A stretch of 64,000 nucleotides of DNA from positions 19,902,001 to 19,966,000 of the forward strand of contig JBHGNT010000002.1 in the NCBI GenBank assembly GCA_043228905.1. Direction: 5' to 3'. The notes under the pieces were generated by a model, which did not search any database, was not told where the DNA came from, and saw only the letters and a list, made by a program, of their open reading frames with translations. Made by a program: the position numbers and the translations under genes. The stretch is from Azolla caroliniana. Taxonomy: Eukaryota; Plantae; Polypodiophyta. Shown piece after piece: positions 1-64,000 of this stretch. Positions within the stretch are counted from its first letter, which is position 1. Every line of letters begins with the position of its first letter.

Positions 1-77
1 GTCCAAACACTCCTCTTGTATAATCTGTATTGTTTTGTTTTATATTACTGATTGTTTTCGTTGTATACACCCATTAT

Positions 78-340
78 GGGGGAGTTTCGAATATGGGGTA
101 TAATGGACAGACTAGGTTTAGGACATTTCTATAATTAGACTAAAGGGCAGTTGCCCTAGCTCAGTTATTATATATATTGAGCTTTTAACCTAGTTTAGTA
201 TGGTGTTGTTGTTACCATTCTTTTGTACTATAATGTTTGAATAATAGAGTTACGCTATTTGTGCCCCTCTCTGTATCTCTCTCTCACACTCTGTCTTGGA
301 TTTTGATCTTTATTAAGTTGTCTCTGCTTGACTAAATTTG
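78..340 (+). mobile_element. Degenerate PPT plus 3' LTR of an older relative of the copia element at 3137-14313
   Basis: cccattatgggggag|tttcgaatatggggtataatggac parallels cccattacgggggag|tgtcgaatacaagtgtataatggac at 13996-14035. The agttgcccta and tttgtgcc-(ct)n motifs are also shared. Right end approximate. Confidence 0.65.
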
Positions 341-439
341 TACGTGTAGCTTAGTTGCACATCAAATTGTTGATCTCCATCACATATTGTTGTTCTTGTT
401 TCTGCGCTAGCAGTATCAGTCTACAACATTCACTTCTCT

Positions 440-608
440 TGTCTTCATCCGAAGCTCCTCTCTTGGATGGAAGCACTCGAATGCATAGACGAGCCATATC
501 CTCTGGAGAGACTACTACTCTAACAACAACCAGCTGATCTTGAAGATCCTTAATCCTTTTTACAAAGGATTCCACTTTCTCTCCACCAATGAGCTTAAAT
601 GCGCTCAC
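440..608 (-). pseudogene. Copia gag (UBN2/retrotran_gag_2-like) fragment
   Basis: KLIGGEKVESFVKRIKDLQDQL...VSPEDMARLCIRVLPS resembles the copia gag core, and it lies next to an LTR-like repeat. Confidence 0.55.
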
Positions 609-1124
609 AACTTTTGAGCTTAAATGAGATCTAGACTAGCTCACTAAAAAATTAGTGGGAACCGATAATGGACACAACCATTGTGTGAGAGAATGGATTA
701 TATTATGTGTTTGTTTTGAGTGTAACATTAAATGTGCGAGTCAGTTGATAGTAGTGGAGATATTCCTTTTTTGTCAATTGACTTGTCATTTAATATGACC
801 CAACTCCCTAGATACAAGCTAGTGCTAGATAGTACTTATCTTAAAGTCAATGACACATACTTCAAGACTAAGTACATTGTAATTTGCCCACAAAATATTC
901 TTCTAGTTGACTTGATTAGTCAATCCTATTAGCCTACTTCGCTCTTTCCTAAATACATTGAGTCCTACTCATCGACGATTTCCTACATTGACACCTTATC
1001 GACCCATTGGTCAAGTTGCACAATAATTAATCCTCATTTGGGGCACTATCACAAAATGTGCACTCTAAGAGTACATATGGGGATAAATTGACAACTTGGG
1101 GCTGATCATTGATTATATCTAACA
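600..1124 (-). mobile_element. LTR-like dispersed repeat (minus strand starts TGTTAGATATAAT); second copy at about 43795-44617
   Basis: About 500 bp of clear homology to 43795-44321 plus 44615-44617. Both copies end at tatctaaca. Confidence 0.7.
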
Positions 1125-1450
1125 AGTTCTTCCATATCCCTCCAAAGATGCTTAAAGGGTACCAAATCAAAAGCTTTCGTGAAGTCTACGAAGCAACAAT
1201 ATAAACATTTACCTCTAAGGTGAATTTTCTCCATTAATACTCGAAGGGTGACAAGGTGATCGATAGTACTATAATGTTTTCGAAAGCCAACTTGTCCATA
1301 AGCTCTCTTATCATTTGTTTCAACCAATTCACTTATCTTTGATTCCATTATACATCTAAATAGTTTTGCTATTAGGGAGCCAACCATGATTGTTCGATAG
1401 TTGTTTACATTATTTACATCTCCACCTTTATGTAAAGGTTTGATCCAATA
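1125..1450 (-). mobile_element. Non-LTR (RTE-like) reverse transcriptase fragment, N-terminal RT motifs
   Basis: NNYRTIMVGSLIAKLF...GQVGFRKHYSTIDHL...FVDFTKAFDLV. Confidence 0.8.
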
Positions 1451-1464
1451 TGTACATTAATGGA

Positions 1465-2025
1465 CCACTTGAAACTCTGGAAAGGTTTAAATACCTTGGT
1501 CTTAAAGTCCCCTTGAATCATAGATGGAATGAATGTGCTACACACTGCTTAGAAACGAGAAAAAGAGCATATTATATATTTGAGGACACATGAACGGTGG
1601 AGAAACTAAAATTTGAGTCCTTAAGAAATACCTTTTTGACACTCTTGATGACATTGATGTTTCTCTATAAGGTAATAACATCCCTAAGTCCACATGGGAA
1701 AAGTTTGAAAGTGGCAAAATACATTTTCTTACAAAGTTTCTCTAAGTTAAGAAACAAACATTATACACCCTCCTACTTCTTGAGACGGGACATTACTTCC
1801 CAATGAGAACATGGCAGTGGAAAGGGTTGTTAAATACATGCTTAAGGTTTAAAAATAAATGCCCCTCATGTTAACTTCCTACAGTCATATGGGAAGCAAG
1901 AAAAAAATTCCAAAGACACATAGAATCAAGACTTTTGGTTTTAGTTGGGTGTAACATATGGAAAAATGGTTTGGAAGATGGGATGGAACAAAACACTTGC
2001 TTCACAATGCGTCAATAGGTATCTC
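1465..2025 (+). mobile_element. Non-LTR RT C-terminal fragment, degenerate, opposite orientation to 1125-1450
   Basis: LERFKYLG motif at about 1477-1500, followed by frameshifted LINE-like C-terminal sequence. Confidence 0.6.
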
Positions 2026-3059
2026 TATGTAAAACACAATCCCAATATCAGTGAAACTTTTCGGTTAAAGTAGATAAATGATTGGGTTACATTTACACTA
2101 ATAACACAATAGTTTTTAGATGACATTGGATTGAGTTTTTCTGAAGGGGCTAACACAACTCATTCCTTTGAGTGTTACAATTTCAAGTATCACTACCAAG
2201 TTTGGAGGGCTCACCTTCCTCATGCTGAGGTACCCAAGGGATTGGGAGATATCCCTCCCCAAATGGCAAAGAAAATGTCATCTATCAACACATAAAAACA
2301 CTTACCTCTCCACTTCATGCAATTGTAGAAGACTCAAATACTTTTAAGTTAATCTAAAATTAATGTACACCTAATCACACACAAATGAATTATATGTTAG
2401 TGGTTAAGGAATGCAAAAACTTTGTTGATGATGTTTATTTTGTGATTTTTTAATGGTTTCCTTGTTTTATTCATTTGCAAATGATTAAATAGACTATTGC
2501 AATATGAGCAAAGTGAATAGAGTGTGATAGACGTGAGGTGGGTGGTGTGGCCTAAGATGGCAACATGTTGAGCGAGGTAATGAAAGTTGTATAAATTTGA
2601 TGGGGAAGGGTGGTATTGGATGTCATCCTCAAACATGGGGTAAGTCATGTCAAGTATTTTGTAATCATTGAGGGTGAATCAAGGACTAATTGCACCCTTG
2701 GAGAGGCATATGCAACGATGATGGCTAGTGTGGTGGGGTGTTTTGGTCATGAGCATCATGTGGTGTACTGTTGATGTGGTTAGTATTATCCATAGTCATT
2801 TTTATTTTTTTCCCCAGAAAACCACTACTTCGCATTAGTTAGCAAATAGAATACAACAAAGTTTATCCAAATCCACAATGGGATCAACATATACAACTTG
2901 GAGAAACAACTCCAAAACTATCAACCAAAAACAACAAAAAACTCAACCGATCCTTAACTCAAGCAAAATTGAATTAAACCCTATTTTACCCCGACTCTAC
3001 AACTCCCAACTAACTCTTTTCTAACAACATTATCCGGGTAACATGACTATACTGACGCA

Positions 3060-3136
3060 CGTTTGTGTCAGCTATACATACATCATTACAACCCATGTAC
3101 AATATTGAGAGCCATCGGTGGAAACAGCCACCTAAG
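3060..3136 (-). mobile_element. 3' end of the L1-like LINE split by the copia insertion
   Basis: Joining across the TSD restores ...RPKWNYQALRWLFPPMALNIVHGL*. The same WLFPP terminal motif ends the L1 at about 33600. Confidence 0.7.
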
Positions 3137-3439
3137 TGTCGAATACAAGTGTATAATGGACGTATTCACACTATCCCTTTGTATAGCTCAAGTTTGGGCC
3201 ATTTGTGTAATTAGCATAAATGGTAGTTGCCCTAAGTTTGTCACTATATAAAGTGACCTAGTAACCTTTTTGTAAGGTTGGTTGTATTATTGTTTTCTAT
3301 TGAATAGAAAGAGTCTTTTGTGCCTCCTCTCTCTCTCTCTCTATCTCTGTGCACGATCTCAGAAACTGTCATACGCAGGTATTCAACTCCAATCGAATGC
3401 TACTTGATCTTCCGCATCGACACGGCCTTGTATCCAACA
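3137..3439 (+). repeat. Copia 5' LTR (303 bp)
   Basis: Direct repeat of 14011-14313 with no differences seen; TATA-like tatataaa at about 3245. Confidence 0.97.
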
Positions 3440-3441
3440 TT

Positions 3442-3453
3442 TGGTATCAGAGC
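3442..3453 (+). promoter_or_regulatory. Primer binding site for initiator tRNA-Met
   Basis: TGGTATCAGAGC lies 2 nt after the 5' LTR. Confidence 0.95.
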
Positions 3454-3598
3454 ATGCACAGTATTCGGTCCCTCAACCTGCTGTCGGCCGTCGTCTCAGC
3501 CTGCACAGCATTCGGTTCTTCGCTTCATCACAGCCTGCACAGTATTCGGTCTTTCGCTTCATCCTAGTCTGCAAAGCATTCGGCTTCTTGCGTCATTC
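3453..3598 (+). repeat. Degenerate short tandem repeats (about 35-45 bp spacing, x4) in the copia leader
   Basis: tgcacag(t/c)attcggt...cgcttcatc recurs about four times. Confidence 0.7.
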
Positions 3599-4113
3599 GA
3601 AGAAACAGAGAAGAAAGTAGGCAAACACAAGCTTGAATCTCGCTGCGTTAGATCATCACTCGGAGTAAGCCAGTCGGCTGTACTCTACTTCCTTGATCGT
3701 AACTGCTTGAGGTGGGCTTCCTGCACAACGACGACTTCAAGACAACAACCCCAATTCGTGCTTCATCCGGCTGATCGACACTCGGGAGGATCAGTTGGAT
3801 CCGTCTCTCTCGTCGATGCAGTCACCCGAAGCAGAATCGGTCCAGACAATCGGTTTCAATAATCGGTATTTGGCATATATATTCAGAAGCGAACCGGGCT
3901 CACTCCGACTCGGCAACATTCGGGAAGACCAGTCGGTTCTGTCCCTCAAGTTACCGGAGTCAATTCGAGCAAGTTCAACAATACATATATCCGAAGCCGA
4001 ACCGACTCGGGTTCAAATCCGACTAGAACGATATCGGGTGAGCCAACCGGCTGCACTCCAACAAGGTTCGTAGTCAACTCCGAACCGAGCTTCGTCAACC
4101 GAAACCAAATTTG

Positions 4114-5049
4114 ATGGCATCAACATCCGGCTCGTCAGAAATGAGTCTACGAAAGTTCGATGGATCGAACTTCAACTTCTGGAAGGAGCAAATGCAGGAC
4201 TATCTCATAGTCAAGGGGCAAATCGATCCCATCGAAAATGAAGAACCTCCAGAAGGATACAAACCAATTGAGTGGCAGAAGCTGGACAGGATCGTCCGCG
4301 CCACGATTCGGATGCACCTATCGGAATCGGTATACTTTACGGTGCAATCGTGTACGACAGCATTCGAACTGTGGAAAACACTGTCGGACACCTACGAAAA
4401 GAAGGTCGCTGCAACGAAGATGTTTCTGATCCGGCGCCTCTACAACTTGCGGATGAAAGAATCAGATTCGGTTCAAGCACATCTCAATGAGTACGAAAGC
4501 ATAAGCTCCCAAATCTCATCTCAGGGGACGGCAATCGAGGATGAACTCAGAGCAATGATACTCATGAGCAGTCTTCCCTCATCATGGGAAACTTTCGTCA
4601 CAACCGTGTGCAACGCGTCAACCACGACTGTTAAATACTCCGAAGTCACGAGCGCAATCCTGACCGAAGCAGCTCGGAGAAAGTCTTTCGCCAAAGATTC
4701 AACAGACGACGCTTATGTAGTACAAGGTTCGACAGACCGATCGAACATACGAGGAAGAGATTCCTCACGACAGCCGAACAATCAGCGAAGACGGAGCCAG
4801 TCACGGGATAATCGAATCTGCAACTATTGCAAGAAACCCGGACACATCAAAGCCGACTGCCGCGCACTCAAGAACAAGAACGACAAGTCTCAGAAATCAG
4901 ACAAGAAGAGTGGCCGGCATGAGGAGATCAATTACGTCAGCTTCTCAGCTGATGTGCTACCAAACGACCCGAATATACTAGATCAATCGAAAATCCAGTC
5001 GGATCAGAAGTTCTGCTCACGACTGAAGAATCGAGCACATGGCTCTTAG
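4114..5049 (+). CDS. gag: Copia Gag (zinc knuckle); frameshifted relative to pol near 4953-4990
   Basis: KFDGSNFNFWK, UBN2-like core, CNYCKKPGHIKADC knuckle. The protease motif WLLDSGASFH lies in the pol frame at about 5040-5070. Confidence 0.9.
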   Translation: MASTSGSSEMSLRKFDGSNFNFWKEQMQDYLIVKGQIDPIENEEPPEGYKPIEWQKLDRIVRATIRMHLSESVYFTVQSCTTAFELWKTLSDTYEKKVAATKMFLIRRLYNLRMKESDSVQAHLNEYESISSQISSQGTAIEDELRAMILMSSLPSSWETFVTTVCNASTTTVKYSEVTSAILTEAARRKSFAKDSTDDAYVVQGSTDRSNIRGRDSSRQPNNQRRRSQSRDNRICNYCKKPGHIKADCRALKNKNDKSQKSDKKSGRHEEINYVSFSADVLPNDPNILDQSKIQSDQKFCSRLKNRAHGS

Positions 5050-7901
5050 ATTCGGGCGCGTCATTTCACGTGACTCCTCATCGATCCCAATTTCGGCAAT
5101 ATACGATCCGTCACTCCGACTCAGTTCGAGTCGGCAACTCGCAACACTGTGACATCATTGGAATCGGCACAGTAGAGCTCAACCTTGCAGGTGGCTCTAC
5201 ACTTGTACTTCACAATGTCCGACATGTACCCGAGCTCTCAAGGCCATTGATCTCAGTCGGACAACTAGATGAAGACGGCATTCGTGCCGGTTTTTCTTCG
5301 GGAGGGTGGACACTCCACAGGGGGAACCTCCTGCTTGCTAGAGGACCCAAGATACACTCACTGTATCCGTTACATGTTACGCTCAGAGAGGGTAACCTGT
5401 TTTTGGTGGATATTCCTGTGTCATCGCTATGGCACAGAAGATTAGGACACCTCAGCAAGGCCGGCATTACGCACCTATCTAGAGCCGGATACATCCCTAA
5501 ACTCTCCTTCTCGGACCATCAATTCTGCGAACATTGCCAGTATGGCAAACAAGCAGCCGCATCACACCCGACATCAGCACCAAGAGAAACGAGACCTCTC
5601 GATTTAGTCCATTCGGACGTCTGTGGCCCAATGCCGCATCAGTCTCTCGGTGGTGCCTCTTACTTCGTCAGTTTTATTGACGATTCGACTCGAAAGGTGT
5701 GGGCTTATCCAATTCGCACCAAAGATCGTGTCTTCTCGATCTTCTCCGATTGGCTCGCTATGGTAGAAAATCAAACTGACCGAAAACGGAAATGCTTTCG
5801 GACCGACAATGGGGGAGAGTTCAAATCAGAAGAATTCGTCAAATTCTGCCGACAACGCGGCATCCGACGTGAATTTACGGCACCACACAGTCCGGAGCAA
5901 AACGGGATTGCAGAACGCATGAATCGGACAATCCAAGAACGGATAGTTTCCATGCTCCAACACTCCGGACTGTCGGATGGCTTCTGGGCAGAGGCTCTAC
6001 TCACGGCAGTACACATAATCAATATGTCGCCGAGCAGACCTCTAGGACTTCAAATTCCTCAGGAACTATGGATCGGCAGTAAGCCGAATTACGACAAGCT
6101 GAGGATCTTCGGATGCGAGGCGTACACCCTTATTCCGAAAGATGATCGCCGAAAACTTGCACCTCGGTCCAGGAAATGCATTTTCCTTGGATATGGATCA
6201 GACGGCGAAATGGGATACCGACTCTGGGACCCCGAACGCAGACAAATCGTTCGAAGTTCGGACGTTGTGTTCAACGAGTCGGCTATGAATCCATCAGTCG
6301 AAACACCGATCGAAGTCCGAAGGGTAACATTTTCCGATGTGCCGACCCTTCAAGAAGGCCCCGCTCTTAACACACGGTCAGCTTCACGGGTAGCTGAACC
6401 TTACACTACCGACTCGGACAACTCTGACTCGGCACAACAGAATAATTCGCTTTCGGACCATCCGACCTCGATACCCGATACGACCAGTCCAATCATACCT
6501 CGACGATCCGAGAGACTGTCGCAACCTCCGGAGAGGTATTCTCCTGGAATTTTCTTCACCGACGCCGGCGAACCGACGTCTTACGAAGAAGCATCGACAT
6601 CTGTCGATTCAGCCACCTGGCATCTGGCGATGGAGTCGGAAATGCACTCCATTCGGGCAAACAAGACTTGGGATCTGGTCGAATTACCTAAGAATCGACG
6701 TGCTCTTCCTTGCAAGTGGGTTTATCGACTAAAAGAGACGTCTGATTCGACCACCCCAAAGTACAAGGCCAGATTAGTTGCGAAGGGCTTCCGACAAGAA
6801 TATGGCGTCGACTTCAACGAGATTTTTTCACCAGTGGTGAAAATGACAACCCTTCGTTTTCTACTCGGCGTAGTGGCAGCCGACAACCTGGAGCTGATTC
6901 AGCTAGATGTCAAAACAGCCTTCCTCCATGGTGATCTTGAAGAGGAAATTTATATGGAGCAACCAAAAGGCTTCGTGGCAACTGGCCAAGAACATCTAGT
7001 CTGCCGACTCAGGAAGAGTCTATACGGCCTCAAACAGGCACCGCGACAATGGTACAAGAAGTTCGACGATTTCATCCAATCGATCGGCTTCTCAAAAAGC
7101 GATGAGGACCATTGTCTTTTTACCAACACAGCTCACGATGGATCACCCATCTTCCTCATCATCTACGTGGACGACATGCTAATTTCTGGACGCCACGCGG
7201 GCGAACTTGCCGATCTCGTTCGGCAATTGCGGTTGAAGTTTGCCATGAAGGACCTCGGTCCGGCACGACACATACTTGGCATGAAGATTAGTCGGCATCG
7301 CGATAAACGACATCTTTTCTTGTCTCAGACCGACTATATCGGACGTGTCTTGGAACGCTTCAACATGCAATCAGCCAAATCTGCGTCAACCCCGCTCCCC
7401 ATGAATCTTCGGCTCTCTCAGCGAGACTGCCCGACATCCGGTCCGGAGGGGGAAGATATGAAGTCGGTACCGTATGCACCGGCAGTCGGCTCCCTTATGT
7501 ACCTGATGGTCGCGACACGGCCTGATATTTCTCATGCCGTAGGAGTCGTTAGCAGATTTATGCACAATCCTGGCCGATCGCATTGGAACGCAATCAAGCA
7601 TGTGTTCAAATATCTGGCTGGCACAAAAGACCACGACATTCTTTTCGGTCCGAACTCAACCTCAGGCGTAGTCGGTTACACCGACTCGGACTTCGCCGGC
7701 TGTATAGACAGTCGGAAATCAACAACTGGATACTGCTTCAAATTCGGCAATGGAGCAATCTCGTGGAAGTCGAAACTTCAGGAGTGCACAACGACCTCAA
7801 CGACCGAAGCAGAATATGTAGCTGCGTCCGACGCTGCAAAAGAAGCTTTGTGGCTCGGCCGGCTGGCGCACACGTTTCGACAAGTCGACCATGACTCGGC
7901 C
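4983..7901 (+). CDS. pol: Copia Pol (protease, integrase, RT, N-terminal part of RNase H)
   Basis: WLLDSGAS; WHRRLGH...CEHC; VHSDVCGP/RTDNGGEF/NGIAERMNRT; QLDVKTAFLHG/YVDDML; YTDSDFAG/TEAEY. Start approximate. Confidence 0.95.
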
Positions 7902-8330
7902 TGTCAGGAATAGTACTAAAACAGAGATGGAATTAGTACTAAGAAGAGTAGTACTATTAGTACTAAGAGGACGGGACTGCGTAAGATTCCCGAGAGAGAG
8001 GAAGTGAGAAGAGGAGAGAGAGAGGGAAATAGGATGATGACAGCAGCTCTTATATTATATGAAAGATAAGTACAAATCGACTAAGAGGCTTAAGACTGGT
8101 GTTGAACCAATTTGGTTCAACATAATGCTTAGTGCCTTCTTTTATAGTGTTCTCAGGAATAATCCTGAAGCTTCTAGAATGTTCCAGAGAAATCTGGAAT
8201 ATACATTACTTTCTTATAATAAAACATAAATGAAAATAATATTCTATGAATTACAATAGATGGTGAGATGGTTAAGAGCTCGACCCATATACCATAAGGT
8301 CATGGGTTCGAGTCTTGCCATCTCATGACA
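7902..8330 (-). repeat. Gypsy 3' LTR (429 bp)
   Basis: Identical by eye to 13138-13566 and adjacent to the PPT. Confidence 0.97.
8258..8325 (+). other. tRNA-like / Pol III A-box plus B-box cassette inside the gypsy LTR U3, antisense to the element (second copy 13494-13561)
   Basis: TGGTGAGATGGTTAAGAGC at 8261 and GGTTCGAGTC at 8305 are 44 nt apart, as in tRNA genes. No proper acceptor stem. Confidence 0.55.
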
Positions 8331-8343
8331 CTATCTCCCCCTT
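8331..8343 (-). promoter_or_regulatory. Gypsy polypurine tract
   Basis: Minus strand reads AAGGGGGAGATAG directly before the 3' LTR. Confidence 0.9.
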
Positions 8344-11300
8344 AAAGACGACGAGTGGAACGAGTCAGCGCTACTTGCGGACCGGGTTTGTCCGGATACT
8401 TTCGGTGGAAATCAGCAAGAAGATCTTGGGCATTGGCAACATTCTCGACGGGTTCCCAAGTACGTTCGCTCGGACTATAACCGAGCCAATCGACCAAGTA
8501 ATAGAGTTTGTTGCGAACAAGTTTGGAATCGAGGATGGCAGCAACTTCATACTCCGGGCCGGCGTCCAACTCCAGTGGGGGCGGCGGTGGTGTCACACGA
8601 TCGGGAATGGTGTTTGCTTTATAAGGTTCAAGAAGAGAACAATGGAAAACCGGATGTATCTGAAGCTGCGGAGGGAGATCAAGGCGGAAGGTGACATCAT
8701 TAATCTTCCCCGTAATACGGAAAGGACCGAGTCGTCGATAATCCAACTTGTCGCACGGTCGAGTAGTCTTGATGTGACGACGTAAGAGCCATACTCGATC
8801 TCCGATGGCAAAAGAGGAGGGAATCCGATGACGATCCGCATAAGTCTTCTGTGTGTGTTGAGCATGACGAAGGTGAGTAGAGAGATCCATCTGGATCTTG
8901 CGTAGCCTCTCCAAATGATCCTCGGCACGAGGGTTGGTAGGTAGCTCCGGAGTGTCGATCACCGACCAGCGAGGATGGAAACCGGTATAAGCGAAAAATG
9001 GGGAGACCCGAGTCGAGGAGTGAATAGCATTATTATACGCAAACTCCGCAAAGTGGAGAATCTCGGCCCAATCGTCCTGTTGATAACTCAGGAAACACCG
9101 GAGATATTGCTCCAGCGTTTGGTTTGTTCGTTCCGCCTGTCCGTCGGTTTGAGGATGGTAGCCGGAGGAGAGGTTGCAGGAGACCTTGAGCATCTTGAAG
9201 AGATGCTGCCAAAATTTGGAGACAAATTGCGGGCCTCGGTCACTGATAATACTGTCTGGGAGGCCATGATGCCGAAAAACCTCACGCATAACAAGAGCGG
9301 CGGTTTCCTCGCTAGTGATGGCTTTAGTACATGGCACAAAATGTGCCATCTTCGTATATCGATCGACGACGGTTAGGATAGCATCGAACCCTTTCGAGAC
9401 CGGCAGATCTGTGATAAAATCAAGACAAATAGACTGCCATGGCTTACTTGGAATTGGTAAAGGTTCCAACAAGCCATATGGATGGTGTCGTGGCATCTTT
9501 GCTCGGCAGCAAGCATCACAGGTCCGAACGTAGTCGTCGACAAAACGGCGCATGTGGGGCCACCAAAAAGATCGCTGCACTAGCTCCAACGTCTTAGTAC
9601 TACCGAAATGTCCCGCCGTATGGGTGTCGTGACAATGTTGGACAATTTGAAGGCGACAAGAGCAATCGGGGACATATACGCGCTTTTTAAAGAATAACAA
9701 ACCATCATGATATTCGAATTGTCGGTAGTCAATACCTGGTTGTTGAGACTGAGAACAGGATGCCCGAGAAGTATCAATGTGCGCCAGGATGTCTTGAGCA
9801 AAACTATCCGTCTTCAAGGTTGCACGTATGTCATCGGTAATCCGTGAATCCATCGGGGTGTGAAAAATCCGCGTCGTGTGCAATCGTGTTGGTCCCAAGA
9901 TTACTTGCTTTTGATTATCAAATGTTGCTTCACCAGGACGAGGTGCAAGATATGAACGTCGTGATAGTGCATCTGCTTTTCCTTGCTGCTTCCCCGGTCG
10001 ATATGTGATTTTGAAGTCGAAACGCGTGAGGAATTGCGCCCACCGAGCTTGCCGTCGATTTAGTACGCGAGCGTTCTGAAAATAAGCAAGATTTTTATGA
10101 TCGCTGAAGACAATGACCTGATGTGGAGAGCCCTCTAAGAAATGCCGCCATTGTACAAATGAATCCACGATGGCTAATAACTCCTTGTCATGTATTTCGT
10201 AGTTGATTTCTGTGACATCGAATTTGCGCGAATGGAAAGCCACCGGATGCAACTCTTCTTTATCACCTTGTTGAGAAAGGATGCTACCGAGGGCGAAATC
10301 TGATGCGTCGGCCTCCATGATGAATGGTTTGCTTGTATCCACATGAGCTAGAATCGGTGCTGATGTAAAGGCTTTCTTAAGATGCCGAAAAGCCATATCT
10401 GCTTCAATGGACCAAAGAAATGCTTGGCCCTTCTTCGTAAGTTGTGTGAGAGGTAAAATAATCTTCGAGTAATCCTGTATAAACTTACGGTAGAAGTTAG
10501 CAAAACCTAGAAAACATTGTACATCTCGTACCGACCGTGGAATTTGCCACTCTAGTACAGTTTGGATCTTAGCTGGATCCATGGCGATGCCCTTTGAGGA
10601 GATGACGTAGCCTAGAAATTCCACTTGCTTGCAGTCAAAGCTACATTTTTCTAGCTTGGCATAAAGACCATTCTCGCGGAGTCGCTTTAGTACTAATAGT
10701 ACATGAGAGTCGTGCTCTTCCTGGGTCTTCGAATAAATCAACAGATCATCCAGATAAATGATCAAACAGATATCCAAGAGGTCTCTGAATATATCATTTG
10801 CCATGTGTTGGAAGACTGCGGGTGCATTGGTTAGGCCAAACGGCATAACAGTATACTCAAAATGCCCATACCGCGTGCGAAAAGCGGTCTTCCACTCATC
10901 TCCCGGTCGGATCCGCACGAGATTATACGCTCCGCGTAGGTCGATTTTAGTAAAAAACTTGGCACCATTAACTCGCTCTAAAAGACTTGATATAAGAGGA
11001 AGTGCATACCTATTCCGGATGGTGACTTTATTTAATCCGCGGTAATCAACGACAAGACGAAGTGAGCCATCTTTCTTCTTGACAAAGAAGATGGGTGCAC
11101 CGGCCGGAGATTTCGAATGACGGATGAACCCGCTTGCCAAGTTCTCCTCTATGTAGGCTCGAAGGACTTCTAACTCGGTGGGTGACAGGTTGTAAATTGG
11201 TCCCCATGGTGGCTCGGTTCCTGGTTGTAAATCGATGGGACAGTCATAGGGACGGTGATGAGGAAGGGTACCGGCTTTTACCTTGTCAAATACATCGGCA

Positions 11301-11923
11301 TAAGGATGATATTTTGCCGGAAGTTGTACTGAGGAGTCCTTCTTAATAGTGCTGGAAGGATGTACTGATATGGAAAATAGGAACATTGCCTCCTTGGGTC
11401 CTTCTTCGCGTAGTTGATGGAGTGAAATGGTCGAAACTCGGCGAGTTGATTCTTGGGGTGGTCGATATCGGACTTCTCTTGTTCTCCAATCTATGGCTGG
11501 ATTATGTAACTCAAGCCAAGGTAATCCTAGGACAATGGGATGCTCTGGACTACTAATTATATTAAATGATATTATACACACAAAACTACCTAGGACAACT
11601 TGAATGGGTTCTGATTCTTCTACAATATTCCCGGAAGCAATGGGACGACCATCAATGACCACTACAGATGCGGGACAAGGAAGTTTTCTTAAGGATATCT
11701 GAGAAGCTTGGGCAAAATTTCGATCCATGAAACAGGAATTAGCTCCGGAATCTAAAAGTGCTAGGACGGGTACTGGGGGAGTACTTTTAGTACTAACAAT
11801 GACTTGGGCTAGGAACACATTGCTAACTTGCTTGGAAGGAATGGAACCACTAATGGGCTGTACAGATCTAGGGCTGCTGTCCAACCAAATGGCTCCTATT
11901 TTGGCTGGACTCAATCGTTTAAC
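8342..11923 (-). CDS. pol: Gypsy Pol (protease, RT, RNase H, integrase, chromodomain), entered by a predicted -1 frameshift
   Basis: LLDSGANSCF; YLDDLL; EADASDFALG; HDTHTAGH...CDAC; LDFITDLP/ISDRGPQF; GPF; EYEVAAILDS...YLVDWLGY...TWEP. Confidence 0.97.
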   Translation of the reverse strand, partial: VKRLSPAKIGAIWLDSSPRSVQPISGSIPSKQVSNVFLAQVIVSTKSTPPVPVLALLDSGANSCFMDRNFAQASQISLRKLPCPASVVVIDGRPIASGNIVEESEPIQVVLGSFVCIISFNIISSPEHPIVLGLPWLELHNPAIDWRTREVRYRPPQESTRRVSTISLHQLREEGPKEAMFLFSISVHPSSTIKKDSSVQLPAKYHPYADVFDKVKAGTLPHHRPYDCPIDLQPGTEPPWGPIYNLSPTELEVLRAYIEENLASGFIRHSKSPAGAPIFFVKKKDGSLRLVVDYRGLNKVTIRNRYALPLISSLLERVNGAKFFTKIDLRGAYNLVRIRPGDEWKTAFRTRYGHFEYTVMPFGLTNAPAVFQHMANDIFRDLLDICLIIYLDDLLIYSKTQEEHDSHVLLVLKRLRENGLYAKLEKCSFDCKQVEFLGYVISSKGIAMDPAKIQTVLEWQIPRSVRDVQCFLGFANFYRKFIQDYSKIILPLTQLTKKGQAFLWSIEADMAFRHLKKAFTSAPILAHVDTSKPFIMEADASDFALGSILSQQGDKEELHPVAFHSRKFDVTEINYEIHDKELLAIVDSFVQWRHFLEGSPHQVIVFSDHKNLAYFQNARVLNRRQARWAQFLTRFDFKITYRPGKQQGKADALSRRSYLAPRPGEATFDNQKQVILGPTRLHTTRIFHTPMDSRITDDIRATLKTDSFAQDILAHIDTSRASCSQSQQPGIDYRQFEYHDGLLFFKKRVYVPDCSCRLQIVQHCHDTHTAGHFGSTKTLELVQRSFWWPHMRRFVDDYVRTCDACCRAKMPRHHPYGLLEPLPIPSKPWQSICLDFITDLPVSKGFDAILTVVDRYTKMAHFVPCTKAITSEETAALVMREVFRHHGLPDSIISDRGPQFVSKFWQHLFKMLKVSCNLSSGYHPQTDGQAERTNQTLEQYLRCFLSYQQDDWAEILHFAEFAYNNAIHSSTRVSPFFAYTGFHPRWSVIDTPELPTNPRAEDHLERLRKIQMDLSTHLRHAQHTQKTYADRHRIPSSFAIGDRVWLLRRHIKTTRPCDKLDYRRLGPFRITGKINDVTFRLDLPPQLQIHPVFHCSLLEPYKANTIPDRVTPPPPPLELDAGPEYEVAAILDSKLVRNKLYYLVDWLGYSPSERTWEPVENVANAQDLLADFHRKYPDKPGPQVALTRSTRRL
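11843..11923 (-). promoter_or_regulatory. Predicted -1 ribosomal frameshift signal (G_UUA_AAC plus H-type pseudoknot)
   Basis: The heptamer at 11923-11917 lies in the very short gag/pol overlap. A 6-nt spacer precedes the stem GUCCAGCCAAA/UUUGGUUGGAC, and loop GGAGCCA can pair with downstream UGGUUCC. Confidence 0.75.
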
Positions 11924-13068
11924 TCTTCATCTAATTGACTAAGGATTTCAAATTTATTTGAGATACTTGGGCTATTAGTACTATGAATACTATCTGACAC
12001 TCTATTAGTACTATTACTACTATCAGACACTCCGAAGGGAAGAATTGACTCAGGTTTAGTACAGGCGACAATTTGATTTACCTGTCTTCTTGGCCTATGG
12101 GGACAATTGATGGCGATATGTCCTGGTCCACCGCAATAAAGGCATAATCGATTGGCACGTCGTCGTTGCTTTTCTTCTTCCGATAACGGGCCGCGTCGAC
12201 GCATGGTATCGATCTCCATCGGTGTCGAAGTATTTGCTTGAGGTATGTCTCGTGCAAACGGTTTAGCCGCGACTGCGGCGTAAGTGGGCTCTGGCCTAGA
12301 GCGTGGTATCTGTAATTGACGTTCTGAACGCCGTTCAAAAAGGCGGTTGTCACATCGAACTGCCCGACTGATTGCCTCCGTAAGAGACTTTGGTTCTTCG
12401 GGGAAAGTTAGAAGTAGATCTTTGACATCGTTTCGCAAGCCATAGCGAAACTGCTCCATTAGTGCTTGATCATCCCAGGGTATATCTGAAGCAAGTAGGC
12501 GGAAATCCGCCGCGTAGGCAGAGGCTGGACGATCGCCTTGACGCAATCGCCGGATCTTGTTGATCGCCGTCCTGATGCTGTCGGTGTCTCCAAAGCAGGC
12601 TTTAAACTCACCAATAAAATCTTCAAAGTTATTAAGCAAGGGCGATTGTTTTTCTAGAAGCGGAGCGAACCATGCCAAGGCTGAGCCGCTAAGTAGTGTG
12701 CCTATTAGGCCGACTCGAGATGCATCAGTGGGATATCGGGAAGGATGCATCTGGATGACTAAGCGTACCTGATTAAGGAATCCCCGAAATTGCGAACGCG
12801 TTCCATCAAATTTCACAGGAAGTCCAATCTTGGGCTCTTTATGAAATCCTTGGGGACTGGATCCTTGTTGTTGCAACGCTGCTTCGAGTTGTTGTACCCG
12901 TAACGCTAACTCCCCATGTTGTTGTTGCGTTTGTTGTTTTTCTAGAGCGATTTGTTGCAGATCCCCTATCAGCCGTTGGTTTTCTTGTTCCAAGGCAACA
13001 AACTTTTCTTTTAGGCACTGTAGCTCGGAGAAAACGGATTGGTATTCTTGGGCGCTAACAGTAGCCAT
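11911..13068 (-). CDS. gag: Gypsy Gag (coiled coil, capsid, CCHC knuckle), PEG10/sushi-like
   Basis: EPKIGLPVKFDGTR...; LRQGDRPASAYAADF; TPMEID; CLYCGGPGHIAINC. Confidence 0.95.
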   Translation of the reverse strand: MATVSAQEYQSVFSELQCLKEKFVALEQENQRLIGDLQQIALEKQQTQQQHGELALRVQQLEAALQQQGSSPQGFHKEPKIGLPVKFDGTRSQFRGFLNQVRLVIQMHPSRYPTDASRVGLIGTLLSGSALAWFAPLLEKQSPLLNNFEDFIGEFKACFGDTDSIRTAINKIRRLRQGDRPASAYAADFRLLASDIPWDDQALMEQFRYGLRNDVKDLLLTFPEEPKSLTEAISRAVRCDNRLFERRSERQLQIPRSRPEPTYAAVAAKPFARDIPQANTSTPMEIDTMRRRGPLSEEEKQRRRANRLCLYCGGPGHIAINCPHRPRRQVNQIVACTKPESILPFGVSDSSNSTNRVSDSIHSTNSPSISNKFEILSQLDEELND

Positions 13069-13123
13069 AGTATAGGGGAAAGGGTAGGAAGATGAGGGAG
13101 AGTGACAAGTAGGCTAGAGGAAA

Positions 13124-13135
13124 AAATTGGTTCAA
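13124..13135 (-). promoter_or_regulatory. Non-tRNA primer binding site, complementary to the predicted 5' end of the element's own RNA
   Basis: Minus TTGAACCAATTT lies 2 nt after the 5' LTR and is the perfect complement of minus AAATTGGTTCAA at 13349-13338. Confidence 0.75.
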
Positions 13136-13137
13136 AC

Positions 13138-13566
13138 TGTCAGGAATAGTACTAAAACAGAGATGGAATTAGTACTAAGAAGAGTAGTACTATTAGTACT
13201 AAGAGGACGGGACTGCGTAAGATTCCCGAGAGAGAGGAAGTGAGAAGAGGAGAGAGAGAGGGAAATAGGATGATGACAGCAGCTCTTATATTATATGAAA
13301 GATAAGTACAAATCGACTAAGAGGCTTAAGACTGGTGTTGAACCAATTTGGTTCAACATAATGCTTAGTGCCTTCTTTTATAGTGTTCTCAGGAATAATC
13401 CTGAAGCTTCTAGAATGTTCCAGAGAAATCTGGAATATACATTACTTTCTTATAATAAAACATAAATGAAAATAATATTCTATGAATTACAATAGATGGT
13501 GAGATGGTTAAGAGCTCGACCCATATACCATAAGGTCATGGGTTCGAGTCTTGCCATCTCATGACA
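13138..13566 (-). repeat. Gypsy 5' LTR (429 bp), with TATAAAAG at 13382-13375
   Basis: Identical by eye to 7902-8330 and upstream of gag. Confidence 0.97.
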
Positions 13567-13571
13567 CGGCC

Positions 13572-13817
13572 CCAGTTGTCTATAGCGACAGTCAAGGTGT
13601 TGTTGCCTTGTCGAAAAATCCGGTTCACCACAACGCCTCCAAACATATCGACGTTCGGTATCACTTCGTTCGGGACTACGTCATTTCAGGGAAAATCGGT
13701 CTAGAGAAAATATCCACAACCGACAATGTCGCAGATGGAATGACCAAGTGTCTTTCGGCAGACCGCTTTCGGTCCCTTCGGCATCAGATGGGCGTAACGA
13801 CAAACCAGTCCGGTTAG
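13572..13817 (+). CDS. pol: Copia RNase H C-terminal part, resuming after the gypsy insertion
   Basis: PVVYSDSQ...KNPVHH...KHIDVRYHFVRD...NVADGMTK continues ...VDHDSA across the TSD. Confidence 0.93.
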   Translation, partial: PVVYSDSQGVVALSKNPVHHNASKHIDVRYHFVRDYVISGKIGLEKISTTDNVADGMTKCLSADRFRSLRHQMGVTTNQSG

Positions 13818-14003
13818 AGCCGGACACAGCGCAAGATGGTTTCAGACAACCGACATCAGTTCCTTAATGATCGGCTTCAACTCTTCCGACCCGACCAGTC
13901 CGGTCTTCTGCCTTCGGATCCTGCCGACTCGAACAAAACTGATATGTCCGAGAACCTAGGTTTATACCTGTAATCTTAGATAACCCATGTATACGCCCAT
14001 TAC

Positions 14004-14313
14004 GGGGGAGTGTCGAATACAAGTGTATAATGGACGTATTCACACTATCCCTTTGTATAGCTCAAGTTTGGGCCATTTGTGTAATTAGCATAAATGGTAG
14101 TTGCCCTAAGTTTGTCACTATATAAAGTGACCTAGTAACCTTTTTGTAAGGTTGGTTGTATTATTGTTTTCTATTGAATAGAAAGAGTCTTTTGTGCCTC
14201 CTCTCTCTCTCTCTCTATCTCTGTGCACGATCTCAGAAACTGTCATACGCAGGTATTCAACTCCAATCGAATGCTACTTGATCTTCCGCATCGACACGGC
14301 CTTGTATCCAACA
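14004..14313 (+). repeat. Copia PPT (GGGGGAG, 14004-14010) and 3' LTR (14011-14313)
   Basis: Direct repeat of 3137-3439. Confidence 0.97.
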
Positions 14314-14318
14314 CTAAG

Positions 14319-15400
14319 TGCTTGGTAATTCCACTTTGGCCTCAATGAAGATTTGACTAGCATGGGAGAGCCACTCCATTTCAGCACGAACTTTGACCTT
14401 GCCCTTTCTGCTTCTTTCGAATCCCCTTGAATCGAATCATACCGACCGCGCAACCAAGCCACAAGATCAAACCAGATATTTAACATCATCTCCCCGCATG
14501 AGATCTTTTGCTGCTGAAAAACAACCGTACAACGCCTGATCAAGATGTGCCAGGCCGTCAAACACGCCACCATAAGCCAAATCTCCTCAAAAATTTCAGA
14601 ATTTGTTCCTGGTCTCACCCCATCACATTGGAACACGCTACCACCCTGCATTATAAATCCATGTCCTTGTGGGTTTAACCGTTCACCCTAGTTTTCCCCT
14701 TTTAAGGACAACCCTTGTATTGAGCCCCACACAACGTTCCCTTTCACACCACAGGCTGCCACGATTCGAAGGCCTCTACTCCAAATGCTAATCGCCTCTG
14801 TACAATTCCAAAAACAGTGAGAGATTGATTCCAAAGCCTGTCCACATAACTTACAATTAGCCTCACCACCACGAGAGCTCAACCACTCGCCTCCAAGTAC
14901 CGCCTTGTGGCTAAGAAGCCGCCACCAAGCCTTAATTTTTTCTGGCATATCCAATGCCCATAGTCTCCTCCAAAACGACTTCAAACCGTCGTTTGAAATG
15001 CCTTTATCCTTCAAGCTGTTGCGAATCATTCCAGCATCCACGGTTTTGGAGCCAATGATTCGTCTTCCTAGCTTGGTATTGTATTCAAAAAACTTTTTCA
15101 AGTTTTTTTATTCCTGGTGTCTGCCACCAAACCTCCAATGGGTCCCGCTCCAAATCATATAAGGGCTTGTTATCATAAAGCCATATTTTACAATCATGAT
15201 CCAGTGTCTTAGGGTCCCCGCACTACCATCCACCTACCATCATCTATCAAAGAACTTAGGTTACCCCACAAACAATCCCCACTAGTTGAGCACCTACCAC
15301 GGATAAGTTGTGCGTCACCCTCACCTACAAACCAGCCTGACCAAACTGTCTCTTCCGCAGTCAACTTATCCAATCCATCAACAGCCCCATCTATCCATAG
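14319..15400 (-). mobile_element. L1-like LINE ORF2 C-terminal remnant (zf-RVT)
   Basis: FWRRLW...KIKAWWRL...CKLCGQALESISHCFWNC; AWHILIRRC. Contains stops. Confidence 0.85.
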
Positions 15401-17479
15401 TCATATTGCTCGTATAATTAGCTGCATTGTTAATGTTAGTAGTGTTATCTTTAACACATTCGCGTTCACAAGTGGAAGGATCGTGCATTCCACTTGTAGA
15501 TTCCTTTTATAATCTTGCGATTTTAGGCAATTTTTAGAAACTTGATACACCAACATCACATGTTGTAAATAAAATTTGTTAATTTTTTGAGATTTAACAA
15601 GTGTCAAAATGATCATTTCTAAAATTGAATAGGTTTTCAATAAATGTTTAGATGTTGATGGTTTGTAGATATGAAATCACAATGGTTAACTCAAAGCACA
15701 CGTTAAGATGAATGGTTTCACCATCTTGAGGAGGTGTAGGTTCTAGAAGTGGAAGTGACATATATTGTTAGTGAAAAAAAATTACGTATAAGAGGTAACC
15801 TTCTAATCCTTAGTGTCATCAACATCTATTTAGGGCTCATCAACATCCATAAATTCACAACTCCAAAAATGTAGACAATATTAATAAATAGTTTTAATAA
15901 ATTCACAACGCCAAAAATGTAGACAATATTCATAAACAGTCAAAACTATCAAACCTAGACACGAACATTAATATTTCATTGGAACATGTCACATAGTTAT
16001 CAAGGTATCCACATTGCTCTCTTCTTCTTCCTTTTGGGAATGCTCCTCCAAATTTTGTGCAGTAGTATCTACTCCACAAAGACTAGCAATGGTAGGGTCC
16101 TCTAATAGCTCATCATCAAAATCAATAAGCTCCCTAGATTCACCAGTTAATGGAGGAATAGATTGACAATGTTAAGGCTCTAATCCTCATGTTAATGAAA
16201 CTAACTTGCTCATCATCCTTTTCTAGTTCAACAATATTCCTATATAGCTTCAATGTAGATGAGAATTTAGTACCTATTAACAATTTAAAATGAAGATTGA
16301 TTAAGCTAAACATAAACTATATTGATTTCCAAATGCATAGGAAACAAAGTTATAATAATTTACCCGAGCCGGGGAACAAATATAGTATCAAACCTCCTTC
16401 GTTGGAGAACATTTCAAATGACGAATATCAATATTAGCTAGAATTTATTGATGGGTAAATCAAAATTCTCCATGTAAGATAAATATTCCTTACTAAGAAA
16501 GGTTTTGTATCCCATGGCAACATGATCTCAAGGCTTGTGCTATAGAGTATCCTTGGTCCATGCTATGGAATACAATAATTCTCCATAGGGATGCAGTCGC
16601 CAACTATGTGAAGTCTTTCACCATCTTCTTAAGTTGTTTGAACCTAAATGATTCATCATCGTATGTTGATCCAACTATACGCTATGTTAGTAATCAATAA
16701 TATGTATTACTTTGTTGGCAATATGTGTATTATCTCAGCCACATCACCACAATAGACATTATTTTATAAATCTCAGGTGAAATCCTTTTTGTGGCTAAAT
16801 TTCTTAAAAGTGTCATCATCTTTTACACCATATGCCTTCACTAAACGCTGGTCCTTTTCTTTCCGAGCTCTTTCAAGATGTGCAAGAAATGATGTAGGAA
16901 AATCATGAATATCTTTAACTTCTCTCGGTTTCGTACTATCACTGTCTTGGTATAACATCATTGAACAATATTTCTTTGCTCTTTAACTATACATGGCTTC
17001 CTCATGTTGAGTAGATTCTAAAGGCTAGCCTTGATATTTCAAACGTATTTTCTTGACTGTACGGTCATCCTCATTTTTAATTGACCTTGTAGGGGCAAGA
17101 ACGAAAAATAGAGAGAAACTCTAGAAAAGGGCTATAAATGCCGAAAAGGGACTAGCATATGTGAAATATGCCAAAAATTAATGAGTTTTTGTTAAATAAC
17201 ATGTGAAACAAACACTAAATATCGTAGTAAAAACATTGAGAGAATGTGATTTTCTGATAGAAAATCTTGGAAAAAAATAGAAATTCATTACAGAAATAGA
17301 GATTATTTGTGAAAATATACAATTTATTCAGCAACGAGATACTTCTTGTTTAGTTGTTTTGGACAATATTGTTATTCTTTAAAAAGTACCACATACACAT
17401 GACGAGAGAGATGTGTTTACAAAACCCCACCCCAAAGTATCTTGCTTTCATTTAAAATATTATAAAACGATGTTATCCT

Positions 17480-17895
17480 TGTGCAACTAGATACAAAGTA
17501 TTTAGTTGCCTCAAAAAAATACTTTAAACATAAACTAGTTACATTTGTCAAATTGTGATGAAAAACTAGTATTTTTAACATCAACTCGATAAAATGTATT
17601 GAGTTCGTGTTTAAAGTTTAAAAAAAAAACGTTAAACATGAACTCGATACATTGTATCGAATTGTGATGAAACTTTGTATTTAATATCAACTTGATACAA
17701 TGTATCGAACTCATGAACTCAATACATTGTATCAAATTGATGTTGAAAACTCCCTATTTTCATCACAACTCGATACAATGTATCGAGTTGGTGTGTAGAG
17801 TTTTCTTTTAAAATTAATAATAAAATAAATTAAAATAACTCTACACACCAACTTGATAAATTGTATGGAGCTGTGATGAAAATAGGGTATTTCTC
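17480..17895. repeat. Cluster of CTCGATACAATGTATCGAG-type palindromes with a foldback arm pair (about 17745-17805 / 17835-17893)
   Basis: About 7 degenerate palindromic units; gagttggtgtgtagagtt pairs with aactctacacaccaactt. Confidence 0.7.
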
Positions 17896-18546
17896 GCTAG
17901 CGCTACCATTTGTGCCATGTTTTGGGTCAACCTCGACTATTTACCCTCTCATGATAGAAGAAGTCAAATCGATCGCTTCACTTGCACTCCTTCTCCCATT
18001 GTTGTTCCAAAATCCGGTGTGATTTTAATCACGGTGTACGCATGCAACGAAAAAGAAAAATGTGAATCTGGGAAGTAAGTGCCAGGCTTCTTGTCAAAGA
18101 AAGAGGAGAAACGAAATAGCTTGTATTGATATTTCCAAGATGATTACAATAGTATAGTTTGTCTCACTCCTTACAATAGCATCTTTTGTGTCTACTGTTA
18201 TTCACCCTTGATAAGATTACTCTTCCCCTTTTTATACATTAAGGAGGTGGGTGCATGAGTGGCAAGTGTTACCCATATGTATTAGGAAGGTGGATGCATG
18301 AGTGCCAAGTGTCACCCATGCATAAGGGGCACCTATAATAGTGGGTAATAGCTTTAATAGCTAAAATACTCGATAAAAATGTGCTTTGAATAAGTATTAG
18401 TGTTAAAAAGTGGGTAATAGCTAAAATAGCTAATACTAATAATAACAAGTGTGTTGATAATAGGTATTTAGCTTTAAAAGTGGGGTAATAGCTTTAATAG
18501 CTAAAATAGCTTATAGTGATAATAACAAGTGTGTTAATAATAGGTA

Positions 18547-20603
18547 CAGTAAACATTCGGTTAAGTGATTGTCCACTTAAGTGTACCATTCTATTAAGTG
18601 CGCTTTTTTTAGAGGTCAAAATCCAAATAAAAAAATTTCCATTGTTTCATGATGAAATTACATCAAACCAAATAGAAATTTGTTCCAAACATCTAGAAAA
18701 CAACAAAATGATCAACAAAAATATGATTTGTAAGTCTTTCTCTACTTCATACCAAAATCATGTAAGGTCATTTGCCTACTTTTAGCCATACGCTTAGAAA
18801 CAATGGCAGAATTTGTTTCTTGAATAATTCGACAAGCACTTGATAAAGCTAATTGTACTTGCTTTGCTTTTTCAGAACTCAAATAAGTTTTTTTCGTGAT
18901 TGAATTGAGCATGAGTTCACAATCAACAATATGTTTCAAGAGTTCAGGAATAATCACATCTTCTTCCTTTAAGCATCCATGCATGTCTTGAATCTCAACA
19001 AACTCAGAATCTGAATTGTTTTCATCATATGCAAGTGGCTCATTAGTGTTGGAAGCTTGTGTTATAACTTCATCAATCTCTTCAAGGAGATTTTGATTAA
19101 GTTTTTCTGATTCATTTGAATCTACATTACACATTCCATGATCTCATCTCGAATTTCTTCTACATGTGCATTTTCAAGAAAATTGCAATTACATAGCAAA
19201 GCAACAAGATCATTGATGCATTGATCTTCCATTTCACTAACTTCTGAATCAACATCATTAACACGAAATGATGGAATAATATCTGCCTTTTTATAGCAAT
19301 TAAAAATTGTCTCCTGCTTGATCTCATTCCAAGCAGTAACAATGCGATTCGCGACATCTAGCAAATGTGCCAACTTTCCAAAAGCTAAACCAATAGAGCC
19401 TCGTCTCATACATTTAGCAACATCTTCCAAACTAATCTTAACATAATCTGGACTATCATGATATGCCAAGATTTCTCTTACCAAATGATATTTGTACCTC
19501 TTTTTCAAAGCTGCAATGATTCCCATATCCATCGGTTGCTTCCAAGATGTGACATTTGCCAGGAAAAAAATCACTTTAATAGCATCATGCTCAAATGCTT
19601 CGGCATGACCAAGTGCATTATCAAGGATTAAAAGCACTTTGCGATTAGTTCGCTCTAAATTCACCTCAACATTTCATTCCCTACCAGTCAAGTGTAGATG
19701 TACAAAAACCTTTTGAAGGTTTAAACTCTTTGACATTTAATGCATACAACCTTATTTAAGTCACAATTAACTTAAAATTCATAGACGAATGAATTGGGTC
19801 TTCTCCAATTAAGTTGGAATATTATCCATCAAGGAGGCACACATGTTAGAATGTGGATACAATCTTGATCTAATTTTGTTGAAACTTTGCTTTGGAGAAA
19901 GACTAATGTTGTGAACCACAAAATGAATTCTACTTAGATGTTCCAATGCTACCATAAAATAGGTTGTGCATGGGTCTATGAAGAGGAAGCTAATAAGCTA
20001 TTAATCGATTAATAGCTTATTATTTGGACTAACATGAAGGGAAAGCTATTAATTGATTAATCGCTTAATAGCTTATTATATGGACATCTTCCAAACGATT
20101 GTCTACTTATACATATTTTTCTTACCCTATATTTAGCCAAATATGTGGATTATTTCTCCTAAGCCACATGCCATATCAACCACAACAAAATATGTGGATA
20201 TCAAACTAAAGAAATCGTGCACAATTTCTAAACAATTAACACATTTCCATCTAAATTATGCACAAATTTAGAACCTCTCTTCTCTTCCTTCTCTCATATT
20301 CATTCACAACTAATAGACATAAAAAATAGACAGGAAAGAAAATACATACCTAAAGACAAATTTAGGAGCAAGAATGTGGTGAGTGATGTGGATTAGAGTA
20401 GCGCTAGTAGTAGCAACGGGTTGATTACAAAAGAAGAAAGGGTCTTTTTATATGGCTAGTTGGGTTGTGCTTTCTGCGAAAGAGAAGAGAGAAAAAAAAT
20501 TGCGGGAAATTTTTTTTGACTTAAAAAGCCCTAAGTGTGCGGCTCAGTTAAGTGCGCACTTCTTCCTTGCGTTCAAAGTGTGCACTTAATCGAATGTCTA
20601 CTG
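18547..20603 (-). mobile_element. Tc1/mariner pogo/Tigger-like DNA transposon, internally deleted
   Basis: TIRs CAGTAAACATTCGGTTAAGTG / CAGTAGACATTCGATTAAGTG; TA TSD at 18545-6 and 20604-5. Confidence 0.92.
18742..19664 (-). pseudogene. pogo DDE_1 transposase C-terminal half, frameshifted near 19130
   Basis: RKVLLILDNALGH...NVTSWKQPMDMGIIAALKKRY; acidic tail ending RQMTLHDF. Confidence 0.9.
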
Positions 20604-21108
20604 TATTTAGCTTTAAAAGTGGGTAATAGTTCTAATAGCTTTAATAGCCAAAATACCTGATAGTGATAATAAATGTGTTTTGAATAGGCATTTAGCTTTA
20701 AAAGTGGGTAATAGCTTTAATAACTTTAATAGCTAAAATACATGATAGTCATAATAGCAAGATGTGTTGATAACAGGTATTTAGTTTTAAAATATTTTAC
20801 TCGATATTATGTTTTTTTTTTGTAGATTCAACTAGCTATTATAATCCTATGGTGAGTGTTCTTATCATGTTATTAGCTATCACTTAGTTAAACAACCATT
20901 TACAAATATTTGAATCAGTTCATATAATTTGGTAGAGGTTATTTTCTTATTGTGGCACGAAAACGTCATGACACTAGTGAGGACTACACATGGTCACTCA
21001 TGTCCGTTGGTGTTCCAATCTTCAGTGACAACCGCACATGGTTGCTCATGCCCGTCGGTGCTCCAATTCTCGCTCACCCCTACACCACACTTTCGAAAAG
21101 GCAATTGT

Positions 21109-21526
21109 AAAGGGGAGAATAATGTCACGACACAGTGACATAAAATATATAGTTGGTGAGGATTGAACCTATAATCTCACTCAACAAGATATCATGCTCA
21201 ACCATTTTGATATGAGCATTATCTAAAAATACTCTTTAGTCATGTACCTCTACAAAGCTCTAGAGGGTTCTAGAATGTTCTCCAGAATATTCTAATGCAT
21301 GTACTTCAACTCACAGTATAAATATTTGTAACCTCCTTGGTCCCTTTCAGGGGATTCAACACCAGTCATTGACACATCAATCCAGTATTCTCGTTTCGCC
21401 CCATCTTGTCTCATTGATCTTTATCTCTATCTTCATGCTTTTGTGTCATCCCATCTTCTTAAGTTCCACGCTCTTAGCCCCATCATTCGTGCTTCGTCTA
21501 GGTTCACGGTTGGTGTGTCCGTGACA
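21109..21526 (+). mobile_element. PPT plus 3' LTR (21123-21526) of a diverged sister chromovirus family
   Basis: aaggggagaataa|TGTCACG...CGTGACA. Shares ttctagaatgttc, TATA and ttcaacaccagtc motifs with the gypsy LTR. An APILAHP-coding remnant lies at about 21060. Confidence 0.7.
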
Positions 21527-23832
21527 ATAGGGTGAGAGCTGGTACAAATTTTGAATGTTAGTAGTGTTATCTTATTCTTTTTGTTGGTTATCTAGGTTTA
21601 GCTTATCATCATCTAAACAATCATTCATGGTGGTGTTAAGCACATGGCATATGTAGCAAGACCCATGAGCGACATTACCATTGGTGTTGGTATTAAAGAC
21701 TAAGTGGATGACCAAGAAAAGGGCAACACAACAAATATCACTTTTGTATCTTTGTGGACTCTTCTTGAATCTTGAGTTTAAAGTTCCTTACGATATCACG
21801 AAAAGTATATATGTATATATATTTCTATTTTATATATATATTCCTTTTGTGAATTTAGTGATTAGTGTTAAATACTTCTTAGCCAAAACCAAATCACTCA
21901 TCCTTTTGTATGTGTTGTGTTTGCTTATCATACTATCAGAGTGTAGTTATTTCTTATGCTTTGTAATCCCTTTTGTTGTGTTTGGTAGCATATATACCTA
22001 AGACGAAATCTTATTAGGGTATTAGTGACCTTGGTGCTTCTTAGCGAGGTTAGCGAAGTTAGTAGCTCGATTGTGCTTGAAAACCACTCTCACCCAACTC
22101 ATCATCAATAGGGTGAATGGTAGTTCGAACCCCGCGGTAAACCATATTGGTGTAGAGGCAAATTTCCATTAATGGAAAGAAGTGCCCAATAGGAATTAGC
22201 AATGGTTCTATTTCAGCTTAACTAGTTTGGCCTTGTCCAAACCAAATTGGTTAAGGCTTAACCGATTTGGGAGTTTTCAAACTTGAACCCAATAATCCAT
22301 CAACCATTTTAGCCAAATAGATTAAGCCTTAATTGGTTTGGGAACCAATTTGGCCCAAACAAATTTGGTTTGGCTTGAGCCTTGCCAAACCCATCTCAAA
22401 CCGATTAAGGAAGCTAAAGCCTACATCAAACCAAACTGAACTGCCAAACCGTTTAAAAATGGTTTAAGGACCTAGTTCAAGCTTGATGTGAGTCGTTGCC
22501 AACTCCTAATGCATAGGTGCAAACACCTTGAGCAGACACATATGTTTATAGCCAACACATGGCAATGGGGGTGTACACTTCCTCAAATGTCATTCATTCA
22601 TATTCTACCCTTAGGTTTGATATTTCTTATGGAAATAGATTTACTTCGCCGCTTCCAAAGTAAGAAAATGTGATTAGTTTGCTTGAGGATTATCTATGGA
22701 GTGTGCTCAATAGTGAATCTTGAATACTTAAATCCTTATTAGTATCATGCTCCCAAGTTTCAATGAGAGGTGTGGTATCTAATTCATAGGTAAAATCATC
22801 TATCCCAATTTTCATATTCTATTCATATGGGTATGCATTACAATTCCAAAAATCTAGTCATAAAAGACATGTGCTTGTCCTCATAGGTCACATGCCTCGA
22901 TTTGCCTAAATTTCCATCTTTGGACACATGCTTGACCTGATTTTCTATTTTTCTTTGTATGTTTTCTAACTTAATGTTCTCCATGCACAACCACGTTTGT
23001 GATACCATAATGCATATTAAAAGAGTTCTCTAATGACCTTTCTAAGGGATAAATTTGTTTCCATTTCTCCTCTTTTATCCTACAAATGATTATGTTCTTC
23101 GATCATTATTTAGGTTCTTTCAATTCTTGGGCATTTATACTTTCCACTTGCTTTCCTTCATTCATCCCATGCTTGATAAGCATGTTAGGTACAACATCGT
23201 TGCCACATGCATCGACCCACGACTTCGTTGTACACTTCACATCACTTCCCACCTCACTCACTATGTACATTTTTTTTACTCTTGCAAACCTTCTTTTAGC
23301 TCAATTTTGTTTAAACTCTCATTTGTTTTCGACCAAGCTAGCGTACATTCTCTCATTCTCAACAACAATAACTTGTGGTTTCGTATTCTCCCTCATGAAC
23401 ACTGTAGTCTGTAATCTATATTCACCTTTGCAACGTTAACGATTTCCTGAAAAAAGAAATCAAATGACTAATAAGCAATGTTTGATTTCCTCATGGAGTG
23501 AAGTTGTTACATCGGGGCTGAGAATGTTCGGTGATTTTGGCTCATTATTGTTCATATTCCAAGGCTTTAATGAGAAGTATAATTGTGAAATGTGTATGCT
23601 TTTAGTTTATCACAAAATCTATCTTCAAAGGTATTGCCATAGCTTCCATACAAGTAGCAATGGGCCCGGTTCGGTTTCTTGCCCTTGAAACCGAACCGAA
23701 CCGAACCGAACCATAGTGATCCCCATCTCCATCTCCATCTCCATCTCCATCTTCTGCTTCTGCTTCTTCTTCTTCTTCTTCTTCTTCTTCTCTGTGTCAC
23801 TAACACACGAAGAATAGAAGAGAAGCAAAAAA

Positions 23833-26800
23833 ATGTTGAGGTTCTCTAGCGTCTTCATCTCTTCTTTGCCATCGCTCTGCCATCGCCCTCCTTCCATGAT
23901 CTCTGCCCGACCTTCCATGAGACCATTTTATATGCAACCACCATCATCATCATCATCATCTTCTTCTTCTTCCTCTTCTTTAAATATTTGTAGAGCTTCT
24001 TCTTCTTCCTTCTCCTCTTCCTCTTCCTCGTCTTCTTCTTCTTCTTCTTCTTCTGCACAAAATCATCGTGAAAGGCTTCTTCAACACTTGCTTCTCAGAG
24101 AAGATCAGCTTACTCTGCTGTTAGACCTTCAGCGTGAGGCACAGCAAGGCAGGTTAGTTTTCTTTGTTTCCTTCTTCTTATTATTTCTCTTTTTAGAACG
24201 TCCGTTAATAGGTAAAACAAAACAAACAAACAAAATTTATTTCTCGTGCGTGCATTAATTAGAAAGACAGAAAAATATGCGTTTTTCTCTCTCTTCTCTG
24301 CAAATTATGGTGATTCAATGCAGTGATTTGAGTGATTTAGCAACAGAACATTCTATATGCTCCTCCAAGAGTGATGGTGGCATGCTGGGATGGGTTCAGA
24401 GGGGCCAGATGGTAAGTATAGCTACTCGAAAAGAAACTATATTAAAACTGCATTATATTGGTTAAAACGAACAACAAAGGTTATGGGCATACACGACATT
24501 ATACAATTAAAGGAGTCAATTCATCATGGAGTCTGTGATGCTAGAGCGAAGGATTTGCCATTGGATATCTGAATCGATGATGAATTTCTTTCTTTCTTTG
24601 ATAATCCTAGGTACCAGAGTTTGAAGAAGCTGCATTTTCAGCTCCTCTGAATAAGATTGTCCGTGTGAAAACTAAATTTGGATGGCACCTCGTTCAAGCC
24701 CTTGCTGAGAGGTAAACTTCTTTTTCCATTAAATCAGCCATTTTTCTTCTTCTTTTGTTTTGATGGATAACCATACACACAAAGTTTTTTATGGGGATGA
24801 TGAATTCAACATTTCCTTAACCTAGATCCCGAGCATAGTGTCGACATAAAATTGCCCGAAACCAGCATTTAACAATTTGCTTTAGAAGAAAGAAAGCTAT
24901 GCTTGTTCCTTGCACCATCTTATTGTATGTATGTAGATGTATATTGACCTTCACTTGCATTTGGGCACTATGTGTATGTTGTGATGCTAGTGCTCTGATA
25001 ACTTTCTACATGTAGTTGTCAACAATGTATGCTCCGATTTGTTGTAAATTTGTATCTACCTAAAATACTCATAGTTCCGATCATTAAAACCTAGTTATTT
25101 ATAAATTCAATGAGGTGGAATCACCAGTGGGGGGTAGAATAATCCTCTCTACCTTATGGACAAGACATGATTGATGCAACCTCTTACCATATATATTAGA
25201 TAAGACTTAGTGATATAGGTCTTCTTTGCCCAAACTACTGCAATGAATACCAGTTAAATTTCAAGTACTGCCTTTCAGAAGAAGGGGTCCTTATCAACAT
25301 CCATGAATAGTGACCTTTAGGAGACACATGTGGCAGTGCCATCAGAATTTAACTCTTGCAGCTCCTCATTCTTTGAATACAATGACTTGGTTAAACCAGA
25401 TCCCAAGGGCTTGGTAACAATGCAACCAACAATCAGATAGTTATGAATGTTTATCTATGTAGGAATATGAAAAGTCTATGATGTTTGTGCTATATGCAGA
25501 TAATTTCATTACTCATAATGACATGAGAGGAGAGCCCATGAAGATCTTCATATCCAATCACTATTGCTACTAAACAGTGGCAAATATTGGTTTGTTTGTC
25601 AGTAGTACAATGACACATATAGAGGTCAATGCTAAGTTATGTGTCAGAAGTATATAGAAACAAAAATTGGGCTGTACAAGAAGTTTGTCAGTAGCACGGT
25701 GTGTTGAACTTAAGAAGAATGGTTAATACAATATGGAAATGTCTGGAAAATGATTAGAAGGAGAGCAAATAAGCAGATTAGTGGATTGTGGATGAATGAT
25801 GAGGAACCCAGGGAACAAGAGAAAGAGAACAAGGCAATGCCATAAGATAAATGATTTAGCAAACTATAAGTTAACATCCAAAACTGAAGGAACTATTAGA
25901 CTTCATCATTGGTGGTATCGAGATGTTTGGCCAGTTCCCAACTAGCTTCTGATACAGGGTAGCATTCCATCAGACTAGCTATGATAGTTTCCACTCTAGT
26001 TGGTGACTAGTGATCAAGGAATACAGTGTGGAACCAAACGACCAGTTCCCAAGTAGCTTCTGATACAGGGTAGTATTCCGTCAGACTAGATATAATAGTT
26101 TCCACTCTAGTTGGTGAATAGTGATCAAGGAATACAGTGCGGAGCCAAACAGGCATAGGGAGCTGCATCTATCATAGCATATGCCATTCACATGTTGATC
26201 ATATCCCATTGATGATCACTGCAAACTGTTGTCTTGTGTATTCCCATTTTTTTAGTTCAATGCTTGTGCATACATGTATCTGTTTGATTTATTGATTAGG
26301 AAAGTTTTTAGTATAGAAACTCCTTTAAAATTGGAGAGAGGACCAAAGCATCAACCGCAATGTTTTTCTTGATTAATGATCCAAGTATCAGTGTTGAAGA
26401 CTACAATCTATGTTTAGTTTCTCTATAAACTGGCAATTTATCATCTAATTGTCTTTGCCCTCTGCTTGAATCTTAAGTGAACAACACGGCCAGGCTAGAT
26501 AAAGCCATAGAGATGATCGTAGGGACATTTGTCCAATTCATTGGGAAAGAAGTCTCATGCTACTTGGAGGCTTACAAAGCCAAGATGCTTATGAGAGACA
26601 TACTAGAGGCAAGGTGGTTAAGCATCTTTGCAAGGGTCGTAACGCCAAGCCTCCCACGAGACAAAGAAGAACTTGAATGATTGGGTCGAGTCACCTGGAA
26701 AGGCGATGAGCTCCTCTACAGCATTTCAAGAGTTCAAGAAGTGGCAGTGAACTATATATCGAAGAACCAGCCAGCATTACTATACGGGGAAAGATGCATC

Positions 26801-29800
26801 ATGTTCTTTTGAGTTCTTTAACACAATCAGTGTAATCCCCTCACACATTAATACAATCATTTCAAGAGTTCAAGAAGTGGCAGTGAACTATATATCGAAG
26901 AACCAGCCAGCATTACTATACGGGGAAAGATGCATCATGTTCTTTTGAGTTCTTTAACACAATCAGTGTAATCCCCTCACACATTAATACAATCATTTCA
27001 AGAGTTCAAGAAGTGGCAGTGAACTATATATCGAAGAACCAGCCAGCATTACTATACGGGGAAAGATGCATCATGTTCTTTTGAGTTCTTTAACACAATC
27101 AGTGTAATCCCCTCACACATTAATACAATCATTTCAAGAGTTCAAGAAGTGGCAGTGAACTATATATCGAAGAACCAGCCAGCATTACTATACGGGGAAA
27201 GATGCATCATGTTCTTTTGAGTTCTTTAACACAATCAGTGTAATCCCCTCACACATTAATACAATCATTTCAAGAGTTCAAGAAGTGGCAGTGAACTATA
27301 TATCGAAGAACCAGCCAGCATTACTATACGGGGAAAGATGCATCATGTTCTTTTGAGTTCTTTAACACAATCAGTGTAATCCCCTCACACATTAATACAA
27401 TCATTTCAAGAGTTCAAGAAGTGGCAGTGAACTATATATCGAAGAACCAGCCAGCATTACTATACGGGGAAAGATGCATCATGTTCTTTTGAGTTCTTTA
27501 ACACAATCAGTGTAATCCCCTCACACATTAATACGTGAACTGAACCTCGAAACTTGAATGCTGCAAGCAGCAAATAACATTTCCTATATGCCCATATGGA
27601 GCTTAAGCATACGTAGTACATCCAGGGTGGCCCATGGCATTTGCTTAAGCCCATCATGGAGTGCCATATCGATCACTTTGAGAAATAACGTACATCTTCT
27701 ATCCCCCTTGACAATGGCGCAAAGGGTTAAATGTGATCCAAGGTAGAAAAATCATCAGTATCCTTCCTATCTCCAGGTGCTCTTTGCCATTCTTTCCATG
27801 CTAATAAGATCCTCCAATAATGCTTAGAAAATCAAATTAGAGTCTTGGTCCTCTAGATTCCGAATCTTCTATAATTGTTAACTTTTTTAAATCAATCTTA
27901 CAATTAGGATCTAATTCTTTCACAATGATGAGAAATAGTTTTTGACTTAATTTTCTTTTCTTATCAGAATGTGTTAGGATTTCTCTCCTGGCAATCTTCA
28001 AATTTGTATGAATTGACGAATCCATCTAAAGTTGAATTCTAATGGAAATTATCTATTATGTAGCAAACACTGCAATCGCTTCATTAAATACTGACCGAAC
28101 TTGAGAAGTTCACTGTGCTGGATAGATCTATTGTGAGGGAGAAGAATTTTTGTCTTGTTCTAAAGCTCAACCTGGATAAGTTTTGGCAACACAGGGAATC
28201 GAGCTTCTTAAAGGAGGTTCAGCCAGACGAACTTCATTCTCGTTTACAGGATCCTAGCTTTCTCTCAGAGTCTCAGCTTATTGATGTTCGTGAACCAGAT
28301 GAAATGTAAGTAATGAAACCAAACCAAACACATATTATGATTTTAATTTTCAAATGTATTCCAATTTTGAATGGTTAAATGAAAACTGTCATGTACAAAT
28401 TCATGCATGATCCCTTATTTAATTGATCAAGTATAAATCAGCATGGTCAAGTACATAATCTCCTTGAAAAGTGCTGAATACTGTTAGTTTTTTTCTTGAG
28501 TTTCTTATCTTCCTAGCTCAGTTTACCCGTACATTCTTGGGACATTCTTAAAGATAGATTTTATTATCTTATTGGGATGTCAAGTATTACCTATGGGACC
28601 AAGTGAAATATTTTCATGTAACAAATGTGAAGTTGATAAATGACTCTGGTCAAGAACTTTACTGAGTTTGAAAGTTGCAATAAAGTTGCACAATGTGACA
28701 GCAATTTGTGCAGGAAACAGGCCAGAGTTGAATATGTGGCACAAGCAAGCTCAGATTTAATCGAAAGTCCAAAGTCTGGTCAAGAACTCTACTGAGTTTG
28801 AAAATTGCAATAAAGATTGCACAATGTGGCAGAAATTTGTGCAATAAACAGGCCAGAGTTGAATATCTGGCACAAGCAATCGCAGATTTAATTGAAGCTC
28901 AGCTTTGCATTTGTCATACTCAGGCTTGCAAACAAGGACAAACTTGTTTGCATCCAAAGTCCAAAGTCCAAAGTGGGAAATCTTCAAACACATTTCACAA
29001 TATATGACGTTACAGACAAATGATAAGATTACCAAATTTGAGTTAGATTTACCAATACTGCCATTGAAGCAAGAGATACTAGTTTGTACTGTACATTTTT
29101 AGGTCTGCCCAAACTTCATTAGGTGGTGTACCGTGTAACTATTTGTCTTTGTGAAAAATAGGAATTTCTATTTGCCTTTGTTTTCATGTTTGATATGCTT
29201 CCACAATTATTTCAGTCATTGAATGATTCATTCCTACTACCTTTATCTATCTTCTACTCTGTCACAATTTTTGTTTATTCCTTCCGAAATCCCTCTTCTG
29301 CCCACCCATTCTATTCTTCTCTTCCTCTTATTTCTACCTTTCTCTCTCCTCATCCATCATGTAATGATTTCTGATGTGTGCCCCTCTTCTCAATCATTCA
29401 TGTGGGACGAAATGCTTCTATCTTTCTTTAATTTCTCTCATACAGTTCCTTAGGGATGGCATGTGAAGTTATTATTTCTCCTTACTGTGACATTTCGACA
29501 ATAAATCTAAATGGGCTTGTTTACAGATCAACTGCAGCAATTGCAGGATTTAAACCTTATCCATTAAGCCAGTTCAGTCAATGGGGTCCACAAATTTCAA
29601 TGGAGCTTGATACCTCTAAAGATACATATGTACTGGTAATGTAGTCTCTATACTTTCTAGCTTAAGATTGTAAAAATGCTTAAAACCTGATCAAAATCAA
29701 ACCCAGCCTTCAATATGATGATGTTTGTATAGGTGTGATGTCTCTCTAGTTCCAGCCAAAGCTAACAGAAACAGGGGTTAAATGTGAACAAATTAAACCT

Positions 29801-30058
29801 AGTCTTGAATATGATGGCTGTTTGTGTATTTGCAGTGTCACCATGGAATTCGATCCTTACAAGCAGCACAGTGGTTGAAAACACAGGTTGATAATTTTTC
29901 CTTGTATTTTGATATGAACTGCAAAAAAGGGTTCTTTAATCACATACTTATCTTTGAATGGCATTTTTGCAAAGCAGGGTTTTATGAAACTCTATAATGT
30001 TGCGGGTGGAATACATCAGTATTCATTAAAGGCTGATAGAAGCATTCCAACTTATTAG
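23833..30058 (+). CDS. STR12: Rhodanese-like/PpiC (parvulin) domain protein 12-like, probably organelle-targeted. Exons 23833-24152, 24324-24411, 24611-24711, 28195-28305, 29527-29635, 29836-29886, 29978-30058
   Basis: GT-AG introns keep frame. Motifs: DLSDLATEHSICSSKSDGGMLGW, VPEFEEAAF...KTKFGWHL, LIDVREPDE, CHHGIRS, GGIHQYS. Ser-rich N-terminal transit peptide. Confidence 0.92.
25931..26150 (+). repeat. 111-bp tandem duplication in STR12 intron 3
   Basis: ccagttccca...ccaaac starts at 25931 and again at 26042. Confidence 0.85.
26477..26810 (+). mobile_element. Degenerate retrotransposon gag-like fragment
   Basis: QFIGKEVSCYLEAY...RWLSIFARVV resembles a gypsy gag N-terminus; weak. Confidence 0.4.
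26722..27534 (+). repeat. 136-bp tandem array, 6 copies
   Basis: Units start at 26722, 26858, 26994, 27130, 27266 and 27402; no differences seen. Confidence 0.97.
28645..28893 (+). repeat. 130-bp tandem duplication in STR12 intron 4
   Basis: tctggtcaagaact occurs at 28645 and 28775. Confidence 0.85.
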
Positions 30059-30073
30059 AGCAATTGGATATGG

Positions 30074-30112
<39 letters not shown>

Positions 30113-31124
30113 CATCCTAGCCAGAGGCCAGAGCAGGTGTATGATAATTACTTTTTCACTGTCTTGAAATGTACAAACAGGCTGTTCATGTTTTTAATGT
30201 GTCCAACAATTTTCTATGTATTTCAATTTATCCTAAATTTAATGTACAAACTGCTAGTTTTCCGAATTTAAGATCTAAGTCAGAATATTAAAAGATTGGG
30301 TCATTATCAGACTTTGATATTATCCATTAAAAGTGTACATAGTTCTTCTAATATGCAAAATTGATGAGGTGTATATTAGCAACACTAGCACATCCAATCT
30401 ATCAACAAATTTGAAAACTCCAAAGGACTTGGAATGTATATTCGAAGTGCTCTTCAGTATGTGTGTGTGTGTATGCGTACATACATATGCAAGTACTCAT
30501 AATTTTTGCATTGTCACAATAACTATTCCAAATGGATTTGGTCTTTTCTCCCCCAAAACCTTAGAAAGACATGTTGCATTATTCTAGTATGTATTAAGAT
30601 GTTTAATGCATTACATGAACATGAGGTGTATTGAACCATGGCTTACCCCAACCAACACATGCATGTTCTTTGCAAGTTCAATTCCAAATATGTGCATTCT
30701 TTGACCTATCTATGCTATGCAGGTTATTATGCATGTTCTTTTGTGGACTTGGTGCAGTGCCATATGTACTATTACAAACAAGCTTTATAATATATATCAA
30801 TGGCCCAATGGTATAAGAATAAAATGTCGTTATAGCATGTTCTTCAATTAGAACTCCTTTCTAAAGTGTGAGGATAAGAATAAATGCCAAACTTTGACAT
30901 GGAGGACATAATTTTTACCATGAGCACCAAAAACCATCACAAACTTCTCAATATAAATATTATTGATTTTTATTGCAACTTTAAATGTTATAGAATTTCC
31001 ACGAAACTTTTGATGAATCCAGAGGCATTCTTATATAATATCTTCTAGATTTGTTAATAGACCAAGCTTCCTTTTATCATTCACTTAATAATTCAACTCG
31101 TATCATCTAAATAAATTTTTGCTT

Positions 31125-31520
31125 TCATTCTTCCATCCCAACTATCAATTTCCACACATCATATTTCAAGTCTCTCAACTTTTGCCAACAACTGAATATA
31201 TGCTCCTCATGTAAATAAAAGCATGTTTTATCTAACTGTACCAATTGCTCAAATACCCATTTTCCAAGTTCCACATCAACCCATTTGTAGCAAGCACCTA
31301 AGCTAACCAAAAAGGCAAATGATCAAAAGTCGACATTTTTTCAATCACAACCATGCCTTTATTGAAGTATCTTGCCCAATTGAAAAAATAAATTATATAT
31401 GTGTAGTGATGTAACATTGGAGTGACACCAAGAGTGTAACATTGTGTCCTACAATTATCTTTGCCCCCATTGGGAATAACCAAGAGTTCCATTTCCAACA
31501 TATGCCTACTTTTATGAAAC
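31125..31520 (-). pseudogene. PLS/E-class PPR pseudogene fragment
   Basis: W..SLGACYKWVDVELGKWVFEQLVQLD is an E-domain signature; disrupted. Confidence 0.65.
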
Positions 31521-31739
31521 ATTACATGGACTTTTAGAATAGGTTGTCATCCTTTTTAAAATTATCAAAATATGGTTGCATGATTGTAGTCCTCTTTCAT
31601 ATTATTATCGTCCTAATAGGTCAATATCACCAATTGGACCAAAAGCTTATGGAGTATGTGGGGAATGAGAGTCATGATTCTCAATGTCCAAGAATTTTAC
31701 ACGCGCACACACACAAGAATACATCTTAGATATGACTTT

Positions 31740-33420
31740 GTTTGAGGATTTGTAGTCGCGATGTCTTTTCTTGTGGCCCCTATTCCAAAAATGGTAGAGG
31801 GACCATGGAAGGATTTGTTATTTGATGGTAAGAAATTGATATTAGCAATGCACACCAATGATGTATATAATAACTTGATTGAAGGTATAACTTTAGCTAG
31901 TGATGGAAGTTTCACATACATGGAATATTACCCATTGTATACAATGGTGGCATCAGTTTCCCAATGTAGGATGGCATTCTCATATTCCATTCCATGTAGA
32001 AGTGTTTCTTTGGTAACCAATGGTGGGTGGGTTGTCGTTGGGGATAGCTTTAAAGCATTGACATATTTCCAATAGGGCATGTTTTTTCTATACATTCCTC
32101 ACATACTGATTACTAAGAAAATTTGGTTTGTTATGTTCCAACTTTGGGCATCGTTAACTTGGGATGTTTTGTAACCCCTTTAAGATTGTAAAGGTTTTTG
32201 TGTGTCATGTTGTTGTATAAAAGTATATTTGCCAAGAGAGAGGTCTTGTTGTCATAATTAAAGGTCAAATAAAACATATATGACCAAGATGCAACATTTT
32301 TAAGTAGTGTCACTTGGTAAGTGACTTTTGATGTTCAAATATTTTGGTAACAAATATTCTAGTTAAGATCACACATTGTAGCTAAGAGAGATATATGTTT
32401 GACCAAGAATTTTTGGGGTTTGGAAATATACAAAACTGATGAATTTCTACTCATGTGCCCTAATGCACTATCTCACATCAAAGAGGATATGAGACGAAAT
32501 AATACGAATGGTGGACAACAAAATGGGCTCCAATGAGTGTGGGTGTGTGGAAAATAAAATGATTTTGTAGTTTGGTGTCAAATATGTAGTGTATTGTGTG
32601 AAGGATGAACCTCTTCCACATCTCTCCCAAGCCATGATAGATTAGCGCTATAGAAAAACCCACATTTTTACTTGCTTCCCATGAATGATATCAAGTTATT
32701 TTTAACATTAATAAGGTATTCCACAATCTCCATTCCTATGATATCAAATTTCAATGGGAAATTGAGTGGCTTCAAGAAGGAGCATTCACCTCAATCCCAA
32801 TGTATAACAACTTTCCTATAACTTCGTGTGGTTGATTATTCTAAATAATGTACAATTCCTCCTGATTTTGAGTATTTACAAGCACAACTTTGTTTTAGAG
32901 CTAATGAGAGTCTGTTTAGCATGCATGTGAAACATTATAATACACTCACTCACTTTTATGCATCTTCTAGAGTATTCGGTAAAAGCACCAATCATCAACA
33001 TCTAACAAAAGCATGAAAATTACATTCCCATTAGTAAACTCTTCAATGCCTTGTTGTTTTGTGAACTCCTTAAACATTTGATTCAATTCACAATGCATAA
33101 ATAAAAAAGAGATGGTGAGCATGGCAAAACATCAATAGTGGTAGTGAAAAACTCTGAAACTCCATGTCCCAAATGCACACGAACCATCTCAATCTCATAG
33201 ATCTAAGAAATTTTGTGTATTTTACAAATACATTGTCAGGGTTCCATACTAAAAGCTTCCTTGAAGTCAATGAAATAACTACTTAATCCTCTACCCTTCA
33301 ACATACATTCCTACACTAGCATTCAAAGAGCGACAAAGGTGATCAATAGGGCTACAAAGTTTTGATTCGATTACTTACATCTTCCCCTTTTTTTATGTAA
33401 AGGTTTGATCCCATGCATAC
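31740..33420 (-). mobile_element. Highly degenerate RTE-like LINE remnant
   Basis: 33375-33412 (ttacatcttcccc...tgtaaaggtttgatcc) matches 1414-1446. The rest is only weakly recognisable. Confidence 0.45.
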
Positions 33421-33440
33421 TCTAGTAACAAAGGATACTT

Positions 33441-36205
33441 TTTTTCCTAGAAAATATCATTTCATTAGTTAACAGTTATTACAAGAATGTTGACCTACCG
33501 TAAGCTACCCTTGGCATGTTGCCCTCTTCCTTGGGTCCCCATCCTTAAAGGATAAATAGTATCGACATTGCACCACTCCATAACCTGATTATGTGATTGG
33601 TGGTGGGAACAACCATATTGGTGGTGCGAAGCACTACATGGGTCTTGCATTTTGTAGTGTGAGAAAAGGGGCCTTCTTCCAATAGGCGATAAATTCGAGG
33701 CATTGCAACACTACAACATCTATCTCACCTTTAATTTCATCATACCACCCTTTCAAGGTATGCACCATTTGCATCTAGACATTCCGTACACTTTCCATTA
33801 GATGAACAGTAGTATTATCAAACACCTTAGAACATCTAGCAGTCCAAAAAAACCACATTGTGGTGGAGCATAGTAGCTCCCATACCTCTTGCATTGCCTT
33901 TAACATATAAGGAGCTTCCATATGACTTCACTGCACCACCGTTATCCTTCCTCTTTGAATTCTAATAATCATATCATTTGGACATGCCTCATATGACCAC
34001 ATCATTTGTGCCACCGTAGTCCATACTACCATACCCCACAAAAAACTGGCATCCCTAAACATAAATGTTAGAATTCGGAACACTCGTCTCCAAACTTGTT
34101 GTGCAACATGACATTGCCACAAGCAATGTTTCAATGTCTCCATCTGGCAACTACAATAGATGCATCTAGTCGGTCTAACTGATTGTTGCAGCCACTGGCC
34201 GACCAATAATGCTCTATGTATTACTAGCCATTGGAAGACATTTATTTTCATATCTTGTTTCCTTTCCCATAATGTCCTCCAAAACTTTGCTAAGAATTCG
34301 GGAGTGACCCCTTAATGGGTCCAAAATTGACTATCCCCTAGTGTAGTCCTGTGTTGAGCTGCCAAAATGTGTCGTCCAATCTTAATTGAGTTATGAAAAA
34401 AACCACACCTTTTTCGCTGTCAAATGGATCTTTCCACCAAAATCCCCCCTGACCCATTGCAACCTTATCATTGGTTTCTTTTCAAAAACTCTCAATTTCC
34501 AATGCTCCTTAACTACATCAACTTATGGGTCGATGATCCACTTAGATCCATCATAAGCAAGGCCCCTTATTTTAGAGAATGTAGCATATTGCAAGATCTT
34601 TGGGTCTGTCATTGATCTACATATAACACCATCTTCCTCCACATCATAGTCTTGTAATCGTCTGCAAGACAAATGTCCCCTTACCCCCACCACCACTTTA
34701 AGTTTTGTAAATGCCCCTTCCCAGTTGGGAGGATTAAATGACCATACCATAGAGACTGAGTGCCCCAAAACCAACTGCACCTGGGTCCTGGTCCCACATA
34801 ATCCATCCCCCTCTCAAGGAAGAAAAAAATTCCGACCTTTCATTTATATGCAAAGTATGAAAGGATTTCCATGCATCAACCGACACTCCTGGCCCTGCAC
34901 CAAGCTTGGCCCAATTCTCCAATCTCGTACGGAACCCCAACATGTGCCCTGACGGCAAACACATATTCGGATTCCACACTAAGTGTTGTCTTAAGTATTC
35001 CTCCTCACATGTTTGTACACCATGTCCCAACCCTTTATGTACATGCTCCCATGCTCTTAGAAGACTATTAAAAAATTTGTCTTCCCAATTCCTAGTCATA
35101 ACACATTTCTTGTCTGGTATAAAGATCCATCTTATGCCATCACTCCATAATCCACCCATCGATGGAGCATAGCGATATGTACAATATTTGCATAAGCAAT
35201 TGCTTCCAAGGTGCATGTCCTGGTAAAAGGCCACGAACTATTAGCTTTGCTAACAAGGCCATGCATTGATCTAGTGCATCAATAATCCCCACACCACCAT
35301 GTTGCTTCGGGGTTTTCAACGTACACCATGACACCTTCGCTCTTACATGATCCCTATTCTCCCCCGCCCATATAAAATTCCAAACCAGCCTTCGAATTTG
35401 TCCAATGCACGATTTTGAAAAGATCCAAGAGGAAGCTATATACCACAATGTAGACAGTAGCACATGATTGGCAACTATCAATCTCCCGGCCAAAGATAGT
35501 TTAGCCTGGCTCCACAAGAATAACTTTTTCCTCAAAGTTAATAATAACAATGCAACATGTAATTCTGGAACCAAATCAATCCCAACCTACACTCCAAGAT
35601 ATCTAACCACAAGTCCTCTTTGAGTCCATTGGAAAGTAGGATGCAGTGCCTAGCGAGGTGGTGGTTCCTTGCTCAAGCAAAATGCAATAGTTTTCTCCCA
35701 ATTTAGCTTAGCTCCAGACGCTATACAAAACTATAACAAAGCTCCTTCTACTTGTTGCAAATTCGTATAATACAATATCTTCTGCAATTTCTGAGTGCAA
35801 TATATCTTGTCCATGTATTGGCATCCCCAAACCACACAAGCCCATAGATTGTGTTGATAGAAATACATGCATTGCTTTCGCAAACAAAAGAAACAAAAAT
35901 GGTGCAAGCAGACATCCCTGACGAACGGACCGAGTAATGTTAAACTGAGGTCCTCCTCTTGCCAACAACACCTTACTATGTGCATTTCTATAAAGACAAG
36001 AAACACCCTTAATCCATGCCGTGTTTGAAGCCCAAGTGGTACATAGTACCTTCCAAAACATTCTAGTCAACCCTATCATACGCATTCTCAAAATCCAACA
36101 GCAACATGACTAGTTTTTGTTTGTTTTTCACAACTATTGCATGTGGCCTCCCAAAACGTGAAAACATTATCCATAAGACTCCTTCTCCCGCATAAATCCA
36201 GGTGA
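33441..36205 (-). mobile_element. 5'-truncated L1-like LINE with a 15-bp TSD
   Basis: TSD TAACAAAGGATACTT at 33426-33440 and 36206-36220; short poly(A). Motifs DFENAYDRV, RSVRQGCLLAPFLF, SLAGRLIVANHVL and the zf-RVT CIYC...ETLKHCLWQC. Confidence 0.92.
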
Positions 36206-36380
36206 TAACAAAGGATACTTATACTGCAATGCACATATAATAATATGATACACATTGCGTAGCCGAGCAAGTTTCTCCCTTCGCTTCCCATCGGAGTGTG
36301 CAGTGGCCGAGAAGACGTCGAAGGTCTCGAGCCTTTACAAGTGGCGGGTCTCATAAGGCCACACCAAGTAAATCGCCACC

Positions 36381-36490
36381 GTATGTATGCATGCATGGAT
36401 GTATGTATTGTATGTATGTATGTATTGTATGTATGTATGTAACTTGTAACTAAGTATGTATGTATGTATGTATGTATGTACATATTGTAT
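36381..36490. repeat. (TATG)n microsatellite
   Basis: Read directly from the sequence. Confidence 0.9.
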
Positions 36491-36556
36491 GTGTAGTGTA
36501 GTGTGTGTGGATATGTATGTGAGCAGGTGCTGTCTGAAATTAGGTCAAAAGGATCG

Positions 36557-39500
36557 ATGCAGCAGATATCGCCATCGCCATCGCCATCTCCATCTCCATC
36601 TCCTCCTCCCCTGCTCCTGCACCTGCACCATCACCTGCACCATCACCATGGCTCAGGAAGAAATGCTTCTTGTCATCTCCACCGTAGGAGACCCTGCACA
36701 GCCCTTGTCGTCGCCGCCGCCGCCGCAACTCCTACTTCCTCCTCCATCTCTTCCTTACTAGTACTCGACCCTCGACCTTCCCCTCCCCTGTTCCTTCTCT
36801 CCCCCTGTAAATTCTCTAAACGCAGGTTCCCTTCGCTCCTTCCATCTAGGTGTAGCCGCCGTGACCTCGATATCCTCTCTATCAAAGGTATTTCCTCTTC
36901 CTCTCTGCCGCTTCTTTTGTATTCTTTGAGCTTTATTCTGGACGTAAAAAGCTACCACTTCTTATGTTTGTCCATTATCCATTCTGTTTTCTGTGCCAAT
37001 ATACCAGTTTTCAGCTTCGCTCCTCTGTTATCCGTGTTGTTTTCTGCTTAAAAGATACCACTCCTTTTTTTTTATCGCTGTTTTCGTGTTATACATGCTA
37101 GTTCCTGATCAAGACCACCACTTCTCTCTCTATTTTAGTATCCTCCATATTGTGGTATGCTTAACTTTACCACTTTTACGTCTATCTCTGTATTATCCAT
37201 GTTTTTATTTGCTTAAGATTACTATGATGGTATTATGAATGGATTATTAAATAATGTCATGAAAGATGAACAAAAAACACACATCCCAATGACAATGATA
37301 CTACTAATACCAGACATGCATGGATCCCATCAATCCAGGGGGGATTCAGTTGCTAGTATTTCTCTCAGCTATCTGAGCTTTGACTCCTTATCTTAGTAAT
37401 AAGCCAATTTGGCTTAGATTCAGCAAATTACGGCCCCTTTTTTTCCAGCTGCTCGCAAATTCCGTTTTTATGATTTTAAAGCTTCAAAACTGATTAAAAA
37501 TAGTGTGCCATGATGTTTTTGTAACTTTGATTAAAGATATATAACCTATGGAGATGGGAATACTTTCTAACTCACGAATTACTTGATTGAAGCTTTCTAA
37601 ATATGGATAAATGTTTGAAGGGATGCAATCAAATTGAAGTTATAACGCTTTCTTGGTGTTGACTAAATATACATGATATGTCAGCATTCAAAATGCTGTA
37701 CATGCTTGCTATGTAAAAGTGCCTTCAATGCAATGAGGCTACACATGCTTTAATTCTGAAGTTATTGTTTTCTACAATCACATCCGCATGTCAATGTGGC
37801 TTCAATGGGCGCTCTAAATGACCGTGGAAAGGAAGGCTCTTTGCTCCAGTTTAAGTAAGACCAATATTTTTCTTTGAACTTAATATGTTATATTGAGACT
37901 ACTTTACTGCATCAAGGGTGAGACTGGTCTGAACAAACTTGAGGGATAGTGAGACGCAATATTAATCACTAACAACTGTTGAGCCCACAAATGAAGGGAG
38001 TGTTAAATAGATACACTGTTTAATCACAAAGCCTAGAGTTCATGTAGGCATTTGTTTATGATTATTCCACAAAATTAGAAATTACAATGCTTATATCCTT
38101 GACCAGCTCAATATGACTTTTGCAAAGCATTAACCTGTGCAAAAACTTCCTTGAATTTTCAGTTAGCCACTTAAAGAAGCTTTTCATTTTGCACTTGAAT
38201 CCACATGAATGAGCACAGGGTAAACAATTCTAAACTTGCCGGTGAAATCATAACTTTAAAAATTGTGGGTAGAAACTCAGAATTTTGAATGAAAAGATTC
38301 CTAGCATAATTATGTGTTCTTAAAAAACTGCGAGGAAAAACAAACTAATTGAGTTTTCAATTCGTTTTACTTTTGACCATGCATTGGAGCTATTAGCTAG
38401 CCTTGTGAAACTGTACCCAAGCGTGTCTTCAATAAATGTGCAATGTACACAGGAAAGTTCTTGATAAGATGTTGAAGGAGGGAAGGTAAGACATCGATTG
38501 TACGGAAAAACCATGGCTTTATACCCACTGAGAAACATAAAGTATATATCACCATGCAGTTAATCTATTGCCAAAAAACCCAGATGAGTTTTGAATGACC
38601 CTTATCTCCCTTAATCGATTATAAGTGGCATTTGGTTTATGTGTTGAACAATCAAGTAATCACCTTCGTGGGTTTCAATTATGAAATCTATCTCAGATGA
38701 GGAGAAAAAGAAATATATTTGTGATCTCCAGGTTGTGAGCATCAGGGACCTACTAAATACTATAATAGGGTTGCACTTTCTACACGTTGATTATGTAGAT
38801 TTTCATTGTCTTTCAAACTTCACTGCTGGTTTTACAACCCAAGAAGAGTGTAGTGCACTGAGGTATAGTGTATCGAGTTCCAACCACCCTGCAATCTTGA
38901 TTGTAGATTAAATGTCAGACATCATATGCAAAATGCGTTTATTCTGAGATGAAATTTTATTATGAAACTAATGGCAATACCAAGCATTTCAAGATAGGGA
39001 GAAAGACACAGAATGGAGGGGGTCCTTTCAGTGCATCTATTACAATTGTGATTGTTGATTGTGTTTTAACTCACCAAATCTTTTACTAGCTATTAAATAT
39101 TTTGGTCCCTTCCTAGGTACAGTTTTCCCCTAAATGAAACCTTATTAAATTGTTGTGCAGCAGGGAGATGCCTCTGCCCTTCTCACTGTTGCTTGCATTG
39201 AAGATAATGAAATAATCTAGATTAAATTGAAATTACTATGTAAAGACTGTACACCAAAATACTTTCGTGCTGCATGTCAAGTGTATTATTATATGCCATT
39301 GCATTCCAACTCATGATATATATGTGAAAAGTATATGCAAAAAGTATATCATATATAAATTTTCAGTTTATTCAATTCTGTTGTTCGGTACTACAAGTTG
39401 TGTAGCATGATAAACAGATGATAATACAATGATGCAAACTGTTGTTTTTCTTCCTCTTTCAATTAAAATAACCGGAAAGATGGTTAAGAAAGGCGTGCGG

Positions 39501-40787
39501 AAGGGCAGCCTGTCTGGCTTGCTCATGTGCTTGCATGGATTTTTATGAAGTTTGGATATTTCTTTGCTTCTGAGCAAACTGTTATATCAGCTATTTACTA
39601 TCAAATTATAATACAAAATTTCAAATATTTTAACAGAGCTCCCAGATGGATCTTTGCATTTCTCCTTTGGGATTCCAAATGAAACGAACGGTCTTGCTTT
39701 CACAAATAAGGTGGTATCTCCATGCAGGCCACCTTGTCAATTTGTTCGTAAGTCACCAATTCCCATCATGGCAACAACGCAAAGGAAAAAGCAAGATGTG
39801 ATCTCTATAAAAGATGGTGCTCTAAGTTCTATTCCAGGATCTATGGTGTTATTGAGGCCGAAGTCATGTTTTGTCAAAATATCACCTATCCCCAAGCCAA
39901 CCATTATCAAGAGGCAGATCTTGTCTCTTGATCAGAAAATCACTAATGATGAGGAGAGTGTTGTGTTAGGTACACTAAATGGAGATAAAACAAAGAGATG
40001 GCCATCGAGATTCATTAAAAGATCTCCGATTCCATTGTTTCATGGGAGACCTACCAAACCGGAGGAGAATATTGCTGATTCTTTGGTGGAATTATTTGGA
40101 AATGGAGATAAACCAATGAGATGGCCATCAAGGTTTGTTAAGAGTTCCCCGATTCCACCTGTTCGTGAAAGGTCTCACAAAGTAGAGGTGCAGGCTGCTG
40201 ATTCTACCGGAGTACTTGTAAATGTTGATAAACCAAGTAGGTGGCCATCAAAATTCGCTAAGAAATCACCAATTCCATCCCTTCATGGAAGCACTAGCAA
40301 TCTAGAAGAGAAGGCTGTCAATTCTACAATTGATGTACGTAGAAAGACCACTGCTTTTCAGTCTTCCAGACCAAAGTCAAAATTTGCACGCAGATCACCT
40401 ATTGTGAAGATGCCTCACCATAATGCCCATGCTGTTTCAAAGATGGAAATATTAGGAGATATTAATTCTGTTCAGTCTTCCAGACCTAAATCAGTGTTCA
40501 TAAAGAAATCACCCATTGTAAAGGTGCATCATCATGCGCCTCCAGAGGCTGATGTTGAAGACGAATCACACACAAAACTATCAAAAGGGAAAACTCCTGA
40601 TGACGCATATGCTAATAAAGTCAGTGGAGTTTCTAAACAGTCGTCTGATTGCCTAGATGATAACGTTGTTGATCTAGATAAGTGCAAACTTCCTGAACTG
40701 AAGAGTTTGGCTAAAACAAGAGGTCTGAAAGGGTATTCAAAACTTAAAAAAGCAGAACTTTTGGCCCTTTTAAAAGGTCAGCTATAA
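36557..40787 (+). CDS. Rho termination factor N-terminal domain (RHON1-like) protein, probably plastid-targeted. Exons 36557-36887 and 39637-40787
   Basis: Splicing gives ...DILSIK/ELPDGSLHFSFG. C-terminal Rho_N is DLDKCKLPELKSLAKTRGLKGYSKLKKAELLALL. Exon 1 resembles a transit peptide. The start codon and possible extra small exons are uncertain. Confidence 0.8.
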
Positions 40788-40902
40788 CAATAAATTCTGT
40801 AGTGAGTATATATTTCATGGAGGAATTCAATAATGAACACATCACTGGGATCAGATCTTCTTATGCAAAACAACTGGAAAGTGTATGATCTTCATTCATG
40901 CT

Positions 40903-41245
40903 CTATGAGCATTCAAAATCCTTCAATAAGGGTATTTTTCGTTGAGTTTGCATCCTTGAGCTGTTCAATTTTTGCACAAAATGTGCCTTCACTACCAGAG
41001 TCACTGCTGTTGTTTTTTATGAAAGCTACCTATGAGCATTCAAAATCTGTCAATAAGGTTATTTTTGTTGAGTTTACATCCTTGAGCTGGTGAATTTCTG
41101 CACAAAAATGTGCCTTTGATCCAGAGTTACCGGTGTTGTTTTTTATGAAGACTACCTATGAGCATTCAGAATCTTTCAACAAGGTTAGTTTTTGTTGTGT
41201 TTGTAAGATTGAGTTGTCAAACGTTATGTGCCTTTACAGAGTTAA
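40903..41245 (+). repeat. About 127-bp tandem repeat x2.7 in the 3' UTR region
   Basis: ctatgagcattca occurs at 40903, 41030 and 41156. Confidence 0.85.
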
Positions 41246-41780
41246 TTTTATTAATTGAATATGTCTGAATGTTTGATTGTCTTCTTTAATGCTCCAAATA
41301 TTCTTTCGTGCCTGAATATCTGTCAAAACACCTCATAGGAGATCACTCAAGTCATGGTCATGTAATCAGAATGACACTTTTAAACATTACAAAAAGTAAT
41401 CTCATAGTTAAAATTATGTTGTTTATTTACTTGATGAGCACGTAACTTCATCATTGTAAGAGTTATGTGATGATAATTGTATGTCAGCCTGAAGCATATT
41501 TTAGTACATAGTTTTTATTTGAAAATTCCCAATTAGCTGTATTTGCCTTTCAAGTTTCCTAAACCTCTAAAATTTTTCCCTAATCACGTTTTCTGCAATT
41601 TGAAGTTGTATGACACAAAATCCATTATACAATTCTCGTTGTTGCTTTACAACAATATCCTTGGAGCGAATTAGAGAAAAATATCGACATTGTTCATAGT
41701 CAATTTTCTCATCTTTGTTTGAGTTCAAACCATCTTCCGTGATGAGTTACTCGTAGCTGATTTGGGTGATACTATTTGAG

Positions 41781-42790
41781 AAGTCTTAGAAACAAATACT
41801 TAATTCGTTTGTCATATAATATTCTAAGAGATAGTCCAATTTAAGGCTTGGATACATCAATTGAGTCATACATTGCCACAAGCCAGATGGAATGCAGGAA
41901 AGGGGTTTTATTCAACTTTATCAATACGATAGTATCCTTAGGGATTTAAATTCTGCATAAGCAATGCACATATTTTGTGATAAGCAATTTAAGCCTTAGA
42001 AACAAATACTTAATTCCTTTCTCATATAATATTCTAAGAGATAGTTCAATTTAAGGCTTGGATACATCGACTGAGTCATACGTTGCCACAAGCCAAATGG
42101 AATGCAGAAAAGGGGTTTTATTCAACTTTATCAATACGAAAGTATGCTTAGGAATTTAAATTCTGCAAAAGCAATGCACATATTTTGTGATAAGCAATTT
42201 AAGTCTAAGAAATAAATACTTAATTCCATTCTCATATAATATTCTAAGAGGTAGTCCAATTAAAGGCTTGGATACATTGATTGAGTTATATGTTGCCACA
42301 AGCTAGATGGAATGCAGAAAAGGGGTTCTATTCAACTTTATCACTGCCATAGTATGCTTAGGGATTTAAATTCCGCATAAGCAATGCACATATTTTGTGA
42401 TAAGCAATTTAAGACTTCTTCTCTTGAGTCATACATAGGTCAAATGAGATAGTATGCAGAAAAGGAATTTTATTCCACTTTAGCATTAGTGCCTTACGGC
42501 CAACAAGGAGTGCGGGTCAGTACACCGCTCGAATACGGAGCATGTCCACTCTCGATAGCAATGCCACCCCCCCCACCCCCCCAACAAGTGGTTGGCGGTC
42601 ACCCGCAAGTGGGTGGTATACCGACTGCAGACGTCACACCTAGGTCTGTAGTGTGCTCAACGGTGCCACACGAGTTCAAGTGGTTAGCCCCTAACGCCGT
42701 GGGTCCGGCTGCAACGCTTAGGTGCGAAAGCCTTAGTGGTTTTAGATTTTGCATAAGCAATGTACGTACATTGTGATACTGATAAGCATA
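41781..42790 (+). repeat. 210-bp tandem repeat x3 plus a degenerate fourth unit containing an insertion
   Basis: Units start at 41781, 41991, 42201 and 42411. Confidence 0.9.
42504..42746 (-). mobile_element. Putative non-autonomous Helitron-like element with a CTTG end
   Basis: Minus strand reads A|TCTAAAACC...GCGG-loop-CCGC-ACTCCTTG|T. The terminal 65 bp or so is shared with 50582-50645. Confidence 0.5.
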
Positions 42791-43794
42791 CATACTCAGG
42801 CATTTTTTTAAGGAACATTTTTATTACATGTCATGTGACAATGCTTCATATTGGAAGCATGATTAAATAATTGTACCTTATTATCTATATTCATAAGCAA
42901 GTACTAAAATTAACTATTCAAACAAAGAATATATGGCAATTGGTAAGTAGCATCATTGTTTGGTATACATATTTGGAAGGCTAGTTTTTTAAAGGTATTC
43001 CAAAATGTGATTTAAAGACCTGCCCAGATATTTAATGGGATTTGGACAGATTGTGCAAAATCTTGAAGGTTTTTTGGATAGCATAAAAGGTACTACGCAG
43101 TAGGAAGAGTTACGAAGATTGGAGTTTCATGCAATATGGGACAAGGGAATATTTATAGGCAGGTTTCTAACAAGGTGGAGTGATGTTACTCTACACCAAA
43201 GTATTTATTGAAACTGACAATTAGAATTTAACGTGTGGATAATCACCTATATGTACATATTTGATGTACAACCTTCTACCATTTCTTAATACTAATGGAA
43301 TCTTGTTTTGGACAAAAAAAAACAATGTCATAACGCCAATGATACTTTGAATTTGATACAAGCATAGTAGAAGTTTTGTCATTTCCTAATTAGATGGTAT
43401 AGCTATTATTTCTCACTAAACTTTTCATGATTCATTAAGAATATATAAAAAAATTACACTAAGCATGGCTTGGGAGATTGATTTTAAGTATCAACTGCTC
43501 AATTTAGCATATAGATAAAATGGTAATGTGAACTTAGTAGAACCGAAGGCCTCCATAATGGAGTATACTATAAACAAAACCACCAACAATGTGATCGCTT
43601 GGCTTGTTTCATTGCATAATCTATTTGTATGCCCCACATTAGATCATCCATATTATACTTCTAGAGCTTGAATGTGGCACATACTTCAAGACTAAATAGA
43701 TCGATTAGATAGGCATATAGAGCAACAACCGCAGATATATGAAAACAAACTTTCAATTACATATGAGATTAGCTCGCAATGGTAGTCCACCCAT

Positions 43795-44617
43795 TGCGCT
43801 CACACCTTAGACCTTAGATGGGATCTTGAGCAACCAACTACAAAATTAGCGGGGGACAAATAATGATCACAACCATTTTGCAAGATAGAGAGCGTGGATT
43901 ATATTCTTTGTTTCGCCTCAATGTCATATTAAATGTGCAAGTCTGTTGTTAGTACTGGAGATATTGCTTTTCTGTCAACAAACTTGTCATTTAATATGAG
44001 CCAACTCTCTAGATACAAGCTAGTGCTAGATAGTACACATTTCAAAGTCAATGGCACATACTTCAAGACTAAATACATTGCAACTTGCCCATAGAATATT
44101 TTGCTAATCAACTTGACTATTCAATCCTATTGCCCTACTTTGCTCTTTCCTAAATACATTCTATCCTACTCATCTACAGTTTCCTACATTGACACCTTAT
44201 TGAACCATATGGTTGGGTTGCACAATAGCGCTACTCATTTGGGGTGATATCACTAAATGTGCACTCTAGAGTACATGTGGGGATAAATTGACAAATTGGG
44301 GTTGATCATTAATTATATCTAGGGAAAAGTACCAAGATACCCCTGGAAGTTCATCTATTTACCAAAATGCCCCTGAAAGTTCCAAATTTACCAAATTACC
44401 CCTATGTCCAAAAAATTACACTTTATAAAGTAATTATACACTCAAATCTTTAGTAAATAGGGCTAGTTCAGGTCCATTTCTTCCATCTTTGGTAAATAGG
44501 GCTTGTAGATTTGAGTGTATAATTACTTTATAAAGTGTAATTTTTTGGACATAGGGGGTAGTTTGGTAAATTTGGAACTTCCAGGGGTATCCTAGTACTT
44601 TTCCCTTATATCTAACA
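43795..44617 (-). mobile_element. LTR-like repeat homologous to 600-1124, carrying a MITE
   Basis: Extensive homology by eye; left end approximate. Confidence 0.7.
44322..44605. mobile_element. Mutator-like MITE (284 bp)
   Basis: About 100-bp TIRs starting GGGAAAAGTAC; 9-bp TSD TTATATCTA at 44313-44321 and 44606-44614. Confidence 0.93.
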
Positions 44618-45490
44618 AAAACCACCAATTTGATAATTGTTAATGACCATCATATCCAATCGATTGCATTGACACCATGTTGTATATGCGTCTCTGGTAA
44701 TGATTTCCAATTACCTAGGTATATCCATGGTTCAAATATCTTATTAATGAAGTTCCTCAAAACATTCATTGCTAGCGACTACCAAGTGGGGATTTTACGT
44801 GATTCATGATGTTTTAAGGCAAAAAAAGTTCCCACATCCCAACTATACTTGATAGGTTCAATAATGTTCATTCAAGATTGGAGAGGTAAGGGAGGATTTC
44901 CCTGCTACATCAAATGGAGATTCCTATGGGGTATGGTGCTCAGTAACAAGATTAAGTATTAGCAATGTTTACATTTACCAGATCTATACACTCAACAAGT
45001 TCATAGCAATGTACCAACACTGCTCTTCATCACGTAATGGTTTGGTGAGCTTTTAATTGCAATAACACCATTCATAGAGTGCAGAACGGATGATTCATGT
45101 GAACAGAACGCTCTTCAATCCCATTATTTGCAACTATAATATTATCAAATTGCATTTCAGCTTATGAGAAAGAACCTCAAATAAAACTGTCTTAATCTTC
45201 CCAACTTCCAAGCATATACCAGTAAACCTTAAGTTGAAAATAATGGAGTTTTTTACTCAAGCCTTGTTTTATATATATACATCAATTTGTTGGCAACAAC
45301 ATGATACAAGACCGGTTGAAAATTTTCATACCATTCACAACCCATTAAACATAGGTTAAATGACAGGTGCATCAAGTTAACAAAAGCATACCTTATCTTA
45401 AGCTTGCAATAGAAATACAACCTGATATTTTCCTTCCCAATATAAGTTGTTAAACATGGAAATTTATCCACACCTGCATGCGCCTACTTG

Positions 45491-47051
45491 TCAATCACTT
45501 AGGTCATCTTCATCTTTGATATTGACCCAATTTGTAAATGCAAACAGGAACTCCTTGAAAGTTATAAGCCCATTTTTATCCCAGTCCATCTCTTCTGCAG
45601 ACACATAAGTTAAGTGCAAATTTGGCCAATCATCTTGAAATTCAGTATAAATATCAAAAAGACCCAACCAAGGCCATCCATGATGTTTTCTCACCAAATC
45701 GTTTGAGGCCGATTTTGTTTGCATTCCGTGAACCTGGTGAAGCTTGACCAATAGCTTCTACAATTTCCTTTTTGCTCACAAAACCATCTCCATCTTTATC
45801 GAAGAATACAAATGCATCTGCTATTCTATCAAATGTCACTTCTAGCTGTGGCAAACCTAAGCGATGTTTCTGAACTTGCATTAAGTTGAACAATACTCTA
45901 GTGAACCAAATAAGGGCATAACAAAGGCACGGTTATACTAAAGGTCAAAACCAAGGGTCATTGTGGAATGAAGATTTTAGAAGCATAGATGGAATGGATA
46001 CATTGCTTTTGTCGAAAGAAAATTGAACAAGAGCCAATAATACAATAAACTCCTTGAAGTCAATGCCACTGCTAGCATCCATATCACTTTCAGCATAGAA
46101 GTCTCCAATTTCTTCATTCGTAAATGAGATATGGAGTTCTTTGAAACAATCCTTAACTTCATCGAGCTCAAGGGTGCCATTCCCATTTGTATCTGTAAAA
46201 TTGCAGAGCTATGTCAAAATCCTTATTATCTTCCAACCATTTAACATGTTATTTATGCTCAAAGAAATCTATGTTATTTATGAGAAGAGTGAACACGAGA
46301 CGTTAATGCATCTAAGGTATAGAAACTATGCTTCAAATAGGTAGGAAGTTCTGATTCTAGATTCTATTCACGGTAATGTGTTCAGATTCTTATACTCTGC
46401 TGCTTAATAGGATGCCACAATGTCATAATGAGCCCGATGTGGTAACTTTACCTTATAGGTTATCTGATAATATTTTCTGAAAGAATCTATGAACAAGCAT
46501 TATTTAGTCATGTTGATCTGGAGAGAAAACTATAACATGGTGAAGATTTCAGATCTAATAAACAAAGATACCAAGAACAATGTTCCAGCCATAGTAAAGG
46601 GAGGATTCTGACCAATTCAATAGAAAATCACTCCTTAGATATAATATCAATAAAGTGCATAAGACAGTCTTTCAAGTCACCATTTTCACATTTCTTTTGC
46701 CCTAACATAATATTGCAAAGGAAAGCATCATCGGTTAAGGTCATATGCACTTGGAGTTGCTAAACAAGAACTATCAAACATGCTGAGGGAGGATTTTTTT
46801 CTGTGTTAATTACGATGACTCCACACAAAAATGTAACAGATAGCAAGCTAAATATATGTACCAAATTTCCTAAAACTGTCTCTGACATCTTCAAAGGTTT
46901 TGTCTATTGTCGCAAACTTCATGATTATACTGTTGAAAGATTTTAAGGAGGTCTTTCCAGAAGCTCTTCTTTCTTTCATTGCATTTACCATTTTCTTCTC
47001 AAGCGTGGATAGTTCACGACTCTTTCCTTGCTTCCCTAAGACTGATCCCAT
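45491..47051 (-). CDS. Calmodulin-like EF-hand protein, CML21/22-like. Exons 47051-46862, 46192-46002, 45869-45695, 45594-45491
   Basis: SFNSIIMKF; four EF hands DTNGNGTLELDE, DMDASSGIDFKE, DKDGDGFVSKKE, DWDKNGLITFKEF; GT-AG introns in frame; MG- N-terminus. Confidence 0.92.
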
Positions 47052-47454
47052 TGAAGATAAACCTGTATGAAAATTTCAGTTAGAAACACTTTGGAGCATG
47101 ATAAAAGAAATGCAGTTCACAAGTGTCTAAACCAACAGAGTATAACATTGAGAAGCACCAGATGAGGAAAGTAGTTCTATTCATGGCTTCACATGCGAAC
47201 ACTTCTTGAGACGGTTTGAAAGAGAATCACACAATTGTAACAACAAATGATATTATCCCAATGGGGAAGCACTATAGATGCAGTCCACAAATACCAGTAT
47301 CATTAGATTATAATGTTGAGAACCAGTAATTATCAACAGTGAATTTGAAGTAATTCTATTCATGAACTCAAGCTAAAGAATAATTGTGTTATGATATAAA
47401 AGGCACAAATTAGATGTACAAGCTCTTTCGAGAGTCCTGCCAGATAATACTCTA

Positions 47455-47770
47455 CAAGGCCAAAGCACATAATATTTATCCACAAGAAGGCTCAAATGGT
47501 CCCATGAGTTTAAATTATGAGCATTAGAATCACAAGACGCCAGTGAAACCAGTTTCATTAACTTCAAGGTCAAAGGACATAATGTTTATCCACAGAAGGC
47601 TCAAATAGCCCCATGACTTCCAATTATGAATACTAAAATCACAACAGGCTAGTGAAACCATTTTTCCATTATCCTCAAGGCCAAAGGACCTAAATTTATC
47701 CACAAGAAGGCTCAAATGTCCTCATGAGTTTCAATTTTGAAAACTTGTATCACAACAGTCTACAGAAACC
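47455..47770. repeat. About 110-bp tandem repeat x3 in the predicted 5' UTR intron of the CML gene
   Basis: tttatccac...aggctcaaat recurs at about 110-bp spacing. Confidence 0.8.
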
Positions 47771-49894
47771 ATACATGGTTTTCCAAGGAGAAACTTAAAC
47801 ATTTGAAGTAAATGCATCAGTAATGGATTGAGTTTTGTTTGCCCTTGCGAACATACTCTTCACATCTACAAAAAGCTTTACTGTGTTGCAAACATGCAAC
47901 GGTCAACTTTTCCAAATGAACTTTACGGCAAGAGCAGCTTCATTATTTTATACAAGGTCTTGCCAGGATACTGAATTCTAGTTCAAACTTTGGCAGAATG
48001 TTACATCTCAGTCTAGCTTAGGTGGTCCCCTTCGGAAGAAAGATATTAGGGTTGTTTTGCTTCAGTCTAGAAAGAAAGAAAGAAAGATATATTAACGTCT
48101 TTTAAAAGGCCAAAATGGCCATAAGACCAAACAAGAGATTACATCTTAAGTGTTGTCTCGTCTTTGAGAACAACAAATCAAAATAAAATAGATATTACTA
48201 AGCAAATATAAAAGTAAATAAGATAAAGAGACTAAAGAATCTGGTTTTCGGCACATGTAAGATTCTTAAGTTAGATATATTGTAACTTCTGTCTTCGAAA
48301 GATCTCTAGCATAGATCAATCCACAATGGAGAGGTCTCCGACACAAGGGAAGCATCTGTGATGGCGGCAGATATTGGCATTTATCTGTCGATGACAAGGG
48401 TGGTGAGGTCGTGGTCCATGGGGCCGGGGCCTACATGCACGACAAATTGCCGTTGCCCAATCCATTGTAACCCCTTTGTTATGTCCTGGTCAGGGATCCA
48501 TTTGTGTAGCCCATTAGAGAGAGTACGAATTTTGAAAGGGTAAGTACTACTCCATAAAGGACTAGAAAAGCATTATTCACAAAAACTTTCACCTAGTCGA
48601 AATAGACTTAAATTTCTACTGCTATTTTAATAGTGCGTGCTCTCTCAGCTTAGAGCAAAAACGTTTCATTGTAAAACGAGCACTTAAACTTTGTGGAAAG
48701 ATTAAAAAAAAGACTGCCTATGTCAAGTTCAAAGACCATTACGCCTTTCTCCCTAAGATAGTAAATCCATAAATTATGGCCATTCTCCTGAAGTGAGTAA
48801 ATAAAGAAAAACATGTCCAAATCCCTATTGTTAAACCTTTCTTTTGTGTCCAAAAATATTGTAAATGTTTAACCTGAATATGCAGTTTTTTTCAATTTTG
48901 GGTATACAGGCTCTTATGGTGTAAGCAAAAAGTTGGAGCTTAAATTTACATTTCTAGGGTACACCAAAGTTTTCATTGTGTCTTGAAAGATATGTTAATT
49001 GACTTTAAGTTTCCACTGTTCTAACTTACCACAGTTTCTCGTTCAGCCTTAAGAAGAAGCAAAACTTATTCATACAATTTGGATATCCTAAATACAAAGG
49101 AAAATGTTTGGTTTCAATTTGCATTCAAGAATATGAAGGACTCTTCTTCGTCCAAAGAAACTGCAAAACTTGGCTTATGACTGTGCCGTTTTTAACATAC
49201 CAAAGGCTATCCTTTTGTCCAGAGGACAGAAGCTTAATTTGTATTAGAAGGCTTCTCACTCTTTCCCGGAAGATGTAAAATTTGGCTTAAATTTGCATTT
49301 AAAGGGCATGGTTCTGTAGAGAGAGAAACACGGTATTTTGATTTAAATCTTGCATTTTTAAGGAAGCCAGCCGATTCTAAAGAGACACAAATTTATGCTT
49401 GACACTTGCATTTAAAGGCATTCGTTCTGTGCAAAGAGAGAGAGAGAGAGAGAGAGAAGAAATTTGTCTTAAATTGTGCACAGGGTGCCTCTCTGCATTT
49501 TTTGTTTTTCAACTCAGTCCACTTAGATTGTGTAAAATGAAGAAGAAATTGCACAAGCCAACCAACGGTTTTTCTTGTTAAAGGGGGAATTTCCCACTTC
49601 ATTTTTAAAGCAGATCGGAAAGCAGATTTTGCATTTGCAATCGAATACATCTATATAATGGAGTCAACAACAAGTACCAGAAGAAGAAGAAGAAAAAGAA
49701 AGAATTAGCACAACATATTGCTCAGTTTAACAGAAGTAGAATTCAAAGGAAAGGGAAAGGAACTCTGCAAGCAAGCCTGCACCGTGTTTACAGGTGGGGG
49801 AGGAAAGACGAGGTAGCAGAGGGAACGAGGTGTAAGGAGCAACAGGAATGGAATAAGTGCAGAGGAATGGGAAGGTGGGAGTACCTACCTGTAC

Positions 49895-49978
49895 CTGCTG
49901 CTCAGGGAGTAGTCGGTAGTAGTAGCTCCAGCAGCAGCAGCAGCAGTTGTTAGTTCTCCTGTCTCCTTCTCAAATCAG

Positions 49979-49990
<12 letters not shown>
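49895..49990 (-). other. Probable non-coding first exon of the CML gene (intron about 47063-49894)
   Basis: Donor CAG|GTACAGGTAGGTAC; acceptor 11 nt upstream of the ATG; adjacent GA/CT tract. Confidence 0.5.
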
Positions 49991-50036
<46 letters not shown>

Positions 50037-50445
50037 CTCTGTGTCTCTGTGTCTCTGTGTCTCTGTGTCTGTCTCTGTGTCTGTCTCTTCTGCTTCTCCT
50101 TCTCAACTCAGAAATACAGAGAGAGACATATGTGTATGTGTGTCTACAATTCTAGTCCCCATTCCATTCCGCTAAGCTCTCCTCTGTTCTGTCTTGTATT
50201 ATGGATTGTATTGTATTTTGTATTGTATAAATGTATGTATGGTATTGTATAAATGTATGTATGTATTGTATATTGTATTGCATGTATGTATTGGATAAAT
50301 GTATTGTATTGTATGTATGTATGTATGTATTGTATTGTATGTATGTATGTATGTATGTATGTATGTATGTATGTATGTATGTATGTGTGTATGTATGTAT
50401 GTATTGTATTGTATTGTATTGCATGCATGCATGTATGTATGTATG
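49984..50445. repeat. (CT)n/(CTGTGT)n and (TATG/TATTG)n microsatellites
   Basis: Read directly from the sequence. Confidence 0.9.
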
Positions 50446-50645
50446 TTTTAGACCGTGAGGTCGATGCAACGAGTGTGAGCGATATACAATCGGTGGGTGT
50501 ATGAGAGAGGGAGAGTGAGAGTGAGAGTTAAAAGAATACAAATGTGAGTGAAGGTTACATCTACGATAGTAATGGGTTTGAGGGGGCCCATTGCTATCAA
50601 GAGTGGACACACTCCGTATTCGAGCGGTCCAACCCGCACTCCTTG
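50446..50645 (+). mobile_element. Second member of the CTTG-ending small element family, embedded in TATG repeats
   Basis: cattgctatcaagagtggac...cgagcgg...ccgcactccttg is the reverse complement of 42504-42565. Confidence 0.55.
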
Positions 50646-51419
50646 TATGTATGTATCTATCTATTGTATTGCATGCATGCATGTATGTATTTCTAACCAA
50701 AGGTTTTTCCTTTGTTGTTTGTTTCCGTCATCTTTCTTTCGATAATTCTGGAGACACCCCTTCATCTTTCCACAGAGAACAAAGTGGTTATCACTATGGA
50801 ATGGATGAGGACTATCAGAGCATATTATGATGGCGTCCATCTTTTCTCTTTCGGGAAAATGTTGTCTTTGGGAAGCATGGAGAGAGAGAGAGAGAAAGAA
50901 AGAAATATTAACGTCTTCTAAGACCAAAATTGGCCCATGAGACAATTGGTTTACAACAAATTTGGGATATTTACCGATTCATCAAAAGTAAAAATAAAAA
51001 ATAAAATAAAATACAATAGAACTTAAGCTAAAGAGTTTTAGTAAAAAAAACATGTGCTATAAGGAAATGGTTTTATACTAGGCCAATTTTCATTTCCATC
51101 CAAGTCTCTTGAAAAGAAGAGGGAGGTCAAAGGGTTTCGATGTGGATGTGGCCCATGGTCCCAATGTAAAAGGTACCCCAACCATAGCTTCTAAGCGGCA
51201 TAGCTCACGTTCCCTTATCTTCTTAATCGTTCCTACTCCATGTCGCGGAACTTTGAAGCCCAACATCCAAGAACGTTTGGTTGTTCTTTGCATTTCTGCT
51301 TCATCAAGAGAGAGGCTGAGTGGTGTAGGTGTGTCCACATTCATTGTCTCCCCTTGTTCCTAAAAAATTACATTAATTACATGTTGGTGCATACTAACAC
51401 TTTGTAATTTATTCTCCCT

Positions 51420-52350
51420 ATGTTGTTTTAGCTCTAAGATATACCTACCTAGTCTCTTTATATCTGGGGTATCTAATAGTCTGGAGAGGGTGGGAGAGGG
51501 TCCTAGTATGTCTTGGTATTTCACCCTTATCTCGATATAAGTTGGACACTTGCATGTAAAGTGATACTCAACTCTATCTCTATGTCACATAACCTACATA
51601 GCCTTTCCTCTCTAGGAACTCTATTAGCACGACCATTCTCAATCTCAAGTTAGTGAGATAATATCCTAAGTTGTCCAATGGCCACCTTTAGTGCATTTGA
51701 TAAGAATGTATCTGGATATTTTGGTCATGTAATAAACCCTAACTTAGAGAAGTGAAAGAAGTGTTCCTTATAGTACAACATTTTATATGGGAGTGGCCCA
51801 CGTGGGGTGATCCATTTAAATCGGGTGTAAATTTGCCATATTTCTTGGCATATTACTTTATTATGGTCTTCATGAGAGATTAAAGTTTGATGAGTCCCAT
51901 GGTTGAACTTGTACTTAAGGGGAGGTAGGTTATTAATGTTTATACCATTTTCAAGTAACCAACTCACTACAATCCTATACCAAGAGCTAGTGTCTCCGGA
52001 TGCATATAGGGATCGGGATGCATCAAAAGCTCGACGGGATATCCTATCTTGTGGTTGGCTATGTATCCGATGAGCAAAAACTACCACTTGGAAAAGTGCT
52101 TCTACTAGCATCGGGGGCAAACTCAACTCTACTCCAATAATGTCATGTGGTACTGCCGATTTGCTTCGGAGTTGACGTGATAACATCATCACCAAAGGTC
52201 TCTCTAATTGCGTCCACACGAAAGATGGTAGACCTGGAGCCCATATTACTGATGCATACATGAGGGAAGGGGTCACTAATGAGTCGAAGAGTCATCCCTT
52301 AGTCTGTGGCTCTTGAAAGTATGCCTAGAGAGCGAGATGGACAGACGTAT
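51420..52350 (-). mobile_element. RTE-like LINE ORF C-terminal remnant
   Basis: LFDSLVTPSLMYASVIW...; IGQLRISSH*LEIENGR...PREERLCRLC. Confidence 0.8.
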
Positions 52351-55300
52351 TTGCAAGAGTTATCCCATTGTTATTTGATGCCTCAACAATGGGTTTTCTC
52401 TCACTATATTCAAAATGTTTTGAAGGGTGACCTGGAGATCTTGTTCCAATTTCTACGATATTTTGGGAGGTTGCAGCCATTTTGGAATAATATGTGTAAT
52501 GTAATGCTTTTATGTTCAATGGTAAACATGGGGGTGAAAACCTGTGTTAAGAAGTTGAAAAGCATTCTCACATGGAATTTTTCGATGTTGGCAAATGTGG
52601 GGATCATTTCCTCAAATGCATGTTCAGGTTTTATATTGGCTTTATAGGTTGATTCTTTACCTACATAGGTAGAGAATGCATAGAAGTTGTAACAATGGTT
52701 TTTACATACAAATATTATAATTTATAATTATGTGCTTTTACCCAAACAAGAGGGAGACACAATGAGATTTTATTATTGTCCTTGGAGTTTAAATATATAT
52801 GGGTTATGCAACCACGAGTGAAACCATTTCCACCAAGATGTCATGAGTTGTGTAGTGAGTGGCACTTGATGTTTGAGACTTTCTTCACGAATGTACATTA
52901 TGAGTGCATATTGCGCGCATCTTGAAGGCAAAGGGGTATGTGTTTCTATTTATTGTCGTGAAGCATAAAGCATGAGCAAAAAGGAAAAAGGCGTGACCGA
53001 CCATCAAAGGAGATGGAAAGCTAGAAAGTAGAACCGACTCCTTTTGGACAAAGTGAAAAAGACAAAGACAACACTTGCACCTCCTTGCCTACTTGTATGC
53101 CAAGTCTAATCTAATATTAGCTTTCTACAAGGGCCTAAGGTTTTTAAAAGATGTTTTCTTTTACTATTCACACAACATAGAAACAAACGCTTTTATAGAG
53201 CCCAGGTCTTGCATGCATGCCTTTTTTTTCATGGAACAAGATATGGTAGATAAGCAATTTTGTTTCCTTTCATCCTTGGATATAAAAGATGAAAGAAAGA
53301 TACAGTTTCCCCTTCATAATTGTTGGGCTTGAATGTATGTATGTAAACATACAATGAGGACAAAAAATTGTAAACTCCTACATACTTTAAAATATGGCCT
53401 ATGTGTGTTGTTGTTTAATCATTAGCTAATGTATATTTTAACATGTTTTCATTGTTGATTTTATAGATGTCCAACTTTCCATGCAATATATATTATCATC
53501 GTTATGGACATCAAATATGGCTTAAGAGACCAAAAGGACCATTTCATGGAGTGTGTGTCACGTGTGGGAAGTTAACGTACTATTTTGTTACTACTATGTG
53601 TTAAGAATTTGGATAGTATTGATTTTTTAATAGAGACATTGCCTTTACACATGGCATTATATATCATCCTCAAGAGTCAAATATGGCTTATGAGACTAAA
53701 GAAGAAATCATTTTCATTTTCGATGTGAAGCCCTCATGAATGGGGTATTGTTTAATTTTTAAAGAAGTTTTATTTATGTCATTATAAGCTCGTGTTGGTG
53801 GTGGCGGTGGTGTAAATAGTTCAAGTTCTATGAATTTTATTTGAATCATCTTTGCACATGGAGTGAGACACATTGATAGATAAATAATACTAAACAAATC
53901 ATTTTGGTGGGCAATATGTAGAGCTCTCTTGTCTTGTCTTGTCGAGAGAATTGTTTAACAACTTCGTGATGAGGTATTGACATTCATTACAAGGTGATAT
54001 GTTTTACAACTATTATATTTGTCTTTGATTATTTGATCTTTTAGCTCAAAAGATCATAAATCCCACTCATATATGGAGGATAATATCTCATATATTTGAG
54101 GTATTTTTGAAAATATAAAAAATACCCCTAGTCGAACAATAGAGACAGTACATGGTCATTTTGTTAAGCCTAAACCTCAAGAAAGGCAAAAAAAGAGAAG
54201 GTGAGCAAGATATAGAAGTAAAATTTTGAGATTAAGATGAGTTAAAAAATAGATTATGATGCAATGCATAATTACTCTTCCTTTTAATATATTGGAATCT
54301 CAAGAGCGCTCTCCATTTGTGATGCTTAATGTTATGATTTCCGATGGGTTCAATTTTGATTTTAATTTATAGAGGCCTTGCCTTTCCACGTGTGGGTGTT
54401 ACATAGATAGATAAATGTATAATTATGCTTAGAGCAAAGATCAAATATAATAATGAGACCAAAACATGTACTTTTCATGTAATATATGTATGTGGATCAA
54501 TCAATAAGTGAGACTCTTGATCATGAGATACTACTAATAGACGTTGCAAGTTCATACACAATATATTTTGTGTGTACCAAAATTTTATAGTTCTTCATTT
54601 GCACATTTTCAACAAGGTTGAAACTTGTGCATCTCGTTGTGATGTTTATGAAACAATCCCTATTGTCCATTTTTAGGATTCATATTTTGGTTAACAAAAA
54701 ACTATGTTTTCTAGCTCCTCCCTAAAGAGATGAATATAACAATGTCTGGTAAGGGTCGTGATGTCCAAGGAGAAGCCTAAAGGTGCTTTGGGATACCATA
54801 ATGCACCATTTCCCCCACACAGTATCAAATTATCAAACATTAAATTGATATATAGTAATTGTGGAGGATAACATATATTCTTACTCTAATGGGTCATAAA
54901 TGGATTGTAGATCCCGATTCAATCAAAGTACAGCCAGAATGACACATATGTACTCATGAAAACACAAGGCTACGTAAGGTCAGTTGGGACCCTTTGCAAT
55001 GGGTGTGGCACGATCCTTATGCAGGTCAAGGAAGCAAAGCCATCCCTTTCTTCTAGTTCACGACTAGATTGGGTCACCACATTCTAGCTGCTCAAACCAC
55101 CCGAGAGCCAACTGCTACAAAGGTATGGCACACATATCATGTTCCTCATATAATTATCACTAAGTTTTGGCAAAAAATCTAGAAACAACAACATGCTAGG
55201 TGAATTACCACGTTCCAATGGCTATTAATACATAAGTCACTTCCCATTGGAGCATGGCAGCGTGGGAACCTTAGTTCTCCTAATTGTGTAGCGTGCCCAA

Positions 55301-55499
55301 ATGCAACAGAATCAATCTGACACGCTTTATGGGACTGTCTAGAGACCCATCGAATATGGAAGGGGGGTGGCCGCCTATTGCAATTATTCCAAGTACAAGG
55401 CACAATCAAGAGAGAAATGTATGTTGGTTATCATGGCAGACCCTAGTTGACAGGTACAAACATCAAGGGGAGGGGATAACTTTGGTGATAAAAGCACAA

Positions 55500-55720
55500 T
55501 AGGTTTTTCTTTCCATCATTGACAATATCCACTCAACTCCTATTAATGCCAAATCTCAAGTTGTGTTGGAATTGGTCAAGCTAATAACTCTTTGGATTCT
55601 ATGGAAACAACGATGTAGATGGGTCTCTCCAACCAAACTATGCATCGAGTAATGTTAATGCAAGAGATATGGAGTGAAGTCATAGCCACTCTAAAGAGCC
55701 AATACAATGTTGACTAACTA
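55500..55720 (+). mobile_element. Small L1-like ORF2 C-terminal fragment
   Basis: TLWILWKQRCR motif, as in the other L1 remnants. Confidence 0.45.
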
Positions 55721-56699
55721 ACTAAATCTAGTTGAGCTTGATATCTCAACACGTCACAATGTTTTGCACATAGAACACCAAAGAGATGAGACTAGATATA
55801 ATGAATTAGGGGCCCAAATCATTTAGGCTCAATTAAACCCTACTTTGGCGAAATCATTTTAGCAACCTATACCTTGTTAGCTACAATGGTCGATTGGACT
55901 TTGTGAGGCCTCCAAGGCTCCCTACTAGTGCCACCTATAATGAGAGGGTGGTTGGGAAAGTTAAAACATACCCTTTTTATTTACTTTTGTTAATTTCCTT
56001 TAATCCACCTTAAAATTGCACATGCACAAGCAAGTGGCGCATACATTTTACAAATCTTCACCCTTGGGTATATAGGGCCTCCTCAATTCCATAATGTTTA
56101 TGTACGGATGGGTTTGAACTGTATGCAACATTTCATACGCCCATTCTTAGTACAATATGTATACTTATAAGAAAATATGACAACAAAACGTTAATGGTGT
56201 ACAATGTACTTAATTGGACAATTCTTGGTTTTTGCCAATACACTAGTGTTATATATTAAGACATATGTTGGTCAAATCATTTGGTTGCTTAAGGCTATTG
56301 ATTTTGTAGTCTTCTAACCAAGGTGTTGAATAATTAGAGTTGTGGATGAGAGAAGCATACATAATGCTCTCTAATGCACTATTTGGGGTAAATAACTACA
56401 AGGTTTTAAATCCTAGCTAGTGATCTTGTAAAAAGAGTATCCTCGAGTGTTTAGACATTAGACTCCAATTACCTTTTGAATAATACATTGATTACATCTA
56501 TCGTTAGAGTTCCTTAACAATAAATTGATGAACCAGTGCCAATCTGAAATTAGATTGTAACTTCCCCATGGGTTTAATTTTGTATTTTAGTCATAATTAA
56601 ACTAAGTCATTTGAATATGTGATTAGAATTTCTTAGTATTTAGAGTTGTGATAATTGGATTATGGTCAATGTAATTAGAGAAAAAGTTTAAAATACCCC

Positions 56700-57950
56700 T
56701 TGAGCAACCCCTTTAATAGAGAAAATTGTGACACATTTACTATATGATTAGTCAAATAGAAAATTTAGCAATAGAAAATCCTCTAGTGATTAGATGGGAC
56801 CATACTTTTGAAACATACTTGAGCTATTACAGTATTCTGAATAAAATGGAAGCACATCATTGACATATATTGATATGCCTGAACCTTGAAAGTTTGATTG
56901 TGATGTAGGTAAAATCTGGGGAGTAAATGTTGATGGAAGTTTGGCTTGCGATAAACAATCTCCATATGTGAGGAAGTGTCGCAACCACGAAATAACTTGA
57001 ATCTAAACATTAAGAGTAACACCAATGATTGCATCATCGAGGATATTGTATGCCACTAGTCAACAATGTTATGTACAAAATCAAATTCTTTCATTTCAAG
57101 AATAATTAATTTCTTGATACTTGTTCCCAAAGAGAAGATCCATATACATGATCAATTCTCAAGATACTCCCACATTTTTATTTTTCGTGCATCACTATGT
57201 GTTGTAGTTTGCTAGAGATCGAATATTTCCTTTGATTGGACACCACAATCTTTACTAATCCATTATTTATGTGCACCATTGGAAAAACCCCAAGGTCAAG
57301 TAAAAGTGTGGAAGCTCTCCAATTTGACCCATACCTTGTTCATACATGAGCTCACTCATTCATTCATAAATTGGTGGTACCTCTCCTTCATGCATGAGTT
57401 TACACTTTGTTGAGATGAATGGATCAAGATGCCAAGCTTTGACAAATCAATATATTGTTTCAAATGATCTAAACTAACCTCTTATCGAGCATAATTTCCA
57501 AGATTATAAATTAGGTAAAAGCTAAGTATGGGTAACGATATTAATCATTGTCCTTGAACATTGTTCTGGTATGTTTCAAGAAGCGCAAAGTTGTTAGCAT
57601 GGTTGGCCGCATCAAAGAAACAACTAGTTAACGTGTTTGGTTATCAAGTTTAATACTTCTATCAGCAAAGGCATGAATACAAATCAATTTGACCTTGAAG
57701 CTATTGTAAAGTGTCAAAAGTTCATTTATGAGTATCAATCAGTTTGACCATGGAGATTGCATTAAGCATCCATTGCAAATCATGGGGTTTACAATGTGTT
57801 TCCCTTGGGGATTAATTAGAATTATTTGTTTACAAATGCTTGTAGTGACCCCTTTTGTTGGTTTCATTGTAAGGGATGGATTGGTTCCCACATATACAGT
57901 ATGTGGAATAGCCATATCTTTTTTACTCATGGTGCAACTATACGCTTGAA
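56700..57950 (+). pseudogene. Very degenerate PPR-like pseudogene; 5' part paralogous to 60925-61200
   Basis: Nucleotide similarity to 60925-61200; LIVM*VKSG and LLM*AKCG resemble the PPR motif L.MYAKCG. Confidence 0.45.
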
Positions 57951-58479
57951 AAGTATGGTCACTCTATCTCAAATATATATATATATATCTACGCTCACTC
58001 AAAATGCTGATTCCCCTATCACATGAAAAAGATATTAGGAATTTCTCTAATTTCTTCATGTTTGGAATCATTATCTCAGAAACTTAATCATATGTTGTAA
58101 CTTTCCTATAATTTGTTCTTGATTATCTAGCATCTTACTCTTCCATGTTTTACCTTTTCTTTCCCACATAACCTTGAAATTGAAAACTTTTTATCTTTGA
58201 GCTTTTCCTAGTGCCTTAAAATTGGAGACAATAACGATCAAGAAATGGATGCAAAAAAGAGATATTAGGTAAATTAAAATTGAACAAGATGAATCTCATT
58301 TAGAATCTAACTATGAGCTCAACTGCTTTTGGATGGTTGAATGTGCCTAAGCTTATCAATGGATTTCAAATGAAGTCCTACGGGGATATGTTGTGGAATT
58401 TGTTTACACTAAAGAACAGTAATCATAGCATGACCTAGCTTAAGCTAATGCCAAACTAGCAAGTGGTTAGGTTTGCACA

Positions 58480-60760
58480 ATGTATACATGTATGTGATCC
58501 GGGTTAGCTTTGTCTAGGAGCATCTTAGGTCATGTTTTCTTTGCATGAGGTTGTAGCTATATCTCTTAAGGACCTTTTAAACATTCATCATACAGGTATA
58601 GTATTCTACATTTGGAAGAGAGCCAAAGGCTGTCCATATCACGAAGTACTCTTTGCCCTCCTCCACTAGACCTGCATAATGGCAAGCACTCAATAAAATT
58701 ATGAAACTAACTACATTCAGAGAAATTCCTTCAGCAATCATCTTGCTGAATAAGCCAAAACCTTTTCTAGCTTCCTCATGCTGGGCAAACCCCGGCATCA
58801 CGGTTGTCCATGATGTAACATTCCATGCTGGAAGCTCACAAACTGCTTCTTGTGCTTCTAAAAGTTTACTGCATTTGACATACACATCTACCAAAGATGT
58901 GCCAAACACAATAAATATTTTGGCAATAAATTCTTCCGTTTGTAAACCTGAGCATGTATCCTTATGCCCACCTTGAGAGACCACATGATTTTAAAATGTA
59001 AATGAAAGTGAATGATTCTGAACATATTCATGCTTGCATTTTCTGGAAGCAATCAAGTGCTTCATGACCAAGATTATGTTGTGGATACTCAGTGATCAGT
59101 GCATTCCAGCATATAACACTCCTTAATAAAAGTTCATCAAATACTTCTTGCAGTTTTCTCAATATACCACACTTTGCATAATGTCCAAAAATGCCGTTGT
59201 AAGTATTATATCTTTCTCCAAGAGTCTTTCCTTACTTATTCAAGGATGTATCTCTTCCCCTACATCAAGTTTCCTTATGCTGGTGCAAACTTTCAAAACG
59301 CAAAGATAGGTGACTGCATCTGTAGTGAAGGTTGCATCTTGCATCTCAATGAAAAATTTCAATGCTTCATGACCGCAATTTTGGCTATTTCCAGAAATCA
59401 ATGAGTTCCAAGATGCAATATCAGCGGAAACTCATTAAACATTTTTTGTGTCTTTTCCATTAGACTGCACTTGCCATGCATCACATCCTTATCTAACAAC
59501 CTGAGCTTCATGACCTCAGTATGTATTGCTTCTCCTATCTTAAGGTACTCGTAGCTAATCCCACAAGCTTCCAAAATGGAAACTAGTGTAAATGTATCTG
59601 GGACAAGCCTTGCCCTTTCATCTGATTGTAGCATTCCATAACTTTATCAGTAAAGTTGTGGTCGGCATATCCACTTATAAGTGCATTCCAAGTTTGGCAT
59701 TTGGCATCATTTCAAATAATTCCCGTGCTTTTCCACGCACCTTGCATTTGGCATACATATCCATTAATGCTGCACCAAGCAAGCCAATTATTGCCAACAA
59801 ACCTTGCTTGTTTGCCTCAGCATGAATTTCGTCTGCCATCTGAAGAGACCCCATTTTAGCACAAGCTTTCAAAATACAAACAAATGTGAGTGTCCAGGGA
59901 TATACATTTATTTCACATCTGTATGAAGCATTCTGTCAATTCATTACAGTGTCTGTGTTGGGCATATCAAGTGATCAACACAGTCCACAAAGCAACATTC
60001 CATACTGGAAACTCATCAAATACTTCTTGTGCCCTTTTCAATAGCCCACGCTTTGCATGCATGCTCATTAGTGTTGTACCAAGTTTGATACTTTTTTCTA
60101 ACAAACCTTGTCAATTAATGGCATTATGAATCCATATTGCAATTTCAAGGGATGAAGTATCACTACAAGCTTCCAAAACACAACCAGACGTCACTACATC
60201 TGGAGAGATCCCCTTATCCTGCATTTTCGGTGCATTCAATAGATTTTTCACTATGACCAAGAAGGGCATAGCCAGTTATCAGCACATTCCAAGATTCAAC
60301 ACATTCTATTGGAAGCTCATGCCATACTTCTTGTGCTTTTTTCTATGTCATCACAATTTGCATACATATTACTAACGCTGTTCCAAGAACCTTATCATTT
60401 TTCCACAATTTTTGCTTGTTTATCTTGGAATGTATTGATTCTCCCATCTCAAGAGACCCTATGCTTCCATGAGCTTCCAAGATACAGTTAAACATTATTG
60501 CATTAGGAAATATATTCTGATATTGCATTTGAAAAAGCAATCAAGAGCCTACGGTTGGAGGCCATATCATGAATATCCCGACAACCAATGCATTCCAAGA
60601 TTCAAAATTTGTCACCAGAAGGTCATCAACCACTTCTAGAGCTTCTTCTAAGGCTCCAGATTTGGCAGACATACTAATGATGGCAGCGTACCTTCCAAGT
60701 TTGGCACAACTCTTTCTGTTTTCCACAATATTTAAGGAAGACCATGAGGGAACTCTTATC
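58480..60760 (-). pseudogene. PLS-class PPR pseudogene (intronless, many stops and frameshifts)
   Basis: SMSAKSGALEEA, ALMDMYAKC, ILEACG, VYVKCSKLLEA, SWTTVMPGFAQH, LLSACHYAGLVEEG, EYYTCM. Confidence 0.9.
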
Positions 60761-60924
60761 TCGAAGCTTCCACGTCACTTGCTCAATTATTTCTATTAAA
60801 CCTCAACTCTCAGAGTGGATGGAAAAAGTGGTTTGATACATGAAAACCCCACTGAAAGGTCCATGCATAGTAAGGAAACTTTTGTTTGTTTGCTTCTTAA
60901 GTTAACCTGAAAACTCGAAAACGC

Positions 60925-61200
60925 TTAATCAACCCCTTCAAGAGAGAAAAAGGGGATGCGTTGACAATATGATTACTCAGTGGTACATATAACAATAGAA
61001 ACTCATCTAGTGCATAGATGCAACCATACTTCTTAACATACCCAAGGTATTAAAGTACTCTGAATAAAGCTGAACTGTGTTGTTCACCTGGATTGATAAA
61101 CATGAGCCTTGAAAACAGGCTTCTGATGTAGGCAAAATGTGGGGAAGTACATGATGTTGGAAGTTTGGGTGGTGATAAATGATCTCCATATAGGAGGTAG
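60925..61200 (+). pseudogene. Short PPR-like gene 5' fragment, paralogous to 56700-56980
   Basis: Shares caatagaaa..c.tctagtg...accatactt with the other copy; ENRLLM*AKCG. Confidence 0.45.
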
Positions 61201-61677
61201 GAGGAATTGTGGCATTTATAGTCAACTACTTTTTCTACATGTAACCCTCACTTATTTACACGCATAGATGATGGTTGCTAAATCATTTGCGACTTGCAGC
61301 CAGAACCATACAACTAAAGTAAGGATATGTTCAATTTTCATACCTCTAAACAAATACAATTACTTTGTTTTGGTGGGAACATTACAAAACAATGTTCTTA
61401 GCATTTCAATGTAGGTGGTACAATGTCCAAAAATAACTATCATATGAAAACATTACTGGCAACATTGATTATACTCATACACCCTAAAAGTTGATCAAAT
61501 ATGTATAGATAGGTCATTAACAAGGCAACTTGGAAATATTGATAGGCATAGTTTATGTCAACAAGGTTTAGGGTCTTACATTGTCCAGTAGCATTTTATG
61601 AGCTTAAATTTTCGAGTGAAATTTTTCACTCCTCTTTGAAGTTATATTTGATCCATCCCTTTTACTTTCAAGGTTTG

Positions 61678-64000
61678 CTATTTGCTTTGATTCTTATTAG
61701 CCTTTTCAGTATCATTTGTTTTCTTTCCTGATTCCTCGTCAATGACTGCTTTCATATCTTTGATTACCACATTTGATTGCTCGATCACATTCTTCTCCAC
61801 AATCTTTCCACTTTCCACGTCCTTCAATTGCTCTGCATCTTTTACTACCAATGCCATAATTTTCTCTTTTGCAACTTCAATTTCATTGATTTTCTCCTCT
61901 ATCGCACCTAGCCTGGCCTCAAGTACTTGAAATCCTGGTAGATGCCTATTCTCCTCATCTCGTTCTTTGGCTTGAATTTTCATTTTTTCGGCATTTTCTT
62001 GTTCCCTTTCCTGGATCATACATAACATGTCCATGTTGAGGTATAGAAAGAACCCCAAGAATTTGTGAATCTCTCTCACACTCCATGGAAAAAGTCATAA
62101 TTCTGTACTGACACAGAGTGAATCTCTCCCCCAAACCATGGCAAAAAAAAAACCATTAATTTTTTAACTGCACATATATCCTAGAAAGCTAACAAAACTC
62201 ACCTTTTCCATTCTTCTCATTTCACCCCGAGCATATTGTGCGGTACAATATATGGCTGTTCACAAGATGTTCAGAAATATCAGAAATTTAATGAATCGAG
62301 TATATATAAGAATGAGCCAACTTTTTTATATTCACACTAGAACATAATTGCAATGAGCATATAAATTTTACCCTTCCAGAATTGTCAAAAAATGGTGTTC
62401 CCTTGCTACTAGAGTTATTTTCTGGGTTTAAAATTTATTTTCCAGATGATTTATTTGTGAATTTATTTTCCCAAATCTGATGCTTGATGTTTGTCTATTC
62501 TGTAATAACTCTTTATGACAAAAACTCATTGAAAGTTACATGCAACATGTCAGCGAAATTTTCATGGTATTATTGTTTTGTTTATTTATAATGGATAAAC
62601 CAGTTAGTTAGCAGAATCATACCAACAGAAGGCAAACAAGCAACAAACAATTGCCATAAGTGAAAATCCCACCTGGAAAAAAATATATAAACCATCAGAC
62701 ATAACAAAAATATGAATTTTAGGGACTTGCAGAAGCAATGGAAACATGATGGAAATAAAATCTCTAGTTTTTTCTGTTGCGCAGTAGGATCATTCTTCAC
62801 TGCGGTTATTGGTAAACCAACTCTTTGCAAATATTTTTAATCAAGAAGCTTTTGGATTCTAACAATGATGCTGTTTAATAAGGTCCAAATCCCATTTGTG
62901 ACTATAGATTTACTTGTGATTTTATTTGTGACTATAAATTTACTTTTGATTTAAGGCATTGTGTCTAAAGAGAGAAAAAGATTGTTACAGGTTTTGCAAG
63001 GTGTAGAGAGATTGTAAGACCATGCTTCGTCTATGAGTGAAAACTCAACACTCAAGATTATATTGCTGATATAGAGAATGAAATTCTATTTTTTCCCAAA
63101 CCACCACAATGTAGTAAAACAAATCTTAAGTGAACCAAAGGCTTCATCATTTCCAGTGATTTTCTACGAAAAGAAATAAAACAGCCTGATTAAAACAGTT
63201 TTACTTCCTTAAATATTCTCCCCATAATATTACCCCCAAATTTTATTTCCTCAGCCACACTACCACAGTGTAGTTAAAATCTAATGCATATCATGATTCA
63301 TCGCATGATGTGAGAAAAATGCTGAAAGCTTAAATATAAAACAAACAAAAGCAAAACTTGAGCCAACAACATGCATATATTAAGGAGGTGATTTGCACCC
63401 AAATTTTCAGCTTCAAATGCACAAGAACAAAGAACAAAGCAGACATGGTAAATACTAGGAGGATGTATACATAAGCCCAAAGTTTCACTTTAATATACTA
63501 ACAAAAAACAAAAGAAAATATGAGCCTGCAGCATATACAAGAAAGATGCATGCCCAACTTCACCTTAGATATACAAAAAGAAAACAAAGCATAGTTCAGC
63601 GTCATGCATACATACATATATACATGTAGGTCTGTCATGTGTGTGTGTGTGTGTGTGTGTGTATTTGCATTTATGACAAGCATGACCCAGCATGCATACA
63701 TATATAAGTATGTATGTAACATATGTATATGTATGTCACGTATGTACGTAGGTAGGCATGTACATATGTAGGTACATGTGTATGCTATGTATTCAATTCA
63801 TGAAAAAGAGCGAGGAGAAATACCCAAACTTCTTCTGATTTGGAGCCTCTGAGAAGAGAATGTCAGCAGCCTTCCAGAAGTCGAGATCCTGTTTCTTGGT
63901 GGAGGTGGAGGTGGAGGTGGTAGGGGTAGTGGTGGTAGTGTTTGTTGAATGAGGAGATGTGTGGAGCCATGACAACCTAAGCCTATGCCTATCCCTGCTC
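61678..64000 (-). CDS. Uncharacterised plant protein with a hydrophobic segment and coiled coil; 5' end outside the window. Exons >64000-63824, 62672-62623, 62255-62203, 62010-61678
   Basis: In-frame GT-AG splicing gives KAADILFSEAPNQKKFG/WDFHLWQLFVACLPSV/AIYCTAQYARGEMRRMEK/EREQ...LEARLGAIEEKI. Confidence 0.85.

Follow-up and report, generated by a model that had tools for sequence, protein, structure and literature searches.

The window, by which is meant the whole 64-kb stretch of Azolla caroliniana DNA that was analysed, contains an intact Ty3/gypsy chromovirus of 5.7 kb on the minus strand (Table 1) which is autonomous in that gag and pol are both intact. The deduced product of pol contains a chromo domain recognised as PF00385 (E 1e-13) with the aromatic cage residues Y, W and Y as read off the translation. 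The site of insertion is the pol gene of a copia element. The LTRs are identical in the chromovirus and also in the enclosing copia element, indicating nested young insertions. A further polypurine tract (PPT) and LTR start were observed near 14484 on the minus strand. Elsewhere the window contains a perfect 136-bp tandem array (26722-27534), a 210-bp tandem array (41781-42416) and an open frame of 391 codons that contains internal repeats and matches Rho_N weakly (39612-40787). Two pairs of dispersed repeats were also observed, 600-1121 with 43795-44321 and 18336-18546 with 20603-20792, of which the latter lies on either side of a decayed frame near 19122-19673 and possibly represents the ends of a DNA transposon.

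Table 1. Coordinates of the chromovirus, its LTR cassettes and the neighbouring elements in the 64-kb window.
Feature	Position	Strand	Remarks
Copia element	3135-14313	+	identical LTRs at about 3135-3439 and 14009-14313
TSD CGGCC of the chromovirus	7897-7901 and 13567-13571		
3' LTR	7902-8330	-	429 bp, TGTCA...TGACA
AT-rich stretch	8216-8251	+	89% AT, in the interval 10-45 nt upstream of the A box; putative TFIIIB platform
A box (tRNA positions 8-19), 3' LTR copy	8261-8271	+	antisense to the element
Long hairpin that overlaps the two boxes	8263-8326	.	strong in the window copy and L001
Extended B box (positions 46-61), 3' LTR copy	8299-8314	+	G53 at 8306; exact consensus match
Polypurine tract	8331-8343	-	abuts the 3' LTR end at 8330
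pol ORF	8342-11926	-	PR, RT, RNase H, integrase, chromodomain
gag ORF	11911-13113	-	
PBS complementary to the self-primer	13124-13135	-	
5' LTR	13138-13566	-	429 bp, identical to the 3' LTR
Predicted self-primer	13338-13349	-	12 nt; lies about 30 nt past the TATA box
TATA box of the putative Pol II promoter	13375-13382 (3' LTR copy 8139-8146)	-	115 nt from T8, divergent from the cassette
A/B cassette of the 5' LTR	13497-13550	+	A box 13497-13507, B box 13535-13550; points out of the element
Diverged sister LTR	21123-21526	+	preceded by a PPT
A/B cassette of the sister LTR	21160-21212	-	T8 at 21212, G53 at 21168; antisense to the sister LTR

The outer approximately 70 bp of U3 in both LTRs contains a tRNA-type A box and an extended B box, antisense to the element. 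The pair lies at the U3 edge at the coordinates, in the orientation and with the tRNA spacing reported for it in a preliminary description of this DNA, the distance from T8 (8261) to G52 (8305) being 44 nt. The bases invariant in tRNAs are T8, A14, R15, G18 and G19, together with Y48, G53 to A58, Y60 and C61. The A box of the window copy is a degenerate minority variant in which G replaces the invariant A14. The extended B-box consensus GTCnnnnGTTCRAnYC, which also fits isolated B boxes (PMC3159450), has two exact matches in the 64-kb window, one in each LTR. The mean number of matches expected by chance is 0.10 and none of 100 shuffles reached two, although the copies in the two LTRs represent a single event. 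The boxes of the sister LTR lie antisense at the places previously noted. With the window, its near-twin L001 and the sister LTR all left out of its construction, a profile ranked both window copies first in the 64 kb (E 6e-11) and the sister LTR third (E 0.035). Besides these three LTR sites, eight A/B-like matches were found in the window against a chance rate of about seven.

The cassette was also evaluated as a possible tRNA gene. With ARAGORN, neither the window nor 60 of the 80 loci scanned yielded a tRNA gene, and no Rfam tRNA match to the cassette was obtained even at E<=10. The acceptor stem is missing, as had been noted before. Identity as a tRNA gene was rejected based on the lack of an acceptor stem, the empty ARAGORN and Rfam results and the pairing of only 42% in the acceptor and anticodon stems.

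In the window and in the related loci L007, L008 and L010, the PBS of the chromovirus can pair with 12 nt of the element's own LTR that lie some 30 nt past the TATA box; the complementarity covers 9 nt in L019. A match was found at five of the six junctions found, the sixth (L001) being without a partner LTR stretch in the sequence available. The PBS and its LTR partner change in step between families, and the covarying 12-nt complementarity bears out the earlier proposal that the element primes itself. Self-priming of the Tf1 type has been predicted for Tcn1 as a feature of the clade (PMC6317226).

In order to determine which relatives carry the cassette, the pol C-terminus was aligned with nine relatives and the best 80 of 586 matching metagenome stretches were taken. 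The 80 loci and the window comprised 59 with an LTR start after a PPT and at least 110 nt of U3, 6 that were too short and 16 without a start. The scan for the cassette used the invariant tRNA bases only and was conducted on both strands. Among the best 80 of 586 and the window, the cassette was present in the antisense orientation in all 13 scorable close LTRs (57-92% identity to the window) and in the sense orientation in none, and the sister LTR also carries it. The cassette was absent from either strand in the first 200 nt of U3 of all 46 distant LTRs among the same best 80 of 586. By comparison, about 1% of shuffled U3 sequences scored on either strand per LTR. The close set was chosen after the sequences had been seen, although the pol tree groups the same 13 independently. 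In this tree, a quick one, the 13 carriers and three close loci with short U3 form one clade with an SH-aLRT value of 93 (95 for a 14-row core). The twelve clade loci belong to one accession series and thus probably derive from a small number of related hosts, and the families are not independent of each other in the phylogeny. The results indicate that the cassette is clade-wide and not the one-off insertion that the preliminary description had named as a refuting outcome.

Some of the distant LTR starts are possibly miscalled. A profile search of the whole distant loci also returned no match at E<1. A further 20 distant loci from genome contigs (31-58% identity) included 11 with a putative LTR start, none of which had the cassette, and no profile match at E<1 was obtained in those 20 loci. 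Viral contigs contained no relative. The entries L081-L100 are eukaryotic chromovirus-like contigs within prokaryotic genome bins, which probably reflects contamination. The lineage of the chromovirus is Tcn1-like (Tf1/Sushi group) as judged by its features. Tcn1 is a clade of seed-free plants and fungi (PMC6317226, PMC2864245).

Additional tRNA-like sequences were observed in two of the related loci. L002 contains a second antisense A/B cassette at 1004-1065 and 6329-6390 on the minus strand, in frame inside pol of two related elements. These second cassettes lie in a protease-RT linker that is about 20-27 residues longer than that of the window, and each has one mismatch to the B-box consensus. 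The linker cassette is absent from the window, L001, L005-L008, L010 and L011. A non-coding flank in L009 (270-540), possibly another LTR, contains three tRNA-like heads, two in tandem on one strand and a third on the opposite strand, and one of these heads has 12 nt of A-box sequence in common with the cassettes of L004 and L006, hinting at a SINE-like source in the host. Together, the second cassettes of L002 and the heads of L009 suggest that tRNA-like heads were captured more than once in the host lineage.

The conservation of the cassette was evaluated with ten family representatives. Pairwise identity was 0.78 at the A-box invariants and 0.80 at the fixed B-box positions, the latter inflated because the B-box columns were the alignment anchor. 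In the same ten cassettes the identity was 0.52 at the n positions of the consensus, 0.34 and 0.25 in the two halves of the anticodon stem and 0.31 in each flank. Thus, as the preliminary description had supposed, the boxes are kept better than the neighbouring U3 (0.78-0.80 versus 0.25-0.34 in spacer and flanks). Fourfold-degenerate sites of pol in nine of the ten families were identical in 784 of 1860 comparisons (0.42). In an earlier and poorer alignment the identity of the A-box invariants was 0.62. The number of steps on the pol tree was 0.88 per box column versus 3.21 elsewhere, and the A box alone, which was not an anchor, differed from the spacer and flanks with p = 0.0015. The A-box bases T8, A14, R15, G18 and G19 are present in 10, 8, 9, 8 and 10 of the ten representatives, respectively. 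Mismatches to the B-box consensus among 14 LTRs numbered zero in seven, one in five and two in two, and C56 is lost in two copies (L007 and L013).

The arrangement of the boxes is also kept. The distance from G19 to G53 is steady at 33-35 nt, while the distances from G53 to the LTR end (25-58 nt) and from T8 to the TATA box (104-184 nt) vary. The AT content of the 35 nt that lie upstream of the A box is 80-97% in nine families and 69% in the sister LTR, and this stretch is AT-richer than the DNA up to the TATA box in all eight LTRs that show both. The 50 nt upstream of plant tRNA genes are likewise A/T-rich (PMC11700998). Except for the TATA box and the self-primer region, the rest of U3 can hardly be aligned between families. 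Copies of the window's own family were compared in two runs (605 and 44 contigs), in which no variant above 3% was listed at 8293-8345 and 26 were listed at 8225-8292. The canonical A14 is present in most own-family copies of both runs, with the reservation that contig depth is not a copy count. Within the spacer, positions 34-38 have an identity of 0.67, with T35 in 12 of 12 and T37 in nine of ten. Midway between the A and B boxes (8287-8291 in the window and the homologous columns), the spacer has an ATRT-like motif that is conserved across families. The pair formed by positions 11 and 24 is kept in 12 of 12 and has changed at both of its positions, although this is one of 21 pairs examined and the sequences are related. 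The conservation of positions 34-38 and of the pair 11-24 is not explained by a pure DNA-binding site.

In contrast to the boxes, the RNA features of the cassette are not kept across the clade. The hairpin of the window has z values of -7.6 on the plus strand and -5.8 on the minus strand. In the comparison across 14 LTRs, the tRNA-sense values are -6.3 for the window and -4.5 for L001. The tRNA-sense values elsewhere are -2.8 for the sister LTR, -1.6 for L019 and between -1.1 and +0.1 for the other 10 of 14, and RNAalifold found no pair common to the clade cassettes. The long hairpin was therefore rejected as a conserved unit; the fold recognised in the preliminary description is real in the window copy (z -7.6, plus strand) and limited to the window's sub-family. 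Pairing in the cloverleaf was 50.4% compared to 47.4% in shuffled sequences (40/500). Pairing by stem was 42% in the acceptor and anticodon stems, 58% in the D stem and 65% in the T stem. Cloverleaf covariation showed no excess over shuffles that survived relatedness (20 to 173 of 500).

A T4 run was found inside the LTR in five of the ten representatives, with 2.4 expected, and at the PPT in two more. In the window, the first T4 downstream of G53 is 1378 nt away in the context of the 3' LTR and 599 nt away in that of the 5' LTR, and the predicted length of a Pol III product ranges across families from about 55 nt to more than 1 kb. There is no terminator common to the families, which weakens the earlier interpretation of the cassette. 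The CAA at 8254, near which a transcript start had been placed, is not kept across the families and was rejected as a conserved start signal. At 8265-8267 the window has three adjacent bases unlike those of most family copies in the two runs, each of which pairs with 8322-8324, with a probability by chance of about 1/27. The change looks like the correction of a quasi-palindrome by template switching, in which A14 was given up.

Overall, the cassette is a real and lineage-specific feature, an antisense A/B-box promoter at the edge of U3, and the pattern of conserved bases indicates that it is probably a TFIIIC-type site on which selection acts. The bases that are kept match a type 2 Pol III promoter and no common RNA product is predicted, results suggesting that a protein-DNA complex is the likeliest function. 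By analogy with known TFIIIC sites, it is predicted that a TFIIIC/TFIIIB complex opens the LTR or walls it off from flanking silent chromatin, a role to which we assign a probability a little short of even. TFIIIC would bind both the A box and the B box and load TFIIIB on the AT-rich stretch, which would place the TFIIIB platform upstream of the Pol II TATA box, at a distance of about 60-175 bp, in divergent orientation to the Pol II promoter. Within the 5' LTR the complex would stand between the host chromatin and the element's promoter and, as the cassette there points outward, any Pol III transcript would leave the element. The benefit would be a nucleosome-poor or barrier zone for an element with a chromodomain that is predicted to direct it to heterochromatin. 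In yeasts, TFIIIC-bound sites function as barriers (PMC10530723), and a group I chromodomain binds H3K9me (PMC3350952), with which a barrier or open-chromatin role is in agreement. The cassette may go back to a tRNA or SINE head that was captured once in the ancestor of the clade, after which most sequence dispensable to the promoter would have decayed.

Several observations are against the chromatin role. The precedent for barriers is from yeast and animals and not from plants. A barrier needs the B box alone, yet the A box and the upstream stretch are also kept, which is equally fitting for transcription. The 46 distant relatives with the same kind of pol end do without the cassette, indicating that the chromodomain does not require it. 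Moreover, the window copy inserted recently, as judged by its identical LTRs, despite the loss of A14.

The boxes, their spacing and the AT-rich upstream stretch are all kept as they would be in a working Pol III promoter whose RNA matters, either as antisense RNA over the PPT and integrase end from the 3' LTR or as a short RNA or hairpin, tuning silencing or copy number. The distant first T4 in the window would permit a long antisense RNA, and the in-LTR T4 runs above expectation, the paired T stem and the invariably paired positions 11 and 24 are in line with an RNA product, as is the finding that foamy viruses make Pol III miRNAs from U3 (PMC3993851). This role is nevertheless considered unlikely based on the wide range of product length between families, the restriction of the strong hairpin to the window and L001, the lack of a pair common to the clade and cloverleaf pairing close to that of shuffled sequences. 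The place and orientation of the cassette are also those of the 3' PBS of Ty3, to which a tRNA pairs through its T-psi-C and D arms (PMC5371799), and U3 RNA could anneal in a Ty3-like manner to a host tRNA at the T arm, variable loop and D loop, serving packaging, dimerisation or end-joining and not priming. The boxes have mostly changed by transitions that wobble would tolerate, and all four loop regions, including the anticodon loop, are better kept than the stems. Since the PBS pairs with the element's own LTR a tRNA primer is unneeded, and the predicted self-priming weakens the Ty3-like explanation without removing it. Positions 49-52 and 59 of the T stem vary with transversions (identity 0.52) where a single tRNA would fix them, position 37 is T in nine of ten where tRNAs have a purine, and neither the fixed spacing nor the AT-rich upstream stretch is predicted by annealing to a tRNA, which is accordingly judged decidedly unlikely.

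A distinctly improbable alternative is that TFIIIC and TFIIIB on the LTR form a landing pad that draws further integrations of retrotransposons of its own or other families. Ty3, DGLT-A and TRE5-A are attracted by tRNA genes or isolated B boxes, isolated B boxes being sufficient as TRE5-A targets (PMC3159450), and some chromoviruses adjoin tRNA genes (PMC5006619). The window element, however, sits in a copia pol gene with no tRNA gene detected by ARAGORN in the window or in 60 of the 80 loci, and what the element would gain is unclear. Insertions upstream of the A box were absent from the three LTRs of the window and from the clade LTRs readable to the TATA box, which is weak evidence since contigs of high coverage collapse copies. 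Loose contig ends in the LTR are scattered over single contigs and do not mark one insertion site. Occurrence in a single clade, for which one origin is enough, would also be expected of a passenger, that is, a worn SINE or tRNA head captured once in the clade ancestor and functionless now. The loss of A14 from the recently mobile window copy agrees with this explanation, as does the report that 'not a few LTRs' hold tRNA-like pieces (PMC10886601). It is already disfavoured and very improbable, given that the boxes are far better kept than the spacer, the flanks and fourfold-degenerate sites, and that losses follow the promoter consensus base by base. The space between G53 and the LTR end amounts to only 25-58 nt, in which no tail is common to the families, and no free copy of the cassette was found outside LTRs in the 64-kb window.

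The predicted TFIIIC/TFIIIB site can be compared with several known systems. Pol III boxes have been reported in the LTRs of Helenus (tRNA-derived) and Cassandra (5S-derived) (TRIMp3; Kojima 2024, PMC10886601). As in these elements, of which one Helenus family is from a lycophyte, the Pol III boxes within the LTR of the chromovirus are kept and RNA structure mostly is not (PMC10886601). Helenus and Cassandra are short non-autonomous TRIMs with a tRNA-primed PBS, whereas the chromovirus is 5.7 kb, autonomous and predicted to be self-priming, with its own TATA promoter; Helenus and TRIMp3 are non-coding and about 0.3-1.3 kb in length, whereas the chromovirus encodes gag and pol. The boxes of Helenus and Cassandra are proposed to make template RNA, implying a sense orientation that the text of PMC10886601 leaves unstated, in contrast to the antisense boxes in 13 of 13 chromovirus LTRs. 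That study analysed TRIMs alone and expected autonomous partners to rely on Pol II (PMC10886601). The foamy virus SFVagm resembles the chromovirus in having an A/B-box Pol III unit in U3 of an autonomous retroelement, and differs in its hairpins, terminators and proven miRNAs (PMC3993851); the hairpin and terminator of the chromovirus cassette are not conserved and a product RNA is hypothetical. The bipartite PBS of Ty3 is likewise similar in that U3 sequence is the complement of two arms of a tRNA, T-psi-C and D (PMC5371799). Ty3 employs one tRNA (iMet), the 3' end of which primes at the 5' PBS (PMC5371799), while the PBS of the chromovirus matches its own predicted 5' end and its conserved cassette bases are those common to all tRNAs.

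The same extended B-box consensus and a proposed role in chromatin are shared with extra-TFIIIC sites and tRNA-gene barriers, although the known cases are at fixed host loci and often have a B box only, whereas the chromovirus is mobile and has an A box too (PMC10530723, PMC3159450). The chromodomain with aromatic residues, the self-priming PBS, LTRs of about 430 bp and the 5-bp TSD are as in plant Tcn1, for which the accessible parts of the published descriptions mention no tRNA-like LTR box (PMC6317226, PMC2864245, PMC3350952); the 46 distant relatives lack the cassette in the first 200 nt of U3. An antisense, lineage-conserved cassette in an autonomous chromovirus was not found in a search of largely open-access literature. 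The preliminary description had known of no such arrangement, which within that search holds for the arrangement itself, and had missed the precedents in the bipartite PBS of Ty3, Helenus and foamy viruses. The 'not a few LTRs' with tRNA-like pieces to which Kojima refers are in Repbase (PMC10886601), so that autonomous cases may be on file unstudied.

With these results the occurrence of Pol III boxes in LTRs reaches beyond short TRIMs to autonomous elements, in which the boxes have an orientation unable to transcribe the element. The results touch on the open question of how an LTR element remains transcribable after insertion into heterochromatin, and provide a small mutable candidate consisting of two boxes whose conservation is readable at each base and which occur in one clade and not in its relatives. 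It is possible, although on the unlikely side, that the cassette is a domesticated tRNA promoter that functions as a portable insulator, in which case each new copy would bring along its own outward-pointing TFIIIC/TFIIIB site at the edge of the LTR, shield its own Pol II promoter and scatter many chromatin boundaries genome-wide. Such TFIIIC barriers are little studied in plants and, if TFIIIC binds, a high-copy element would supply a plant genome with extra-TFIIIC sites from a large and mobile source.

What the first reader, a model, noticed from the sequence alone, without database searches (positions are those of the whole stretch)
13124..13382. tRNA-independent self-priming architecture (Tf1-type) with a palindromic start site
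Seen: there is no TGG-type PBS. The 12 nt starting 2 nt after the 5' LTR (TTGAACCAATTT) are the perfect complement of AAATTGGTTCAA, which begins 33 nt downstream of the first base of TATAAAAG, about where transcription should start. That sequence is also one arm of a perfect 11-bp palindrome (13336-13358) whose other arm is a PBS copy in U3. Established: S. pombe Tf1 primes reverse transcription with the cleaved first 11 nt of its own RNA. Inference: the same mechanism operates here. The palindrome would hide the 3'-LTR copy of the primer in a hairpin, so that only the RNA 5' end can anneal to the PBS.
Basis: partly seen in the sequence, partly recalled or inferred. Interest (0 to 1): 0.72.

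Follow-up and report, generated by a model that had tools for sequence, protein, structure and literature searches.

The report
Self-priming retrotransposon with primer-guarding hairpin
This plant jumping gene likely starts copying itself with the first 12 bases of its own RNA instead of a host tRNA, as already predicted for its clade, and it carries a small hairpin that likely hides spare copies of that primer, because related families without the hairpin have left several times more misprimed, inverted copies in the same genome.

Summary
Observation confirmed. The site belongs to an intact, very young Tcn1-like chromovirus (Ty3/gypsy; identical 429-bp LTRs, about 570 sister junctions). Self-priming itself is not new: it was predicted for 83% of plant Tcn1 elements (PMC6317226), and this scan noted it before on other DNA. 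Support found here: six different primer/PBS pairs co-vary in this genome, each starting at C|A 32-33 nt from the TATA box; bases just after PBS position 12 are hypervariable (16 of 42 young copies), marking the primer's 5' end at 13349; and dozens of inverted copies join U3+primer to antisense U5 exactly at the PBS, many with 5-bp target duplications, so primer:PBS pairing happened before integration. The palindrome is optional, not essential: a second family has a different 12-bp arm, two active families have none. Across six families, weaker hairpins go with more inverted copies (about 3-7% against 12-21%; rho 0.77-0.94). This supports a guard role, likely on single-stranded cDNA as much as on RNA, but rests on six related families. 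No RNA data mapped the start site. I found no paper describing the arm or the inverted copies; key Tf1 papers were not readable.

The parts
13138..13566 (-). 5' LTR, 429 bp, TG...CA
   Evidence: identical to the 3' LTR
7902..8330 (-). 3' LTR, 429 bp; carries the same palindrome at 8100-8122
13124..13135 (-). primer-binding site, 12 nt, after a 2-nt spacer (13136-13137)
   Evidence: 574 exact LTR/PBS junctions in G000
13119..13123 (-). hypervariable PBS edge, likely the mark of reverse transcriptase running off the primer's 5' end
   Evidence: 16 of 42 young copies differ here with 13 alleles; no change in the next 28 positions
13338..13349 (-). predicted self-primer (first 12 nt of R); predicted transcription start 13349
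   Evidence: exact complement of the PBS; same C|A start and TATA spacing in other families
13350..13358 (-). U3 anti-primer arm; with the primer it forms the palindrome 13336-13358 (10-bp hairpin, 3-nt loop)
13331..13337 (-). conserved bases right after the primer (predicted RNase H cut between 13338 and 13337)
   Evidence: TATA-spacer-motif pattern: 5945 matches against 1 in the reversed control
13375..13382 (-). TATA box
   Evidence: spacing 32-33 nt kept in 12 of 12 variants folded
11911..13068 (-). gag (capsid, CCHC knuckle)
8342..11926 (-). pol (protease, RT, RNase H, integrase, SH3, chromodomain), overlapping gag in another frame
8331..8343 (-). polypurine tract
   Evidence: sequence
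13567..13571 (.). target-site duplication, repeated at 7897-7901
13541..13550 (+). tRNA box B-like motif, antisense, near the start of U3 (side observation)

Best explanation
This is an intact Tcn1-like chromovirus whose RNA likely starts at 13349 and likely primes its own reverse transcription with its first 12 nt, while the U3 arm of the palindrome likely folds over every spare copy of that primer and so lowers mispriming. Steps: (1) inferred: Pol II starts at the A of a C|A 33 nt from the TATA box; (2) shown in sequence and predicted by folding: the first 12 nt pair with the PBS just beyond the LTR; (3) inferred from Tf1: RNase H cuts after nt 12 and RT extends; (4) inferred from copy variation: plus-strand synthesis copies the primer to its 5' end and adds extra bases, some templated by U3 and some not, which become fixed just after the PBS; (5) shown as genomic products: the PBS sometimes paired with the primer sequence in an LTR instead, giving U3+primer joined to antisense U5, and such molecules were integrated with target duplications; (6) inferred: wherever U3 precedes the primer in a single strand (3' LTR RNA, plus strong-stop DNA, upstream-started RNA) the arm hides it, whereas the true 5' end has no U3 and stays free. 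Odds: self-priming with this primer about 0.9; a guard role for the arm about 0.55.
For: Covariation: six distinct primer/PBS pairs of 11-12 bp in G000, including a compensatory change in a sister family (L165) and a wholly different pair in 17 of 18 family-B loci; 11 distant loci of 89 fetched from metagenome and viral collections show 10-11 bp pairs in the same position (most others too short). Folding from the predicted start gives primer:PBS pairing probability 0.95 here and 0.91-0.95 in five other families; starting upstream of the arm lowers it to 0.34-0.36; the hairpin holds at 0.96 in the 3' LTR context. PBS edge: 16 of 42 young copies differ at +15 to +19, none at +20 to +47; 5 ordinary copies continue the PBS with U3-complementary bases, up to 9 nt. 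Inverted copies: 24 of 29 pattern hits; of 22 examined, 8 have exact and 3 near-exact 5-bp target duplications; also 4 of 10 in family D and 6 of 10 in family E. Share of inverted junctions: strong arm A 20 of 574, B 17 of 305; weak arm A2 4 of 61, C 12 of 100; no arm E 29 of 198, D 21 of 100; rho 0.77 (p 0.051) to 0.94 (p 0.008) against hairpin energy. Tf1 cDNA is reported to keep a single-stranded PBS tail and non-templated bases (PMC11042837, passages).
Against: The start site, the cut and the RNA primer were not observed. The arm is absent from active families D and E and from several distant relatives, so it is dispensable. The trend rests on six related families; counts for A2, C and D were read by eye from the first listed matches, anchors differ between families, the D pattern left out junctions with T after the PBS (worst case 21 of 150), C junctions were not fetched, and by the first-100 lists the trend is only borderline (p 0.051). 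In A2 the inner arm did not follow the primer change. The third duplex of the Tf1 'pretzel' did not appear in the folds. 11 of 22 inverted family-A copies gave no target duplication within the stretch fetched.
Confidence: 0.75

Rival explanations
1. Self-priming is real but the arm is a neutral by-product: template switches at the primer occasionally write an anti-primer copy into U3, and it does nothing.
For: Arm missing in D, E and in some distant relatives; strand switching at this exact site is frequent; D and E are the closest relatives of the arm-bearing family A in the RT tree.
Against: Family-B variants keep the stem while loop and inner pairs change; arms of different sequence occur in A, B, F and a distant clade (0-7 of 200 shuffles reach A, B1, B2, F); inverted copies are rarer where the arm is strong.
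Confidence: 0.22
2. The arm works at the level of transcription: it disables priming by RNAs that start upstream or read through, or it is a core-promoter protein site, and the lower share of inverted copies is incidental.
For: RNAs starting upstream of the arm lose primer:PBS pairing in the fold (0.34-0.36); the arm lies between TATA and start site.
Against: Arms differ wholly in sequence between families, unlike a protein site; this does not by itself explain the trend in inverted copies, though it can coexist with the best explanation.
Confidence: 0.15
3. The inverted copies are later chromosomal inversions at a 12-bp microhomology, or assembly errors, and say nothing about reverse transcription.
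For: The junction lies inside the 12-bp homology, so its exact point cannot be read; several loci are complex.
Against: Exact 5-bp target duplications flank 18 of 42 examined across three families, including one with two U3 ends (L126); second junctions differ from copy to copy; the alternative junction through the U3 arm was found 0 times; one contig of an unrelated run shows the same joint (depth 3.5, a weak hint).
Confidence: 0.06
4. A host tRNA or tRNA fragment primes at this PBS, and the LTR match is secondary.
For: The primer resembles a T-loop: a tRNA-Met T-arm segment shares 8 nt and pairs at -11.9 against -12.7 kcal/mol for the self-primer; only 73 distinct tRNA sequences of 13 anticodon types were tested.
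Against: No TGG; the best matches are inside the T or D arm, not at a 3' end or anticodon half; six different PBSs each match their own LTR at the same position.
Confidence: 0.03

Closest known systems
Tf1/Tf2 of Schizosaccharomyces pombe and the Tf1/sushi group (PMC10085805, PMC4600332, PMC7175516; passages)
   Same: Chromovirus; no tRNA PBS; first 11-12 nt of the RNA complementary to a PBS just beyond the 5' LTR.
   Different: 12-nt primer; only part of the three-duplex 'pretzel' appears in the folds; a U3 arm against the primer is not mentioned in the passages read.
Plant Tcn1 clade of mosses and club-mosses (PMC6317226 passages and Additional file 5; PMC2864245 passages)
   Same: Chromodomain, 5-bp TSD, overlapping gag/pol, size in range (5665 bp; reported 5466-9444), self-priming predicted in 83% of 1500 elements by complementarity alone.
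   Different: Those passages give no covariation, start-site footprint, hairpin arm or inverted products; for SM-Tcn1 no priming signal was found.
Single-stranded PBS tails of Tf1 cDNA (PMC11042837, passages)
   Same: About half of Tf1 cDNA keeps a single-stranded PBS, RT adds non-templated bases, and the tail anneals to complementary sites.
   Different: There the tail directs integrase-independent insertion; here it appears to anneal to the element's own primer sequence and the product is inserted with ordinary target duplications. The word 'inverted' does not occur in that paper's main text.
Helenus TRIMs with tRNA-like LTR sequence (PMC10886601, abstract start and passages)
   Same: A tRNA box B-like motif in the LTR.
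   Different: Helenus is non-autonomous and tRNA-primed; here the motif is antisense and degenerate in autonomous self-priming elements (side observation).

Membership tests
Ty3/gypsy chromovirus | PR-RT-RH-INT order with C-terminal chromodomain, LTRs, PPT, TSD | tested here: met
Plant Tcn1 clade | 5-bp TSD, overlapping gag and pol, chromodomain with aromatic cage | tested here: met
   cage residues Y, W, Y read by eye from the sequence printed (cage positions recalled)
Plant Tcn1 clade | RT phylogeny groups with reference Tcn1 elements | not tested
   no named reference sequences were held; nearest Atlas clusters are fungal and chordate, which fits but does not place it
Plant Tcn1 clade | host is a moss or club-moss | not tested
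   host not named; inferred only from the element type
Tf1-type self-priming | PBS complementary to an LTR segment, not to a tRNA 3' end | tested here: met
   (tRNA set partial)
Tf1-type self-priming | the complementary segment is the 5' end of the RNA | tested here: inconclusive
   indirect support from TATA spacing, C|A start and PBS-edge variation; not mapped on RNA
Tf1-type self-priming | three-duplex 'pretzel' around the PBS | tested here: inconclusive
   central duplex and a U5-side duplex appear, a duplex on the leader side does not
Tf1-type self-priming | RNase H cleavage releases the primer | not testable with these tools
   needs biochemistry

The most novel reading that the evidence does not exclude
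Self-priming retrotransposons pay a specific price, pairing of the PBS with spare copies of their own primer, which yields integrated inverted dead-end copies at up to a fifth of junctions, and several lineages have independently evolved a U3 hairpin that hides those copies; the genome thus records both the primer's 5' end and the error rate, family by family.
Probability: 0.5. Interest if true: 0.68.

Novelty: new variant of a known kind. Interest (0 to 1): 0.52.

Why it matters
Self-priming has been shown experimentally in fission yeast and only predicted in plants. The PBS-edge variation and the integrated inverted copies are physical traces of the mechanism that can be read from any assembly, and they predict the start site to the base. 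If the arm is a guard, it answers a plain design question, how an element whose primer occurs in both LTRs avoids using the wrong copy, and it adds a source of inverted LTR repeats to plant genomes that LTR annotation tools would likely miss.

Tried and rejected
No RNA holder listed; the four runs laid were contigs and cannot show a start. Rfam gave nothing above gathering score in 13000-13700; ARAGORN found no tRNA in the window and called the antisense U3 motif only at a much lowered threshold in 2 of 6 LTRs. A head-to-tail junction through the U3 arm: 0 matches. The predicted PBS of family F: 0 matches, so F has an arm but no tested PBS and is left out of the trend. L193 (54% pol identity) gave no convincing primer/PBS pair. 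Simple T-run slippage was rejected for the PBS edge because alleles include G, C and A substitutions. An age bias was checked and not seen for D (3 of the 5 inverted copies with a measurable 3' LTR had 100% U3 identity; ordinary copies 82-100%) but is not excluded for the others. No standard slippery heptamer was found at the gag/pol overlap. Rows dropped: of 120 loci, L056 (duplicate of L011) and L029 (lacked the exact anchor; it also differed at the PBS edge). Papers not held: PMC1369541, PMC1563812, PMC109269, PMC231564, PMC6388632; Additional files 1 and 3 of PMC6317226 were too large to read and may list these primers.

Full report
What is there. The finding sits at the 5' end of a 5665-bp Ty3/gypsy element on the - strand (13566-7902) with two identical 429-bp LTRs and a 5-bp target duplication. 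It has gag and an overlapping pol with protease, RT, RNase H, integrase, SH3 and chromodomain. It is nested in a copia element (3135-14313) with identical 305-bp LTRs and an ordinary TGG-type PBS. The exact LTR/PBS junction occurs 574 times in G000.

Observation. Confirmed at every coordinate and beyond chance (4 of 20000 and 0 of 1000 shuffles). The hairpin is 10 bp with a 3-nt loop; 9 nt of it lie in U3.

Prior knowledge. Neumann et al. 2019 (PMC6317226; passages and Additional file 5 read) predicted self-priming for 83% of 1500 plant Tcn1 elements from a match of at least 10 bp. Novikova et al. 2010 (PMC2864245; passages) found no priming signal for SM-Tcn1. The Tf1 mechanism (first 11 nt, RNase H cut, three-duplex structure) was read in passages of PMC10085805, PMC4600332 and PMC7175516; the original papers were not held. 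So the core inference is expected for an element of this anatomy. The scan's own notes hold similar readings on other genomes and none for this sequence.

Test 1, covariation. Of 20 chromodomain elements fetched, 18 belong to a second family (52% pol identity) and 17 of these have a different 11-bp primer/PBS pair; one sister element (L165) has a compensatory change on both sides. A TATA-spacer-motif pattern gave 5945 matches against 1 in the control and exposed further families. Of 20 LTRs fetched from that list, 5 showed a full 11-12 bp pair and 2 a 7-bp partial pair; the other 13 gave none, as expected for solo or 3' LTRs. In all six distinct pairs the match begins at an A after a C, 32-33 nt from the TATA box. 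Among 89 loci from metagenome and viral collections, 11 distant ones show 10-11 bp pairs in the same place, and 7 more show 8 bp with a bulged extension. Folding from the predicted start pairs primer and PBS with probability 0.91-0.95 in six families.

Test 2, tRNA. Against 73 distinct tRNA sequences of 13 anticodon types (a partial set) the longest shared run is 8 nt, inside the T or D arm. The best tRNA duplex is close in energy (-11.9 against -12.7 kcal/mol) but lies at no known priming end.

Test 3, the PBS edge. In 42 copies of the youngest subfamily, 16 differ at positions +15 to +19 after the LTR with 13 alleles, one change is placed at +12, and none falls at +20 to +47. 29 of the 42 were picked by similarity, which works against variation, and +1 to +11 were fixed by the anchor. 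Five ordinary copies continue the PBS with the complement of U3 for 4-9 nt (picked by a pattern that demands 4). Tf1 RT is reported to add non-templated bases and to leave a single-stranded PBS tail (PMC11042837, passages). I infer that plus-strand synthesis ends at PBS nt 12 because the primer ends there, which puts the RNA 5' end at 13349.

Test 4, inverted copies. A pattern for U3+primer joined to antisense U5 gave 29 hits, 24 of them true inversions. Typical layout: U3, primer, 30-210 nt of antisense U5/R, a variable jump into the internal region, then a 3' LTR. Of 22 examined, 8 have exact and 3 near-exact 5-bp target duplications; L126 is one LTR plus PBS plus antisense U3 with a duplication around both U3 ends. 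The same form occurs in families B (17 of 17 checked, two pairs being duplicates), D and E (10 of 10 each, with duplications in 4 and 6). These molecules were therefore formed before integration by primer:PBS pairing. The simplest route is the PBS tail of plus-strand DNA annealing to the primer sequence of an LTR; priming by the 3' RNA copy is not excluded.

Test 5, the arm. Predicted hairpins over the primer are strong in A, B and F (different sequences; 0-7 of 200 shuffles for A, B1, B2, F in RNA mode), weak in A2, A3, B3-by-this-measure and C (20-79 of 200), and absent in D and E. D and E are close relatives of A in an RT tree and recently active, so the arm is optional. Inverted shares: A 20 of 574 (2 of the first 100 listed), B 17 of 305 (7 of the first 100), A2 4 of 61, C 12 of 100, D 21 of 100 (worst case 21 of 150), E 29 of 198 (16 of the first 100). 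Pooled copy counts differ strongly (Fisher p about 1e-4 to 1e-6), but copies are not the independent unit; across six families rho is 0.77 (p 0.051) or 0.94 (p 0.008) depending on the counts used. Counts for A2, C and D and the first-100 counts were read by eye from listings.

Mechanism. Shown: complementarity, covariation, edge variation, inverted integrated products, optional arm. Inferred: start site, RNase H cut, which strand misanneals, and the guard role.

Novelty. Searches (listings, plus the passages named above) turned up no description of a U3 anti-primer arm or of inverted PBS-junction copies in self-priming elements. The original Tf1 and sushi papers and two supplements of PMC6317226 could not be read and may bear on this. 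The element is a member-like instance of a known kind; the arm and the error products are the new part.

Verdict. Real, largely as described, core mechanism already predicted, with a plausible new accessory feature and unusually direct genomic evidence. Interest 0.52.

Noticed in passing
window 13495-13562 (+); L165, L169, L340, L341, L356, L359, L364 near the LTR start: An antisense tRNA box B-like motif lies within about 60 nt of the LTR start in families A, A2, D and E, with a variant in B; in the window it sits in a long hairpin. Possibly a tRNA-derived Pol III or TFIIIC site kept in autonomous LTRs.
   Followed up: partly
window 3135-14313 (+): The host of the nested insertion is a copia element with identical 305-bp LTRs, a 5-bp target duplication and an ordinary TGG-type PBS; both insertions are very recent.
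   Followed up: partly
window U5 of both LTRs and about 11780-12020: The hexamer AGTACT occurs four times in U5 and four times around the gag/pol junction (14 of the window's 27 lie in this element); a packaging, dimerisation or recoding signal is possible.
   Followed up: no
window 11911-11926: gag and pol overlap by 16 nt in different frames without a standard slippery heptamer.
   Followed up: partly
L047, L051, L053, L067, L086, L088, L093: 7 of 118 junctions have extra A in the PBS that the LTR primer, where readable, does not share; likely slippage near the template end.
   Followed up: no
L186 (G000:C21:5380100-5389100): A compound, 99-100% identical array: inverted end, LTR, partial internal region, LTR, full element, all within one target duplication.
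   Followed up: partly
window 26586-27701, 41781-42410: Tandem arrays of 136-nt and 210-nt units with near-identical copies.
   Followed up: no
window 39612-40787 (+): A 391-aa open frame with internal repeats and a C-terminal Rho_N-like domain.
   Followed up: no
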